Assembly: GCF_057098645.1 (NCBI RefSeq)
Contig: NZ_CM169472.1
Length of the DNA: 64,000 bases
Strand: one strand, 5' to 3'
The notes under the pieces: generated by a model
The model's database searches: none
What the model saw: only the letters and a program-made list of their open reading frames with translations
What the model was told of the DNA's origin: nothing
In this document: one piece after another, positions 1-64,000 of the stretch
Position numbering within the stretch: the stretch's first letter is position 1
Layout: every line of letters begins with the position of its first letter
Made by a program: the position numbers and the translations under genes

Positions 1-24
1 GTGAGCTGAAAGCTGCGTCGCAAC

Positions 25-37
25 TGCTCTTTAACAA
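25..37 (+). promoter_or_regulatory. rrn leader boxA antitermination element (tgctctttaacaa)
   Basis: Exact boxA-like motif in the leader upstream of the 16S start; window begins inside the rrn leader. Confidence 0.7.
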
Positions 38-168
38 TTTATCAGACAATCTGTGTGGGCACTCGAAGATACGGATTCTTAACGTCGCAAGACGAAAAAT
101 GAATACCAAGTCTCAAGAGTGAACACGTAATTCATTACGAAGTTTAATTCTTTGAGCATCAAACTTTT

Positions 169-1710
<1,542 letters not shown>

Positions 1711-1778
1711 CCTTAAAGAAGCGTACTTTGCAGTGCTCACACAGATTGTCTGATGAAAATGAGCAGTAAAACCTCTAC

Positions 1779-1855
<77 letters not shown>

Positions 1856-1897
1856 AATTTGCACGGCAAATTTGAAGAGGTTTTAACTACATGTTAT

Positions 1898-1973
1898 GGG
1901 GCTATAGCTCAGCTGGGAGAGCGCCTGCTTTGCACGCAGGAGGTCTGCGGTTCGATCCCGCATAGCTCCACCA
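1898..1973 (+). tRNA. alaV: tRNA-Ala (TGC anticodon)
   Basis: ggggctatagctcagctgggagagc...gctccacca, 76 nt, in 16S-23S spacer. Confidence 0.97.
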
Positions 1974-2036
1974 TCTCTGTAGTGATTAAATAAAAAATAC
2001 TTCAGAGTGTACCTGCAAAGGTTCACTGCGAAGTTT

Positions 2037-2049
2037 TGCTCTTTAAAAA
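2037..2049 (+). promoter_or_regulatory. spacer boxA-like antitermination element (tgctctttaaaaa)
   Basis: boxA-like motif between tRNA-Ala and the 23S start. Confidence 0.55.
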
Positions 2050-2156
2050 TCTGGATCAAGCTGAAAATTGAAACACTGAACAACGAGAGTTGTTCGTGAG
2101 TTTCTCAAATTTTCGCAACACGATGATGAATCGAAAGAAACATCTTCGGGTTGTGA

Positions 2157-5061
<2,905 letters not shown>

Positions 5062-5153
5062 ACAACGCCGAAGCTGTTTTGGCGGATGAGAGAAGATTTT
5101 TAGCCTGATACAGATTAAATCAGAACGCAGAAGCGGTCTGATAAAACAGAATT

Positions 5154-5273
5154 TGCCTGGCGGCCTTAGCGCGGTGGTCCCACCTGACCCCATGCCGAAC
5201 TCAGAAGTGAAACGCCGTAGCGCCGATGGTAGTGTGGGGTCTCCCCATGCGAGAGTAGGGAACTGCCAGGCAT
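5154..5273 (+). rRNA. rrfH: 5S ribosomal RNA
   Basis: tgcctggcggcc...gggaactgccaggcat, 120 nt. Confidence 0.97.
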
Positions 5274-5463
5274 CAAATTACGAAGAATGGCAATGACCCT
5301 TGAGGCAGTTCACTACTCGATAGAGAGTAGGACAAAAGCGAAAGCTTTTGAACGTTGCGAAGCAACGGCCCGAAGGGTGAATCACGAAGTGATTCATAAA
5401 CTGCCAGGCATCAAATTAAGCAGTAAGCCGGTCATAAAACCGGTGGTTGTAAAAGAATTCGGT

Positions 5464-5540
5464 GGAGCGGTAGTTCAGTCGGTTAGAATACCTGCCTGTC
5501 ACGCAGGGGGTCGCGGGTTCGAGTCCCGTCCGTTCCGCCA
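5464..5540 (+). tRNA. aspU: tRNA-Asp (GTC anticodon), distal tRNA of the rrn operon
   Basis: ggagcggtagttcagtcggttagaatacctgcctgtcacgcaggg...ccgcca, 77 nt. Confidence 0.96.
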
Positions 5541-5550
5541 CTTATTAAGA

Positions 5551-5581
5551 AGCCTCGAGTTAACGCTTGAGGTTTTTTTTC
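5551..5581 (+). terminator. rrn operon intrinsic terminator
   Basis: GC hairpin cctcgagttaacgcttgagg followed by a T8 run. Confidence 0.7.
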
Positions 5582-5702
5582 GTCTGTATATCTATTATTG
5601 CCAGAATCGCAAAAATCCTCTGCATTTTACGCTCTTTTTCCTCAACAGTCTGAAGCCCATAATCACCTCAGTTAACGAAAATAGCATTAAAAGAGGCATA
5701 TT

Positions 5703-6506
5703 ATGGCTATCCCTGCATTTGGTTTAGGTACTTTCCGTCTGAAAGACGACGTTGTTATTTCATCTGTGAAAACGGCGCTAGAACTTGGTTATCGCGCAAT
5801 TGATACCGCACAAATCTATGATAACGAAGCTGCCGTAGGTCAGGCGATTGCAGAAAGTGGCGTGCCACGTCATGAACTCTACATCACCACTAAAATCTGG
5901 ATTGAAAATCTCAGCAAAGACAAATTGATCCCGAGTCTGCAAGAGAGCCTGCAAAAATTGCGTACCGATTATGTTGATCTGACGCTAATCCACTGGCCGT
6001 CACCAAACGATGAAGTCTCTGTTGAAGAGTTTATGCAGGCGCTGCTGGAAGCCAAAAAACAAGGGCTGACGCGTGAGATCGGTATTTCCAACTTCACGAT
6101 CCCATTGATGGAAAAGGCGATTGCTGCTGTTGGCGCTGAAAACATCGCTACTAACCAGATTGAACTCTCTCCTTATCTGCAAAACCGTAAAGTGGTTGCC
6201 TGGGCTAAACAGCACGGCATCCATATTACTTCCTATATGACGCTGGCGTATGGTAAGGCCCTGAAAGATGAGGTTATTGCTCGTATCGCAGCTAAACACA
6301 ATGCGACTCCGGCACAAGTGATTCTGGCGTGGGCTATGGGGGAAGGTTACTCAGTAATTCCTTCTTCTACTAAACGTAAAAACCTGGAAAGTAATCTTAA
6401 GGCACAAAATTTACAGCTTGATGCCGAAGATAAAAAAGCGATCGCCGCACTGGATTGCAACGACCGCCTGGTTAGCCCGGAAGGTCTGGCTCCTGAATGG
6501 GATTAA
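5703..6506 (+). CDS. dkgB: 2,5-diketo-D-gluconate reductase B (aldo-keto reductase)
   Basis: 267-aa ORF with AKR signature (IHWPSP, ISNF); position directly after rrnH. Confidence 0.9.
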
Positions 6507-7417
6507 GCCTCTCTGACAGCTCCTCCGGGAGCTGTTTTTACATGCTCGCTAAGGAAATCGATAAAAGCCCGGATGCGCGTACTTACCGCACGGTCGCTGT
6601 AATAGACTGCACTGAATGGCATTTCCACTGGCAACACTTTATCTGCCATTAACTCCACCAATTCTCCGCGAGCGATTTCTCTGTCGATCATATAGTCGGA
6701 CAAACACGCAATCCCGTTCCCACTCAGGCAAAGCTGTTTCAGTGTTTCCCCACTATTGGATGACAAACCGTACTTCACCTCATGTAATTGTCCATCGCTA
6801 CAGGCTATCGGCCAGGTATTGAGGGAAGCGGGTTCAGTGAATCCCAGGCAAACATGTTGCTTTAAATCGTCGATCGTTTCTGGCTTCCCGTAGCGGGAAA
6901 TATAATCGGGGGAGGCGATAATTTTTCGATAACTGTTAAATAACGGCCTGGCACGTAAGCTGGAATCCGTTAACGTACCAGCGCGTATCGCGACATCCAC
7001 TTTTCTTTCGATCAAATTAATAATCGTTTCGGAGGAGACTAGCGACAAAGTGACTTCCGGATAGCGTTCACGGAAAGGCTTAATTAACGGCATCAGAAAG
7101 TGCAGCACCACTGGAGTTGCGGCATCGATCCGTAACAGTCCACGCGGTGTATTACGCGTCTCCATAATTTCTGATTCTGCCGCTGCCATCTCCTGCAAAA
7201 TTGACTGTACGCGACGGAAATAACGCTCGCCTTCTTCCGTCAGGCTAAGTTGTCGCGTGGTCCGATTAAGCAGGCTAACGCCAAGTTTCATCTCCAGCTT
7301 TTTCACCGCCCGGCTTACCGCTGAGTTTGCTTGCCCTAATTGTTCCGCTGCCCGGCTAAAGCTGCCGCTTTCTACGACCGAAACAAAAATGGCGAGTTCT
7401 TCCGACGTGGCTTTCAT
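6503..7417 (-). CDS. yafC: LysR-family transcriptional regulator
   Basis: 304-aa ORF, N-terminal wHTH typical of LysR regulators; overlaps dkgB 3' end. Confidence 0.85.
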
Positions 7418-7606
7418 TTTTGCTCCTGTTGCAAAATAGAAGAGATATTTTGAATTTATTTGTCATTAAACCATCAGGATGCGTGATATGTCATCCGATT
7501 TAATGTTCTCAATAATGAGCAAAATTCTGACCGGTGTAAGCACTTGCTTACATAACAATATACAATTGCTCGTTGAAAGAGTGAGCTAAAATCCCTATAA
7601 CAGTAG

Positions 7607-8458
<852 letters not shown>

Positions 8459-8461
8459 GGT

Positions 8462-9085
8462 ATGTCAGGTCTGCCACAGGGCAGACCAACGTTTGTCGCT
8501 GCGCAAAACGTGAGCACGGTGGTGGCGTATGACTTATCTGCCCATATGCTGGATGTCGTGGCACAAGCTGCCGAAGCCCGGCAACTGAAAAATATCACCA
8601 CCCGCCAGGGATATGCCGAAAGTCTGCCATTTGCCGATAACGCATTTGATATTGTTATCAGCCGTTATTCTGCCCATCACTGGCATGATGTTGGTGCAGC
8701 ACTGCGAGAAGTGAATAGGATATTGAAACCTGGCGGTAGGCTGATTGTGATGGACGTAATGTCTCCGGGTCACCCAGTGCGCGACATCTGGTTACAGACG
8801 GTAGAAGCATTACGCGATACCTCTCACGTACGAAACTACGCCAGCGGTGAGTGGTTGACGTTAATCAATGAAGCCAATCTGATAGTTGATAATTTAATTA
8901 CAGATAAGTTACCGCTGGAATTTTCTTCATGGGGCGCGAGAATGCGTACGCCAGAAGCGTTAGTAGACGCTATTCGCATTTACCAACAGAGCGCATCGAC
9001 AGAGGTGAGAACGTATTTTGCCTTGCAGAATGATGGCTCTTTCACCAGTGATATCATCATGGTAGATGCACATAAAGCGGCATAA
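8462..9085 (+). CDS. yafE: SAM-dependent methyltransferase
   Basis: 207-aa ORF with class I methyltransferase motifs; synteny. Confidence 0.8.
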   Translation: MSGLPQGRPTFVAAQNVSTVVAYDLSAHMLDVVAQAAEARQLKNITTRQGYAESLPFADNAFDIVISRYSAHHWHDVGAALREVNRILKPGGRLIVMDVMSPGHPVRDIWLQTVEALRDTSHVRNYASGEWLTLINEANLIVDNLITDKLPLEFSSWGARMRTPEALVDAIRIYQQSASTEVRTYFALQNDGSFTSDIIMVDAHKAA

Positions 9086-9089
9086 ATAA

Positions 9090-9118
9090 AAAAGGCACCG
9101 GGGGAATCGGTGCCTTTT
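9090..9118. terminator. bidirectional intrinsic terminator between yafE and mltD
   Basis: Hairpin ggcaccgggggaatcggtgcc flanked by A-run and T-run. Confidence 0.6.
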
Positions 9119-9132
9119 GATTATCTGATTTG

Positions 9133-10491
9133 TCAGGAATCTGGCATGTTGTTGTTTTTCACAAACAACGTCAGCTTATCGCCTGGTTGCAGATTCGCAG
9201 TGTCGCTGTTCCAGCGCATCACATCTTTGATGTTCACGCCGTGGCGTTTAGCAATGCTTGAAAGCGAATCGCCTTTGCGCACACGATACGTAATGCTATC
9301 GCTGTTGTTTGCCAGTCGCTGTGCGCTACTGCCTGCGCCAATCGTCAAACTTTGGCCTGGCTTCAGCTTAGATCCGCGCAGTTTGTTCCACTGCTGCAAA
9401 TCTTTGGTGCTTACGCCGAGACGTGAAGCGATACTTGAAAGCGTGTCGCCAGAGCGTACGGTGTAAACACGGCTGTTAAGCGGCGTATTGTCGGCAACCA
9501 GCGTCGACTGTACAGCAGCAATTTCGCCTGAAGCCAGAGATTCACGCAGTTGATCTGCATGCTTCTTTGGCACCATCACGTACTGCGGACCACTTGCGCC
9601 CAGCGTGGAGCCTTTCACGCCAGCGTTGAATGTCTTCAGCTTGCTGACGGAAATCCCCGCCATATCTGCAACCTTCGCCATTTCAACCGGGCTGCTCAGG
9701 TGCACACGCGCCAGAGCACGGCTTTCATCGGTCGTTGGCAGACGTACGCCATAACGCTTGCTGTTTTTGAGAATATCACTCAATGCCAGCATTTTAGGCA
9801 CGTACTGCTTCGTTTCCTGCGGCAACGGTAACGACCAGAAGTCCGTGGATTTCCCACGCGCTTTGTTCGTTTTAATTGCCTTCATGACCCGACCTTCGCC
9901 GCTGTTATAAGCCGCTACGGTCAGAAGCCAGTCGCCGTCAAACATTTTGTTCAGACGCTGCATCATGTTCAGCGCGGCAGTTGTTGAAGCAACAACATCG
10001 CGACGCGCGTCATAATTGCGGGTCTGTTTCAAACCATAATTGCGCCCCGTGCTCGGAATGATCTGCCAGATGCCTGCGGCATTGGCACCAGACGTTGCGT
10101 GAGGATCAAAAGCGCTCTCCACTATGGGTAGTAGTACCAGTTCCATAGGCATGTTACGTTTTTTAACTTGCCCGGCTATCCAGTACATATACGGCTCTGC
10201 CCGTAAAGTTACATCGTGGAGATAGCTCTTATTGCGTAAATATTTCTGTTTCTGTTCGCGAATCCGGTCATTTTCCGGAATTCCCATCTTTAGCTCGTCG
10301 CCAATGAAAGCCCACAAGTCACCATCTGGCGCGATAGACGTCCCATCGTCCATCCATCGTGCCTGACTTGTAAACTTTGCTGCTTCCCCTTGACCAGCTG
10401 CAGAAAGGCTCTGTGCGTGCTGTTGAACGTTGCCGGTACTCTGGCAACCCACGAGCAGGACAGAGGCGAGTAATATCGCTTTTGCCTTCAT
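9133..10491 (-). CDS. mltD: membrane-bound lytic murein transglycosylase D (lipoprotein, LysM repeats)
   Basis: 452-aa ORF, lipoprotein signal LLVGC, SLT domain, two C-terminal LysM repeats. Confidence 0.9.
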   Translation of the reverse strand: MKAKAILLASVLLVGCQSTGNVQQHAQSLSAAGQGEAAKFTSQARWMDDGTSIAPDGDLWAFIGDELKMGIPENDRIREQKQKYLRNKSYLHDVTLRAEPYMYWIAGQVKKRNMPMELVLLPIVESAFDPHATSGANAAGIWQIIPSTGRNYGLKQTRNYDARRDVVASTTAALNMMQRLNKMFDGDWLLTVAAYNSGEGRVMKAIKTNKARGKSTDFWSLPLPQETKQYVPKMLALSDILKNSKRYGVRLPTTDESRALARVHLSSPVEMAKVADMAGISVSKLKTFNAGVKGSTLGASGPQYVMVPKKHADQLRESLASGEIAAVQSTLVADNTPLNSRVYTVRSGDTLSSIASRLGVSTKDLQQWNKLRGSKLKPGQSLTIGAGSSAQRLANNSDSITYRVRKGDSLSSIAKRHGVNIKDVMRWNSDTANLQPGDKLTLFVKNNNMPDS

Positions 10492-10562
10492 GTGTGTGTC
10501 AATAGTTGCTTAAAAGACGACCGATCATAACGGCGAACGAAGCCGATGACAAGAAAGTTTTA

Positions 10563-11321
<759 letters not shown>

Positions 11322-11351
11322 TTACCTCTCAGTGTGAAACGGAAGGTTGTG

Positions 11352-12074
11352 ATGAAACCGGCAAGAGTCCCTCAAACTGTCGTGGCTCCTGATTGCTGGG
11401 GCGATTTGCCCTGGGGAGAGCTTTATCGCAAGGCGCTGGAGCGCCAGCTCAACCCATGGTTCACGAAAATGTATGGTTTTCATCTGCTTAAGATTGGCAA
11501 TTTAAGCGCAGAAATCAATTGCGAAGCGTGCGCGGTTTCTCATCAAGTGAATGTTTCTGCTCAAGGAATGCCCGTCCAGGTGCAGGCGGATCCACTTCAT
11601 CTTCCTTTTGCCGATAAATCCGTTGATGTTTGTCTACTGGCACATACATTGCCGTGGTGCACCGATCCGCATCGTTTATTGCGTGAAGCCGATCGGGTAT
11701 TGATTGATGATGGCTGGCTGGTGATTAGTGGCTTCAATCCCATTAGTTTAATGGGATTACGCAAACTTGTGCCGGTATTGCGAAAAACCTCGCCCTATAA
11801 CAGCCGGATGTTTACTCTGATGCGGCAACTGGACTGGCTCTCTTTGTTGAATTTTGAAGTGCTGCACGCCAGCCGTTTCCACGTTCTCCCGTGGAACAAA
11901 CACGGAGGAAAACTTTTGAATGCGCATATTCCTGCGCTTGGTTGCTTACAACTTATTGTTGCCCGGAAACGGACTATTCCTTTAACGCTAAACCCGATGA
12001 AACAGAGTAAAAACAAGCCACGAATTCGCCAGGCGGTTGGAGCCACCCGGCAATGTCGTAAACCACAGGCTTAA
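11352..12074 (+). CDS. yafS: putative SAM-dependent methyltransferase
   Basis: ORF 11334-12074; internal ATG at 11352 with ggaagg RBS gives 240 aa. Confidence 0.8.
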
Positions 12075-12538
12075 ACTTCGACTTGGTAGCCCGTATCTTC
12101 CAGTGTGGGATTCATCGCCGCGGCACGAGCCAGTTCATCACAGCGTTCGTTTTCCGGGTGTCCGGCATGGCCTTTAACCCATTCCCATTTGATTTGATGC
12201 TGCCCCAGCGCAGCATCAAGACGTTGCCAGAGATCGACATTTTTAACTGGTTTTTTGTCTGCTGTTTTCCAGCCACGTTTTTTCCAGTTATGGATCCACT
12301 GGGTGATACCCTGGCGGACATACTGGCTGTCGGTACTCAAAATGACTTCGCAATGTTCTTTTAACGCCTCCAGCGCGACAATAGCGGCCATCAACTCCAT
12401 ACGGTTGTTGGTGGTGCGGGTGTAGCCAGCGCTAAAGGTTTTCTCGCGTCCGCGATAGCGTAAAATAGCGCCATAACCCCCAGGTCCGGGATTGCCCAGA
12501 CACGAACCATCGGTGAAAATTTCTACCTGTTTAAGCAT
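12071..12538 (-). CDS. rnhA: ribonuclease HI
   Basis: 155-aa product [23 protein letters not shown]... from the internal start of a 192-aa ORF. Confidence 0.93.
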
Positions 12539-12602
12539 CTCTGGTAGACTTCCTGTAATTGAATCGAACTGTAAAATGACAAGTCTGACATAAATGACCG
12601 CT

Positions 12603-13334
12603 ATGAGCACTGCAATTACACGCCAGATCGTTCTCGATACCGAAACCACCGGTATGAACCAGATTGGTGCGCACTATGAAGGCCACAAGATCATTGAGAT
12701 TGGTGCCGTTGAAGTGGTGAACCGTCGCCTGACGGGCAATAACTTCCATGTTTATCTCAAACCCGATCGGCTGGTGGATCCGGAAGCCTTTGGCGTACAT
12801 GGTATTGCCGATGAATTTTTGCTCGATAAGCCCACGTTTGCCGAAGTAGCCGATGAGTTCATGGACTATATCCGCGGCGCGGAGTTGGTGATCCATAACG
12901 CAGCGTTCGATATCGGCTTTATGGACTACGAGTTCTCGTTGCTTAAGCGCGATATTCCGAAGACTAATACCTTCTGTAAGGTCACCGATAGCCTTGCGGT
13001 GGCGAGGAAAATGTTTCCCGGTAAACGCAACAGCCTCGATGCGTTATGTGCCCGCTACGAAATAGATAACAGTAAACGAACGCTGCACGGGGCATTACTC
13101 GATGCCCAGATCCTTGCGGAAGTTTATCTGGCGATGACCGGTGGTCAAACGTCGATGGCTTTTGCGATGGAAGGAGAGACACAACAGCAACAAGGTGAAG
13201 CAACAATTCAGCGCATTGTACGTCAGGCAAGTAAGTTACGCGTTGTTTTTGCGACAGATGAAGAGCTTGCAGCACATGAAGCCCGTCTCGATCTGGTGCA
13301 GAAGAAAGGCGGAAGCTGCCTCTGGCGAGCATAA
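12603..13334 (+). CDS. dnaQ: DNA polymerase III epsilon subunit (3'-5' proofreading exonuclease)
   Basis: 243-aa product [19 protein letters not shown]..., DEDDh exonuclease; divergent from rnhA. Confidence 0.93.
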
Positions 13335-13466
13335 ATACCTGTGAAAGGCGCTAAAAATAGCGACTTGGGCGATTTTTGCAGCAAACGATTCAAAAGATGA
13401 GAAAAACCATTGACGACGGGTGAGGCAATCCGTAATATTCGCCTCGTTCCCAACGGAACACAACGC

Positions 13467-13543
13467 GGAGCGGTAGTTCAGTCGGTTAGAATACCTGCCT
13501 GTCACGCAGGGGGTCGCGGGTTCGAGTCCCGTCCGTTCCGCCA
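13467..13543 (+). tRNA. aspV: tRNA-Asp (GTC)
   Basis: Identical 77-nt tRNA-Asp sequence to the rrn-distal copy. Confidence 0.96.
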
Positions 13544-13572
13544 AATTTACCTCATGAAAATGAGGTTCAGAG

Positions 13573-13605
13573 AACCGCAAGATTTTTAATTTTGCGGTTT
13601 TTTGC
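13573..13605 (+). terminator. intrinsic terminator after aspV
   Basis: Hairpin aaccgcaagatttttaattttgcggtt followed by a T-run. Confidence 0.65.
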
Positions 13606-13873
13606 ATTTAAATCCCGCTATTTCTTCGGTCTATGATTTTGTTATGCTGTAAATGTGTTAATCACATATGGTAGACCATATCATTAATATTTAATCATAC
13701 TATCGAATCATTCAATTTAAATATATTTGCATGTTATGATTTTCATTTTTCTATTGATTTAATGAATTTATATTTGCTGTTATTTTTGTTTGTTCTGATT
13801 CAAGTGGAGTATATAATTAAAAATCGTTAGCTAAACATTACCATGATTATGACAGGCGAGGGAGTGTCCGATT

Positions 13874-14659
13874 ATGAATTTAAGAAGGGTTTGTTGTATA
13901 TGTGTATTATTCTCGCTGCTTGCAGGATGTGCCTCTGAATCTCCTATTGATGAAAAAAAGAAAAAAACTCAAACCGCACAAAGTTCTATTAATAAAAACG
14001 TTCCCCAGCAACTAACAGACAAAGATTTATATGGTAATGAAACCACACTGGTTGTATCTGAGGAGGATATTCAAGCTGCGCTTGAAGGAGATGAGTTTCG
14101 TGTGCCTCTTAATTCTCCCGTTATACTTGTTCAGTCTGGCAGTCGCGCACCGGAAACCATTATGCAGGAGGAGATGAGAAAATATTATACAGTTGTCACA
14201 TTTTCTGGCATTCCTGACAGGCAAAAACCTGTAACTTGTAATAAAGACAAAAACAAAGATGAAAGTCTGGATGTTGTAGATGCCGAAAATATGAACTGGA
14301 TGCAGGCATTACGTTTTGTTGCGGCAAAAGGCCATCAGAAAGCGATTATTGTTTTCCAGGATACGTTGCAGACAGGAAAATATGACTCTGGATTGAAATC
14401 AATAGTTTGGTCAGATTATAAAAATCAAAAATTGACTGACACGATGTCACTGCGTTATTTGGTTCGATTCACGCTGGTGGATGTGGCTACAGGTGAGTGG
14501 GCTACCTGGTCGCCTGTGAATTATGAATCGAAAGTGATTTTTCCGCAGATAGGGAATAAAAATTCTGACAGCCTTGATGTGGCAGAACAGCAGATTTCAC
14601 AACTTAAGCAGAAAACGTACGCAGCAGTGGTTAAAGATCTGGTGAATCGCTATCAGTAG
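13874..14659 (+). CDS. yafT: lipoprotein YafT
   Basis: 261-aa ORF, lipobox LLAGCAS; AT-rich surroundings typical of island DNA. Confidence 0.75.
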
Positions 14660-15000
14660 TAAGGTTTTATACCAGACGTTTTAATGGTACTTAGCAAGAA
14701 AGAGCATTTTCTTTTCTATTTATACTCTGGTTCAAGTCTGCTAATTAATTTTACATATATATTTTTTTAGGAGTAGTAAAAAACTTTACTAAAGTTATTT
14801 ATTGTTCTCTCAACATATAAGCTGTAGTTCGAGTTTTCGGTTGAACTGTCAAAAATACATCATACACATCTATAAAACAGCAGGTACGGTTAATTAAGAA
14901 TTTTTATTCGTGATTAACCGTACTTCATCATTTTATTTTATAATGTTAAATTGCCTTTTTAAAATATAACAATAATGCAGATGAAAAACTCCCAGGTAAC

Positions 15001-15480
15001 TTAGAAAATCCGTTCACTCCAAAGGCTGTACGCACTGGTTCCGGCGACGCTGTGCTCCCAGTTGATACTCTCATAGGTAAATGACACAGACTCTTCCGGC
15101 TGTCCTGGGCTGTCGTTAATGGTATGGGGAACGGTAAGGCCAATGTTTGAGATCCGGGCGTTAGTCAGTTTCACCTTGTAGTACGGTTCATTAACACCAA
15201 AGCGGTTGGTGCGATAGAATACAAAATCACAGGTCAGACATTCATTCTCCGAAATGGCCTTGCCCAGCAGGGGGGAAGATTTATCCACCGGTTTCGTGAT
15301 GGTCAGCTCCTGGTGGTTGACATTCTGCGCCCGGCTCAGACCATGGGACAGTGACGTCACCATGATCTGATCCTGATGTGCAATCTGGGCTTTGTTACCG
15401 ATGGACGGCATTGACGAGCATCCGGATGAAATCAGCCCCTGAAGTTCTCCGTTCAGTGTCAGATAGACGGGATTTGCCAT
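15001..15480 (-). CDS. hcp: Hcp family type VI secretion tube protein (orphan)
   Basis: 159-aa product from MANPVYLTLNG... with Hcp-like motifs; aaggag RBS upstream of the ATG at 15480; the ORF track extends it upstream without protein-like sequence. Confidence 0.75.
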   Translation of the reverse strand: MANPVYLTLNGELQGLISSGCSSMPSIGNKAQIAHQDQIMVTSLSHGLSRAQNVNHQELTITKPVDKSSPLLGKAISENECLTCDFVFYRTNRFGVNEPYYKVKLTNARISNIGLTVPHTINDSPGQPEESVSFTYESINWEHSVAGTSAYSLWSERIF

Positions 15481-15718
15481 TGTTATTCTCCTTAAACTCA
15501 ATGAGTCGGAAGGACTGGCACGGTGCTGTTGTCCGTTGCCATATCCTGTCCGGTATTTTTCAGCAACAGCCAGCGGCTTAACAGCCCATCCAGCCGTTGG
15601 TTGATCTCTTTTGCTAGCGCCTGTGTGTCCTGATTCTGCGTGCGGGTCTCCTGTGATCTTACCCAGCAATAGTGGACACGCGGCTAAGTGAGTAAACTCT
15701 CAGTCAGAGGTGACTCAC

Positions 15719-16018
15719 ATGACAAAAACAGTATCAACCAGTAAAAAACCCCGTAAACAGCATTCGCCTGAATTTCGCAGTGAAGCCCTGAAGCTTGCTG
15801 AACGCATCGGTGTTACTGCCGCAGCCCGTGAACTCAGCCTGTATGAATCACAGCTCTACAACTGGCGCAGTAAACAGCAAAATCAGCAGACGTCTTCTGA
15901 ACGTGAACTGGAGATGTCTACCGAGATTGCACGTCTCAAACGCCAGCTGGCAGAACGGGATGAAGAGCTGGCTATCCTCCAAAAGGCCGCGACATACTTC
16001 GCGAAGCGCCTGAAATGA
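15719..16018 (+). CDS. insE: IS3 OrfA (InsE) transposase N-terminal HTH part
   Basis: [32 protein letters not shown]... Confidence 0.9.
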
Positions 16019-16881
16019 AGTATGTCTTTATTGAAAAACATCAGGCTGAGTTCAGCATCAAAGCAATGTGCCGCGTGCTCCGGGTGGCCCGCAGCGGCTG
16101 GTATACGTGGTGTCAGCGGCGGACAAGGATAAGCACGCGTCAGCAGTTCCGCCAACACTGCGACAGCGTTGTCCTCGCGGCTTTTACCCGGTCAAAACAG
16201 CGTTACGGTGCCCCACGCCTGACGGATGAACTGCGTGCTCAGGGTTACCCCTTTAACGTAAAAACCGTGGCGGCAAGCCTGCGCCGTCAGGGACTGAGGG
16301 CAAAGGCCTCCCGGAAGTTCAGCCCGGTCAGCTACCGCGCACACGGCCTGCCTGTGTCAGAAAATCTGTTGGAGCAGGATTTTTACGCCAGTGGCCCGAA
16401 CCAGAAGTGGGCAGGAGACATCACGTACTTACGTACAGATGAAGGCTGGCTGTATCTGGCAGTGGTCATTGACCTGTGGTCACGTGCCGTTATTGGCTGG
16501 TCAATGTCGCCACGCATGACGGCGCAACTGGCCTGCGATGCCCTGCAGATGGCGCTGTGGCGGCGTAAGAGGCCCCGGAACGTTATCGTTCACACGGACC
16601 GTGGAGGCCAGTACTGTTCAGCAGATTATCAGGCGCAACTGAAGCGGCATAATCTGCGTGGAAGTATGAGCGCAAAAGGTTGCTGCTACGATAATGCCTG
16701 CGTGGAAAGCTTCTTTCATTCGCTGAAAGTGGAATGTATCCATGGAGAACACTTTATCAGCCGGGAAATAATGCGGGCAACGGTGTTTAATTATATCGAA
16801 TGTGATTACAATCGGTGGCGGCGGCACAGTTGGTGTGGCGGCCTCAGTCCGGAACAATTTGAAAACAAGAACCTCGCTTAG
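16015..16881 (+). CDS. insF: IS3 OrfB (InsF) transposase catalytic DDE part
   Basis: 288-aa ORF in -1 frame relative to insE with integrase-core motifs. Confidence 0.9.
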
Positions 16882-16949
16882 GCCTGTGTCCATATTACGT
16901 GGGTAGGATCAATACCCCGACTCTCCCCGTCCTTAAACACAACCCCCAC

Positions 16950-17720
16950 TCACCACAACCTAAACTCATCCGCATCCCGCCATGCCGGAAACTTTTCTCT
17001 ATATTCCCGCAATGCCATCATCGACAGCTCCGCATCAATGCGCGTTGCCTGATGCGCGTCGGCAGTAGCGATAATCTCGCCCTGTGGATTAATCACCCGG
17101 CTGTCACCGCGATAATGGCAGCCGTTGCCATCGCTGCCGACGCGATTACATCCCGCCACATACGCCTGATTCTCAATCGCGCGGGCCGTCAGCAATGCCT
17201 GCCAGTGCAGAGAGCGCGGAGCAGGCCAGTTGGCGACGTACAGGGCGAGGTCGTAATCGTTGAGATTGCGCGACCACACCGGAAAACGTAAGTCGTAGCA
17301 CACCAGCGGCAAAATACGCCAGCCGCGCCATTCCACAATCACTCGCTCATTGCCCGCTTTATAATGCAGATGCTCATCTGCCATTCGGAACCGATGACGC
17401 TTGTCATAAAAATGTACCGTGCCGCCCGGCTCAACCAGCAAAAAGCGGTTAACCGAACCAGACTCCGTTTGTAATGCAACACTGCCTGCAATCAGCGCAT
17501 TGCACTGCTGCGCTTTAGCTGTCATCCAGTTCACTACGTCATCTTGCGCTAGCGACGAAGCTGCCGCTTCCATGGCAAAGCCGCTGGTAAACATCTCCGG
17601 TAGAACGATCACATCGCGCCCGGTAATACCTTCCAGTTGACGATCAAAATGACGCAGGTTGGCAGGACCATCCATCCACACCAGTGGTTGCTGCAAAAGC
17701 GTAATCTTCAAACCAGGCAC
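16950..17720 (-). CDS. yafV: C-N hydrolase (omega-amidase family)
   Basis: Nitrilase-superfamily ORF; probable GTG start (MPGLKITLLQQ) with aaggag RBS. Confidence 0.85.
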   Translation of the reverse strand: MPGLKITLLQQPLVWMDGPANLRHFDRQLEGITGRDVIVLPEMFTSGFAMEAAASSLAQDDVVNWMTAKAQQCNALIAGSVALQTESGSVNRFLLVEPGGTVHFYDKRHRFRMADEHLHYKAGNERVIVEWRGWRILPLVCYDLRFPVWSRNLNDYDLALYVANWPAPRSLHWQALLTARAIENQAYVAGCNRVGSDGNGCHYRGDSRVINPQGEIIATADAHQATRIDAELSMMALREYREKFPAWRDADEFRLW

Positions 17721-17873
17721 GGTGTACAACTCCTTTATGCGAAGGGTTTTATAACTTTAACACCTTATCAGGCAGTTGCCTTAGCGCAGAATAAATTGAT
17801 AACAAATGCTGATATTGGAAATATCTGATTTGCAAATTATCGTGTTATCGCCAGGCTTTAGGAGGTTAATTAC

Positions 17874-18347
17874 ATGGGCAGGATAAGCTCGGGAGGAATG
17901 ATGTTTAAGGCAATAACGACAGTCGCCGCACTGCTCATCGCCACCAGTGCAATGGCGCAGGATGATTTAACCATTAGCAGCCTTGCAAAGGGCGAAACCA
18001 CCAAAGCTGCATTTAATCAGATGGTGCAAGGGCATAAGCTGCCTGCCTGGGTGATGAAAGGCGGTACTTATACCCCTGCACAAACCGTGACATTGGGAGA
18101 TGAGACGTATCAGGTGATGAGCGCGTGCAAACCGCATGACTGTGGCTCGCAACGTATCGCTGTGATGTGGTCCGAGAAATCTAATCAGATGACGGGGCTG
18201 TTCTCGACTATTGATGAGAAAACGTCGCAAGAGAAACTCACCTGGTTGAATGTGAACGATGCGCTTTCGATTGATGGTAAAACGGTGCTGTTCGCGGCGT
18301 TGACCGGCAGCCTGGAAAACCATCCGGATGGCTTTAATTTTAAATAA
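17874..18347 (+). CDS. ivy: inhibitor of vertebrate lysozyme (periplasmic)
   Basis: 157-aa ORF with signal peptide and CKPHDC motif. Confidence 0.9.
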   Translation: MGRISSGGMMFKAITTVAALLIATSAMAQDDLTISSLAKGETTKAAFNQMVQGHKLPAWVMKGGTYTPAQTVTLGDETYQVMSACKPHDCGSQRIAVMWSEKSNQMTGLFSTIDEKTSQEKLTWLNVNDALSIDGKTVLFAALTGSLENHPDGFNFK

Positions 18348-18360
18348 TTAGCGGATAAAG

Positions 18361-18383
18361 AAACGGAGCCTTTCGGCTCCGTT
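18361..18383. terminator. bidirectional terminator between ivy and fadE
   Basis: Hairpin aaacggagcctttcggctccgtt. Confidence 0.6.
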
Positions 18384-18389
18384 ATTCAA

Positions 18390-20834
18390 TTACGCGGCTT
18401 CAACTTTCCGCACTTTCTCCGGCAACTTTACCGGCTTCGTCGCCAGCTCTTCCGGATCAAAGTCATCAACGTTAATACTGCGCAGACGGCTTTCTTCAGC
18501 TTTCACCAGAATAGCGGCTTCATCTTTATCAATCAGCCCCTTCGCCAGCGCGTTGTGCGCCAGTTCATCCAGACGGGTAAACGGCAGATTTTTACCCAGC
18601 TCTTTACAGATCCGCTGATGAATTGGGTCGGCGGCAATCACATCCACCAGCGCCTCTTCCAGTAAACCAACCGGGTTATGCTCGCTCGGCGTCAGGTACT
18701 GACCGCGACCAATACGTGAACGGGTGGCGTTCGGCACTTGTAAAATCTTCGCCACCTTATGATCCAGCTTGTCAGACGGTGCTAGATAATGACGTCCGGT
18801 CGGGAAGATCACCACATTCAGCAGCCCGGCAACCACGCGGTTCGGGAAGTTTTGCAGTAAATCGTCCATCGCCTGTTCTGCCTGATACAGCGCATCCTGT
18901 ACGCCCCAGTGCACCAGCGGCAGGTCGGCTTCATTACGGCCTTCGTCGTCATAACGCTTCAGAACGGCAGAGGCGAGGTAAAGCTGGCTTAAAATATCCC
19001 CCAGACGTGCCGAGATACGCTCACGACGTTTCAGGCTGCCACCCAGCACCGCCATCGAGACATCAGAAAGCAGGGCGAGGTTGGCGCTAAGGCGGTTAAG
19101 ATGCTGATAGTAGCGTTTAGTGGCATCGCCGGTTGGCGTGCTGCTGGTTAAACCGCGCGTCAGGCCCAGCCAGAAGCTGCGAACTTTGTTGCTACCGACG
19201 TGACCGATATGTTTGAACAGCAGTTTATCGAACGCGTTAACGTCATTGTTCTTCGCCGCTTCCATCTCTTCCAGCACGTACGGATGGCAACGAATCGCTC
19301 CTTGTCCGAAGATCATCATGCTGCGGGTCAGAATGTTAGCCCCTTCAACGGTGATGGCAATCGGTGCGCCCTGGTAAGCACGCGCCAGGAAGTTGCTTTG
19401 CCCGAGCATAATGCCTTTGCCACCAGTGATATCCATCGCATCAATAATCGACTGCTGCCCGCGGTGAGTACAGTGATACTTAACGATAGCCGACAGCACG
19501 GCAGGTTTTTCGCCGAGCATAATGCCGTAGGTAATCAGCGATGCCGCAGCATCCATCACGTAGGCATTACCGGCAATACGCGCCAGCGGCTCTTCAATCC
19601 CTTCCATCTTACCGATAGAGATTTTGAACTGACGGCGAATGTGAGCATACGCGCCGGTTGCCAGCGCTACCGATTTCACGCCGCCGGTTGAGTTGGAAGG
19701 CAGTGTGATGCCGCGGCCTACCGAGAGGCACTCCACCAGCATCCGCCAGCCTTGCCCGGCCATTTTCGGCCCGCCGATGATGTAATCGATCGGCACGAAG
19801 ACATCTTTACCGCGCGTCGGTCCGTTCTGGAACGGTACGTTCAGCGGGAAGTGGCGACGACCAATTTCCACGCCCGGCGTGGTGGTTGGGATCAGCGCAC
19901 AGGTAATACCTAAATCTTCTGCACCGCCGAGTAATTTTTCCGGGTCGGAGAGTTTAAACGCCAGCCCAAGCACGGTCGCAATCGGTGCCAGCGTAATGTA
20001 GCGTTTGTTCCAGGTCAGTCGCATGCCCAGCACCTGCTGGCCCTGCCATTCACCCATGCAGACAATCCCGGTATCCGGAATCGCGCCCGCATCGGAACCC
20101 GCTTCCGGGCTGGTTAGTGCAAAGCAAGGGATTTCCTGACCACGCGCCAGACGCGGCAGATAGTGATCTTTCTGCTCGTCAGTGCCGTAATGTTGCAGCA
20201 GCTCGCCCGGGCCTAATGAGTTCGGCACGCCGACGGTAATCGCCAGGATCCCGCTCACGCCGGAGAGTTTTTGCAGCACGCGAGACTGGGCATAAGCTGA
20301 GAACTCCAGTCCGCCGTACTCTTTTTTGATAATCATCGCGAAGAAGCGATGCTCTTTAAGGTACGCCCACAACTCCGGCGGCAGATCCGCCAGCTCATGA
20401 GTAATCTGGAAATCATTCGCCATCCGGCAGGCTTCTTCTACCGGGCCGTCGAGAAACGCTTGCTCTTCTGCGGTCAGGCGCGGCTGCGGATAGTTATGCA
20501 GCTTTTTCCAGTCCGGCTTGCCCTGGAACAAGTCGCCCTCCCACCAGGTGGTGCCCGCATCAATCGCTTCTTTCTCAGTGCGCGACATCGGCGGCATCAC
20601 CTTACGGAAACCGCGAAATACCGGCGCGGAAATCATCGACTTACGCATAGGCGCAAAGTTAAATGGCACGAGGATAATGGCCAGAGGCACCAGTACCCAC
20701 GCCGACCACAGACCAGCAACGCCGAGGGCGGCTGTCCAGGCGAGCAAAATCAGACTGCTGATAAATAAGCTCACGCGGTGATAGAACAACGCGCCGAGCA
20801 GGACAACCGTAGCGAGAATACTCAAAATCATCAT
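18390..20834 (-). CDS. fadE: acyl-CoA dehydrogenase FadE
   Basis: 814-aa product from internal start [11 protein letters not shown]... of an 840-aa ORF; acyl-CoA dehydrogenase domains. Confidence 0.92.
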
Positions 20835-21073
20835 AACGAAAAGCCCCTTACTTGTAGGAGGTCTGACCACTTGTGATGATATGGTTGTAGTGGATGTAAA
20901 AACATTTAGCAATGTGTTTACAATATAATTACAACAAAGCTCACATTGTTGCTGTTTTTATCCGCACTTCAGGTCAAAAAGTCCTGGTCATAGCACCTGC
21001 CCGTACTTCTCGCTTTTGGCGGTATCCGGTACACTGCATTTTGTCTATTACATTTATGCTGAAGGATATCCTC

Positions 21074-21652
21074 ATGTACCAGGATCTTATTCGTAACGAA
21101 CTGAACGAAGCGGCGGAAACGCTGGCTAACTTTTTAAAAGATGACGCCAATATTCACGCCATTCAGCGCGCGGCGGTCCTGTTAGCAGATAGCTTTAAAG
21201 CCGGTGGCAAAGTGCTTTCCTGCGGCAACGGCGGCTCCCATTGCGACGCCATGCACTTTGCCGAAGAGTTGACCGGTCGCTACCGTGAAAACCGTCCGGG
21301 CTACCCGGCGATTGCTATTTCTGACGTTAGTCATATTTCATGCGTCGGTAACGATTTCGGTTTCAATGATATTTTCTCCCGTTACGTTGAAGCGGTAGGT
21401 CGCGAAGGCGATGTACTGCTGGGGATCTCCACCTCCGGTAACTCTGCAAACGTGATCAAAGCGATCGCAGCGGCGCGTGAGAAGGGAATGAAAGTGATCA
21501 CCCTGACCGGTAAAGACGGCGGCAAAATGGCTGGCACGGCGGATATCGAAATTCGCGTACCGCACTTTGGTTATGCCGACCGCATTCAGGAGATTCACAT
21601 TAAAGTGATCCATATCCTGATCCAGTTGATTGAAAAAGAGATGGTTAAGTAA
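21074..21652 (+). CDS. gmhA: sedoheptulose-7-phosphate isomerase (phosphoheptose isomerase)
   Basis: 192-aa product [17 protein letters not shown]... with SIS domain; ATG at 21074. Confidence 0.93.
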
Positions 21653-21654
21653 GT

Positions 21655-21800
21655 CTGGCGTAGGCCGGATAAGACGTTTACGCCGCATCCGGCAATTGTG
21701 CACCGATGCCTGATGCGACGCTGACGCGTCTTATCATGCCTACAAATCTGTACGCGAACCGTAGGCCGAATAATGCGTTCACGCCGCATCCGACCTGAAA
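21655..21800. repeat. REP/BIME palindromic units, cluster of about three
   Basis: gccggataagacgtttacgccgcatccggca, gcctgatgcgacgctgacgcgtcttatcatgcctaca and gccgaataatgcgttcacgccgcatccgac REP-type palindromes. Confidence 0.85.
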
Positions 21801-21857
21801 ATTCTTAAATCAATCTTCGCCGGGGGCCATGCGCTCCCGCTGTTGTGGAGGTTACCC

Positions 21858-22625
21858 ATGTGCGAATTGCTCGGGATGAGCGCCAACGTCCCTACCGATA
21901 TCTGCTTTAGTTTCACCGGTCTGGTGCAGCGTGGTGGTGGAACCGGGCCACATAAAGATGGCTGGGGCATTACCTTTTACGAAGGTAAAGGCTGTCGCAC
22001 ATTTAAAGATCCGCAACCCAGCTTTAACTCACCTATCGCCAAACTGGTCCAGGACTACCCGATAAAATCCTGTTCGGTGGTGGCTCATATTCGCCAGGCT
22101 AATCGGGGCGAGGTGGCGCTGGAAAATACTCACCCGTTTACCCGCGAGTTATGGGGGCGTAACTGGACTTATGCCCATAACGGGCAACTGACGGGCTACA
22201 AATCACTGGAAACCGGCAACTTCCGCCCGGTCGGTGAAACCGACAGCGAAAAAGCCTTTTGCTGGCTCCTGCATAAATTAACGCAGCGTTACCCGCGCAC
22301 GCCGGGCAACATGGCGGCAGTGTTTAAATATATCGCCTCACTGGCGGATGAACTGCGGGCGAAGGGCGTTTTCAACATGCTGCTTTCGGACGGTCGCTAT
22401 GTAATGGCGTATTGCTCGACTAATTTACACTGGATCACCCGCCGCGCGCCGTTTGGCGTGGCAACGTTGCTGGATCAGGATGTGGAAATCGACTTCAGCT
22501 CGCAGACCACACCGAATGATGTGGTCACGGTGATTGCAACACAGCCGCTGACGGGCAATGAAACCTGGCAAAAGATTATGCCAGGCGAATGGCGCTTATT
22601 TTGCCTCGGGGAGCGTGTAGTTTGA
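21858..22625 (+). CDS. yafJ: class II glutamine amidotransferase-like protein
   Basis: 255-aa product starting [10 protein letters not shown] (N-terminal Cys nucleophile). Confidence 0.85.
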
Positions 22626-23336
22626 TGCCAGTTGTGGTTGCACAACTTCGTGGCTTAACGGCTTGCTGACCACGTAACGACCATTGACCACAGAAACGGT
22701 CGGTGGCTTACGGGTTTGCTCAAAGTAGTCGTAACCCGGCTTCAGTTGCTCCCAGAAGTCCTTAAAGTTGGAATATTTATGGCGCTTCATATTAGCGTCG
22801 GTCATGCGGAACGGGTAAATGCTCACCTGCACGCTCGGCTGACCAAATACCAGCGCGCCAGTAACGAACTGGAAGATCTCGTCAATGCCCTGATTGGTCA
22901 TCGCGTAGCAGCCGATGGAAACACAATCGCCGTGGATCATCAGGTATTTCCCTTCATAACCATGCGCACGGTCATAGGCGTTAGGAAAACCAATATTAAT
23001 CGCTTTGTAGTAACGGCTATCTGGTTTTAACTGATTACGCTGGACACTATAAAACCCTTCCGGACTTTTGAAATCGCCCTGACGTTGTTTCGGACCTAAC
23101 CCGCCGGAATATTTACAGATTTTATAGCTGTCGAGCAGCTGATATTGCTCGCCCATTTTGACGTAGAGATCGAGCGTACGTTCTTCCTTGAAGATCTGGA
23201 TGTAGACAGGGGATCCCATCAACTGCTGCTTATACTCTTTGCTCACTGGCGTGGTAGAGCTACTGCTGCCCAGCAAACCGGCAAATGAAACGCACGGGAC
23301 CAACAACATCGCAAGAATTAATGCGATTTTACGCAT
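22596..23336 (-). CDS. yafK: L,D-transpeptidase family periplasmic protein
   Basis: 246-aa ORF with signal peptide and YkuD-like HGxxxxxxC signature ([10 protein letters not shown]). Confidence 0.85.
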
Positions 23337-23648
23337 ACTGCTTATTCCTTGATAAAACGGTTACACACGCCAGGACGGCAAAATGGATCCCAAATCGGAA
23401 TAGTCTGGATTTGGAAGGCTCACATTATCACCAAAAGAGTTTTACGCAAGCCTGTCGGAGCAGGGTTTACAAATTTAGCATAAGTAGCGATTTTCAAAAG
23501 TCCGAAAAGCGCATGTAAAACGGATTTATTTCTTATTTCCTAAGATTATGAAACCTCGATAGTAATATGCAAATAAGCAATTAATAATCCCGCTTCTCCT
23601 TTCTGTCCCCTAATATTCTCATCTTCATTCAGCCGGTTTATATCTTCC

Positions 23649-24398
23649 ATGTATTTGTTCTCTCACGACAGATTGCTGCGCCTGGGCGTGTTTTCTTTGC
23701 CCCTTTTGCTTCCTTTACTCGCCAGCGCCGCCACACCGCACATCTCCCTCAGCTACGCCGCCCGCCAGCGGATGCAAAACCGTGCGCGGGTACTCAAACT
23801 GTACCAGGCACATCTGAAAAAACAGGCCAGCTATATTGTGGAAGGCAATGCCGAAAGCAGACGGGCGCTGCGCCAGCACAACCGTGAGCAGATAAAACAG
23901 CACCCGGAGTGGTTTCCTGGCCCGCTGAAATTGAGCGACCGACGCTGGCAGGCGCTGGCGGAAAACAATCACTTTTTAAGCAGCGATCACCTGCATAATA
24001 TTACCGAAGTGGCGATCCACCGCCTGGAGCAGCAGCTTGGCAAGCCTTACGTCTGGGGCGGCACGCGGCCCGATAAAGGCTTCGACTGTAGTGGGTTGGT
24101 TTTTTATGCCTACAACAAGATCCTCGAGGCGAAGCTCCCGCGCACGGCCAATGAGATGTATCACTACTATCGGGCAACAATTGTGGCGAACAACGACCTG
24201 CGCCGGGGAGATTTGCTGTTTTTCCATATCCACAGCCGCGAAATTGCCGATCATATGGGCGTGTATCTGGGCGATGGGCAATTTATCGAGTCGCCACGCA
24301 CCGGGGAAACCATTCGGGTAAGCCAGTTAGCTGAACCTTTCTGGCAGGACCATTTTTTGGGCGCGCGCAGGATTTTGACGGAAGAGACGATTTTGTAA
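23649..24398 (+). CDS. yafL: NlpC/P60 family peptidoglycan endopeptidase
   Basis: 249-aa ORF with signal peptide and NlpC/P60 Cys-His core (DCSGLV...H). Confidence 0.85.
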   Translation: MYLFSHDRLLRLGVFSLPLLLPLLASAATPHISLSYAARQRMQNRARVLKLYQAHLKKQASYIVEGNAESRRALRQHNREQIKQHPEWFPGPLKLSDRRWQALAENNHFLSSDHLHNITEVAIHRLEQQLGKPYVWGGTRPDKGFDCSGLVFYAYNKILEAKLPRTANEMYHYYRATIVANNDLRRGDLLFFHIHSREIADHMGVYLGDGQFIESPRTGETIRVSQLAEPFWQDHFLGARRILTEETIL

Positions 24399-24454
24399 AT
24401 GGGTAATATTGACGAACTGGCAAAAGGCCGGATGCCACACGGCATCCGACTTGT

Positions 24455-24811
24455 TTACATCTGGGCTGAAAACTCACGTTCTAAGACATCAACAATGAGC
24501 TGGTTTTTTGAAATGGAATGTTGTCTGGCGACGATGGTCAGCCGCGAATCAATGTGATGAGGAACACGAAGCGTCAGGCGTTTTTGCTCTTCTTCTTCAC
24601 GAAAAGGGGCAATACCGTCCTCTTCACAATCCGCCATCCACTCATCCAGCGCGCTTTCGCCCTCACGATATAATGCCTCAATGCTTGTGGCTACAAAGTC
24701 ACAATAACCGTTTACATTGAGGAATTTGCCGCGAAATGCATTGATATCGGCTTCAAATGTCACTGCGGCTGGTTGACCTTTAATTGTGATAATGTTCGAT
24801 GCTTTATTCAT
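24455..24811 (-). CDS. HicB-like antitoxin (N-terminal HicB fold, C-terminal ribbon-helix-helix)
   Basis: 118-aa ORF; C-terminus RLTLRVPHHIDSRLTIVARQHSISKNQLIVDVLEREF resembles an RHH DNA-binding domain; 8-nt overlap with the upstream ORF. Confidence 0.55.
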   Translation of the reverse strand: MNKASNIITIKGQPAAVTFEADINAFRGKFLNVNGYCDFVATSIEALYREGESALDEWMADCEEDGIAPFREEEEQKRLTLRVPHHIDSRLTIVARQHSISKNQLIVDVLEREFSAQM

Positions 24812-25103
24812 AATCTACCCCTACACAGTTAACAAACCACTCCTTAAGACCTGCTACTGCGCCTTTATCCATCACATTCTTTGGATGTGGCTCATGTGTA
24901 CTGAATTTGGTCGTTCCAATCTGAAATTTCCTTCTGGACCCATTGTTATTTTTTATTGTTCCACCCGCCGCTTTAATGAGCGCAACAACATCATCCCATT
25001 TAATTCCAGATTTTGGCGGCTCCGTCATTACATCGTCGAATGTTTTTCTATGGCGGGAGCCTAGCGCGCTGACCTTAATCATACTATCAATCCATGACAT
25101 CAT
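24804..25103 (-). CDS. HicA-like (YcfA family) putative mRNA-interferase toxin
   Basis: 99-aa ORF (true start may be internal; MTEPPKSG... gives 74 aa); GSRRKF...THEPHP...GLKEW resembles HicA; translationally coupled to the downstream ORF. Confidence 0.45.
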   Translation of the reverse strand: MMSWIDSMIKVSALGSRHRKTFDDVMTEPPKSGIKWDDVVALIKAAGGTIKNNNGSRRKFQIGTTKFSTHEPHPKNVMDKGAVAGLKEWFVNCVGVDYE

Positions 25104-25186
25104 TGTATGGTGTCATCGTAGTATGTTTGCAATGTGACGTCAATCAATGGTGTCAGATGCATGCAAAGCATGGAAAAGAATCCCCA

Positions 25187-26959
25187 TCAACTCACTGCCC
25201 CCATAATCTTCAACTCCAGCTCATCCGGCACTTCGTTATACGACAGCACATGCAGCCCCGGCGCAAACAACCTTGCATAGCGAGCCAGCAAAGGGCGCAG
25301 CTGCGGCGGCACCAGCAGTACCGGGTCTTTCCCCGCCGCTTTCATCTGCTCTTTTACCTGCGGCATCGTGCTCTGGAACTGGTTGAGCATATTCGGGTCG
25401 ACCGGCACGCTGTCGAGCATCACTTTGCCGCCCTGTTGCGCCTGATTCACCACGTTGGTCAGCAGATTTTCCAGCTCATTATTCAGCATATACACCGTAA
25501 GCTCCTGCTTGCGAACGAACGGATGGGTAATGCTGCGCCGCAGCGCCAGGCGTACATCGGCTGCCAGCAGAATGTGATCTTTAGTCACCGTGCTACTGGC
25601 GACCAGCACGGTGGCGATGGTGACGATATCGCGCAGGGAAACGCCTTCGGTCAGCAGCGCACGGTACACTTTCAGCAACTGGCTGTAATTCAGCGCCGCG
25701 CTCAAATCCTCCGCCAGGCGCGGTGCCATCGACGACAGGCGGTTATGCAACTGTGTGATGTCATCATAGTTAAACAAATCAGGAATATAGCTGCGCACAA
25801 TCTTGTTTACATGGGTGGCAATCACGCTGGCGCTGTCGATTACCTGATACCCCATATTCAGCGCCTTCGCTTTCTGCGCGGGCTGGATCCAGGTCACCGG
25901 CATCCCGTACGCCGGGTCGTTCCCCAGCACGCCGTCTATCTCGCCGTAGGTTTCGCTGGAGGGCAGGGCCATCAGTTTATCCGCCGGAATATCCGCTTCA
26001 TCGGCCTTAATGCCGTTGATGAAAATAGCGTACTGGCTGGGCTTGAGGCGGAAATTTTCCCGAATGCGGATCTCCGGCAGCAGCACGCCGTTGCCGTCAG
26101 AAATCACCTGCCTCACGCCGCGAATCCGCTGGGTGAGTGGGTTGCCCTGCGCTTTATCGACCAGCGCTACTAGCTTGTAGCCAAGGCTTAAACTGATAGG
26201 CTCGATAAGCGGAATGGTTTCCCAACTGACCTGTTGCTCGCTGGTTTCAGTGATAGTGCGGGTCAGCGTTTCGAGGCTTTTCTCTTCCGCCTCCGCCGCC
26301 TGCGGGCGTTTGCTCATCCGCCAGCCGGTAAAACCCAGTAGGGCGCTGAACAGCAAAAACGGCAGGTGCGGCATCCCCGGCACCACTGCCAGCACGAACA
26401 TGATCCCAGTGGCGGTGTAGAGTACCGTCGGGCTTGCCAGCAGCTGGTGGCGCACGTCATGGGCGATATCGCCGTTATCGCTGACGCGGGTGACGATTAT
26501 CGCCGCCGCGGTGGAGAGCAGGAGGGAAGGGATCTGCGCCACCAGGCCGTCGCCGATGGTCATCAGCACATACTGCTGGAAGGCGGCATCGGCGCTCAGG
26601 TTGTATTTGAAGATCCCGATACAGACGCCGCCGATCAGGTTGATCGCCAGAATCATCATCCCGGCGATGGCGTCCCCGCGCACAAACTTAGATGCCCCGT
26701 CCATTGCGCCGTAGAAATCGGCCTCGCTGGCAACATCTTTACGCCGGGTTTGCGCCTGCGCCTGGTTGATCAACCCGGCGTTAAGATCGGCGTCAATCGC
26801 CATCTGCTTGCCGGGCATCGCGTCCAGGGTAAAGCGGGCAGAAACCTCGGAAATACGCTCGGCCCCTTTGGTGACGACGATAAAGTTGATTGTCAACAGC
26901 GTCAGTAAATCCGAGCGCGAAAGTATTATTGCCGCGCTGCACGGGCAGTCGATTTTCAA
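25187..26959 (-). pseudogene. lfhA: FlhA-like lateral-flagellar (Flag-2) export gene remnant, N-terminally truncated
   Basis: 590-aa ORF matching FlhA from ...VVTKGAERISEVSARFTLDAMPGKQM onward; N-terminal transmembrane region missing. Confidence 0.8.
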
Positions 26960-27656
26960 CGGTGGCGGGTTGTCGCCGTTAAATAAAATCAGCCCGTCTC
27001 ATCCGCCAAAACCTGCCACCGTGGCGGTGCCGGAAGAGACGGAGAAAAAAGCGCGCGACGTCAATGAGAAAACGGCGCTGCTGAAGAAGAAATCCGCCAC
27101 CGAGCTTGGTGAGCTGGCAACCAGTATCAACACCATTGCCCGTGATGCGCATATGGAAGCGAATCTGGAGATGGAGATTGTCCCGCAGGGATTACGCGTG
27201 CTGATTAAAGACGACCAGAATCGCAATATGTTCGAACGCGGCAGCGCGCAGATTATGCCGTTCTTTAAAACGCTGCTGGTGGAGTTAGCGCCAGTGTTCG
27301 ACTCGCTCGATAATAAAATTATTATTACCGGGCATACCGATGCGATGGCCTACAAAAACAATATCTACAACAACTGGAACCTTTCGGGTGACCGCGCGCT
27401 TTCGGCTCGTCGGGTGCTGGAAGAGGCCGGAATGCCGGAAGATAAAGTGATGCAGGTAAGCGCAATGGCGGACCAGATGCTGCTGGATGCCAAAAATCCG
27501 CAAAGCGCGGGCAATCGGCGTATTGAGATTATGGTGCTGACCAAAAGTGCGTCCGATACGCTGTATCAATACTTTGGTCAGCATGGGGATAAAGTGGTGC
27601 AGCCGCTGGTGCAAAAGCTGGATAAGCAGCAGGTGCTTTCGCAGCGAATGCGCTAA
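26895..27656 (+). pseudogene. lafU: MotB/LafU-like lateral-flagellar motor gene remnant (C-terminal OmpA-like domain only)
   Basis: C-terminal part of the 296-aa ORF has MotB/OmpA-C features (IIITGHTDAMAY..., NRRIEIMV); N-terminal part of the ORF overlaps lfhA antisense and is not protein-like; start coordinate approximate. Confidence 0.7.
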
Positions 27657-27694
27657 ATGCTGAATCTTTACGCATTTCTCAAACCCTGAAATCA

Positions 27695-27710
27695 CTGTAT
27701 ACTTTACCAG
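27695..27710 (+). promoter_or_regulatory. LexA (SOS) box upstream of dinB
   Basis: ctgtatactttaccag fits CTGT-N8-ACAG, about 17 bp upstream of the dinB ATG. Confidence 0.8.
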
Positions 27711-27726
27711 TGTTGAGAGGTGAGCA

Positions 27727-28782
27727 ATGCGTAAAATCATTCATGTGGATATGGACTGCTTTTTCGCAGCGGTGGAGATGCGCGACAATCCCGCCCTGCG
27801 CGATATCCCTATTGCTATTGGCGGTAGCCGCGAACGTCGGGGGGTGATCAGCACCGCCAATTATCCCGCGCGTAAATTTGGCGTACGTAGCGCTATGCCG
27901 ACAGGGATGGCGCTCAAATTATGCCCACATCTCACCTTGCTTCCGGGGCGCTTTGACGCCTACAAAGAAGCCTCAAATCATATCCGTGAAATCTTCTCGC
28001 GCTACACCTCGCGTATTGAACCGTTGTCACTGGATGAGGCTTATCTCGATGTCACCGATAGCGTCCATTGCCACGGTTCTGCGACCCTCATCGCCCAGGA
28101 AATCCGCCAGACGATCTTCAACGAGCTGCAACTGACGGCATCTGCGGGCGTGGCACCAGTAAAGTTTCTCGCCAAAATCGCCTCCGACATGAATAAACCC
28201 AACGGCCAGTTTGTGATTACGCCGGCAGAAGTTCCGGCATTTTTACAAACCTTACCACTGGCAAAAATCCCCGGCGTCGGCAAAGTCTCGGCGGCAAAAC
28301 TGGAAGCGATGGGGCTGCGGACCTGCGGTGATGTACAAAAGTGTGATCTGGTGATACTGCTTAAACGCTTTGGCAAATTTGGCCGCATTTTGTGGGAGCG
28401 TAGTCAGGGGATTGACGAACGCGATGTTAACAGCGAACGGTTGCGAAAATCCGTCGGCGTGGAACGCACGATGGCGGAAGATATTCATCACTGGTCTGAA
28501 TGTGAGGCGATTATCGAGCGGCTGTATCCGGAACTTGAACGCCGTCTGGCAAAGGTGAAACCTGATTTACTGATTGCTCGCCAGGGGGTGAAATTAAAGT
28601 TCGACGATTTTCAGCAAACCACCCAGGAGCACGTCTGGCCGCGGCTGAATAAAGCTGATCTAATCGCCACCGCGCGTAAAACCTGGGATGAACGCCGCGG
28701 CGGGCGCGGTGTGCGACTGGTGGGGCTGCATGTGACGTTGCTGGATCCGCAAATGGAAAGACAACTGGTGCTGGGATTATGA
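27727..28782 (+). CDS. dinB: DNA polymerase IV (Y-family translesion polymerase)
   Basis: 351-aa ORF starting [33 protein letters not shown]. Confidence 0.95.
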
Positions 28783-29231
28783 ATAACATACAAATAAGAA
28801 ACTATCAGCCTGGCGATTTTCAGCAACTATGCGCTATTTTCATTAGAGCGGTTACGATGACCGCCAGTCAGCATTATTCACCACAACAAATTGCCGCCTG
28901 GGCGCAGATTGACGAATCTCGCTGGAAGGAGAAACTCGCGAAATCACAAGTGCGGGTTGCAGTCATTAATGCACAACCGGTTGGTTTTATTTCCCGCATT
29001 GAACATTATATCGATATGTTATTTGTTGACCCTGAATACACCCGCCGTGGGGTTGCCAGCGCTTTGTTAAAACCTTTGATTAAGTCTGAATCCGAACTTA
29101 CGGTGGACGCAAGCATAACCGCAAAACCCTTTTTTGAACGTTATGGTTTTCAGACAGTTAAGCAGCAGCGCGTTGAATGCCGGGGCGCGTGGTTTATTAA
29201 TTTTTATATGCGTTATAAACCGCAACATTAA
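28779..29231 (+). CDS. yafP: GNAT-family N-acetyltransferase
   Basis: 150-aa ORF; start overlaps the dinB stop (ATGA). Confidence 0.85.
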
Positions 29232-29536
29232 ATCCAGCTTGCAATGAAAATAACGCCCGCCTAATATGTGCGCGTTTTCTTATTCCACAAACTGCAAGGA
29301 GGTAAATCATGACAAATCCTTTATCAATGACTCTTTGCAGACCTTTCCAGGATTAATTCTTTTTTTCTTGCCCTGGATTCGTCTGCCATTTCCTGATTTT
29401 TATATTTATATACTCTAAATAATTCGAGTTGCAGGAAGGCGACAAGCGAGTGAATCGCCAGGAGCTTACATAAGTAAGTGACTGGGGTGAACGAACGCAG
29501 TCGCAGTTCATGCAACTTGAAGTATGACGAGTATAA

Positions 29537-30067
29537 ATGGAATGGTACATGGGCAAATATATTCGTCCCTTATCCGATGCGGTATTTACCATCGCATCTG
29601 ATGACCTGTGGATCGAGAGTTTAGCGATCCAACAATTACACACCACGGCAAATTTACCCAACATGCAGCGCGTAGTGGGGATGCCAGATTTACACCCCGG
29701 ACGCGGCTACCCGATTGGCGCAGCGTTCTTCTCCGCAGGCCGTTTTTACCCAGCACTGGTCGGCAATGATATCGGCTGTGGCATGGCGCTATGGCAAACA
29801 GATATTCTCGCTCGCAAATACAACGCCGATAAGTTTGAAAAGCGATTATCAGCTTTGGATGACGTTGCTGAAGAAAGCTGGCTGGAGGAAAACCTGCCGT
29901 CAGCATTTGCACAGCATCCGTGGCGCAGCTCGCTTGGCTCTATCGGTGGCGGCAATCATTTCGCTGAACTGCAACAAGTTGATCAAATCATCAACGCTGA
30001 ACTGTTTGCACTGGCAGGTCTGGATGCGCAGCATCTGCAACTGCTGGTTCATAGCGGCTCGAGGGGG
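29537..30067 (+). pseudogene. RtcB-family RNA ligase (PrfH-coupled), 5' fragment interrupted by an IS element
   Basis: 187-aa ORF with RtcB-like motifs (GMPDLHPGRGYPIGAAF, GGGNHFAELQ, HSGSRG); reading frame broken by the insertion. Confidence 0.8.
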
Positions 30068-30094
30068 GGTGCCCCTATTAAGTTGTCAAGCATG

Positions 30095-31291
30095 TTATGA
30101 CGCCTGCGGGGTATAAAAAGTCCCGTCGCGCATCATGGCGAACAGAACGTCGCAGCGTCGTCTCGCCAGGGCGATAAGCGCCTGATTGTGTCGTTTTCCC
30201 TGACTCATTTTGCGGGTGTAGTAAGCCCTGGAGAGCGGATCCCTGAGCGCGGCGAAGGCCGACAGGAACAACGCCCGTTTGAGAGCTTTATTACCCCGTC
30301 GCGAGGGATGCTCACCGCGTATTGACGAGCCGGATCGCCGAGTTACCGGCGCAAGGCCAGCATAAGCAGCGAGATGTGCGGCAGAGGCGAAGGCGCGGCA
30401 GGCGACCTCGGTGAGGAGTCTGGCTGCGGTCCTGACACCGACTCCGGGCATACTGGTCAGGACCGGGTAAAGAGGGTGAGCAAGAACTCGCTGTTCTACC
30501 TCAAGCACCACCTCGTCTCTTTGCTTACGCAGCGTGATGAGCTGGAGTGCCAGACGTGGCAGTACTACGGCAGCGGCATTCGTGCCGGGAACGACGACGG
30601 TTTGTTCGGCCAGTGCCTGAGCTATGTCTGCTGCAAGGCGTTTACCCAGACGAGGCGCAAGTTTGCAGAGCTGGGCTGCCAGCTTCTTCTCACCCAGCGA
30701 AGCGAGTTTTTCTGGTGAGGGATATCGCTGGAGAAGATCGAGTACCGCCGGGTGATCAAGTCTCGGACCGAGAACGCGCTCCAGTGCCGGATGTATCTGG
30801 GTCAGAAGGCCGCGGATACGGTTGCTGGCCTGCGTTGTCTGTGCGGCAAGATCATCATCGAAGCCGCAGAGCATGGAGAGTTCGGCGATTTGCTCGTCAG
30901 CCAGTTTCAGCGTGCGTAGCGCGTGAGGCAGGGTACGGGCAGCTTCGGCAATGATGGCAGCGTCACGAGCATCAGTTTTAGCTTCACCGGCGTGTAAGTC
31001 GGCTATGCGGCGCATGGCCAGTCCAGGGAGGTATCCGACAAGGACTCCTTCTGAGCGGGCAACGGCGACAGGTAACGCACCGATGGTAGCTGGCTGATCA
31101 ACAACCAGCAGTATCTGACCATGTTGTTTCAGGTCAGATATTAGCGACCTGAGTTTGTTTTCGTCGTTGGGTAATGCTTTATCGAACAGGCGTTTACCTG
31201 AACGATTAATGGCTACAGCGTGATGCGTATCTTTACCGACATCAACGCCGATAAAGACCTGGACGGATTCGTAATCGCTGGATTCGGTCAT
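30095..31291 (-). CDS. IS110-family DEDD transposase/recombinase
   Basis: N-terminal IGVDVGKDTHHAV (RuvC-like DEDD) and C-terminal MPGVGVRTAARLL...AYAGLAPVTRRSGSS...GNKALKRAL motifs. Confidence 0.88.
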   Translation of the reverse strand: MTESSDYESVQVFIGVDVGKDTHHAVAINRSGKRLFDKALPNDENKLRSLISDLKQHGQILLVVDQPATIGALPVAVARSEGVLVGYLPGLAMRRIADLHAGEAKTDARDAAIIAEAARTLPHALRTLKLADEQIAELSMLCGFDDDLAAQTTQASNRIRGLLTQIHPALERVLGPRLDHPAVLDLLQRYPSPEKLASLGEKKLAAQLCKLAPRLGKRLAADIAQALAEQTVVVPGTNAAAVVLPRLALQLITLRKQRDEVVLEVEQRVLAHPLYPVLTSMPGVGVRTAARLLTEVACRAFASAAHLAAYAGLAPVTRRSGSSIRGEHPSRRGNKALKRALFLSAFAALRDPLSRAYYTRKMSQGKRHNQALIALARRRCDVLFAMMRDGTFYTPQAS

Positions 31292-31517
31292 TCTGTCTCC
31301 CTTGTATATGGGTTAACCAGATAACCACGGGGAGCAGGTACCGGCATCCACGTTACAGACGGTCCCGGCAAAAGTGCCTGACCTGACCCCTATTAGCGGT
31401 TACCAGCGCCCCACCAGACCCGGTGACATCACCCCCCGGATCATGGACGACTGGGGGCAGTAATCATGCCGGGTCTGGCTGGCTAACACCCCATTATAAG
31501 GGGTACGAATAAAGTAA
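31292..31517 (-). ncRNA. candidate IS110-type bridge (guide) RNA in the element's 5' non-coding arm
   Basis: ORF-free, about 225 nt; perfect 10-bp inverted repeat ccagacccgg/ccgggtctgg (31414-31423 and 31469-31478); 8- and 9-nt exact matches to the target flank and the element terminus. Confidence 0.4.
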
Positions 31518-32137
31518 CGGGGCAGTCTATTTTACAGCGGCATATTGCCTCGTTTTCGCATCATGGTTTGCCTGAAGGCAGTGACGATGCGCTACGGTAC
31601 ATTGCGGAACATGACGATGCGCTGGCATTTGCGCGTATTAATAGCCAGATGATCGCTTTGCGCATAATGCAACAGGTTAAGGCCACGGGAAGTCCGGTTC
31701 TGGATGTGGCGCATAACTTTGTTAGCGCGTGTCAAATCGGCGATCAACAGGGCTGGTTGCATCGTAAAGGTGCCACGCCGGATGACAACGGTCTGGTGAT
31801 TATTCCCGGTTCACGCGGTGATTACTCCTGGCTTGTACAGCCTGTTGCGAACGAAAAAACGCTCCACTCGCTGGCGCATGGGGCAGGGCGTAAATGGGGG
31901 CGCACCGAGTGTAAAGGGCGTCTGGCAGCGAAATACACGGCGACGCAACTCTCGCGTACTGAACTTGGCAGTCGGGTAATTTGTCGCGATAAACAACTCA
32001 TCTTTGAAGAAGCGCCACAAGCCTATAAATCGGCTGAAAGCGTGGTGCAATGTCTGGTGCAGGCCGGATTAATTATTCCTGTCGCGCGGCTGCGTCCGGT
32101 GCTAACGCTCAAAAACAGTGGAGGGAAAAAAGGATGA
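31518..32137 (+). pseudogene. RtcB-family RNA ligase (PrfH-coupled), 3' fragment
   Basis: Frame resumes ...GQSILQRHIASFSHHGLPEGSDDALRY...; ends 3 bp after the prfH start. Confidence 0.8.
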
Positions 32138-32748
32138 TCTTGCTACAACTCTCCTCTGCTCAGGGGCCGGAAGAATGTTGTCTCGCAGTGAAAAAGGCGC
32201 TGGACAGGCTGATTAAAGAAGCTGCTCGACAAGACGTCGTGGTAACAGTGCTGGAAACAGAAACAGGTCGTTACTCTGACACGCTGCGTTCGGCGCTGAT
32301 TTCTCTGGATGGCGACAACGCATGGGCGTTAAGCGAAAGTTGGTGCGGCACTATTCAGTGGATTTGTCCGAGTCCGTATCGGCCTCATCATGGGCGCAAA
32401 AACTGGTTTCTGGGCATTGGGCGTTTTACCGCTGATGAGCAGGAGCAATCCGATGCGATCCGGTATGAGACGCTGCGTTCGTCGGGGCCGGGTGGTCAAC
32501 ATGTCAATAAAACCGACTCGGCGGTACGCGCCACGCATTTGGCATCCGGTATTAGCGTGAAGGTTCAGTCAGAACGCAGTCAGCATGCTAACAAGCGGCT
32601 GGCACGATTGCTGATTGCCTGGAAGCTGGAGCAACAGCAACAGGAAAATAGCGCAGTGCGGAAATCGCAGCGGCGAATGTTCCATCACCAGATTGAACGT
32701 GGCAACCCGCGACGAACGTTCACAGGGATGGCTTTTATCGAAGGATAA
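32134..32748 (+). CDS. prfH: peptide chain release factor H homolog (GGQ motif), apparently full length
   Basis: 204-aa product [15 protein letters not shown]... with [16 protein letters not shown]; gaggg RBS; overlaps rtcB 3' end. Confidence 0.85.
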
Positions 32749-32804
32749 TGAAGGATGAAACTGCCGGAAGGCGATTAAACGCCATCCGGCAGCAAATCAA
32801 ATAA

Positions 32805-34262
32805 TTACTTCGCCGGAATTTCTTTCAGCAGTTCAGTCAGCAGTGTCCAGTAATGAGCTACGCTTTCGATGTGAACTTGCTCATCCGGAGAGTGTGGACC
32901 GGTGATTGTTGGCCCGATAGAAACCATGTCCATTTCCGGATACGGTTTTTTGAACAGACCACATTCCAGGCCCGCGTGGATAATCTGGATGTTCGGCGTC
33001 TTGTTGAACAGGCGCTGATAGGTTTCACGTACCAGATGCATCACCGGAGAATTAGCGTCCGGCTGCCAGCCAGGATATGCGCCTTTTGCTTCGGTTTTCG
33101 CGCCAGCCAGTTTACCCAGCGAATCCAGCATGCTCACCACGTAGTCTTTACCGCTGTCGATCAGAGAACGGATCAGGCAGTGAATTTCTACGTTATTGTC
33201 AGTCATGGTCACCACACCGACGTTCAGGGAGGTTTCGACCACACCTTTTGCCACGTCGGAATTGCGGATCACACCGTTCGGGGTGGCGTTCAGCAGACGA
33301 ATAAAGGTATCGCGAGATTTCGCAATCAGGGCAGCTTTATCGTTCGCTACAGAGTCCAGCAACAAGGCCAGATTTTTCTCTTTCTCTGCCAGCTCGTTTT
33401 TCAGGATCTCCTGATAGGTATTCACCAGAGATTTCAGGGCGTCGACTTTATCAGCTGCGACAGCAATGGTCGCAAAGGCTTCACGCGGGATGGCGTTACG
33501 CAGTGTGCCGCCGTTGAAATCAATAAGACGCAGATCCAGTTCTTCTGCATGACCCGCCAGGAAGCGCACCAGCAGTTTGTTGGCATTACCCAGGCCAACG
33601 TGGATTTCACCGCCGGAGTGACCGCCTTTCAGACCTTTTAAGGTTAACTTGAAGGTTTCAAAACCAGCTGGAACCGCTTCACGATCTAAATGCAGGTTGG
33701 AGGTGAAGTCGATACCCCCCGCACAACCCATGTAGATTTCACCTTCTTCTTCGGAGTCGGTGTTAATCAGAATATCAGCCTGCAACCAGTTGCTCTGTAA
33801 GCCGAACGCACCGTCCATACCGGCTTCTTCGGTCATGGTCAGCAGCACTTCCAGCGGGCCGTGAACCACGTTTTCGTCAGCCAGAACCGCCAGCGCAGAG
33901 GCCATACCAATGCCGTTATCCGCACCCAGTGTGGTGCCGCGCGCTTTAACCCATTCGCCATCAATATAAGGCTGGATAGGATCTTTCGTGAAGTCATGCA
34001 CGGTGTCGTTATTTTTCTGCGGCACCATATCGAGGTGGGCCTGTAAGACGACCGGTTTACGATTTTCCATACCTGCTGTAGCAGGTTTACGAATCAGGAT
34101 ATTACCTACCTGATCGCGTTCGACATGGAAACCTTTCTCTTTTGCCCAACCAACAATGTATTCAGCGAGTTGCTCTTCATGATAGGACGGGTGAGGAATA
34201 GAACAGATTTTGGCAAAAATATCCCACAGCGGTTGTGGAGATAATTGAGACAGTTCAGACAC
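32805..34262 (-). CDS. pepD: cytosol non-specific dipeptidase (aminoacyl-histidine dipeptidase)
   Basis: 485-aa ORF, M20-family metallopeptidase motifs. Confidence 0.92.
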   Translation of the reverse strand: MSELSQLSPQPLWDIFAKICSIPHPSYHEEQLAEYIVGWAKEKGFHVERDQVGNILIRKPATAGMENRKPVVLQAHLDMVPQKNNDTVHDFTKDPIQPYIDGEWVKARGTTLGADNGIGMASALAVLADENVVHGPLEVLLTMTEEAGMDGAFGLQSNWLQADILINTDSEEEGEIYMGCAGGIDFTSNLHLDREAVPAGFETFKLTLKGLKGGHSGGEIHVGLGNANKLLVRFLAGHAEELDLRLIDFNGGTLRNAIPREAFATIAVAADKVDALKSLVNTYQEILKNELAEKEKNLALLLDSVANDKAALIAKSRDTFIRLLNATPNGVIRNSDVAKGVVETSLNVGVVTMTDNNVEIHCLIRSLIDSGKDYVVSMLDSLGKLAGAKTEAKGAYPGWQPDANSPVMHLVRETYQRLFNKTPNIQIIHAGLECGLFKKPYPEMDMVSIGPTITGPHSPDEQVHIESVAHYWTLLTELLKEIPAK

Positions 34263-34522
34263 GTTAAGTCTCCTTGTCGATCACCCGCAAAACAGTATTG
34301 CAGGTCACAGGGTTAGCAGAAAATGTTGTCAACACAAGACAGGCTTGCGAGATATGTTTGAGAATACCACTTTATCCCGCGTCAGGGAGAGGCAGTGCGT
34401 AAAAAGACGCGGACTCATGTGAAATACTGGTTTTTAGTGCGCCAGATCTCTATAATCTCGCGCAACCTATTTTCCCCTCGAACACTTTTTAAGCCGTAGA
34501 TAAACAGGCTGGGACACTTCAC

Positions 34523-34981
34523 ATGAGCGAAAAATACATCGTCACCTGGGACATGTTGCAGATCCATGCACGTAAACTCGCAAGCCGACTGATGCCTTCT
34601 GAACAATGGAAAGGCATTATTGCCGTAAGCCGTGGCGGTCTGGTACCGGGTGCGTTACTGGCGCGTGAACTGGGTATTCGTCATGTCGATACCGTTTGTA
34701 TTTCCAGCTACGATCACGACAACCAGCGCGAGCTTAAAGTGCTGAAACGCGCAGAAGGCGATGGCGAAGGCTTCATCGTTATTGATGACCTGGTGGATAC
34801 CGGTGGTACTGCGGTTGCGATTCGTGAAATGTATCCAAAAGCGCACTTTGTCACCATCTTTGCAAAACCGGCTGGTCGTCCGCTGGTTGATGATTATGTT
34901 GTTGATATCCCGCAAGATACCTGGATCGAACAGCCGTGGGATATGGGCGTCGTATTCGTCCCGCCAATCTCCGGTCGCTAA
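34523..34981 (+). CDS. gpt: xanthine-guanine phosphoribosyltransferase
   Basis: 152-aa [23 protein letters not shown]... with PRTase motif [11 protein letters not shown]. Confidence 0.95.
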
Positions 34982-34988
34982 TCTTTTC

Positions 34989-35020
34989 AACGCCTGGCAT
35001 TGCCGGGCGTTGTTCTTTTT
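34989..35020 (+). terminator. intrinsic terminator after gpt
   Basis: Hairpin aacgcctggcattgccgggcgtt followed by a T-run. Confidence 0.6.
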
Positions 35021-35072
35021 AACTTCAGGCAGGTTACAATAGTTTCCAGTAAGTATTCTGGAGGCTGCATCC

Positions 35073-36317
35073 ATGACACAGGCAAACCTGAGCGAAACCC
35101 TGTTCAAACCCCGCTTTAAACATCCTGAAACCTCGACGCTAGTCCGCCGCTTTAATCACGGCGCACAACCGCCTGTGCAGTCGGCCCTTGATGGTAAAAC
35201 CATCCCTCACTGGTATCGCATGATTAACCGTCTGATGTGGATCTGGCGCGGCATTGACCCACGCGAAATCCTCGACGTCCAGGCGCGTATTGTGATGAGC
35301 GATGCCGAACGTACCGACGATGATTTATACGATACGGTAATTGGCTACCGCGGCGGCAACTGGATTTATGAGTGGGCCACCCAGGCGATGGTGTGGCAAC
35401 AAAAAGCCTGTGCGGAAGAAGATCCGCAACTCAGTGGTCGTCACTGGCTGCATGCGGCTACGTTGTACAACATTGCCGCCTATCCTCATCTGAAAGGAGA
35501 TGACCTGGCCGAGCAAGCGCAGGCTTTGTCAAACCGCGCCTATGAAGAGGCCGCTCAGCGTCTGCCGGGCACGATGCGGCAGATGGAGTTTACCGTACCC
35601 GGCGGTGCGCCCATCACCGGCTTTTTGCATATGCCAAAAGGTGATGGCCCGTTTCCAACGGTTCTTATGTGCGGTGGCCTGGATGCAATGCAAACGGATA
35701 ACTACAGCCTGTATGAGCGATATTTTGCGCCACGTGGCATTGCAATGTTGACCATTGATATGCCCTCGGTGGGGTTTTCGTCAAAATGGAAGTTAACGCA
35801 GGATTCCAGCATGCTGCACCAGCATGTATTAAAAGCGCTGCCTAACGTACCGTGGGTGGATCACACTCGCGTCGCGGCCTTTGGTTTCCGTTTCGGCGCT
35901 AACGTTGCCGTGCGTCTGGCATACCTTGAATCGCCGCGTCTGAAAGCGGTTGCCTGTCTTGGTCCGGTAGTTCATACCCTGTTGAGTGATTTTAAGTGCC
36001 AGCAACAGGTGCCGGAAATGTATCTTGACGTTCTGGCCAGTCGTTTGGGGATGCATGATGCTTCCGACGAAGCGTTGCGTGTTGAGCTGAATCGCTACTC
36101 ATTAAAAGTGCAAGGATTGCTGGGGCGTCGTTGCCCAACGCCAATGTTATCAGGCTACTGGAAGAACGATCCGTTTAGCCCGGAAGAGGATTCACGTTTA
36201 ATCACGTCGTCATCTGCTGATGGTAAATTATTAGAGATTCCGTTTAACCCCGTGTATCGGAATTTTGACAAGGCGCTTCAGGAAATCACTAACTGGATCG
36301 AAAAGCGATTGTGTTAA
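35073..36317 (+). CDS. frsA: alpha/beta-fold esterase FrsA
   Basis: 414-aa ORF with alpha/beta hydrolase fold; synteny gpt-frsA-crl. Confidence 0.88.
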
Positions 36318-36776
<459 letters not shown>

Positions 36777-36785
36777 ATGAAATGT

Positions 36786-36806
36786 GCCGGATGCATCACA
36801 TCCGGC
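36786..36806. terminator. bidirectional terminator between crl and phoE
   Basis: Hairpin gccggatgcatcacatccggc. Confidence 0.55.
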
Positions 36807-36814
36807 AATATTCA

Positions 36815-37870
36815 TTAAAATTGATAGGTCATGCCAACCGCGACAATATCATCATTATTGATATTCAGCTTATTATCGCTATTCAGTTGGTTTATTTTAT
36901 AATCAACAAATGCTGACATATTTTTGTTGAAATAATACGTGGCACCGACATCAATATAATTGACCAGATCTTCATCACCGATGCCCTCAATATCTTTCCC
37001 TTTCGATAAGACATAACCCAGCGACGGACGCAGACCAAAGTCAAACTGGTATTGAGCAACCGCTTCAAAGTTCTGTGTCTTATTAGCAAAACCACCAGAT
37101 ATTGGCGTCATTTTACGTGTTTCAGAATAAAAAGTTGCCAGATAAATATTATTGGCATCGTATTTCAGACCTGTTGCCCACGCTTCTGCACGCTTACCTG
37201 TGCCACGGCTTTGCATGTTCTGCTCGTTGGTGCGATCAGAGTTGGTATAGGCACCACTGATAGCGAAATCGCTGCCGCCAAAGTCATATGTCAATGACGT
37301 GCCGAAGCCATCGCCGTTTTGCTTTTTCACATCGCGGTTTTCGTTTTTCCCTTGATATTGCAGGGTTAAGTTCAGACCATCGATAACGCCGAAGAAGTCG
37401 GTGTTCCGATACGTCGCCAGACCGCTGGCGCGTTTGGTCATAAAGTTGTCGGTCTGCGCCGAGGAGTCGCCACCAAATTCCGGGAACATATCGGTCCAGG
37501 CCTCCACGTCATACAGCGCGCCCAGGTTACGACCATAGTCGAAAGAACCCAAATCTTTATATTTCAATCCGGCGAAAGCGAGACGCGTTTTTTGCTGTGC
37601 AGTATCACTCTCCGCTTTATTCCCGGCAAACTCCGCTTCCCAACGACCATAACCAGTCAGTTGATCGTTAATTTGTGTTTCGCCTTTAAAACCAAAACGG
37701 ATATAACTCTGGTCGCCATCTTTACTGTCATTATCACTCATATAATGCATGGCTTTAACTTTGCCATAGATATCCAGTTTATTACCGTCTTTGTTATATA
37801 TTTCTGCGGCCTGTACGGATGCAGATGCCACAATGCCCATCACCACTAATGCCAGAGTGCTCTTTTTCAT
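36815..37870 (-). CDS. phoE: outer membrane phosphoporin PhoE
   Basis: 351-aa porin from internal start [33 protein letters not shown]...; C-terminal ...MTYQF. Confidence 0.93.
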
Positions 37871-37949
37871 TTTCATTCCTGATTTTAATTAACGCGCGGA
37901 TATTCAGCGGGAGAGCCCCGTTGAAAACAGGAAAGTTTTTAACCTGAGA

Positions 37950-37969
37950 TTGTTAAAGATATATTACAG
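37950..37969 (-). promoter_or_regulatory. Pho box (PhoB binding site) upstream of phoE
   Basis: Minus-strand ctgtaatatatctttaacaa, two CTGTAAT-type repeats at the expected distance from the phoE start. Confidence 0.7.
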
Positions 37970-38157
37970 ATTAATGATATTCTTAAAATGTGGTAATTTA
38001 TTAAATCTGTAATAAAAGCGTAAACAACTGCCGCTAGGCTTGCTGATCCCGCGCAACAAAACGCCATGCTTTGCTCGCAGATGGTTGGCAACCGACGACA
38101 GTCCTGCTAAAACGTTCGTTTGATATCATTTTTCCTAAAATTGAATGGCAGAGAATC

Positions 38158-39261
38158 ATGAGTGACAGCCAGACGCTGGTGGTAAAACTCGGCACCAGTG
38201 TGCTAACAGGCGGATCGCGCCGCCTGAACCGTGCCCATATCGTTGAACTTGTTCGCCAGTGCGCGCAGTTACATGCCGCCGGGCATCGGATTGTTATTGT
38301 GACGTCGGGCGCGATCGCCGCCGGACGTGAGCACCTGGGTTACCCGGAACTGCCAGCGACTATCGCCTCGAAACAACTGCTGGCGGCGGTAGGGCAGAGT
38401 CGACTGATTCAACTGTGGGAACAGCTGTTTTCGATTTATGGCATTCACGTCGGGCAAATGCTGCTGACTCGTGCTGATATGGAAGATCGTGAACGCTTCC
38501 TGAACGCCCGCGATACCCTGCGTGCGCTGCTCGATAACAATATCGTTCCGGTAATTAATGAGAACGATGCTGTCGCTACGACAGAGATTAAAGTCGGCGA
38601 TAACGACAACCTTTCTGCACTGGCGGCGATTCTGGCGGGTGCCGATAAACTGTTGCTGCTGACCGATCAAAAAGGTTTGTATACCGCTGACCCGCGCAGC
38701 AATCCGCAGGCAGAACTGATTAAAGATGTTTACGGCATTGATGACGCACTGCGCGCGATTGCCGGTGACAGCGTTTCAGGCCTCGGAACTGGCGGCATGA
38801 GTACCAAATTGCAGGCCGCGGACGTGGCTTGCCGTGCGGGTATCGACACCATTATTGCCGCGGGCAGCAAGCCGGGCGTTATTGGTGATGTGATGGAAGG
38901 CATTTCCGTCGGTACGCTGTTCCATGCCCAGGCGACTCCGCTTGAAAACCGTAAACGCTGGATTTTCGGTGCGCCGCCTGCGGGTGAAATCACGGTAGAT
39001 GAAGGGGCAACCGCCGCCATTCTTGAACGCGGCAGCTCCCTGTTGCCGAAAGGCATCAAAAGCGTGACTGGCAATTTCTCGCGTGGTGAAGTCATCCGCA
39101 TTTGCAACCTCGAAGGTCGCGATATCGCCCACGGCGTCAGTCGTTACAACAGCGATGCATTACGCCGTATTGCCGGACACCACTCGCAAGAAATTGATGC
39201 AATACTGGGATATGAATACGGCCCGGTTGCCGTTCACCGTGATGACATGATTACCCGTTAA
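38158..39261 (+). CDS. proB: glutamate 5-kinase
   Basis: 367-aa product [19 protein letters not shown]... from internal start of a 396-aa ORF. Confidence 0.93.
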
Positions 39262-39272
39262 GGAGCAGGCTG

Positions 39273-40526
39273 ATGCTGGAACAAATGGGCATTGCCGCGA
39301 AGCAAGCCTCGTATAAATTAGCGCAACTCTCCAGCCGCGAAAAAAATCGCGTGCTGGAAAAAATCGCCGATGAACTGGAAGCACAAAGCGAAATCATCCT
39401 CAACGCTAACGCCAAGGATGTTGCTGACGCGCGTGCCAATGGCCTCAGCGAAGCGATGCTTGACCGTCTGGCACTGACGCCCGCACGGCTGAAAGGCATT
39501 GCCGACGATGTACGTCAGGTGTGCAACCTCGCCGATCCGGTGGGGCAGGTAATCGATGGCGGCGTACTGGACAGCGGCCTGCGTCTTGAGCGTCGTCGCG
39601 TACCGCTGGGGGTTATTGGCGTGATTTATGAAGCGCGTCCGAACGTGACGGTTGATGTCGCTTCGCTGTGCCTGAAAACCGGTAACGCGGTGATCCTGCG
39701 TGGAGGCAAAGAAACCTGTCGCACTAACGCGGCAACGGTGGCGGTGATTCAGGACGCCCTGAAATCCTGTGGCTTACCGGCGGGTGCCGTGCAGGCGATT
39801 GATAATCCTGACCGTGCGCTGGTCAGTGAAATGCTGCGTATGGATAAATACATCGACATGCTGATCCCGCGCGGCGGGGCTGGTTTGCATAAACTGTGCC
39901 GCGAACAGTCGACGATCCCGGTGATCACAGGTGGTATAGGCGTATGCCATATTTACGTTGATGAAAGTGCAGAGATCGCTGAAGCATTAAAAGTGATCGT
40001 CAATGCGAAAACTCAGCGTCCGAGCACATGTAATACGGTAGAAACGTTGCTGGTGAATAAAAACCTCGCCGATAGCTTCCTGCCCGCATTAAGCAAACAA
40101 ATGGCGGAAAGCGGCGTGACATTACACGCAGATGCAGCTGCGCTGGCGCAGTTGCAGACAGGCCCCGCGAAGGTGGTGGCTGTTAAAGCCGAAGAGTATG
40201 ACGATGAGTTTCTGTCATTAGATTTGAACGTCAAAATCGTCAGCGATCTTGACGATGCCATCGCCCATATTCGTGAACACGGCACACAACACTCCGATGC
40301 GATCCTGACCCGCGATATGCGCAACGCCCAGCGTTTTGTTAACGAAGTGGATTCGTCCGCTGTTTACGTTAACGCCTCTACGCGTTTTACCGACGGCGGC
40401 CAGTTTGGACTGGGTGCAGAAGTGGCGGTAAGTACACAAAAACTCCACGCGCGTGGCCCAATGGGGCTGGAAGCACTGACCACTTACAAGTGGATCGGCA
40501 TTGGTGATTACACCATTCGTGCGTAG
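39273..40526 (+). CDS. proA: gamma-glutamyl phosphate reductase
   Basis: 417-aa ORF, aldehyde dehydrogenase fold; proBA operon. Confidence 0.93.
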
Positions 40527-40640
40527 ATAAAACCGGGTGATGCAAAAGTAGCCATTTGATTCACAAGGCCATTGACGCATCGCCCGGTTAGTTTTACCCT
40601 TGTCCACCGTGATTCACGTTCGTGAACATGTCCTTTCAGG

Positions 40641-40716
40641 GCCGATATAGCTCAGTTGGTAGAGCAGCGCATTCGTAATGCGAAGGTCGTAGGTTCGACT
40701 CCTATTATCGGCACCA
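40641..40716 (+). tRNA. thrW: tRNA-Thr (CGT anticodon)
   Basis: gccgatatagctcagttggtagagcagcgcattcgtaatgcgaaggtcgtaggttcgactcctattatcggcacca, 76 nt. Confidence 0.95.
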
Positions 40717-40843
40717 TTTAAATCAAGTAGTTACTCCATATTTAAATACACCACCTTTTCCTGCTGTGCCGTATTTGTGCCATTGTAACCCTGGCAATTA
40801 ATCAAAATACTGTTCTGACATCAGGCAATACAGGTGCAGACAT

Positions 40844-41743
40844 TTAAGCCAATTGCTGCCGCCATTCCTTGACGTGGTCAATCAGGGCGCGGAGCTTTGG
40901 TGCAATATTGCGACGCTGTGGGAAATACAGATAGAAGCCCGGAAATTGTGGAAGAAAGTCATCAAGCAGAGATACAAGCTTACCGCTTTCAATATATGGC
41001 CTGAAAGTTTCCTGAGTGGCAATTGTTATTCCTCCGCCGGCAAGAGCCAGCCTCAACATCAGACGCAGATCATTAGTCGTAATCTGTGGTTCAATCGCAA
41101 GGTCGAAAGCTCTCCCGTTTTCTTCAAATGGCCAGCGATAAGGCGCAACATCCGGGGATTGACGCCAGCCGATACACTTATGATTCACAAGTTCACGCGG
41201 ATGAACAGGTGTGCTGTTGGCTGCGAGATAGGAGGGAGAGGCAACGACCATTTCACGCTGCCTGCCGGTAAGGGGCACAGCAATCATGTCTTTTTCAATG
41301 ACCTCTCCGAGCCTTACGCCAGCATCGTAACCTGCGGCCACGATATCGAATTCCTCATCCGTTACAACAATATCAAGCGTAACGGCTGGATTGGCAGCTG
41401 CAAACGAAGCGATTAGCGGACCTGAAAGAAATTCTTCTGCTATCGACGTCACCGCGATTCTGAGAAGTCCGCGTGGCACATGGTCAGAAACCATCTCTTC
41501 GAACGCTGCCTCAATACCGGATAAAGGTAATGACAGCGATTTATGCAGCCGTTCTCCCGCTTCTGTCAAATTAACTGAGCGCGTGGTCCGCATTACAAGC
41601 ATTGTCCCGAATGCATCTTCAAGGCGTCTTATTCCCTGACTGACCGCTGAACGGGTAACGCCCAGCCGTGCGGCGGCTTTACTAAAATTACTCTCTTCTG
41701 CTACCGCGATAAAAATGGGTAAAAGATTAAGATCGATTTTCAT
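40844..41743 (-). CDS. LysR-family transcriptional regulator
   Basis: 299-aa ORF with N-terminal HTH; divergent from the SDR gene. Confidence 0.8.
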   Translation of the reverse strand: MKIDLNLLPIFIAVAEESNFSKAAARLGVTRSAVSQGIRRLEDAFGTMLVMRTTRSVNLTEAGERLHKSLSLPLSGIEAAFEEMVSDHVPRGLLRIAVTSIAEEFLSGPLIASFAAANPAVTLDIVVTDEEFDIVAAGYDAGVRLGEVIEKDMIAVPLTGRQREMVVASPSYLAANSTPVHPRELVNHKCIGWRQSPDVAPYRWPFEENGRAFDLAIEPQITTNDLRLMLRLALAGGGITIATQETFRPYIESGKLVSLLDDFLPQFPGFYLYFPQRRNIAPKLRALIDHVKEWRQQLA

Positions 41744-41841
41744 TGTTTAATGCTGCTAACCACTGAGTACATTGAAAGCAGGATACTGGAACCAATCATA
41801 AAGTTCTATTCTCTCTCCGAACACATTTGAAGGAGAACGTA

Positions 41842-42564
41842 ATGGATAAGGTCATATTAATTACCGGCGCATCAAGTGGTATTGGGGAAGGTATTGCCAG
41901 AGAGCTGGGAACGACAGGTGCAAAGGTTTTACTGGGAGCACGCAGAGTTGAGCGTATCGAAGCCATTGCAACCGAAATCTGCCGCGCAGGAGGAATTGCT
42001 AAAGCGCGGGAGTTGGATGTCACAGACCGACAGTCCATGGCCGATTTCGTGCAAGCAGCGCTGGATAGCTGGGGGCGAGTTGATGTTCTTATCAATAATG
42101 CGGGCGTTATGCCGCTTTCACCGCTTGCAGCAGGAAAACAAGATGAATGGGAGCTCACTATTGACGTGAATATCAAAGGTGTACTGTGGGGAATTGGCGC
42201 TGTACTTCCGGTGATGGAAGCACAGGGTTCCGGTCAGATAATCAATCTTGGTTCTATTGGTGCCCTTTCTGTTGTGCCCACAGGCGCAGTCTATTGTGCA
42301 TCAAAATTTGCAGTACGGGCTATTTCTGATGGCTTACGGCAGGAAAGCTCGAAAATCCGTGTGACCTGCGTAAATCCTGGCGTTGTCGAAAGTGAACTGG
42401 CTTCAACCATTACCCATGTGGAAACCATGAAGGCAATGGACGCCTACCGTTCTGTTGCACTTCAACCTGCGGATATTGCCCGTGCGGTAAGGCATATTAT
42501 TGAATCTCCCGAAAGCGTTGATACAACCGAAATTACCATCAGACCCACTGCATCTGCAAACTGA
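41842..42564 (+). CDS. short-chain dehydrogenase/reductase (SDR) family oxidoreductase
   Basis: TGASSGIG Rossmann motif, NNAG, YxxxK active site (YCASK); ATG at 41842 with aaggag RBS. Confidence 0.85.
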   Translation: MDKVILITGASSGIGEGIARELGTTGAKVLLGARRVERIEAIATEICRAGGIAKARELDVTDRQSMADFVQAALDSWGRVDVLINNAGVMPLSPLAAGKQDEWELTIDVNIKGVLWGIGAVLPVMEAQGSGQIINLGSIGALSVVPTGAVYCASKFAVRAISDGLRQESSKIRVTCVNPGVVESELASTITHVETMKAMDAYRSVALQPADIARAVRHIIESPESVDTTEITIRPTASAN

Positions 42565-42777
42565 AGAATAACTTTTACATTCACGTTTTATTAAATAGAT
42601 CAGAAGGAAGATTTATATATCCCTGTATTTTTCATAGCAAGATGCATTATGTATTGCTCACCCCGAAGGAGATGAAGGTTTAATTACAGAAAGATTATTT
42701 TCACAGGAAGTAAACATGACTCATGTTTAATGCCTTTATATATAAAACTCATTCTCTCAATTGTCAGGAGAATTAGC

Positions 42778-43008
42778 ATGAATACTATCTGTTCTTTAAT
42801 TGTTGTGGTTGCACTGTCTTTATTATCATTCAGTAGCGTCGCCAAAACGATTACTGCCGTCGGTTCAACCATTGACAGCACTGAAAAAGAAATTTCTTTA
42901 CAGGCAGAAAAACAAGGGAAATCATATAAAATTCTGGGCGCGTTTTTTAAGAACAGAGTTTATATGATAGCAAAGTTAACACCAGTCAGTAAAAATGATG
43001 CTTCATAA
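42778..43008 (+). CDS. small secreted protein, YdgH/BhsA/McbA-like (DUF1471)
   Basis: 76-aa product with signal peptide and short C-terminal domain ending ...YMIAKL; caggag RBS. Confidence 0.55.
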   Translation: MNTICSLIVVVALSLLSFSSVAKTITAVGSTIDSTEKEISLQAEKQGKSYKILGAFFKNRVYMIAKLTPVSKNDAS

Positions 43009-43204
43009 GGCTCATGGTATAATTTTAAGACATGATCAAGAAGCACGTCTATTGATTCAAAATTATCATTATGATGGCAATGGAATGCCCGACAAATGAC
43101 GCTATACCCACCTTCTGTACCAGTCGTTCTGCTAATTCTACCGATGCTTCGGTCTGGAGTAGTAAAGTAATATTGGACACAGTTTTATTTTCTCTCTTTT
43201 TCGA

Positions 43205-43450
43205 GGGCTGTATATCAACAGGAAGAATACATCCCTAAGCGGTTAATGCTGGCGTAATCAATAGACCAGCATTAATCACAGATGATTACCAATCAGACAG
43301 AAATGGTTAAATCGTCGAATTCATATTTAATACGTTTTCTTATGCCGCTGAACAGCTTGAAAAGGATGCATATTTTAAATATCAGTGAAATGAACAGTTT
43401 ATTGCCGTTATTAATAGAAATGGAGGGATAAATACGCGTATTCTACTGTT
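43205..43450. repeat. paralogous copy of the ykgMO-flanking sequence (copy A), containing a hairpin and a short 3' remnant of an rpmJ-like gene
   Basis: Aligns with 61858-61965 and 62686-62768; 43335-43367 resembles the 3' end of ykgO. Confidence 0.7.
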
Positions 43451-43709
43451 GCAACAAAAACAACGATATTGATCGGTTTTCATAATGAAGTAACCTGACA
43501 GATATGAAAATGTTGATTGAGGCTAAATGCCCGGATTAAGGTTGTCGAGGGGAGCCAGGTGGTTTTTTCTTTTGGATGATCTCCATTGCTGGATAGTCCC
43601 CTTGTACAGATAAGTCTGATCTTTCTCGCTCAAAGCAGACCCTGGAATTGAACGCAGAGGGACTACCTGACACAATTTTGCACAGTGAAGAGTCGGTCGT
43701 TATTAACGT

Positions 43710-44594
43710 TCAGATTTTCAATGTATCAATGACCATCCGCAGGGCGGGGGAGACGTTGCGATGAGGGTAATAGAGAAACAATCCCTCCATTCGCAGGCTG
43801 TAACGCTGCAACACCCTGATAAGCTTACCGTGTTCTAAATCATCCGCGACCAGTTCAACAGGAACATAGGCCAATCCGAGGCCCAGCCGGGCGGCTTCTG
43901 CTTCCATATAGCTGTCGGATAGGGCCCATTGCCCTTCAGGGCGATGAGTGATTTTTTTATCATCCTGATTGAGTTCCCACTGGTATACGCTGCCGTCGGC
44001 AAACTGATAGGCGATACAGGGATGCGCCTTTAAATCCGCCGGAGTTTGCGGAAAACCATAGCGACGAAAATGTTCCGGAGTCCCCACAATTGCCATCTCC
44101 ATATCGGGCGTGATGCGTACCGCGACCATACCCTGGCCGACTTCAGGCCCCAGGCGGACACCTGCATCGAATCTTTCCTCGATGATATCGACGAACCGGC
44201 TCTCATTTATCAGTTCAAGCCGGATATCAGGATATCGCTGTTTAAATACCGCCAGCTTTGGCAGCAGGCATTTATCAATTGCGTGCTGGCTGGCATTGAT
44301 ACGCACCGTGCCGGAGGGCGTCTCTCGATAGTGCGCCAGTGTGGCAAGCCCAAGATCTAACATTTCAAATCCAGATGCCGTCTTCTGGTAGAGCTGCTCG
44401 CCTGCTTGTGTCAGCGACAGTTTACGCGTGGTGCGCACTAGCAGCTGGACACCCAGCCTTTCTTCAAGCTCGCGAACAGAACGGCTGACTCCTGACTGCG
44501 CAAGACCCAGCCGTTTAGCCGCTGCGGTAAAGCTGCCTTCCCGCACCACCTGCATAAACAGGTACAGCTCGTTGTAGTTCTCCCTTTTCGCCAT
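43710..44594 (-). CDS. LysR-family transcriptional regulator
   Basis: 294-aa ORF with N-terminal HTH; divergent from the hydrolase-MFS pair. Confidence 0.8.
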   Translation of the reverse strand: MAKRENYNELYLFMQVVREGSFTAAAKRLGLAQSGVSRSVRELEERLGVQLLVRTTRKLSLTQAGEQLYQKTASGFEMLDLGLATLAHYRETPSGTVRINASQHAIDKCLLPKLAVFKQRYPDIRLELINESRFVDIIEERFDAGVRLGPEVGQGMVAVRITPDMEMAIVGTPEHFRRYGFPQTPADLKAHPCIAYQFADGSVYQWELNQDDKKITHRPEGQWALSDSYMEAEAARLGLGLAYVPVELVADDLEHGKLIRVLQRYSLRMEGLFLYYPHRNVSPALRMVIDTLKI

Positions 44595-44780
44595 TGAAAC
44601 ATCCCCCCTTCATGCCGGCAATCTTCGCATTAATTTATAACAATATGGTATTAATCTTAGCATTAATCGCCCCCTAATCAGCACTAATTCTGCTCACTAT
44701 AATGACCCCATCAAAGTAAAGCACCGCAGCGTTGTCCGTCGGAAACCTGTATCTCTCTGTTGTTTTTTATGGGGATTTTT

Positions 44781-45917
44781 ATGAAAGCCTTCACCCGAAT
44801 GCTAAAAACCGCGATGCCGGCCATGCTGCTTTTCGCATCATTAAGTGGAGTCACGACAATGAGTTATGCTGATCCAACCAATCCTAATGCCCCTGTGTCC
44901 ATGACAGATAAATGGGATAAAACGTTCGCCGAGAGCCAGAAAGTCGATCACCGTAAAGTCTCGTTCCCGAACCGATATGGCATCACCTTAGTGGGCGATC
45001 TTTACCTGCCTAAAGACCGTGGCGATCGCAAGCTGGCGGCGATTGCGGTCAGTGGGCCATTTGGCGCGGTGAAAGAGCAATCCAGCGGCTTGTATGCGCA
45101 GACGCTGGCGGAACGAGGGTTTGTTACCCTGGCGTTCGATCCTTCTTACACCGGGGAAAGCGGCGGCTATCCGCGAAACGTCGCCTCACCGGATATCAAC
45201 ACTGAAGATTTCAGCGCGGCGGTGGATTTCTTAGGGCTGCAAAAAGAGGTAGATCGCAACCGTATCGGGCTGCTCGGTATTTGTGGCTGGGGCGGCATGG
45301 CGCTGAACGACGCGGCGATGGATACCCGCGTTAAAGCGGTTGCTACCAGCGTGATGTATGACATGAGCCGGGCGATGGGCCATGGTGTGGGGGATGGCGA
45401 AGACCGTTATTCTACCGCCGACCGTCGTGCTGTTCTGCAATATCTGAATGAACAGCGCTGGAAGGATGCGCAGAGCGGAACGTTCGCTCACGGTGGTCAT
45501 GATATTAATGTCGATAGCAACGGCAAGGTCAGTGCGGGCGAGCGCATTCTGCCAGAAACGCTGCCGGCAAATCCTCATCCGGTACTGAAAGAGTTCTTTG
45601 ACTACTATCGCATGCCGCGCGGCTTCCACGAACGTTCCGTTAACTCTACCGGGGCGTGGACGGCAACGATGCCGCTGTCATTTATGAATATGCCGCTGCT
45701 GAGCTACGCCAGTGAAATCACCATCCCGACGCTGATTGTGACCGGTGAGAAAGCGCATTCACGCTATTTTGCTGAAGATGCTTACAAGGCGGTTGGCAGT
45801 AACGACAAAGAGCTGGTGGTGGTACCAGGGGCAAATCACGTGGACCTGTACGATAACGTGGCCGGAAAAATACCTTTCGCGAAGTTCGAACAATTTTTCC
45901 AGACCAAACTGAAATAA
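44781..45917 (+). CDS. secreted alpha/beta-fold hydrolase (dienelactone-hydrolase-like, Cys nucleophile GxCxG)
   Basis: Signal peptide; nucleophile elbow ICGWGG; C-terminal HVDLYD. Confidence 0.7.
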   Translation: MKAFTRMLKTAMPAMLLFASLSGVTTMSYADPTNPNAPVSMTDKWDKTFAESQKVDHRKVSFPNRYGITLVGDLYLPKDRGDRKLAAIAVSGPFGAVKEQSSGLYAQTLAERGFVTLAFDPSYTGESGGYPRNVASPDINTEDFSAAVDFLGLQKEVDRNRIGLLGICGWGGMALNDAAMDTRVKAVATSVMYDMSRAMGHGVGDGEDRYSTADRRAVLQYLNEQRWKDAQSGTFAHGGHDINVDSNGKVSAGERILPETLPANPHPVLKEFFDYYRMPRGFHERSVNSTGAWTATMPLSFMNMPLLSYASEITIPTLIVTGEKAHSRYFAEDAYKAVGSNDKELVVVPGANHVDLYDNVAGKIPFAKFEQFFQTKLK

Positions 45918-45937
45918 AACCTCTCCTGAATTGATGC

Positions 45938-45969
45938 AAAGCCACCGGTCTATGGCCGGTGGCTTTTAT
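45938..45969 (+). terminator. intrinsic terminator after the hydrolase gene
   Basis: Hairpin agccaccggtctatggccggtggct followed by tttt. Confidence 0.6.
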
Positions 45970-45992
45970 CCTGATCTTTGTGAAATTTCACT

Positions 45993-47186
45993 ATGTCGAC
46001 ACTAAGCCAAACACTATCACCTCATCATCAGCGCGCATACTGGGGCGGTATTTTTGCCATGACCCTGTGCGTGTTTGTGCTGATTGCTTCTGAATTTATG
46101 CCCGTCAGCCTGCTCACGCCGATTACCCGCGATTTAGGCGTGACGGAGGGGCTGGCAGGGCAGGGGATTGCTATCTCCGGCGCGCTGGCGGTTCTGACCA
46201 GCCTGACGCTTTCAACGCTAGCTGGAAAGATGAATCGTAAGTTCCTGCTGCTGGGGATGACGGTTCTGATGGCCGTATCGGGGCTTATTATTGCGCTGGC
46301 TACCAGTTATCTGATGTATATGGTCGGTCGTGCGATGATTGGTGTGGCCATTGGCGGATTCTGGTCGATGTCAGCGGCAACGGCGATTCGTCTGGTGCCG
46401 CAGCATCAGGTCACGCGTGCGCTGGCGATTTTCAACGCCGGTAATGCGCTGGCAACGGTCGTGGCCGCACCGCTGGGAAGCTATCTGGGGGCTACGGTCG
46501 GATGGCGAGGCGCTTTCTTGTGCCTGGTGCCTATCGCGGTTGTCGCCTTTATCTGGCAGTGTATTAGTCTGCCCAGCATGGATGCGAATAAAAGCCACGC
46601 GTCATTTGGCGCGGTATTCCGCTTATTTAGCCGCCGCATGGTCGTGGTCGGCATGATAGCTTGTGGCCTGTTTTTCATGGGGCAGTTTGCGCTATTCACC
46701 TATGTGCGCCCGTTTCTGGAGTCGGTGACACGGGTTAATTCCTTAGGCTTGTCGTTGATTTTGCTGATTATCGGCGTGGCCGGTTTTATTGGCACGCTGG
46801 TTGTTTCGACATTTCTCAACAGAAAATTCTACCCCACGCTGATGGCCATACCCGGACTGATGGCCGTCATTGCCATCGGTCTGATGCTTACCGGGCATCA
46901 CGTCTGGACGGTCTCGCTGCTGTTAGGACTCTGGGGCATGCTGGCCACCGCCGCGCCAACCGGATGGTGGACATGGATTGCGCGTACGTTGCCTGACAAC
47001 GCCGAAGCCGGAGGCGGGCTCATGGTCGCGGTGATTCAGCTCTCAATCGCCCTTGGATCAACGGCAGGAGGCATCGTGTTTGACCGCCTTGGCTGGCAGA
47101 GTACGTTTGCCATGAGTAGTGTGCTGCTCCTTTGCGCGGGCGTACTGACCTTTGTTACCGCACGCCAGAAGGCCGGTGCGCTTTAG
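45993..47186 (+). CDS. MFS transporter
   Basis: 397-aa ORF, hydrophobic with a 12-helix-like pattern. Confidence 0.8.
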   Translation: MSTLSQTLSPHHQRAYWGGIFAMTLCVFVLIASEFMPVSLLTPITRDLGVTEGLAGQGIAISGALAVLTSLTLSTLAGKMNRKFLLLGMTVLMAVSGLIIALATSYLMYMVGRAMIGVAIGGFWSMSAATAIRLVPQHQVTRALAIFNAGNALATVVAAPLGSYLGATVGWRGAFLCLVPIAVVAFIWQCISLPSMDANKSHASFGAVFRLFSRRMVVVGMIACGLFFMGQFALFTYVRPFLESVTRVNSLGLSLILLIIGVAGFIGTLVVSTFLNRKFYPTLMAIPGLMAVIAIGLMLTGHHVWTVSLLLGLWGMLATAAPTGWWTWIARTLPDNAEAGGGLMVAVIQLSIALGSTAGGIVFDRLGWQSTFAMSSVLLLCAGVLTFVTARQKAGAL

Positions 47187-47364
47187 TCCGGCGAGGGCGC
47201 GCGTTGCTGAATAAGTTACACAAGGCGATGAGCAACCACTATGGGTAGGGCGCTCTTTTAAACGATTTAGGTGATTTTCTAAAACGGCTACTGCAGATTT
47301 TTCTCTTAATTTATGGTATTTCCCCCGCAGGTGAGAAAGCGCTTTCCACGCCCGGCCGCAAGGA

Positions 47365-48321
47365 TCAGGACGACGGGGGCAGGCATGAATCCTCCTCCTG
47401 ATGGAGACGTACAGAGGCGACTTCTGCCAGCACGGAGAGTGCCAGAGTATGCGCATCCCGGGCTTTGGGGAATATCCCGACGGGTGCCCGGATTTGCGCT
47501 GTCTCCTCCCTGGACCATCCCAGCTCGTGGAGCTTTTGCAGACGTAAAGTGTGGGTTCGATAGCTGCCCAATGCGCCGAGATAAAAGGGTTTTGCCTCTC
47601 GCGCGGCCTGCAACACTGGCAGCTCCCGGTTGAGATCATGGCACAGCAAAATGACCGCCGTATCGGTATCGATCTGAGCGCTGGCTGAGGCCGGAAAAAG
47701 ATCGAAGATATGGCTGTCATAGCCTGTGGCTGCTGCAAGACTCGCGGTTGCCTGCGCCTCAAGAGAACGTCCGTAAATCATCAGCCTGACGCATGGCCTG
47801 AACCCCACCTCAAAGCCATTGAGATTCCAGCCCGTCCGGGTTTGCGTGGGCAGGCACACCAGCGATTGTGCTTGCGGATCGTAGCGCAGACCCGCCGGTT
47901 TTCTCTGTTCCAGGCGGTTCAGCACGGCGAGCAGAGGCTGTGCCGAGCGTAGTTTATGGAGCGTCAGCGTGATCCCACCGCCGCAGGGCAGAACGATGTC
48001 AAACCACGGCGAACCTTCGCCATAGCGAATTTCGCGATCGCGGCCTGAGCCCATCATCTCCAGCGCTTCAAAAGCGGCAGCGGCCTCCACGCAGCCGCCA
48101 GAGACAAAACCGCAGTAACGACCATCTTCGCGAACCACCATCTGCGCCCCGAGCGGGCGCGCCGCGCCGCCGTGTATCTCCATCAGCGTCACCAGCACCG
48201 CTCCTTTACCGGACATTAGCGCCTCTACGGCGAAGCGCAGAATGGTCCGGTGGTCATCGGTGAGAAACGCCTGCTCTGGCTTATGCCAGTGTTCGTCTTT
48301 ATCAAAAAGCGGGTATGACAT
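47365..48321 (-). CDS. paoD: XdhC-like molybdenum cofactor insertion chaperone PaoD
   Basis: 318-aa ORF with XdhC/CoxI signature; directly downstream of paoC. Confidence 0.85.
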   Translation of the reverse strand: MSYPLFDKDEHWHKPEQAFLTDDHRTILRFAVEALMSGKGAVLVTLMEIHGGAARPLGAQMVVREDGRYCGFVSGGCVEAAAAFEALEMMGSGRDREIRYGEGSPWFDIVLPCGGGITLTLHKLRSAQPLLAVLNRLEQRKPAGLRYDPQAQSLVCLPTQTRTGWNLNGFEVGFRPCVRLMIYGRSLEAQATASLAAATGYDSHIFDLFPASASAQIDTDTAVILLCHDLNRELPVLQAAREAKPFYLGALGSYRTHTLRLQKLHELGWSREETAQIRAPVGIFPKARDAHTLALSVLAEVASVRLHQEEDSCLPPSS

Positions 48322-48330
48322 TGTTCCTCC

Positions 48331-64000: not shown

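What the first reader, a model, noticed from the sequence alone, without database searches (positions are those of the whole stretch)
30068..31517. IS110-family element inserted in the PrfH-coupled rtcB gene
A 398-aa DEDD recombinase (IGVDVGKDTHHAV at the N-terminus, GVGVRTAARLL...GNKALKRAL at the C-terminus) sits inside the RtcB-like reading frame, which stops at HSGSRG and resumes at GQSILQRHIASFSHHG. The element has no terminal inverted repeats and its coding sequence ends about 27 bp from one junction, as expected for the IS110 subgroup. Exact junctions and the core dinucleotide cannot be fixed by eye because of a G7 run at 30063-30069.
Basis: partly seen in the sequence, partly recalled or inferred. 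Interest (0 to 1): 0.7.

Follow-up and report, generated by a model that had tools for sequence, protein, structure and literature searches.

The report
ISEc20 insertion splitting the rtcB2 gene
A known RNA-guided mobile element, ISEc20 of the IS110 family, has inserted into a run of G bases inside the ribosome-repair gene rtcB2 and split it; the same insertion is already annotated in 34 public E. coli genomes, so the finding is correct but ordinary.

Summary
A 1449-bp element body (window 30070-31518, minus strand) splits an otherwise intact rtcB. Removing it restores a 379-aa RtcB of the PrfH-paired subfamily; prfH follows and is intact.

The 398-aa ORF has both IS110 Pfam domains and passes NCBI's IS110 RNA-guided transposase model. 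RefSeq names it ISEc20. It is about 99.4% identical to ISSfl4. The same insertion occurs in 34 of 5426 complete E. coli genomes, mainly O145:H28, on two rtcB alleles.

New detail:
- There are no terminal inverted repeats.
- The left end is 227 nt and the right end 25 nt.
- The left end folds into a bridge-RNA-like structure whose loops match the target (ACUGCCCCC against rtcB ACTGCCCCC) and the element's own joined ends.
- Every copy examined, and its relatives in Salmonella and Ralstonia, lies in a C run read on the element's sense strand, which fixes the orientation antisense to rtcB.
- Two empty-site comparisons suggest a net gain of 1450 bp, meaning one shared C, with donor core A-C and target core C-C. 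Homopolymer length variation prevents certainty.

The acidic tetrad is D-D-D-D, not D-E-D-D. The likely effect is loss of colicin E3 ribosome repair. Novelty: already known.

The parts
29549..30069 (+). rtcB2 5' fragment. It encodes the N-terminal part of the protein up to ...LLVHSGSRG and ends in the G run.
   Evidence: RefSeq: RNA ligase RtcB family protein, missing C-terminus. (reconstruction).
30063..30069 (.). G7 run: the left part, in window orientation, of the homopolymer target. On the element's sense strand it is the C7 run that follows the right end.
30070..31518 (-). ISEc20 body, 1449 bp. Read on the minus strand it runs GTTACTTTATTCG...CTTAATAGGGGCA. One flanking C (a G in the window) probably also belongs to the 1450-bp unit.
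   Evidence: 99.6-99.9% identical to copies annotated ISEc20. (same 1449 bp at 5 loci). (empty sites).
30070..30094 (-). Right end, 25 nt and non-coding. It contains TTGACA at 30084-30089, a candidate -35 box of a promoter completed only in the circular form. It ends in TAATAGGGGC-A, the left donor sequence.
   Evidence: TTGAC(A/G)-N17-TACT(T/A)T is also present in the Ralstonia relative.
30095..31291 (-). 398-aa IS110-family recombinase with D17, D65, D107, D110 and S320. It carries a private A262V change, at window base 30507, relative to all other copies compared.
31292..31518 (-). Left end, 227 nt and non-coding. It carries the predicted bridge RNA, with the ribosome-binding site GGGAGA at 31296-31301.
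31488..31504 (-). Predicted 5' stem-loop of the bridge RNA (ACCCCUUAUAAUGGGGU).
31414..31478 (-). Predicted target-binding loop. A 10-bp basal stem CCAGACCCGG/CCGGGUCUGG encloses the left target guide ACUGCCCCC (31453-31461), a small hairpin (31440-31451) and the right target guide CCGGGGGG (31432-31439) followed by UGA.
   Evidence: (compensatory changes in the stem). (guide matches to flanks).
31343..31406 (-). Predicted donor-binding loop. It has a basal stem, the left donor guide UAAUAGGGGU (31386-31395), a distal hairpin (31362-31382) and the right donor guide GUAACGU (31350-31356) followed by GG.
31519..31522 (.). G4 run: the right part, in window orientation, of the homopolymer target. 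On the element's sense strand it is the C4 run that precedes the left end.
31519..32137 (+). rtcB2 3' fragment, (G)GQSILQRHIASFSHHG... to the stop codon. It overlaps the start of prfH.
32134..32748 (+). prfH, 204 aa, intact.
   Evidence: (TIGR03072, 327.5 bits, cut-off 166.65).

Best explanation
This is a full-length copy of the known insertion sequence ISEc20 (IS110 family, IS110 subgroup; near-identical to ISSfl4). It sits in the G11 homopolymer tract that encodes the Gly residues after the HSGSRG motif of rtcB2, the RNA ligase of the rtcB2-prfH ribosome-repair operon.

Inferred mechanism, by analogy with IS621:
1. The element excises as a circle.
2. Joining the right and left ends creates a sigma-70 promoter (TTGACA-N17-TACTTT).
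3. That promoter transcribes a bridge RNA of about 170 nt from the left end.
4. One internal loop of the RNA pairs with the target, a C run on the element's sense strand. The 5' guide ACUGCCCCC pairs with the bottom strand and the 3' guide CCGGGGGG with the top strand.
5. The other loop pairs with the element's own junction, ...TAATAGGGGC-AC-GTTAC....
6. The recombinase (Asp tetrad plus Ser320) exchanges strands at a 2-nt core whose second base is C.

Because the guides read a specific strand, the element always enters with its sense strand on the C-rich strand. That is why it lies antisense to rtcB.

Shown here: element identity, domains and catalytic residues, boundaries to within the homopolymer, target type, the complementarities, the conserved RNA fold and the gene disruption. 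Inferred: RNA expression, the junction promoter, the exact core, and the phenotype. The expected phenotype is loss of RtcB2-dependent protection against colicin E3, since prfH alone does not protect (PMC9223846).
For: - Identity: 99.9% match to RefSeq loci annotated 'IS110-like element ISEc20 family transposase' flanked by two RtcB pseudogene halves. The LE-rtcB junction is present in 34 of 5426 genomes.
- Protein: NF033542 at 238.6 bits, above the 140-bit cut-off. PF01548 and PF02371 present. Catalytic residues align with IS621.
- Gene disruption: removing 30070-31518 restores a 379-aa RtcB that scores 614 bits on TIGR03073, the PrfH-linked RtcB model. prfH scores 327.5 bits on TIGR03072.
- Target type: five ISEc20 loci, plus relatives in Salmonella, Ralstonia and E. 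coli, all have C4-5 before GTTAC and C5-7 after GGGGCA.
- RNA fold: free energy -98.3 kcal/mol, z = -3.0. In 7 relatives 91% of cells are paired against at most 43% when partners are slid, and 4 pairs show compensatory changes.
- Guide matches:
  - ACUGCCCCC matches rtcB ACTGCCCCC 9/9 in strains 2014C-3061 and OkiPb01680.
  - UAAUAGGGG matches the right end 9/9.
  - GUAACGU is the exact complement of the junction ACGTTAC.
  - Shuffle frequencies are 0.0034, 0.0025 and 0.03.
- Guide-flank co-variation: relatives with left guides ACUU and AAUU sit next to ACTA and AACT.
- Literature: Durrant et al. list ISEc20;ISSfl4 as IS110 group with the bridge RNA in the left end. The loop architecture and handshake rules come from PMC11208160 and PMC11208158.
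Against: - No RNA or transposition data exist for this element here, and Rfam 15 has no matching family.
- The candidate junction promoter has a weak -10 box (3 of 6).
- The core is not settled. A C-C core fits the bases after the right target guide (UG pairing with CA). An A-C donor core fits the right donor guide (GU) and the 1450-bp net gain.
- In the window the flanking runs are 4 and 7. The guide predicts 5 on the left, so a one-base slip or an assembly error must be assumed.
- The window copy carries a private A262V change of unknown effect.
- Covariation rests on only 7 related sequences.
Confidence: 0.9

Rival explanations
1. The element is a fixed, no longer mobile relic. It is a vertically inherited pseudogene marker of the O145:H28-related lineage, and the guide-like complementarities in the left end no longer act.
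For: 25 of the 34 carriers share one rtcB allele and near-identical junctions, consistent with clonal inheritance. The window copy has a private A262V substitution. No sigma-70-like promoter is detected in the integrated state.
Against: The ORF is intact in all 10 copies compared. Copies differ by at most 5 bases across chromosomes, plasmids and prophages. Genomes hold up to 9 copies. The insertion is found on two rtcB alleles that differ by about 3%. A missing promoter in the integrated state is the expected IS110 behaviour (PMC11208160).
Confidence: 0.15
2. The element belongs to the IS1111 subgroup rather than the IS110 subgroup, with its guide RNA at the 3' end.
For: None beyond family-level similarity. 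Both subgroups share the same two Pfam domains.
Against: The right end is only 25 nt and the left end 227 nt. No subterminal inverted repeats were found. The guide-like segments are all in the left end. Durrant et al. classify ISEc20;ISSfl4 as 'LE, IS110'.
Confidence: 0.01
3. The rtcB tract is not a specifically recognised site. ISEc20 simply enters any long C/G run, and the 4-nt extension of the match (ACTG) is coincidence.
For: Other ISEc20 sites match only the C-run part of the guide: CGCA, TGAT, ATAG and GAAG precede the run. A 4-nt match has a chance of 1/256 per site, or about 2% over 6 sites, which is not overwhelming. The right target guide's terminal CC is not matched by rtcB.
Against: The 9/9 match has a shuffle frequency of 0.0034. 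Relatives with altered guides sit beside correspondingly altered flanks. The insertion occurs on two rtcB alleles.
Confidence: 0.4

Closest known systems
ISEc20 / ISSfl4 (ISfinder names; IS110 family, IS110 group)
   Same: The nucleotide sequence is 99.6-99.9% identical to copies RefSeq annotates as ISEc20, and 99.2-99.4% identical to Shigella plasmid copies annotated ISSfl4. The 398-aa recombinase is the same, and the split-rtcB context is the same as in O145:H28 genomes.
   Different: The only difference is a private A262V substitution. The flanking G-run lengths are 7 and 4, against 6/4, 7/5 and 7/4 in other carriers.
IS621 and its bridge RNA (Durrant et al. 2024, PMC11208160; Hiraizumi et al. 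2024, PMC11208158)
   Same: The domain order and catalytic residue positions are the same, and the left end is long while the right end is short. The predicted RNA also has a 5' stem-loop, a target-binding loop and then a donor-binding loop. The 5' guide of each loop reads like the top strand and the 3' guide is complementary to it. A -35 box lies in the right end.
   Different: - Only the C-terminal domain aligns significantly (1e-14; N-terminal domain about 25% identity).
- The recombinase is 398 aa against 326 aa.
- The second acidic residue is Asp, not Glu.
- The target is a C/G homopolymer, not a REP element.
- Because of that target, the two target guides are complementary to each other.
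- The core is x-C (C-C or A-C), not C-T.
- None of this has been tested experimentally for ISEc20.
RtcB2-PrfH ribosome repair module (PMC9223846, PMC9304027) and its truncated K-12 form
   Same: The operon lies in the same chromosomal place (dinB-yafP-rtcB-prfH-pepD-gpt). As in K-12, the module is inactivated.
   Different: Here inactivation is by a clean insertion into an otherwise intact gene, not by truncation, and prfH remains intact.

Membership tests
IS110 family | N-terminal RuvC-like DEDD domain (Pfam PF01548) with four acidic catalytic residues | tested here: met
   PF01548 covers residues 14-168 over the full model length, E = 1.4e-48. D17, D65, D107 and D110 align with IS621 D11, E60, D102 and D105. 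The second residue is Asp, as also in the Ralstonia homologue and in the IS110/ISEc20 cluster sequence in Durrant's supplement.
IS110 family | C-terminal Tnp domain (Pfam PF02371) with a conserved catalytic serine | tested here: met
   PF02371 covers residues 277-358, E = 3.7e-21. S320-G321 align with IS621 S241-G242.
IS110 family | Passes NCBI's curated model for IS110 RNA-guided transposases | tested here: met
   NF033542 scores 238.6 bits against a cut-off of 140 and covers profile positions 1-342 of 343.
IS110 family | No terminal inverted repeats | tested here: met
   None of the 18 inverted pairs found joins the two termini.
IS110 family | Sequence-specific insertion at a short core, without a conventional target duplication | tested here: inconclusive
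   All sites lie in C runs. The net gain is 1450 bp at two sites, which implies one shared C. Run lengths vary between assemblies, so the core (C-C or A-C/C-C) is not fixed.
IS110 subgroup (as opposed to IS1111) | Left end much longer than right end, bridge RNA in the left end, no long subterminal inverted repeats | tested here: met
   The left end is 227 nt and the right end 25 nt. Guide-like segments and the conserved fold lie in the left end. Durrant's supplement lists ISEc20;ISSfl4 as 'LE, IS110'.
Bridge-RNA-guided recombinase system | A non-coding RNA with two internal loops, one complementary to the target and one to the right-end/left-end junction, on staggered strands | tested here: met
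   Tested in silico only. The left and right target guides match the C-run target, and the left and right donor guides match TAATAGGGGC and ACGTTAC. The stems are supported by 4 compensatory pairs.
Bridge-RNA-guided recombinase system | The RNA is expressed from a promoter rebuilt on the circular form and is needed for recombination | not testable with these tools
   Only a candidate was found: TTGACA-N17-TACTTT across the junction, conserved as TTGACG-N17-TACTAT in Ralstonia. No promoter is found in the integrated state.
ISEc20 (named element) | At least 95% nucleotide identity to the ISfinder reference | not testable with these tools
   ISfinder is not available here. Indirect support: 99.6-99.9% identity to copies RefSeq names ISEc20.
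RtcB2-PrfH module | RtcB of the PrfH-linked subfamily immediately upstream of prfH and overlapping it | tested here: met
   The reconstructed 379-aa protein scores 614 bits on TIGR03073 (cut-off 271.8) and 635 bits on NF007153. prfH scores 327.5 bits on TIGR03072. The rtcB stop overlaps the prfH start.

The most novel reading that the evidence does not exclude
The left target guide of the ISEc20 bridge RNA (ACUGCCCCC) is tuned to the rtcB2 homopolymer tract (ACTG followed by a C run on the element's sense strand). On this reading the ribosome-repair operon is a preferred, repeatedly hit and potentially reversible RNA-guided docking site. More generally, the clade related to the ISEc20 group, which includes the Salmonella and Ralstonia relatives, would specialise in long, hypermutable C/G runs. 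Insertion and scarless excision would then add a second on/off layer to a tract that already varies in length between strains.
Probability: 0.2. Interest if true: 0.45.

Novelty: already known. Interest (0 to 1): 0.15.

Why it matters
For annotation, it means rtcB2 in this strain is a pseudogene and the RtcB2-PrfH defence against colicin E3-type ribotoxins is probably off. rtcB2 is the component that confers protection; prfH alone does not (PMC9223846).

For mobile-element biology, it is a tidy natural example of how a bridge RNA dictates both the site and the orientation of an IS110-family insertion. It also shows a target class, long C/G homopolymers, that differs from the REP targets of IS621. 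With such a target the two target guides are complementary to each other.

None of this changes current understanding. The element, its family, its mechanism class and this very insertion are already in public annotation.

Tried and rejected
1. Rfam 15 search of 29500-32200 at E <= 1 found no family. This probably means no bridge-RNA model matches this clade. I did not take it as evidence against an RNA.
2. I tried to fix the core by comparing empty and occupied sites. The rtcB lineage closest to the window (C325) has GGGCGGGG instead of a pure run. The prophage site had empty alleles of C5, C7 and C9. These were unusable, because the runs vary too much. Only the Nissle-island site and the second rtcB allele gave like-for-like comparisons.
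3. Idea: the C in C325 (GGGCGGGG) and the T in PEC408 (GGGGGGTGGGG) are excision footprints, because they coincide with the terminal bases of the element body. I largely dropped this after finding a third interrupted allele (OkiPb01679, G8-A-G3) that does not fit. PEC408 can also be explained by a single G-to-T change.
4. The 87%-identical E. coli relative L013 was no help for donor-guide covariation. It is a decayed pseudogene with a divergent right end.
5. The weak NCBIfam hit to the TIGR-Tas endonuclease (42.6 bits, cut-off 100) reflects the shared C-terminal domain, not membership.
6. A simple promoter scan of the integrated copy found nothing.

Full report
**Observation**

The window at 29.5-32.8 kb reads dinB (27727-28782), yafP (28779-29231), an rtcB reading frame that breaks off at ...LLVHSGSRG in a G7 run (30063-69), a 398-aa ORF on the minus strand (30095-31291), a G4 run (31519-22), the rest of rtcB (GQSILQRHIASFSHHG...), prfH (32134-32748) and pepD.

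**Insertion and empty site**

Uninterrupted rtcB-prfH loci exist in about 2675 of 5426 complete E. coli genomes. Strain C325 has flanks 99.94% identical to the window over 3.5 kb and lacks the segment. Strains H14 and PEC408 also lack it.

Deleting 30070-31518 from the window gives a 379-aa protein. It scores 614 bits on TIGR03073, the RtcB subfamily linked to PrfH, and 635 bits on NF007153. prfH scores 327.5 bits on TIGR03072. So the gene is otherwise intact and the break is a simple insertion.

**Identity of the element**

The ORF has PF01548 (residues 14-168, 1.4e-48) and PF02371 (residues 277-358, 3.7e-21). It passes NF033542, 'IS110 family RNA-guided transposase', at 238.6 bits against a cut-off of 140.

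Against the solved IS621 recombinase, D17, D65, D107, D110 and S320-G321 fall on D11, E60, D102, D105 and S241-G242 (residue roles from PMC11208158). The second acidic residue is Asp. It is also Asp in the Ralstonia homologue and in the cluster sequence that Durrant et al. give for IS110, ISEc20 and ISSfl4.

RefSeq annotates the identical insertion as 'IS110-like element ISEc20 family transposase' between two RtcB pseudogene halves. Shigella plasmid copies 99.2-99.4% identical are annotated ISSfl4.

The LE-rtcB junction is present in 34 genomes:
- 25 carry the window's rtcB allele. These are O145:H28 strains plus a few others.
- 9 carry a second allele about 3% different. These are 2014C-3061, 13E0780, 13E0725, B1_2 and the OkiPb bovine isolates.

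**Boundaries**

The same 1449 bp occurs at the rtcB site and at three other complete loci, with at most 5 base differences. A 59-nt left-end remnant marks a further site (L007). On the element's sense strand the 1449 bp run GTTACTTTATTCG...CTTAATAGGGGCA. In the window this is 30070-31518.

Every copy, and the relatives in Salmonella (92% identical), Ralstonia (72%) and E. coli (83-87%), has C4-5 before GTTAC and C5-7 after GGGGCA. The target is therefore a long C run read on the sense strand. This explains why the element is antisense to rtcB, whose coding strand carries the G run. That run is the only G or C run of 7 or more in the 64-kb window.

No terminal inverted repeats exist. The right end is 25 nt and the left end 227 nt.

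**Core**

Two like-for-like comparisons are available:
- The Nissle-island copy has flanks of C5 and C6, and the same-allele empty site has C10.
- The rtcB copy on the second allele has G7 and G5, and the nearest empty allele (H14) has G11.

Both give a net gain of 1450 bp, meaning one shared C. This fits a donor junction ...GGGGC-AC-GTTAC... and a target core C-C. Only the second core base would then be common, which recalls IS621, where the second core base is nearly invariant and the first is not.

The alternative is a C-C core in both partners, giving a 1451-bp unit. It is not excluded, because run lengths differ between assemblies:
- 7/4 in the window and in Z1323HEC0422.
- 6/4 in O145:H28 strain RM9872.
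- 7/5 in 2014C-3061 and the OkiPb isolates.
- 7/4 in B1_2.

Such differences can arise by slippage or by homopolymer sequencing error. With tools it can be fixed only to within one base.

**Bridge RNA (inferred)**

The left end folds well: -98.3 kcal/mol, z = -3.0. The layout is the one described for IS621: a 5' stem-loop, then two stem/internal-loop/hairpin modules.

On an alignment of seven relatives the proposed 34 pairs are 91% paired, against 24-43% when partners are slid. Four pairs show compensatory changes, for example A-U to G-C in the first basal stem and G-C to A-U in the second hairpin. Seven sequences is a small sample.

In the first module:
- The 5' side carries ACUGCCCCC. This equals the rtcB tract ACTGCCCCC on the sense strand, 9 of 9 in the second-allele carriers and 8 contiguous in the window.
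- The 3' side carries CCGGGGGG, complementary to the C run.

In the second module:
- The 5' side carries UAAUAGGGGU, matching the right end TAATAGGGGC with a terminal G-U pair. The Salmonella and Ralstonia relatives have C at that position.
- The 3' side carries GUAACGU, the exact complement of ACGTTAC across the junction. It is followed by GG, which could 'shake hands' with the CC to the left of the target core.

In 20,000 mononucleotide shuffles, matches of these lengths occur at frequencies of 0.0034, 0.0025 and 0.03. The two donor matches occur together at 5e-5.

Relatives whose left target guide reads ACUU or AAUU lie next to ACTA-C5 and AACT-C4. This is a small covariation signal.

A peculiarity follows from the homopolymer target: the two target guides are complementary to each other, and the minimum-energy fold pairs them.

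Durrant et al. already list ISEc20;ISSfl4 as IS110 group with a predicted bridge RNA in the left end. Rfam 15 has no matching family.

**Promoter (inferred)**

The integrated copy shows no sigma-70-like site. Joining the right and left ends gives TTGACA-N17-TACTTT. The Ralstonia relative has TTGACG-N17-TACTAT. This fits the junction promoter known for IS110 elements, but the -10 box is weak.

**Consequence (inferred)**

The RtcB2-PrfH module repairs ribosomes cut by colicin E3. rtcB2 is the protective component and prfH alone does not protect (PMC9223846; PMC9304027). This strain should therefore have lost that protection, as K-12 has through truncation.

**Comparison and verdict**

The element works like IS621 and is a member of the IS110 family, IS110 subgroup. 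All defining features that can be tested in silico are met. Expression and function of the RNA are untested.

It differs from IS621 in four ways: size (398 against 326 aa), an Asp at the second catalytic position, a homopolymer rather than REP target, and an x-C rather than C-T core.

The element, its family and this exact insertion are already in public annotation. The finding is correct and well described, but ordinary.

Noticed in passing
window 30063-30069 and 31519-31522; loci L001, L002, L021, L022, L027: The G tract of rtcB2, which encodes the Gly residues after HSGSRG, is hypervariable among E. coli. The alleles seen are G11 (commonest, in frame), GGGCGGGG (C325), GGGGGGTGGGG (PEC408), G8-A-G3 (OkiPb01679, annotated frameshifted) and a run of about 60 G (Z1323PEC0008, frameshifted). 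Several records are one base longer than normal. The tract may behave as a contingency (phase-variable) tract, or it may partly reflect homopolymer assembly error.
   Followed up: partly
L001 (C325) and L021 (PEC408) rtcB tract: The interrupting C in C325 and the interrupting T in PEC408 coincide with the terminal bases of the ISEc20 body at the two junctions. C325 has flanks 99.94% identical to the window. They could be excision footprints. A third interrupted allele (G8-A-G3) does not fit, and simple point mutation is the more economical explanation.
   Followed up: partly
L007 1501-1559 (strain EC8) and hits H123-H130: The first 59-61 nt of the ISEc20 left end, preceded by CCCC, occur as a solo remnant beside a short ORF annotated as the Rz spanin in many E. 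coli prophages. The remnant is cut off by an IS3-family element.
   Followed up: partly
L026 (pECOS88) 401-745 and hits H291-H322: A 74%-identical remnant of a related IS110 left end and recombinase start lies next to the omptin protease gene on many ColV/IncFIB plasmids. Its target-binding loop is degraded.
   Followed up: no
window 27727-29231: dinB is followed directly by yafP. The yafN-yafO toxin-antitoxin pair seen between them in PEC408 (and in K-12, from my own knowledge) is absent in this lineage, as it is in C325 and H14.
   Followed up: no
window 30507: The window's ISEc20 copy has a private base change that makes the recombinase A262V. All nine other copies compared, including the same insertion in other strains, have Ala.
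   Followed up: partly
hit H71, NZ_CP007136.1 1139215-1140691: One ISEc20 copy in O145:H28 strain RM12581 spans 1477 bp in two BLAST pieces, about 31 bp longer than the query. This suggests a small internal insertion or duplication.
   Followed up: no
L008 (strain 11899A_LBHALD), near cysB: One ISEc20 copy lies with an IS1 transposase pseudogene immediately after its right end, in a genome with 9 places matching ISEc20, the highest count seen. Whether IS1 offers a C-run target was not checked.
   Followed up: no

What the first reader, a model, noticed from the sequence alone, without database searches (positions are those of the whole stretch)
31292..31517. Candidate bridge (guide) RNA in the 5' arm of the IS110-family element
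The roughly 225-nt non-coding arm upstream of the recombinase gene is ORF-free and structured: a perfect 10-bp inverted repeat ccagacccgg (31414-31423) / ccgggtctgg (31469-31478) encloses a region that itself contains complementary C6 and G5 runs. Inside that loop, ggggcagt (31454-31461) is identical to the rtcB flank just outside the element (31519-31526). Further along, cccctatta (31387-31395) is identical to the element's opposite terminus (30072-30080). A structured RNA carrying one segment matching the target and another matching the donor end, in that order, is the architecture reported for IS621-type bridge RNAs. This element's recombinase is 398 aa and, as far as I can recall, larger than the IS621 recombinase, so it may be a different family member.
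Basis: partly seen in the sequence, partly recalled or inferred. Interest (0 to 1): 0.85.

Follow-up and report, generated by a model that had tools for sequence, protein, structure and literature searches.

The report
Bridge RNA gene of ISEc20
The non-coding arm upstream of the transposase gene of this insertion sequence (ISEc20) very probably encodes a bridge (guide) RNA of the known IS621 type, set to recognise runs of about ten C:G pairs, and a 2024 paper had already flagged it by computer.

Summary
The element is ISEc20, an IS110-family insertion sequence at window 30069-31518, inserted in an rtcB-like gene.

Its 5' arm, read on the minus strand, has the IS621 bridge-RNA layout. There is a 5' hairpin, a target-binding loop and a donor-binding loop.
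- The stems that close both loops show strong compensatory covariation across 50 relatives from Proteobacteria and Actinobacteria.
- The guide segments inside the loops do not covary with each other.

- LTG ACUGCCCCC equals the left flank.
- RTG GGGGGGU plus a handshake G is complementary to the right junction GC-AC-CCCCC.
- LDG UAAUAGGGGU equals the right end of the element.
- RDG GUAACGU plus handshake GG is complementary to CC-AC-GTTAC.

The donor guide covaries with the right end in relatives (GGGAC and GAGGC variants). The -35 and -10 hexamers at the two ends have exactly the geometry of the IS621 junction promoter.

The natural target is a C run of about ten, weakly preceded by CTG.

Supplementary Table 5 of Durrant et al. 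2024 already lists ISEc20/ISSfl4 with a bridge RNA in the left end. The finding is correct but not new. No transcript or activity was tested here.

The parts
30069..31518 (-). ISEc20 element, counted with the right-end core AC. It interrupts an rtcB-like gene.
   Evidence: RefSeq names the gene 'IS110-like element ISEc20 family transposase'. The boundaries come from 33 independent left junctions and about 26 right junctions, and from three copies whose right end GGGGCAC is followed directly by non-C DNA.
30095..31291 (-). Recombinase gene, 398 aa.
   Evidence: ORF. Pfam PF01548 at 1.4e-48 and PF02371 at 3.7e-21. NCBIfam NF033542 'IS110 family RNA-guided transposase' scores 238.6 bits against a cut-off of 140. 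The Tnp domain aligns to IS621 (8wt6) at E 1e-14, with the SGSS serine motif kept.
31329..31504 (-). Predicted bridge RNA, about 176 nt (RNA positions 15-190 counted from the left end).
   Evidence: Coordinates. The start is inferred from the geometry of the IS621 junction promoter and transcription start. The 3' end is taken as the end of the covarying stem of the donor loop.
31488..31504 (-). 5' stem-loop ACCCCUUAUAAUGGGGU.
   Evidence: Relatives keep a hairpin here with different sequences, for example GCCUCGAUAAUCGAGGC and ACCUUGAUCCUCAAGGU.
31413..31480 (-). Target-binding loop with its closing stem.
   Evidence: In helix 1, 7 of 15 pairs show changes on both sides and 98.3% of cells are paired.
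31453..31461 (-). Left target guide (LTG) ACUGCCCCC.
   Evidence: It is identical to the left flank ACTGCCCC at 31519-31526. In 32 other insertion sites the most common C run left of GTTAC is 5. TG and CTG upstream of the run are enriched (P 9e-4 and 4e-3).
31429..31437 (-). Right target guide GGGGGGU (31431-31437) plus handshake guide GA (31429-30).
   Evidence: GGGGGGUG is the reverse complement of CACCCCCC, which is the right junction in the window (30063-30070) and in most copies. In L059 the guide reads GGGGUGUGU and the flank reads CACACCCC.
31329..31412 (-). Donor-binding loop with its closing stem and inner hairpin.
   Evidence: In helix 2, 7 of 11 pairs show changes on both sides. In helix 3, 2 of 3 do.
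31386..31395 (-). Left donor guide (LDG) UAAUAGGGGU.
   Evidence: It equals the right end TAATAGGGGC at 30071-80; the last U would pair as a wobble with the bottom-strand G. It covaries with the right end in relatives: GGGAC with GGGAC in 9 of 9 copies, and GAGGC with GAGGC in 6 of 6.
31348..31356 (-). Right donor guide GUAACGU (31350-56) plus handshake guide GG (31348-49).
   Evidence: GUAACGU is the reverse complement of AC-GTTAC, that is core plus left-end terminus. GG is complementary to the last CC of the left target. The segment is invariant in 50 relatives.
31519..31527 (-). Left target half in the rtcB flank (…ACTGCCCC, including the target-side core CC).
30063..30068 (-). Right target half (C run in RNA orientation).
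   Evidence: The C run after GGGGCA is at least 6 long in every copy that has it.
30084..30089 (-). -35 hexamer TTGACA in the right end.
   Evidence: It is followed by 13 nt plus the 2-nt core up to the end of the element, as in IS621 (TTGCAG, 13 nt, CT).
31511..31516 (-). -10-like hexamer TACTTT at left-end nucleotides 3-8 (TACTAT in most Burkholderiales relatives).
   Evidence: A 17-nt spacer forms only if the ends are joined as GGGGCAC|GTTAC. IS621 has TATTAT at left-end nucleotides 3-8.
31297..31303 (-). Shine-Dalgarno sequence AAGGGAG of the recombinase gene.

Best explanation
The 5' arm of this ISEc20 copy encodes an IS621-type bridge RNA of about 176 nt, transcribed in the same sense as the recombinase gene.

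Shown here:
- The RNA has a 5' hairpin and two internal loops closed by stems that covary.
- The first loop carries ACUGCCCCC, which has the same sequence as the top strand of the left target half. It also carries GGGGGGU, which is complementary to the top strand of the right target half.
- The second loop carries UAAUAGGGGU, which has the same sequence as the right end of the element. It also carries GUAACGU, which is complementary to core plus left end.
- Each 3' guide is followed by two bases that fit the partner DNA, which is the position of handshake guides.

Inferred by analogy with IS621:
- The element excises as a circle joined as ...ATAGGGGC-AC-GTTAC....
- That joint brings a -35 (TTGACA) and a -10 (TACTTT) 17 nt apart and drives the RNA.
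- Recombinase dimers loaded with the two loops pair a C:G run of about 10 bp, (A)CTG-C10, with the circle joint.
- The top strands are cut after core position 9 and exchanged.

The donor core is AC and the target core is CC. As a result the left junction reads CC-GTTAC and the right junction reads GGGGC-AC-C(n).
For: Recombinase family:
- Pfam PF01548 + PF02371.
- NF033542 'RNA-guided transposase', above its cut-off.
- Tnp domain and SGSS serine motif aligned to the IS621 structure 8wt6.

Structure:
- RNAalifold on 50 arms finds both closing stems, and 19 pairs show compensatory changes.
- In the counted stem-only model, 96.3% of cells are paired. 127 cells show changes on both sides against 40.9 in shuffles (0 of 500 shuffles reach the observed value). 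The covariation score is 0.360, against 0.05-0.10 when partners are slid.
- The guide-to-guide pairs that RNAalifold also draws show no covariation: 1 cell, with 426 of 500 shuffles as high.

Guides:
- Exact matches in the window.
- The left donor guide covaries with the right end in two variant classes, 15 of 15 copies.
- One relative shows covariation between right target guide and flank (L059).
- 33 independent ISEc20 sites all have a C run before GTTAC, most often of 5, with TG and CTG enriched.
- The inferred pre-insertion run has a mode of 10. That equals left-guide positions 5-9 plus right-guide positions 9-14.

Other:
- The promoter geometry is identical to that of IS621.
- Rules for guides, handshake bases and the cleavage site are taken from PMC11208158.
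- Durrant et al., Supplementary Table 5, lists 'ISSfl4 | LE | IS110 | ISEc20;ISSfl4' and 'ISBma3 | LE'.
Against: - There is no evidence here for a transcript, for RNA binding or for activity.
- The consensus scan finds no sigma-70 promoter in the integrated copy. The -10 of the inferred junction promoter matches only 3 of 6 in ISEc20.
- Rfam 15 gives no hit in the arm.
- The four bases 5' of the C run in the left target guide do not covary detectably with flanks across the family (permutation P 0.33).
- The first core base differs between donor (A) and target (C).
- Empty sites found in other strains mostly carry shorter or interrupted runs: C5, C7, C8, C9, C4AC6 and C4AC4. The pre-insertion allele of about C10 is therefore inferred, not seen.
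- In the free RNA the C5 and G6 guides can pair with each other.
Confidence: 0.9

Rival explanations
1. The functional species is not one bispecific RNA. Instead there are shorter RNAs: a seekRNA-like or truncated RNA carrying only the target-binding loop, possibly alongside a separate donor-loop RNA.
For: - For ISEc21 (IS110 family) a 58-74-nt seekRNA was sufficient (PMC11187229).
- In the IS621 synaptic complex the two loops come from two different RNA molecules (PMC11208158).
- A preprint reports a pathway that uses a truncated target-loop RNA (10.1101/2025.10.25.684509).
Against: Both loops and all four guide strands are conserved in every relative, and the donor guide covaries with the right end. 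The donor loop is therefore under selection. RNA ends cannot be derived from sequence.
Confidence: 0.07
2. The arm is only a structured 5' leader or promoter region that regulates the recombinase gene. On this view the repeats shared with the ends are DNA sites read by the protein.
For: Older literature proposed a regulatory role for IS110 non-coding ends (cited in PMC11208160). A Shine-Dalgarno sequence and the start codon lie just downstream of the arm.
Against: - Compensatory changes preserve RNA helices well upstream of the ribosome-binding site.
- The matching segments follow the strand rules of IS621 guides: left guides share the sequence of the top strand and right guides are complementary to it. 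One of them matches the target, which is not part of the element.
Confidence: 0.02
3. The 8- and 9-nt matches arise by chance in a G+C-rich arm.
For: Runs of C and G raise the chance of short matches.
Against: Shuffles give 0.8% and 0.3% for the two matches, and 0.01% for both together. The same segments are conserved and covary across phyla.
Confidence: 0.01

Closest known systems
IS621 bridge RNA (Durrant et al. 2024, PMC11208160; Hiraizumi et al. 2024, PMC11208158)
   Same: - It is encoded in the left end upstream of a DEDD + Tnp(Ser) recombinase.
- Its length is similar, about 176 nt against 177 nt.
- The order is the same: 5' hairpin, target loop, donor loop.
- The left target guide is 9 nt.
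- Left guides share the sequence of the top strand and right guides are complementary to it.
- Two handshake bases follow each right guide.
- The junction promoter has the -35 placed 13 nt plus core from the right end, and the -10 at left-end nucleotides 3-8.
   Different: - There is no detectable sequence similarity between the RNAs.
- The recombinase is 398 aa against 326 aa, and only its Tnp domain aligns significantly.
- The core is AC (donor) and CC (target) instead of CT.
- The target is a homopolymer, so the left and right target guides are complementary to each other.
- The right target and right donor guides are 7 nt and continuous.
ISEc21 seekRNA (IS110 family; Siddiquee et al. 2024, PMC11187229)
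   Same: An upstream non-coding region is needed for circle formation and target choice. A promoter forms at the joined ends.
   Different: ISEc21 belongs to another clade (345-385 aa) and targets a site in IS3-family transposase genes. A short RNA of 58-74 nt was sufficient there. Nothing was tested for ISEc20.
ISBma3 (Burkholderia) and ISSfl4 (Shigella), ISfinder relatives
   Same: The recombinases are 80-95% identical. The arms can be aligned end to end and the guide strands are almost the same. All are listed with a bridge RNA in the left end in Durrant's Supplementary Table 5.
   Different: ISEc20 has ACUG 5' of the C5 (relatives have UGCUG, UCUCG and others), a U instead of C at the end of the left donor guide, and a weaker -10.

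Membership tests
IS110-family bridge RNA (IS621 type) | Encoded in the non-coding end next to a recombinase with a RuvC-like DEDD domain (PF01548) and a Tnp domain (PF02371) carrying the catalytic Ser. | tested here: met
   The arm lies directly upstream of the gene.
IS110-family bridge RNA (IS621 type) | Two internal loops closed by conserved helices. | tested here: met
   16 of 29 pairs show compensatory changes, 0 of 500 shuffles reach the observed values, and the slid controls are much lower.
IS110-family bridge RNA (IS621 type) | Target loop: the 5' strand has the sequence of the top strand of the left target, and the 3' strand is complementary to the top strand of the right target. | tested here: met
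   Window: ACUGCCCC(C) and GGGGGGU. Population: 33 sites, the most common left run is C5, TG and CTG are enriched, and right runs are at least C6. The family-wide permutation test for the four 5' bases was negative.
IS110-family bridge RNA (IS621 type) | Donor loop: the 5' strand has the sequence of the right end, the 3' strand is complementary to the left end, and guide and ends covary. | tested here: met
   The GGGAC and GAGGC variants are matched in 15 of 15 copies. The right donor guide and the left end are invariant, so that pair is uninformative.
IS110-family bridge RNA (IS621 type) | A core dinucleotide shared by target and donor at the crossover. | tested here: inconclusive
   The second base, C, is shared. 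The first base is A in the donor and C (sometimes T) in the target. IS621 tolerates variation at the first core base (PMC11208158).
IS110-family bridge RNA (IS621 type) | A sigma-70 promoter is rebuilt across the joined right and left ends. | tested here: inconclusive
   TTGACA, 17 nt, TACTTT, with the same geometry as IS621. The -10 matches only 3 of 6 in ISEc20 and 5 of 6 in relatives. The circle joint itself was not observed. The scan of the integrated copy found nothing.
IS110-family bridge RNA (IS621 type) | The RNA is expressed, bound by the recombinase and required for recombination, and its guides can be reprogrammed. | not testable with these tools
   This needs small-RNA sequencing, binding assays and recombination assays.
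IS110-family bridge RNA (IS621 type) | Detected by a bridge-RNA covariance model. | not tested
   Rfam 15 gave no match in the arm. The published custom model could not be run here. Its authors list the ISEc20/ISSfl4 cluster as 'LE'.

The most novel reading that the evidence does not exclude
The ISEc20/ISBma3 clade is a bridge-RNA system set to homopolymeric C:G tracts of about 10 bp.

Its donor core (AC) differs from its target core (CC), so natural insertions carry a built-in strand marker.
- The left junction always shows the target version (0 of 94 with A).
- The right junction almost always shows the donor version.

This is the outcome expected if only the top strands are transferred. It would be population-level support for the top-strand insertion model. 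The very long C runs seen at empty and flanking sites may be linked to the element's activity.
Probability: 0.35. Interest if true: 0.55.

Novelty: already known. Interest (0 to 1): 0.3.

Why it matters
This copy is a clean natural example of a bridge recombinase system from the large-recombinase (IS110-proper) branch, and all four guides and both handshake guides can be read from sequence.

Two details may be useful to the field:
- The target is a homopolymer. The two target guides are therefore mutually complementary, and the element can land only in expanded, hypermutable C:G tracts.
- Donor and target cores differ at one base. That labels the strands in natural insertions and bears on the open question of top-strand transfer versus exchange of both strands.

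For annotating this genome, the result explains why the rtcB-like gene next to prfH is split.

Tried and rejected
- **Rfam 15** at E up to 10 over 29500-32200 gave only two chance hits outside the arm.
- **The promoter and terminator scan** of 30000-31650 found nothing.
- **Permutation test across the family**, asking whether the four bases 5' of the C run in the left target guide track the flank, gave no signal (P 0.33, family only 0.59). The enrichment is visible only against base composition within ISEc20 sites.
- **Boundary model A** (the element ends at GGGG and CACCCCCC belongs to the target) was rejected. Empty sites at the RHS-linked and tRNA-Arg loci have no CA.
- **Boundary model B** (the element carries CACCCCCC) was rejected for two reasons. 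Three copies end at GGGGCAC followed by non-C DNA. It would also give a 22-nt promoter spacer.
- **The exact pre-insertion allele** of the window's rtcB site could not be recovered. Alleles seen are C4AC6, C4GC3, C7, C9 and C63.
- **Full-text searches** for ISEc20, ISBma3 and ISSfl4 found no description of their target or RNA.

Full report
**Observation.**
- The 10-bp inverted repeat is 31414-31423 / 31469-31478.
- The 8-mer GGGGCAGT is shared by 31454-31461 and the flank 31519-31526.
- The 9-mer CCCCTATTA is shared by 31387-31395 and the opposite terminus 30072-30080.

In 20,000 Markov shuffles of the arm, the flank 8-mer turns up in 0.8%, the terminal 9-mer in 0.3%, and both in 0.01%. The arm folds somewhat better than shuffles (z = -2.7).

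**What the element is.** The ORF at 31291-30095 (minus strand, 398 aa) carries PF01548 (DEDD_Tnp_IS110) and PF02371. It passes the NCBIfam model NF033542, 'IS110 family RNA-guided transposase'. Its Tnp domain aligns to the IS621 recombinase of PDB 8wt6, with the SGSS serine motif conserved.

RefSeq calls identical copies 'IS110-like element ISEc20'. 1,462 of 5,426 complete E. coli genomes hold a match, with a median of one copy. Here the element splits an rtcB-like gene that lies upstream of prfH.

**Ends and target.** I collected 33 independent left junctions and about 26 right junctions of ISEc20 from E. coli genomes and metagenome contigs.

In the orientation of the recombinase gene, every copy starts with GTTAC. 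That start is preceded by a C run of 3-8, most often 5. Most copies end ...TAATAGGGGC-A-C(6-9).

Empty sites at the RHS-linked and tRNA-Arg loci contain no CA, so the A belongs to the element. Three copies (L046, L108, L139) end GGGGCAC followed directly by non-C DNA, so the C run after it belongs to the target.

Left run plus right run minus the shared C gives an inferred pre-insertion run. Its mode is 10, both for ISEc20 and for 44 relatives.

Empty alleles in other strains are usually shorter or interrupted: C5, C7, C8, C9, C4AC6 and C4AC4. C15 and C63 alleles occur in the strains whose flanks are closest to occupied ones. The long pre-insertion allele is therefore inferred, not observed.

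**Structure.** A scan of one genome per species returned 80 loci encoding 72-94% identical recombinases. They come from Burkholderiales, other Proteobacteria and Actinobacteria. Their 5' arms align end to end with the window.

RNAalifold recovers the stem that closes the first loop and the long-range stem that closes the second. I then counted a model that keeps only those stems and the inner hairpin of the second loop:
- 96.3% of cells are paired.
- 16 of 29 pairs show changes on both sides.
- 127 cells show such changes, against 40.9 in shuffles (0 of 500 shuffles reach this).
- The covariation score is 0.360, against 0.05-0.10 when the partners are slid by 1-3 columns.

The pairs RNAalifold also drew between the guide strands themselves are conserved but show no covariation. 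That is expected if they are kept for pairing with DNA. A 5' hairpin is present in all relatives with different sequences.

**Guides.** I used the IS621 rules (PMC11208158):
- The left guides have the sequence of top-strand positions 1-9.
- The right guides are complementary to top-strand positions 8-14.
- Two handshake bases 3' of each right guide pair with positions 7 and 6 of the partner DNA.
- The top strand is cut between positions 9 and 10.

The window then reads as follows (coordinates):

| Segment | Sequence | Window | Relation to DNA |
|---|---|---|---|
| LTG | ACUGCCCCC | 31461-31453 | Same as the flank ACTGCCCC |
| RTG | GGGGGGU | 31437-31431 | Complementary to A8-C9-C10..14 |
| Handshake (target loop) | G, then A | 31430, 31429 | G fits donor C7. 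The A at 31429 does not fit donor G6 in ISEc20; relatives carry U here, a possible G-U wobble |
| LDG | UAAUAGGGGU | 31395-31386 | Same as the right end TAATAGGGGC, the last base as a wobble |
| RDG | GUAACGU | 31356-31350 | Complementary to A8-C9-GTTAC |
| Handshake (donor loop) | GG | 31349-31348 | Fits target C7 and C6 |

So the target loop's 3' strand is complementary to the right junction GC-AC-CCCCC. The donor loop's 3' strand is complementary to CC-AC-GTTAC.

Across relatives the donor guide changes together with the right end: GGGAC in 9 of 9 copies and GAGGC in 6 of 6. One relative has the target guide GGGGUGUGU next to the flank CACACCCC.

Within ISEc20 sites, excluding the window, TG and CTG precede the C run more often than expected (9 and 4 of 32; P 9e-4 and 4e-3). 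A family-wide permutation test of those positions was negative. The bases 5' of the run therefore contribute weakly at best.

**Promoter.** The integrated copy has no consensus sigma-70 site. Joining the ends as GGGGCAC|GTTAC places TTGACA (30089-30084) 17 nt from TACTTT (31516-31511), which is TACTAT in most Burkholderiales relatives.

The geometry is exactly that of IS621, whose sequences I took from the paper's supplement:
- The -35 is followed by 13 nt plus the 2-nt core.
- The -10 lies at left-end nucleotides 3-8.
- The RNA starts at left-end nucleotide 15.

In ISEc20, nucleotide 15 is the first base of the 5' hairpin. That gives an RNA of about 176 nt, against 177 nt for IS621. This also supports AC as the donor core. 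It is an inference, because no circle joint was observed.

**Peculiarities.** Because the target is a homopolymer, the C5 of the left target guide and the G6 of the right target guide are complementary. They pair with each other in the free-RNA fold.

The donor core AC differs from the target core CC. None of the 33 ISEc20 and 61 family left junctions has A at position 8. 44 of 46 family right junctions and most ISEc20 right junctions have it. Both junctions thus carry the top-strand version. This fits the top-strand insertion reported in a preprint (10.1101/2025.10.25.684509), but selection or repair bias could also explain it.

**Comparison and novelty.** This is an IS621-type bridge RNA in a different, larger-recombinase branch of the family. 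That branch spans 395-455 aa (PMC11187229).

Durrant et al. predicted bridge RNAs in 85.7% of ISfinder IS110 elements. Their Supplementary Table 5 lists 'ISSfl4 | LE | IS110 | ISEc20;ISSfl4' and 'ISBma3 | LE'. The existence of this RNA was therefore already predicted.

I found no description of its guides or of the C-run target in the searchable literature. Expression and activity remain untested.

Noticed in passing
L098 and 23 other metagenome loci; E. coli hits H105-H111: A solitary 61-nt left-end fragment of ISEc20 (GTTAC...GAUUACUG) lies next to the flank ...GCGTGAAGCCCC, under genes annotated 'i-spanin Rz' or 'hypothetical'. It ends exactly before the C5 of the left target guide. It is widespread in E. 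coli.
   Followed up: partly
L046 (after the gene), L108, L139: In three independent copies the right end GGGGCAC is followed directly by GTTAC plus unrelated DNA. The right target half thus mimics the element's own left end, making a pseudo left junction.
   Followed up: partly
L007 (empty rtcB site), L166, L097, L072, L037: Very long homopolymers occur at empty or flanking sites: G63 in rtcB, C15 at the Nissle-type site, and C13 to C29 or more next to relatives. The strains with the longest runs have the flanks most similar to occupied strains.
   Followed up: partly
window 29537-30068 and 31519-32137; L005, L006, L169, L170: The rtcB-like gene upstream of prfH carries a variable G tract inside the HSGSRG motif. 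In-frame alleles are G6TG4 and G3CG4. Frameshifted alleles are G7, G9 and G63. This looks like a contingency-type homopolymer.
   Followed up: partly
L099, L102, L115, L120, L123, L126, L142, L147, L160: Some ISEc20 copies, including several whose arms are identical to the window's (L126, L142, L147), lack the A at the right junction. They read GGGGC-C(n) instead of GGGGC-A-C(n).
   Followed up: partly
L010, L103, L114: The same right flank, GGGATTCCGCTACGGC, is joined to three different left flanks. This suggests rearrangements between copies.
   Followed up: no
L018-L097: Near-identical elements (72-82% aa identity) with alignable arms occur in Enterobacteria, Burkholderiales and Actinobacteria (Microbacterium, Arthrobacter). 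This implies recent transfer across phyla.
   Followed up: no
L091:744-966: A 7-nt duplication (GCTAATA GCTAATA) sits just before the left donor guide in one Arthrobacter copy.
   Followed up: no
L012, L013: E. coli also carries degraded relatives with 87% DNA identity. They have a variant left target guide (AAUUCCCCC) and a deletion in the target-loop stem. One lies beside iha and fragments of other insertion sequences.
   Followed up: no

What the first reader, a model, noticed from the sequence alone, without database searches (positions are those of the whole stretch)
40717..47364. thrW carries a short metabolic island instead of a prophage
Immediately after tRNA-Thr there is no integrase or phage gene. 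Instead there are two divergent LysR-controlled units: LysR with an SDR oxidoreductase, and LysR with a secreted Cys-type alpha/beta hydrolase and an MFS transporter, separated by a small DUF1471 protein and the repeat described above. From memory, K-12 has the CP4-6 prophage at thrW, so this looks like the unoccupied or alternative state of that integration hotspot. The hydrolase-transporter pair suggests uptake and hydrolysis of an unknown ester or lactone.
Basis: partly seen in the sequence, partly recalled or inferred. Interest (0 to 1): 0.45.

Follow-up and report, generated by a model that had tools for sequence, protein, structure and literature searches.

The report
Old deletion-prone gene block beside thrW
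The 6.6 kb between tRNA-Thr (thrW) and paoD is an old, ordinary stretch of accessory E. coli chromosome made of two small regulator-plus-enzyme cassettes; it does not replace a prophage, and K-12 lacks it because of a separate 6.1-kb deletion that left the yagP fragment.

Summary
They are LysR1<->SDR, a small exported ORF, a ykgR-like repeat fragment, then LysR2<->exported Cys alpha/beta-hydrolase and an MFS. There is no intact integrase. The window is E. coli O145:H28 RM12761, and its thrW att site is empty.

The segment is not an alternative occupant of that site.
- It lies distal to attB (40665-40734).
- No thrW repeat bounds it.
- About 90% of genomes carrying it also have something inserted at thrW. 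In O157:H7 EDL933 this is a P4-like satellite.

K-12 lacks it because of a 6,128-bp deletion (41183-47310) at a TTATG microhomology. The same junction occurs in a prophage-free strain and in 2684 of 5426 complete genomes. K-12 yagP is the in-frame chimera that this deletion made.

The segment genes differ between lineages about as much as the flanking core genes do, so the block is old at this locus. Both edges carry relics: 17 codons of an SfX/HK542-type integrase next to thrW, and 26 codons of a mocA-like gene next to paoD. Both cassettes occur elsewhere on plasmids, islands and P2-like phages.

Function is unknown. The MFS resembles exporters, so detoxification is likelier than uptake. Interest is low.

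The parts
40641..40716 (+). thrW, tRNA-Thr(CGT)
   Evidence: ARAGORN; Rfam tRNA, 71.8 bits.
40665..40734 (+). attB region used by thrW-integrating elements. This stretch is duplicated at both ends of CP4-6 in K-12. It is unoccupied in this window.
   Evidence: K-12 left flank matches the window up to 40734 and the right flank from 40665. The HK542 attP matches it.
40731..40785 (-). Relic of the last 17 codons plus stop of an SfX/HK542-type tyrosine integrase. It sits in the position and orientation of a prophage attL junction.
   Evidence: 69 nt after thrW are 83% identical to the HK542/SfX attP-int 3' end, E=4e-9 against the phage collection. Translation reads NGTNTAQQEKVVYLNME*, against HK542 Int ...NGTNTAQEENVVYLNAR*. 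The same sequence is next to yagP in K-12 and in NCTC10973.
40844..41743 (-). LysR1, a full-length LysR-family regulator. Its C-terminal 339 nt are what survives as K-12 yagP.
   Evidence: ORF and RefSeq annotation. NCBIfam LysR models match end to end. HTH_1 and LysR_substrate domains are recorded on a 99%-identical cluster.
41842..42564 (+). Classical SDR oxidoreductase, divergent from LysR1 across a 98-bp gap. Together with LysR1 it forms cassette A (40844-42572).
   Evidence: RefSeq and NCBIfam SDR hits. TGASSGIG, NNAG and YCASK motifs can be read directly. The same pair with the same 98-bp gap, at 85.5% nt identity, occurs in Enterobacter cloacae and Pantoea ananatis in unrelated neighbourhoods.
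42730..43008 (+). Small ORF of 92 aa (76 aa from Met17) with an N-terminal hydrophobic leader. It is only weakly DUF1471/BhsA-like.
   Evidence: RefSeq calls it a hypothetical protein. Pfam E=0.076 and NCBIfam 22 bits. A 77%-identical copy follows a LysR1-SDR copy in another E. coli island.
43363..43479 (-). Fragment duplicated from the ykgR locus (3' end of ykgR plus downstream sequence), inside an AT-rich spacer (42573-43624, 34-40% GC).
   Evidence: Self-BLAST: 43363-43447 matches 62685-62769 at 94%. RefSeq annotates a partial ykgR. There is a 91.5% match to the true ykgR in other genomes. Composition.
43625..47203 (.). Cassette B, the LysR2<->hydrolase-MFS module. It is a discrete unit shared with other genera and with mobile elements.
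   Evidence: A 3,580-bp block is 91.6% identical to Kluyvera genomosp. 1 with exactly these ends. The block is 75-79% identical in Enterobacter, Hafnia and Pseudescherichia. It occurs on Klebsiella, Pantoea, Kosakonia and Salmonella plasmids, in a CP4-like island and in P2-like Yersinia phages.
43710..44594 (-). LysR2, a LysR-family regulator divergent from the hydrolase.
   Evidence: A LysR gene is a neighbour of the hydrolase in 37 of 80 loci.
44781..45917 (+). Exported alpha/beta-hydrolase with a Cys nucleophile (PA2218/YcjY family). The likely start is ATG 44781, preceded by GGGGA.
   Evidence: PDB 2hdw (PA2218) E=1e-124 and YcjY 5xb6 E=7e-44. GICGWGG and ANHVDLY motifs. Signal peptide read from the sequence and conserved. 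Only weak Pfam hits.
45933..45970 (+). Strong hairpin followed by UUUUAU, between the hydrolase and the MFS. It is terminator-like.
   Evidence: RNA fold gives -25.3 kcal/mol with z=-5.0. The simple terminator scan did not list it.
45993..47186 (+). 12-TM MFS transporter of the NepI/DHA1-like exporter type.
   Evidence: NCBIfam: NepI 291 bits (cut-off 584), sugar efflux PRK03545 175 bits, Cmx/CmrA 135 bits. An MFS is a neighbour of the hydrolase in 21 of 80 loci across alpha-, beta- and gamma-proteobacteria.
47306..47386 (-). Relic (26 codons, then a stop) of a MocA-like NTP_transf_3 gene that overlaps the paoD stop codon.
   Evidence: The closest non-E. coli pao operons (L100, L102; 88% nt) have an intact 184-aa gene here. 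Homology ends at about 47300-47310. Translation.
41183..47310 (.). The stretch deleted in K-12-type genomes (6,128 bp), between two TTATG copies at 41178-41182 and 47306-47310.
   Evidence: K-12 and NCTC10973 match the window up to 41182 and resume at 47311. The junction is present in 2684 of 5426 genomes. K-12 YagP is MocA-like N-terminus plus LysR1 C-terminus.
47365..48321 (-). paoD, the right-hand core flank.

Best explanation
The thrW-paoD interval of this O145:H28 strain is an old accessory stretch of E. coli chromosome. It is inherited with its flanks but is often deleted. It is not cargo sitting in the thrW attachment site.

Structure. The interval is a mosaic:
- Cassette A, 40844-42572: a LysR regulator divergent from an SDR oxidoreductase, followed by a small exported ORF.
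- About 1 kb of AT-rich filler holding a ykgR fragment.
- Cassette B, 43625-47203: a LysR regulator divergent from a Sec-exported alpha/beta-hydrolase with a Cys nucleophile, then a hairpin, then an exporter-type MFS.

History. Elements that target thrW insert upstream of all this, at 40665-40734, and come and go independently of the block. The lineage leading to K-12 lost 41183-47310 in a single illegitimate-recombination event at a 5-bp microhomology. That event fused the first 26 codons of a mocA-like relic in frame to the last 111 codons of LysR1. The fusion product is the ORF called yagP.

Function (inferred, not shown). Each LysR protein binds its divergent promoter region and switches on the neighbouring gene(s) in response to a small-molecule inducer. 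The hydrolase acts in the periplasm on an ester, lactone or thioester, using Cys-His-Asp. The MFS expels a substrate or a product. This would make it a small xenobiotic-detoxification module.

Origin (open). The relics at both edges and the mobility of both cassettes suggest the block entered an E. coli ancestor by horizontal transfer, possibly as the remains of an ancient thrW-integrated element.
For: Structure and history (shown):
- K-12 versus window breakpoints and the TTATG microhomology.
- The same junction in prophage-free NCTC10973 and in 2684 of 5426 genomes.
- The chimeric YagP sequence.
- All four occupancy-by-deletion combinations.
- 38 genomes with thrW contiguous to intact LysR1, against 380 carrying LysR1-SDR. 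947 genomes have an empty thrW followed directly by the LysR1 3' end.
- No att repeat elsewhere in the window.
- Segment genes are 97.5-99.3% identical between lineages, against 97.2-99.0% for proBA and paoDC.
- Other partial-deletion variants exist: 042, JCH767 and PRO_A-1551.

Mosaic origin (shown):
- Cassette ends are defined by the Kluyvera, Enterobacter and Pantoea matches.
- Copies occur on plasmids, islands and phages.
- Integrase relic and mocA-like relic.

Function (partly shown):
- Close homology to the solved alpha/beta fold of PA2218.
- Cys elbow in 71 of 74 homologues, and signal, lipobox or Tat-like leaders in 54 of 74.
- Exporter-type MFS hits.
- Recurrent LysR and MFS neighbours.
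- Recurrent neighbours of carbonyl/xenobiotic-metabolism type: aldo-keto reductase, cupin, acetyltransferase, and an SDR 49% identical to this window's SDR.
Against: - It did not return E. albertii, E. fergusonii or E. marmotae, so the state in sister species is not established.
- The outgroup pao loci (L100, L102) are not identified to species.
- Phylogroup assignments (full form in E and D strains, K-12 junction in A and B1) rest on general knowledge of named strains, not on a tree built here.
- The older truncation point of the mocA-like gene (about 47300) lies only 5-10 nt from the right end of the K-12 deletion. A simple deletion model leaves that to chance or to a hotspot.
- No substrate, inducer or expression data exist. 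The literature searches found nothing on PA2218 or YcjY function.
- The signal peptide was judged by eye, not with a predictor.
Confidence: 0.82

Rival explanations
1. The 6.6 kb is an integrase-less metabolic island carried at the thrW integration hotspot as the alternative to a prophage such as CP4-6, so each genome has one or the other.
For: The block directly follows thrW and is absent from K-12, which has CP4-6 there. It is present in a minority of genomes. Its composition is mosaic.
Against: - The block co-occurs with thrW-integrated elements in EDL933 and CEC08123. By count, co-occurrence applies to about 342 of 380 carriers.
- Prophage-free NCTC10973 lacks the block.
- K-12's loss has its own junction inside LysR1, unrelated to the CP4-6 ends.
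- No att repeat is present.
Confidence: 0.03
2. A claim about origin. The whole interval 40786-47300 is what remains of one ancient element that integrated at thrW in an E. coli ancestor. Its integrase end is the 17-codon relic, and its distal end was lost in a deletion that ran into the host mocA-like gene. On this view the block is an island in the historical sense, now fixed and decaying.
For: - The integrase relic sits in exactly the attL position and orientation.
- The mocA-like gene is truncated where the block ends.
- Both cassettes are seen as cargo of islands, plasmids and P2-like phages.
- There is AT-rich filler.
- The outgroup pao flanks lack the block.
Against: - No attR copy or other phage gene is left.
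- The relic is of lambdoid SfX/HK542 type, and the phage search found no such phage carrying these cassettes.
- The two cassettes have different closest relatives (Kluyvera at 91.6% against Enterobacter/Pantoea at 85.5%) and different GC content, which fits stepwise accretion equally well.
- The relic could come from an unrelated earlier prophage.
Confidence: 0.3
3. Reverse polarity. The K-12-type junction is the older state, and the full form arose later. Donor DNA would have been re-inserted by homology-facilitated illegitimate recombination, anchored in the LysR1 3' remnant and joined a few nucleotides away in the mocA-like relic.
For: It would explain why the right end of the block (about 47300) and the K-12 junction (47306-47310) nearly coincide.
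Against: - It needs a donor that already had the full arrangement.
- The full form keeps about 4 more nucleotides of outgroup-like mocA sequence than K-12 does.
- The block has diverged between E-type and D-type strains as much as the core flanks have.
- The K-12 junction frequency of 49.5% matches the derived A/B1-type strains seen in the listings.
Confidence: 0.06
4. A functional rival, from the reader. Cassette B is a catabolic unit in which the MFS imports an ester or lactone and the hydrolase cleaves it for use as a nutrient.
For: Regulator-enzyme-transporter cassettes are often catabolic. The MFS is linked to the hydrolase in many proteobacteria. MFS transport direction cannot be read from sequence.
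Against: - The hydrolase carries an export signal in most lineages, so hydrolysis would come before uptake rather than after it.
- The MFS's best family matches are all efflux pumps.
- No downstream catabolic genes are present in the cassette.
- A terminator-like hairpin separates the hydrolase from the MFS.
Confidence: 0.2

Closest known systems
K-12 yagP (b0282), the 'LysR substrate-binding domain' fragment next to paoD
   Same: yagP is 97.9% identical over 339 nt to the 3' end of LysR1 in this window.
   Different: In this window the gene is intact at 299 aa and paired with its SDR. In K-12 it is a deletion-made chimera whose first 26 codons come from a mocA-like relic.
CP4-6 cryptic prophage, and the P4-like satellite at thrW in O157:H7
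   Same: They use the same tRNA gene, and their att region is present in this window at 40665-40734.
   Different: Neither is present in this window. They insert upstream of the block and are independent of it.
Pseudomonas aeruginosa PA2218 (PDB 2hdw) and E. coli YcjY (PDB 5xb6)
   Same: The hydrolase aligns over nearly its whole length with PA2218 (E=1e-124) and more distantly with YcjY (E=7e-44). All three have Cys in the nucleophile elbow.
   Different: Neither relative has a described substrate in the literature searched. PA2218 shows a lipobox-like LVGC, whereas the E. coli protein has a plain signal peptide. YcjY has no recognisable leader in the aligned part.
Dienelactone hydrolase family (Cys-nucleophile alpha/beta hydrolases)
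   Same: It uses Cys in place of Ser at the nucleophile elbow. There is a weak Pfam DLH hit around the elbow (E=0.0017).
   Different: Similarity is limited to about 50 residues. Classical dienelactone hydrolases are about 235 residues long and cytoplasmic (general knowledge). No chlorocatechol-pathway genes are nearby.
NepI / SotB / Cmx-type MFS exporters
   Same: These are the best full-length NCBIfam matches (291, 175 and 135 bits).
   Different: All scores are far below the equivalog cut-offs (584, 401, 400), so this is a different, uncharacterised subfamily.
tRNA-linked genomic islands of E. coli (for example PAI-536-thrW and PAI-APECO1-thrW)
   Same: The block is adjacent to thrW, a recognised integration hotspot (PMC7545054), and its presence varies among strains.
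   Different: It has no integrase, no flanking direct repeat and no virulence genes. It lies outside the att site and co-exists with true thrW islands.

Membership tests
tRNA-integrated genomic island / prophage | Integrase gene next to the tRNA | tested here: not met
   No integrase ORF is present. Only a 17-codon C-terminal relic remains at 40731-40785.
tRNA-integrated genomic island / prophage | Direct repeat of the tRNA 3' end at the distal boundary | tested here: not met
   The 24-nt and 15-nt thrW 3' patterns, searched with up to 3 and 2 mismatches, occur only in thrW itself within 64 kb. No long repeat was found either.
tRNA-integrated genomic island / prophage | Occupies the att site, so excludes other elements using the same site | tested here: not met
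   The block co-occurs with a P4-like element in EDL933 and CEC08123. Only 38 of 380 carriers have an empty thrW.
tRNA-integrated genomic island / prophage | Variable presence and foreign-looking composition | tested here: inconclusive
   Presence is variable (7-17% of genomes). GC ranges from 34% to 58% across the block. However, divergence equals that of the core flanks.
CP4-6 prophage | CP4-6 genes between thrW and yagP/paoD | tested here: not met
   In the window, thrW is followed after 127 nt by the LysR1 stop codon. The K-12 map is available for comparison.
LysR-type regulator with a divergent target gene | N-terminal HTH plus LysR substrate-binding domain, full length | tested here: met
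   NCBIfam LysR models match residues 1-294 and 6-293. PF00126 and PF03466 are recorded on a 99%-identical cluster.
LysR-type regulator with a divergent target gene | Divergent arrangement conserved with the target gene | tested here: met
   LysR1-SDR keeps the same 98-bp gap in Enterobacter and Pantoea. A LysR2-like gene lies immediately divergent from the hydrolase in 14 of 80 loci, and any LysR neighbour in 37 of 80.
LysR-type regulator with a divergent target gene | Regulator binding site and inducer-dependent activation | not testable with these tools
   ATTAAT repeats are visible at 44630-44680. No binding or expression data exist.
Classical SDR oxidoreductase | TGxxxGxG cofactor motif, NNAG, and catalytic Ser...YxxxK | tested here: met
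   TGASSGIG, NNAG and YCASK are read in the translation. NCBIfam SDR models reach up to 188 bits.
Alpha/beta-hydrolase with Cys nucleophile (PA2218/YcjY group) | Alpha/beta fold | tested here: met
   E=1e-124 to the solved PA2218 structure over residues 21-382.
Alpha/beta-hydrolase with Cys nucleophile (PA2218/YcjY group) | Small-x-Cys-x-small-small elbow and a conserved His motif | tested here: met
   GICGWGG-type elbow in 71 of 74 homologues. The strict ANHVDLY-type pattern is found in 39 of 74, including the window protein.
Alpha/beta-hydrolase with Cys nucleophile (PA2218/YcjY group) | Catalysis through Cys; substrate identity | not testable with these tools
   No biochemical data were found.
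Sec-exported protein | Basic n-region, hydrophobic core, small-x-small cleavage site | tested here: met
   MKAFTRMLK / TAMPAMLLFASLSGV / TTMSYA|D, read and conserved in Enterobacterales. Lipobox or twin-arginine leaders occur in other lineages. This was judged by inspection, not with a predictor.
NepI purine ribonucleoside efflux pump (NCBIfam NF007578) | Score above the curated equivalog cut-off | tested here: not met
   291.5 bits against a cut-off of 584. It is an MFS of the same broad exporter group, but it is not NepI.
DUF1471 / YdgH-BhsA-McbA family | Significant match to PF07338 or to the BhsA model | tested here: inconclusive
   Pfam E=0.076 over model positions 8-40 of 55. NCBIfam BhsA gives 22 bits against a cut-off of 90. 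A properly annotated DUF1471 gene does sit inside the same cassette on a Salmonella plasmid.

The most novel reading that the evidence does not exclude
The exported Cys-nucleophile hydrolase of cassette B belongs to a family that is unusually well conserved across very different organisms. Identity is 51-66% across Proteobacteria, Bacteroidota, Firmicutes, Gastranaerophilales, Elusimicrobia and even a Methanobacterium MAG. The family travels on plasmids, CP4-like islands and P2-like phages, and no substrate has been described. It could be a widespread periplasmic enzyme that inactivates a common environmental or gut electrophile, ester or lactone. That would be a new and broadly relevant detoxification or signal-quenching activity.
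Probability: 0.25. Interest if true: 0.45.

Novelty: new member of a known kind. Interest (0 to 1): 0.15.

Why it matters
It matters little for biology at large.

It corrects a tempting misreading, that genes next to a tRNA hotspot must be island cargo or an alternative to a prophage. Here the att site and the variable block are separate, and the reference strain K-12 is the derived, deleted state.

As a by-product it explains the odd K-12 gene model yagP. That ORF is an in-frame fusion of a mocA-like relic and a LysR fragment.

It also flags an uncharacterised, mobile LysR-hydrolase-MFS cassette. The cassette is present in O157:H7, O55:H7 and O145:H28 and in about 17% of complete E. coli genomes. 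It would be a reasonable target for substrate screening.

Tried and rejected
- Searching for a thrW 3'-end repeat marking an att site found nothing in 64 kb. A generic repeat search gave only chance-sized matches.
- Rfam on the block found only the tRNA.
- The simple promoter/terminator scan found no more sites than in shuffled sequence, and it missed the hairpin that folding later confirmed.
- Searching the phage collection for phage remnants found none inside the block. It returned only the attP/int relic next to thrW, host flanks carried in a phi458 record, and P2-like Yersinia phages carrying cassette B.
It returned no sister Escherichia species, so it could not settle the ancestral state.
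- The PaoD homologue search gave two outgroup loci of uncertain species. The partial E. marmotae PaoD entry was too poor to identify them.
- Literature searches for YcjY, PA2218, yagP/thrW and CP-933H/thrW gave no functional or structural description of this block.
- Fetching 50 kb of CFT073, to see the state in a B2 strain, landed inside an unrelated island and was uninformative.
- Assigning the MFS to NepI and the small ORF to DUF1471 was rejected or left open because the scores are too low.

Full report
WHAT IS THERE

The window is 100% identical to E. coli O145:H28 RM12761. tRNA-Thr(CGT), thrW, lies at 40641-40716, and paoD at 47365-48321 on the minus strand. The finding's coordinates are therefore exactly the interval between the two.

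- LysR1 (40844-41743, -), divergent from an SDR (41842-42564, +).
- A 92-aa ORF (42730-43008, +).
- LysR2 (43710-44594, -), divergent from an alpha/beta hydrolase and an MFS (45993-47186, +).

NCBIfam confirms two full-length LysR regulators, a classical SDR and an MFS. The DUF1471 label for the small ORF is weak. The 'repeat' is a duplicated piece of the true ykgR locus: 43363-43447 matches 62685-62769 at 94%. Rfam finds only the tRNA.

THE HYDROLASE

It is a close relative of the solved but uncharacterised P. aeruginosa PA2218 (2hdw, E=1e-124) and a more distant relative of E. coli YcjY (5xb6). Pfam gives only weak hits.

The nucleophile elbow is GICGWGG. A Cys at that position is kept in 71 of 74 homologues recovered from other genomes.

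If translation starts at ATG 44781, which is preceded by GGGGA, the protein begins with a typical signal peptide ending in SYA|D. That leader is conserved in Enterobacterales. Other lineages have lipobox or twin-arginine leaders instead, and 54 of 74 homologues have some such leader. RefSeq's start at 44859 removes the leader, while homologues in strain A37 and on a Salmonella plasmid are annotated with it. So 'secreted Cys-type hydrolase' is right.

A strong hairpin (-25.3 kcal/mol, z=-5) followed by UUUUAU separates the hydrolase from the MFS.

IS IT AN ISLAND IN THE thrW att SITE?

No. In K-12, CP4-6 lies between thrW and yagP. The left flank of K-12 matches the window through 40734, and the right flank resumes at 40665. 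The att region is therefore 40665-40734, upstream of LysR1.

On the right side, K-12 follows the window only to 41182, inside LysR1, and then jumps to 47311. The two window sequences share TTATG at the breakpoints. This is a 6,128-bp deletion by illegitimate recombination.

NCTC10973 has nothing integrated at thrW and yet has exactly the same junction. A 301-bp probe across the junction is found whole in 2684 of 5426 complete E. coli genomes.

Translating K-12 yagP gives MPAPVVLILAAGRGECFLASGGNTHK followed by CIGWRQSPEV... The second part is the C-terminal 111 residues of LysR1.

An insertion could not rebuild an intact 299-aa regulator paired with its conserved SDR partner. The polarity is therefore full form to K-12 form.

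INDEPENDENCE FROM PROPHAGE OCCUPANCY

O157:H7 EDL933 and strain CEC08123 have an integrase and a P4-like satellite of about 12.5 kb at thrW, followed by the complete block.

Two chimeric probes give numbers. The first joins 361 bp upstream of the att region to 361 bp of the K-12-deleted part of LysR1. It is contiguous in only 38 genomes, mostly O145:H28, whereas 380 genomes carry LysR1-SDR. So about 90% of carriers have something between thrW and LysR1. This was verified directly for two strains and is inferred for the rest. The second probe ends in the LysR1 3' part and is contiguous in 947 genomes. Most genomes with an empty thrW therefore lack the intact block.

No second copy of the thrW 3' end exists in the 64-kb window.

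Other variants occur. 042 and JCH767 have a decayed defence island running into the AT-rich spacer and keep only cassette B. PRO_A-1551 has a 41074-43124 deletion.

HOW OLD IS IT?

Between this strain and O157-type, 042-type and other lineages, the segment genes are 97.5-99.3% identical. That is the same range as proBA and paoDC, at 97.2-99.0%. The block has therefore sat at this locus since before those lineages split.

From general knowledge, the strains with the full form are phylogroup E and 042 is phylogroup D. The K-12 junction appears in A-type and B1-type strains such as K-12 and O104:H4. This fits a loss on the branch leading to A/B1. I did not build a tree.

WHERE DID IT COME FROM?

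The block is a mosaic.

Cassette B (43625-47203) matches Kluyvera genomosp. 1 at 91.6% over 3,580 bp, with ends just outside LysR2 and the MFS. It matches Enterobacter, Hafnia and Pseudescherichia at 75-79%. It also occurs in these mobile settings:
- Klebsiella, Pantoea, Kosakonia and Salmonella plasmids. The Salmonella copy lies beside a Tn3 transposase and has a DUF1471 gene inside it.
- A CP4-like island with Ag43, as a second allele at 78%, in E. coli A37.
- The P2-like Yersinia phages vB_YpM_115 and vB_YpM_117, between a run of unannotated genes upstream and the tail-sheath gene gpFI.

Cassette A (40844-42572) is 85.5% identical to both Enterobacter cloacae and Pantoea ananatis. It keeps the same 98-bp divergent gap but sits in unrelated neighbourhoods. 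An 84% copy, together with a homologue of the small ORF, lies in a CBASS-bearing island of another E. coli strain.

Both edges of the block are relics.
- The 69 nt after thrW are 83% identical to the attP-int 3' end of HK542/SfX-type phages. On the minus strand they read NGTNTAQQEKVVYLNME*, against the HK542 integrase C-terminus NGTNTAQEENVVYLNAR*. This is exactly the geometry of an attL junction. The relic is also present in K-12 and NCTC10973, so it is old.
- At the other edge, the closest non-E. coli pao operons I could find (88% nt) have an intact 184-aa MocA-like gene overlapping the paoD stop. The window keeps only 26 codons of it, and homology stops at about 47300-47310.

So the interval was rearranged in an E. 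coli ancestor. Whether it arrived as one ancient thrW element or by stepwise accretion cannot be decided here.

One oddity remains unexplained. The old truncation point of the mocA-like gene and the right end of the K-12 deletion are only 5-10 nt apart. I considered re-insertion into a K-12-type junction and rate it unlikely.

FUNCTION

Nothing is known experimentally.

Across 80 loci from many phyla, the recurrent neighbours of the hydrolase are:
- a LysR regulator, in 37 loci;
- this type of MFS, in 21 loci, all proteobacterial;
- a 161-aa protein of unknown family, in 20 loci;
- a maltose-type acetyltransferase, in 16 loci;
- a DkgA-like aldo-keto reductase, in 12 loci;
- a cupin, in 11 loci;
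- an SDR that is 49% identical to the window's own SDR, in 6 loci.

The MFS's best matches are exporters, all below the family cut-offs. An exported hydrolase plus an exporter-type pump under a LysR activator looks more like a small detoxification module than like 'uptake and hydrolysis'. This is inference only.

VERDICT

The thrW site in this window is indeed empty. The interpretation as an island carried instead of a prophage is not supported.

The block consists of ordinary, uncharacterised accessory cassettes that are already annotated in RefSeq and shared with O157:H7. Two by-products are modest: the explanation of K-12 yagP as a deletion-made chimera, and the note that cassette B is mobile, including on phages.

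Noticed in passing
L098 (Yersinia phage vB_YpM_115, OR545056.1) 4997-8559; equivalent to window 43710-47186: Two P2-like (Peduovirus) Yersinia phages carry the whole LysR-hydrolase-MFS cassette (74.9% nt). It sits like a moron, between a run of unannotated genes upstream and the tail-sheath gene gpFI.
   Followed up: partly
L006 (K-12 MG1655) 36882-37292; window 47306-47386 and 40844-41182: K-12 yagP (b0282) is an in-frame chimera. It joins 26 codons of a MocA-like relic, whose start overlaps the paoD stop, to the last 111 codons of a LysR gene. The 6,128-bp deletion created it.
   Followed up: yes
Proteins P0121, P0126 and others: Some E. coli genomes have 448-aa 'XdhC family' gene calls that combine the PaoD domains with a LysR substrate-binding domain. 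These are presumably read-through or frameshift fusions of paoD with the yagP chimera.
   Followed up: no
window 47299-47311: The older truncation point of the mocA-like gene and the right breakpoint of the K-12 deletion fall within about 5-10 nt of each other. This could be chance, a recombination hotspot or a more complex history.
   Followed up: partly
window 44760-44860 and 45993-46060: RefSeq start codons for the hydrolase (44859) and the MFS (46059) look too far downstream. The longer forms, starting at 44781 and 45993, include a conserved signal peptide and the first NepI-aligned residues. Homologues elsewhere are annotated with the longer forms.
   Followed up: partly
window 50526-51481: paoB is annotated as frameshifted in RM12761, so the periplasmic aldehyde oxidoreductase PaoABC next to the block may be inactive in this strain.
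   Followed up: no
L090 (E. coli A37, NZ_CP029327.1) 4997-8558: A second, 78%-identical allele of the LysR-hydrolase-MFS cassette sits in a CP4-like island, next to Ag43, a DUF932 protein and a GTPase. About 33 genomes carry a hydrolase copy in the 80-90% identity class that may be this allele.
   Followed up: partly
L088 (Salmonella IncFIB plasmid NZ_CP130617.1) 4001-7774: On this plasmid a properly annotated YdgH/BhsA/McbA-like (DUF1471) gene lies between the LysR gene and the hydrolase, beside a Tn3-family transposase. Small exported DUF1471-type proteins may be a recurrent companion of the cassette.
   Followed up: no
L005 (NZ_CM136149.1) 4938-5049: At the thrW position this genome is annotated with a 112-nt 'tRNA-Ser' next to a site-specific integrase and conjugation genes. 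This is probably an annotation artefact at the junction of an integrated conjugative element.
   Followed up: no
L100 (GCA_902850365.2) 10939-18427: In the closest outgroup pao locus, paoD is followed by an intact MocA-like gene, an unrelated LysR gene and a 1,779-aa ToxA_N/PLDMTX-type toxin gene flanked by IS elements.
   Followed up: no

What the first reader, a model, noticed from the sequence alone, without database searches (positions are those of the whole stretch)
43205..43450. Paralogous copy of the ykgMO flanks with the ribosomal-protein genes missing
43205-43370 aligns with the sequence 3' of ykgO (61858-61965), and 43370-43450 aligns with 62686-62768 upstream of ykgM. In copy A the two flanks are contiguous, joined by a 34-bp segment resembling the 3' end of ykgO. 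Both copies carry a hairpin (43242-43274 and 61881-61914) with compensating substitutions. In copy B the stem is intact only in the minus-strand RNA (a G-U wobble there is a C-A mismatch on the plus strand) and is followed by UUUU, so it is probably the ykgMO terminator. This points to an ancestral duplication or transfer of the zinc-independent ribosomal-protein cassette with later deletion in one copy.
Basis: seen in the sequence. Interest (0 to 1): 0.5.

Follow-up and report, generated by a model that had tools for sequence, protein, structure and literature searches.

The report
Dead second copy of ykgMO cassette
This is a decayed, non-functional leftover of a second copy of the E. coli zinc-independent ribosomal-protein cassette (ykgL-ykgO-ykgM-ykgR) lying 18.6 kb upstream of the live copy; it is ordinary genome debris, partly annotated already, though it marks an old duplication or transfer.

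Summary
Window 43211-43483 (copy A) is collinear with the two ends of the live cassette (copy B, 61850-62768). The left part is 80% identical (E 5e-18) and the right part 94% (E 1e-33). They are joined by about 38 nt that still read as the last 12 codons of ykgO.

About 0.68 kb is missing, lost at a CTT(A/G)AAA microhomology: most of ykgO, all of ykgM, the Zur box and the promoter region.

RefSeq already annotates this as a ykgR pseudogene. In this window the copy B ykgR is cut by IS2.

Copy A lies next to tRNA-Thr (thrW). It occurs in about 17% of complete E. coli genomes and had the deletion wherever I inspected it. It varies like neutral DNA.

The hairpin is conserved as minus-strand RNA in E. 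coli and E. albertii, so it is probably the ykgMO 3' hairpin or terminator. In copy A it has one broken pair and no U-tract.

A and B are direct repeats. One rare lineage carries an A-left/B-right fusion and lacks the whole pao-ecp-ykgMO block. Verdict: ordinary relic, low interest.

The parts
43211..43324 (-). Copy A, left segment. Homologue of the region 3' of ykgO, which is also the 3' part of the ykgL ORF on the + strand.
   Evidence: 79.6% identity to 61850-61960, E 5e-18. Alignments.
43243..43275 (-). Copy A hairpin: a decayed copy of the ykgO-downstream hairpin. Ten perfect pairs, then G.U, a C.C break and two more pairs on the minus strand. No U-tract follows.
   Evidence: Folds. Pair table; pair 22-32 is broken in all A copies.
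43325..43362 (-). Relic of the last ~12 codons of ykgO (PFQAVQRHKKTY* against [13 protein letters not shown]), with a frameshift.
43355..43366 (.). Deletion junction, at a CTT(A/G)AAA..GGAT microhomology. Other A alleles keep 8-9 extra nt here (GAAAGCAG).
43363..43410 (-). Copy A, homologue of the ykgR 3' UTR.
   Evidence: Part of the 94.1% match to 62685-62769, E 1.4e-33.
43411..43479 (-). ykgR pseudogene fragment: 22 C-terminal codons plus stop (KPINIVVFVATVEYAYLSLHFY*), preceded by a stop codon. Homology ends at 43483.
   Evidence: PGAP annotation 'small membrane protein YkgR, incomplete, missing N-terminus'. Translation. Alignments.
61850..61965 (-). Copy B, region 3' of ykgO. It overlaps the frameshifted ykgL on the + strand.
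61882..61914 (-). Copy B hairpin: 14 pairs on the minus-strand RNA including one G.U, followed by UUUUCC. Probable 3' hairpin or terminator of the ykgMO mRNA.
   Evidence: minus strand -36.4 kcal/mol, z -5.5, against -25.6 for the plus strand..
61966..62106 (-). ykgO, type B (zinc-independent) ribosomal protein L36, intact.
62106..62369 (-). ykgM, type B ribosomal protein L31, intact.
62381..62398 (.). Zur-box palindrome upstream of ykgM, with one mismatch to the K-12 sequence. It has no counterpart at copy A.
61997..62684 (.). The stretch of copy B that is missing from copy A (about 0.67-0.69 kb): ykgO codons 1 to ~35, ykgM, the Zur box and promoter, and ~290 bp upstream.
62685..62768 (-). 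Copy B ykgR 3' UTR and 3' end (stop codon at 62733-62735), cut by IS2 in this strain.
62769..64000 (+). IS2, partial because it runs off the window. It is inserted in ykgR and masks the continuation of the A/B homology.
   Evidence: The ORF matches NCBIfam NF006928 'IS2 repressor TnpA' at 276 bits against a cut-off of 229. Strain RM9872 lacks the insertion.

Best explanation
Copy A (43211-43483) is a non-functional relic of a second ykgL-ykgO-ykgM-ykgR cassette.

Shown:
- It keeps, in order and orientation, the ykgO-downstream region with its hairpin, the last ~12 codons of ykgO, the ykgR 3' UTR and the last 22 codons of ykgR.
- It lacks ykgM, most of ykgO, the Zur box, the promoter region and the start of ykgR.
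- It lies beside thrW as a direct repeat 18.6 kb upstream of the live cassette.
- It is present in about 17% of complete E. coli genomes, and it carried the deletion in every allele I inspected.

Inferred:
- A full or nearly full second cassette arose before the E. coli radiation but after the split from E. albertii. It came either from an intragenomic (tandem) duplication followed by collapse, or from import out of a related Escherichia lineage.
- A ~0.68-kb deletion between short CTT(A/G)AAA repeats then removed the genes. The remainder has drifted neutrally.
- The hairpin is the 3' hairpin or terminator of the ykgMO mRNA, and in copy A it is only a decaying passenger.
- The relic's one consequence is as a recombination substrate. 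In one rare lineage an A-left/B-right fusion replaces the whole intervening LysR-hydrolase-MFS-pao-yagU-ykgJ-ecp-ykgL-ykgO-ykgM block. This most likely arose by recombination between A and B.
For: - Significant collinear similarity to both ends of the live locus, with the ykgO remnant readable in frame.
- No Zur box at A. No YkgM or YkgO coding similarity elsewhere in the window.
- PGAP independently annotates the ykgR fragment as a pseudogene in O145, O157 and other strains.
- A-left type sequence (90% identity or more) occurs in 907 of 5426 genomes. B-type scores 60-80%, and no record's best match falls in the 80-90% band.
- In 15 of the 18 metagenome contigs holding the A-type hairpin, the ykgR segment lies 147-156 nt downstream. 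A sixteenth, read directly, has the same layout. In the other two the contig ends before that segment. None has ykgM or ykgO.
- Every genome allele I aligned shares the same junction.
- A alleles differ from each other by 3-8%, against 2.5% for the neighbouring genes.
- Pairwise identities give the tree ((A,B),E. albertii) in both segments. The A-B divergence is about 0.6-0.8 of the coli-albertii divergence.
- E. albertii has ykgR-ykgM-ykgO next to csiD-lhgO-gabDT, a different locus.
- The hairpin is 95% paired on the minus strand across 6 sequences, with two pairs changed on both sides. Pair 22-32 is broken only in A copies, and the U-tract is present only in E. coli copy B.
- The fusion genomes are wlxctx60, 6EVA and GF4-3, plus metagenome contig L106.
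Against: - No expression data were examined, so weak transcription or a minor RNA role of copy A cannot be excluded.
- The right segment is more similar to B (90-94%) than a purely neutral pseudogene of that age should be. Some gene conversion with B, or residual constraint, is needed to explain this.
- Only a sample of the 907 A-type genomes was inspected allele by allele, so a rare undeleted A copy could exist.
- The origin (duplication or import) is unresolved.
- The fusion lineage has a mosaic ykgR segment: B-like 3' UTR sites, then two A-type sites, then B-like sequence. Its haplotype is 3% from every extant B allele. A simple recent crossover does not fully explain it.
- The terminator role of the hairpin is inferred. 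The consensus terminator scan did not call it, and E. albertii has only a weak U-tract.
Confidence: 0.85

Rival explanations
1. Reverse history. The relic site is the native, older ykg locus (thrW ... relic-ykgR-oxidoreductase-fdeC, as in strains wlxctx60 and GF4-3). The 19-kb block carrying LysR-hydrolase-MFS-pao-yagU-ykgJ-ecp plus the live ykgL-ykgO-ykgM-ykgR 3' part was later inserted into ykgR from a related Escherichia lineage. The right end joined by homology and the left end by an illegitimate junction. On this view copy A is not a duplicate but the resident allele.
For: - The fusion genomes carry the same ykgOM deletion junction.
- They lack states shared by all five sampled A alleles of A+B genomes (G in ATCAGTG, G in GGAGGAAT, T in AATTAAT), so they sit outside the crown of A alleles.
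- Their ykgR shares two A-type synonymous sites right up to the end of the homology.
- wlxctx60 and GF4-3 differ by 4-8% here, and no extant B allele is closer than 96.9%, so the arrangement is old.
- E. albertii shows that the cassette can sit elsewhere.
Against: - wlxctx60 is an ordinary E. coli by proA (97%) and by the LysR-SDR genes (97.5%). The fusion was found in only 3 of 5426 genomes, whereas 5070 carry ykgMO.
- The same genomes carry other deletions nearby: an oxidoreductase remnant, and an aldo/keto-reductase fragment joined to betA.
- Their ykgR 3' segment differs from B at only 3 of 118 sites. About 11 would be expected if it belonged to the A lineage under the constraint seen between E. 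coli and E. albertii. That fits a B-derived or converted segment, which means recombination.
Confidence: 0.25
2. Copy A is retained because part of it works. Candidates are the hairpin as a terminator or RNA-stability element for the upstream 92-aa gene, a plus-strand RNA antisense to ykgR mRNA, or a small ORF (49 aa at 43282-43431, or 21 aa at 43366-43431).
For: - The hairpin still folds on both strands.
- The right segment is 94% identical to B over 85 nt.
- A 21-codon ORF with a start codon is shared by A and B.
Against: - No U-tract follows the hairpin on either strand, and no terminator-like or better-than-chance promoter-like sites were found.
- No Rfam family matches.
- One hairpin pair is broken in every A copy.
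- The 21-aa ORF has no start codon in E. albertii. It is not annotated in K-12 or by PGAP.
- A alleles carry indels at the junction, an 18-bp tandem expansion in GF4-3 and truncation by other islands.
- 83% of genomes lack the element.
Confidence: 0.05
3. Both regions are ends or copies of a dispersed repeat, IS or MITE family, or the similarity is due to chance or low complexity.
For: The sequences are AT-rich, and an IS2 abuts copy B.
Against: - E-values are 1e-33 and 5e-18 within the window.
- Genomes hold a median of 1 and at most 4 places.
- The matched sequence is the annotated ykgL/ykgO/ykgR locus, not an IS. IS2 starts only at 62769 and is absent in strain RM9872.
- There are no inverted terminal repeats and no Rfam hit.
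Confidence: 0.01

Closest known systems
ykgM-ykgO (rpmE2-rpmJ2) operon: Zur-repressed, zinc-independent (C-) paralogues of ribosomal proteins L31 and L36 in E. coli (reviewed in PMC9825181)
   Same: Copy A derives from this cassette. It keeps the ykgO 3' end, the downstream hairpin region and the neighbouring ykgR 3' end, in the same order and orientation.
   Different: Copy A has no ykgM, only ~12 frameshifted codons of ykgO, no Zur box and no promoter region. It cannot supply ribosomal proteins.
ykgR, a 33-aa small membrane protein gene next to ykgM (studied, for example, in PMC7549839)
   Same: The right half of copy A is its 3' UTR plus its last 22 codons, 90-94% identical. RefSeq/PGAP already labels it a ykgR pseudogene.
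   Different: It lacks the first 11 codons and the start, and is joined to unrelated DNA downstream of a LysR gene. The encoded residues differ (ATV..YLSLHFY against AIV..YLFLHFY).
Second ykgM-type gene on the urease island of EHEC (seen here next to the ure genes and a hok/gef gene)
   Same: It is another extra, ~80% identical copy of a cassette gene, carried by about 650 E. coli genomes including O157.
   Different: It is an intact ORF with its own palindromic box, has no ykgO, and its flanks are unrelated to copy A. It lies outside this window.
Rho-independent terminator, or 3' stabilising hairpin, in a convergent gene pair (the ykgL-ykgO 'excludon' listed in PMC12288877)
   Same: The copy B hairpin sits 52 nt after the ykgO stop. 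It pairs best as minus-strand RNA, is followed by UUUU, and covaries across E. coli and E. albertii.
   Different: The stem is AT-rich and the U-tract short. It was not called by the consensus scan, and no 3'-end mapping was found. The copy in A has lost the U-tract and one pair.
Pseudogene relics of segmental duplication beside tRNA integration hot spots (thrW, the site of the CP4-6 prophage in K-12)
   Same: It is a truncated, decaying, presence/absence-polymorphic copy next to thrW. Other islands insert or delete around it.
   Different: Nothing unusual. It is notable only because the relic and the live copy are direct repeats bracketing pao, ecp and ykgMO.

Membership tests
Functional ykgMO-type (C-) L31/L36 operon | Intact type B L31 ORF | tested here: not met
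   tblastn with YkgM finds only 62109-62372 in the window. Nothing between 43211 and 43483.
Functional ykgMO-type (C-) L31/L36 operon | Intact type B L36 ORF | tested here: not met
   Only ~12 C-terminal codons remain, with a frameshift and no start.
Functional ykgMO-type (C-) L31/L36 operon | Zur box upstream | tested here: not met
   A pattern search allowing 3 mismatches finds one site only, at 62381-62398.
ykgR small membrane protein gene | Complete 33-codon ORF with a start codon | tested here: not met
   22 codons preceded by a stop codon. PGAP: 'incomplete, missing N-terminus'.
Paralogous pseudogene or relic of a segmental duplication or transfer | Significant collinear similarity to a functional locus in the same genome | tested here: met
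   Two collinear same-strand matches, E 1e-33 and 5e-18, with the ykgO remnant between them.
Paralogous pseudogene or relic of a segmental duplication or transfer | Loss of coding and regulatory capacity | tested here: met
Paralogous pseudogene or relic of a segmental duplication or transfer | Neutral-like divergence and presence/absence polymorphism | tested here: met
   A alleles differ by 3-8% with indels, against 2.5% for flanking genes. Present in 907 of 5426 genomes. No formal rate test was done.
Rho-independent terminator (copy B hairpin) | Stable stem-loop directly followed by a U-tract on the transcribed strand | tested here: inconclusive
   14-pair stem with minus-strand z -5.5, followed by UUUUCC. 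The consensus scan called nothing.
Rho-independent terminator (copy B hairpin) | Structure conserved by covariation | tested here: met
   95.2% of cells paired, and 2 of 14 pairs changed on both sides. Only 6 sequences were available, and 21 of 500 shuffles reached the observed value.
Rho-independent terminator (copy B hairpin) | Mapped RNA 3' end at the U-tract | not testable with these tools
   No 3'-end data were found. Only the ykgL-ykgO convergent overlap is listed, in PMC12288877.
IS / MITE / REP dispersed repeat | Many copies per genome, terminal inverted repeats, target duplication | tested here: not met
   Median 1 and at most 4 places per genome. No Rfam match. IS2 begins only at 62769.

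The most novel reading that the evidence does not exclude
The relic may be the resident, older ykg locus of E. coli. On this reading the species' only working zinc-independent ribosomal-protein operon arrived together with the common-pilus (ecp) and pao operons. They came as one ~19-kb block from a related Escherichia lineage and landed inside ykgR. The rare wlxctx60/GF4-3 lineage would then preserve the state before the insertion.
Probability: 0.25. Interest if true: 0.4.

Novelty: new member of a known kind. Interest (0 to 1): 0.2.

Why it matters
It matters little for function: the element encodes nothing and regulates nothing detectable. Its modest value is evolutionary.

- It shows that the ykgL-ykgO-ykgM-ykgR cassette has existed in at least two copies in the E. 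coli lineage, and at a different site in E. albertii, so it behaves as a movable unit.
- The two copies are direct repeats bracketing pao, ecp and the live ykgMO. A rare lineage with the A-left/B-right fusion lacks all three. This offers a ready explanation for some ECP-negative, ykgMO-negative strains.
- For annotation, the ykgO remnant and hairpin could be added to the existing ykgR pseudogene call.
- The hairpin covariation gives a specific prediction for the 3' end of the ykgMO transcript.

Tried and rejected
- Rfam at permissive E-values on both regions gave only chance-level hits.
- The promoter and terminator consensus scans gave nothing above shuffles and no terminator call.
- A scan of the one-genome-per-species collection for an exact 27-mer shared by A and B found nothing, because K-12-type alleles differ by one base.
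- A YkgM-based scan returned 80 loci, but only E. albertii and one E. coli entry were from Escherichia. None of the 60 loci I checked has a tRNA-Thr nearby, so no species shows an intact cassette in the copy A context.
- The neighbours of A (LysR, alpha/beta hydrolase) and of B (hydrolase, LysR) looked like a possible larger paralogy. The direct comparison failed for technical reasons and was not repeated. DNA-level BLAST shows no similarity beyond 43211-43483.
- The ure-island ykgM paralogue was considered as a source of copy A and rejected. Only its coding sequence matches, and no flanks do.
- Plasmid hits in E. coli are mostly F-primes or mislabelled chromosomes. Genuine plasmid ykgMO copies in Salmonella, Klebsiella and Enterobacter are only ~72% identical.
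- The 21-aa ORF antisense to ykgR has no start codon in E. albertii.
- The 92-aa neighbour has no significant Pfam match; the YdgH/BhsA-like hit has E 0.076.
- Gene conversion as the sole cause of the 94% right flank is not needed. The ratio of A-B to coli-albertii divergence is similar in both segments, although some conversion remains likely.

Full report
**Source and setting**

The window is E. coli O145:H28-like. The copy A region is 100% identical to strains RM12581, RM13514 and RM9872.

RefSeq annotation places copy A in this order: proA, tRNA-Thr (thrW), LysR regulator (-), SDR oxidoreductase (+), 92-aa hypothetical (+), copy A, LysR regulator (-), alpha/beta hydrolase (+), MFS transporter.

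Copy B lies in this order: ecpR, ykgL (+, frameshifted), ykgO (-), ykgM (-), ykgR (-), NADH-flavin oxidoreductase.

The O157:H7 map shows both copies in the same orientation, about 18.6 kb apart. They bracket LysR-hydrolase-MFS-paoDCBA-yagU-ykgJ-ecpEDCBAR.

**Checking the observation**

BLAST of the two regions gives two collinear, same-strand matches:
- 43363-43447 against 62685-62769: 94.1% over 85 nt, E 1.4e-33.
- 43211-43321 against 61850-61960: 79.6% over 113 nt, E 5e-18.

Nothing else in the window resembles copy A.

MAFFT continues the left match past the ykgO stop codon into its last dozen codons. On the minus strand A reads PFQAVQRHKKTY* where B reads [13 protein letters not shown].

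No YkgM or YkgO coding similarity exists elsewhere in the window. The Zur-box palindrome occurs once only, at 62381-62398.

**What the right flank really is**

It is the 3' UTR and 3' part of the 33-codon gene ykgR.

In this window ykgR of copy B is interrupted at 62769 by IS2. The IS2 ORF matches NCBIfam 'IS2 repressor TnpA' at 276 bits against a cut-off of 229.

In strain RM9872 ykgR is intact, and the homology with copy A then runs on to 43483.

Copy A encodes only the last 22 residues (KPINIVVFVATVEYAYLSLHFY*), preceded by a stop codon. PGAP already annotates it as 'small membrane protein YkgR, incomplete, missing N-terminus' in every genome I opened.

**The deletion**

Relative to B, about 0.67-0.69 kb is missing (roughly 61997-62684). 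This covers ykgO codons 1 to ~35, ykgM, the Zur box and promoter, and ~290 bp upstream.

The junction lies in a short repeat: CCTTAAAACG on the ykgO side and ACTTACAAAAAGG on the ykgR side.

Some A alleles keep 8-9 more bases at the junction (GAAAGCAG). This is probably the older form.

**Distribution and decay**

- A-left type sequence (90% identity or more) is found in 907 of 5426 complete genomes. B-type sequence scores 60-80%, and no record's best match falls in the 80-90% band.
- ykgMO itself is in 5070 genomes.
- Of 18 metagenome contigs with the A-type hairpin, 15 have the ykgR segment 147-156 nt downstream. One more (L100), read directly, has the same layout. In the remaining two the contig ends before that segment. 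None has ykgM or ykgO.
- A alleles differ by 3-8% and carry indels, including an 18-bp tandem expansion in GF4-3. The adjacent genes differ by about 2.5%. Other islands truncate copy A in some strains.
- This is the behaviour of unconstrained DNA.

**Age and origin**

E. albertii has ykgR-ykgM-ykgO with the same downstream hairpin, but next to csiD-lhgO-gabDT. That is a different chromosomal site.

Pairwise identities:

| Segment | A vs B | B vs E. albertii | A vs E. albertii |
|---|---|---|---|
| Left | 73-80% | 67-68% | 64-67% |
| Right | 90-92% | 85-86% | 78-82% |

Both segments give the tree ((A,B),E. albertii). The A-B split lies at roughly 0.6-0.8 of the coli-albertii depth, far deeper than the diversity within E. 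coli.

So the second copy arose before the E. coli radiation. It came either from duplication within the genome or from import out of a related lineage. A tandem duplication of the ~19-kb segment ending inside ykgR, followed by collapse, would produce exactly the observed ykgR'/LysR-flank joint. I could not decide between the two origins.

The right flank is more conserved mainly because ykgR and its UTR evolve more slowly in general. Some gene conversion with B is still likely.

**The hairpin**

On the minus strand the 33-nt stem-loop of copy B has 14 pairs, including one G.U, and is followed by UUUUCC. The 111-nt minus-strand RNA folds at -36.4 kcal/mol (z -5.5), against -25.6 kcal/mol for the plus strand.

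Pair changes across K-12, O145, E. albertii and three A alleles, on the minus strand:

| Pair | States seen |
|---|---|
| 7-27 | U-A, U.G, C-G |
| 12-22 | G-C in E. coli B; A-U in E. albertii; broken in every A copy |
| 11-23 | U-A or U.G |

Overall 95.2% of cells are paired and two pairs are changed on both sides. With only six sequences this is modest evidence; 21 of 500 shuffles reached the observed value.

A published survey lists ykgL-ykgO as a convergent overlapping transcript pair (PMC12288877).

I therefore accept 'probable ykgMO 3' hairpin or terminator' as the best reading for copy B, unproven. The copy in A has no U-tract and one broken pair.

No Rfam family matches either region.

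**An unexpected consequence**

I built a chimeric query from A-left plus B-right. It found three genomes (wlxctx60, 6EVA, GF4-3), and a metagenome contig shows the same layout. In all of them the relic is fused to an intact ykgR and to copy B's right flank. The whole LysR-to-ykgM block is absent.

Their ykgR segment is mosaic:
- B-like at the two 3' UTR sites where all other A alleles share a derived base.
- A-type at two synonymous sites near the end of the homology.
- B-like beyond that point.

It is 3% from every extant B allele.

Deletion by recombination between the two direct repeats is the simpler reading, for three reasons:
- The strains are ordinary E. coli by proA.
- The arrangement is very rare.
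- The ykgR 3' segment differs from B at only 3 of 118 sites.

The alternative, that this lineage preserves a pre-insertion state, is not excluded. I give it about 0.25.

**Verdict**

The object is an ordinary gene-cassette relic, part of which is already flagged in RefSeq. It has no detectable function. Its interest is limited to the history and mobility of the ykg cassette and to a rare repeat-associated loss of pao, ecp and ykgMO.

Noticed in passing
window 62769-64000: IS2 is inserted in ykgR of the live cassette, splitting the gene after its 3' 36 nt. Other O145 genomes (RM9872, RM12581) have ykgR intact, so the insertion is strain-specific.
   Followed up: partly
window 62384 (Zur box 62381-62398): The Zur-box palindrome upstream of ykgM reads GTTGTGTTATAACATAAC here, against GTTATGTTATAACATAAC in K-12 and RM9872. 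The change breaks the perfect palindrome at one position. O157 TR01 has a different variant. This could slightly alter Zur repression.
   Followed up: no
L008 6002-6265 (E. coli O157:H7 EDL933 record NZ_CP124742.1), outside the window: A second, intact ykgM-type gene, 80% identical in DNA and without ykgO, lies next to a hok/gef gene and the urease cluster. About 650 E. coli genomes have such extra copies, up to 3 places per genome. Its flanks are unrelated to copy A.
   Followed up: partly
L090 9001-9703 and L091 9001-9720 (strains wlxctx60 and GF4-3; also 6EVA and metagenome contig L106): The relic is fused to an intact ykgR and to copy B's right flank. The 18.6-kb LysR-hydrolase-MFS-pao-yagU-ykgJ-ecp-ykgL-ykgO-ykgM block is absent. 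The ykgR segment shows a mosaic of A-type and B-type sites.
   Followed up: yes
L010 5018-6235 (E. albertii NBRC 107761): The ykgR-ykgM-ykgO cassette, with a ykgL-like ORF and the hairpin, sits beside a tRNA-Met-like gene, a 747-aa ORF and csiD-lhgO-gabDT. On its other side are ORFs that I recognised only by eye as resembling secreted effectors. This is a different locus from either E. coli copy.
   Followed up: partly
window 62688-62753 and 43366-43431 (+ strand): A 21-codon ORF (MHILNI[TS]E[VM][11 protein letters not shown][KG]) antisense to the ykgR 3' end is kept in both copies. It has no start codon in E. albertii and is not annotated in K-12, so it is probably not a gene.
   Followed up: partly
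window 61706-61931 (+ strand): ykgL is frameshifted in this strain and in O157 (annotated as a pseudogene by PGAP). Its 3' end contains the ykgO-downstream hairpin, so the two transcripts must overlap if both are made.
   Followed up: no
L091 about 9230-9270 (GF4-3): The ykgO remnant carries a threefold tandem repeat of TGAACAGCT(T), an 18-bp expansion not seen in other alleles.
   Followed up: no
plasmid records H127-H130 (Salmonella, Klebsiella aerogenes, Enterobacter hormaechei): ykgM-ykgO pairs about 72% identical to the E. coli genes occur on large plasmids of other Enterobacteriaceae, so the operon is occasionally plasmid-borne.
   Followed up: no
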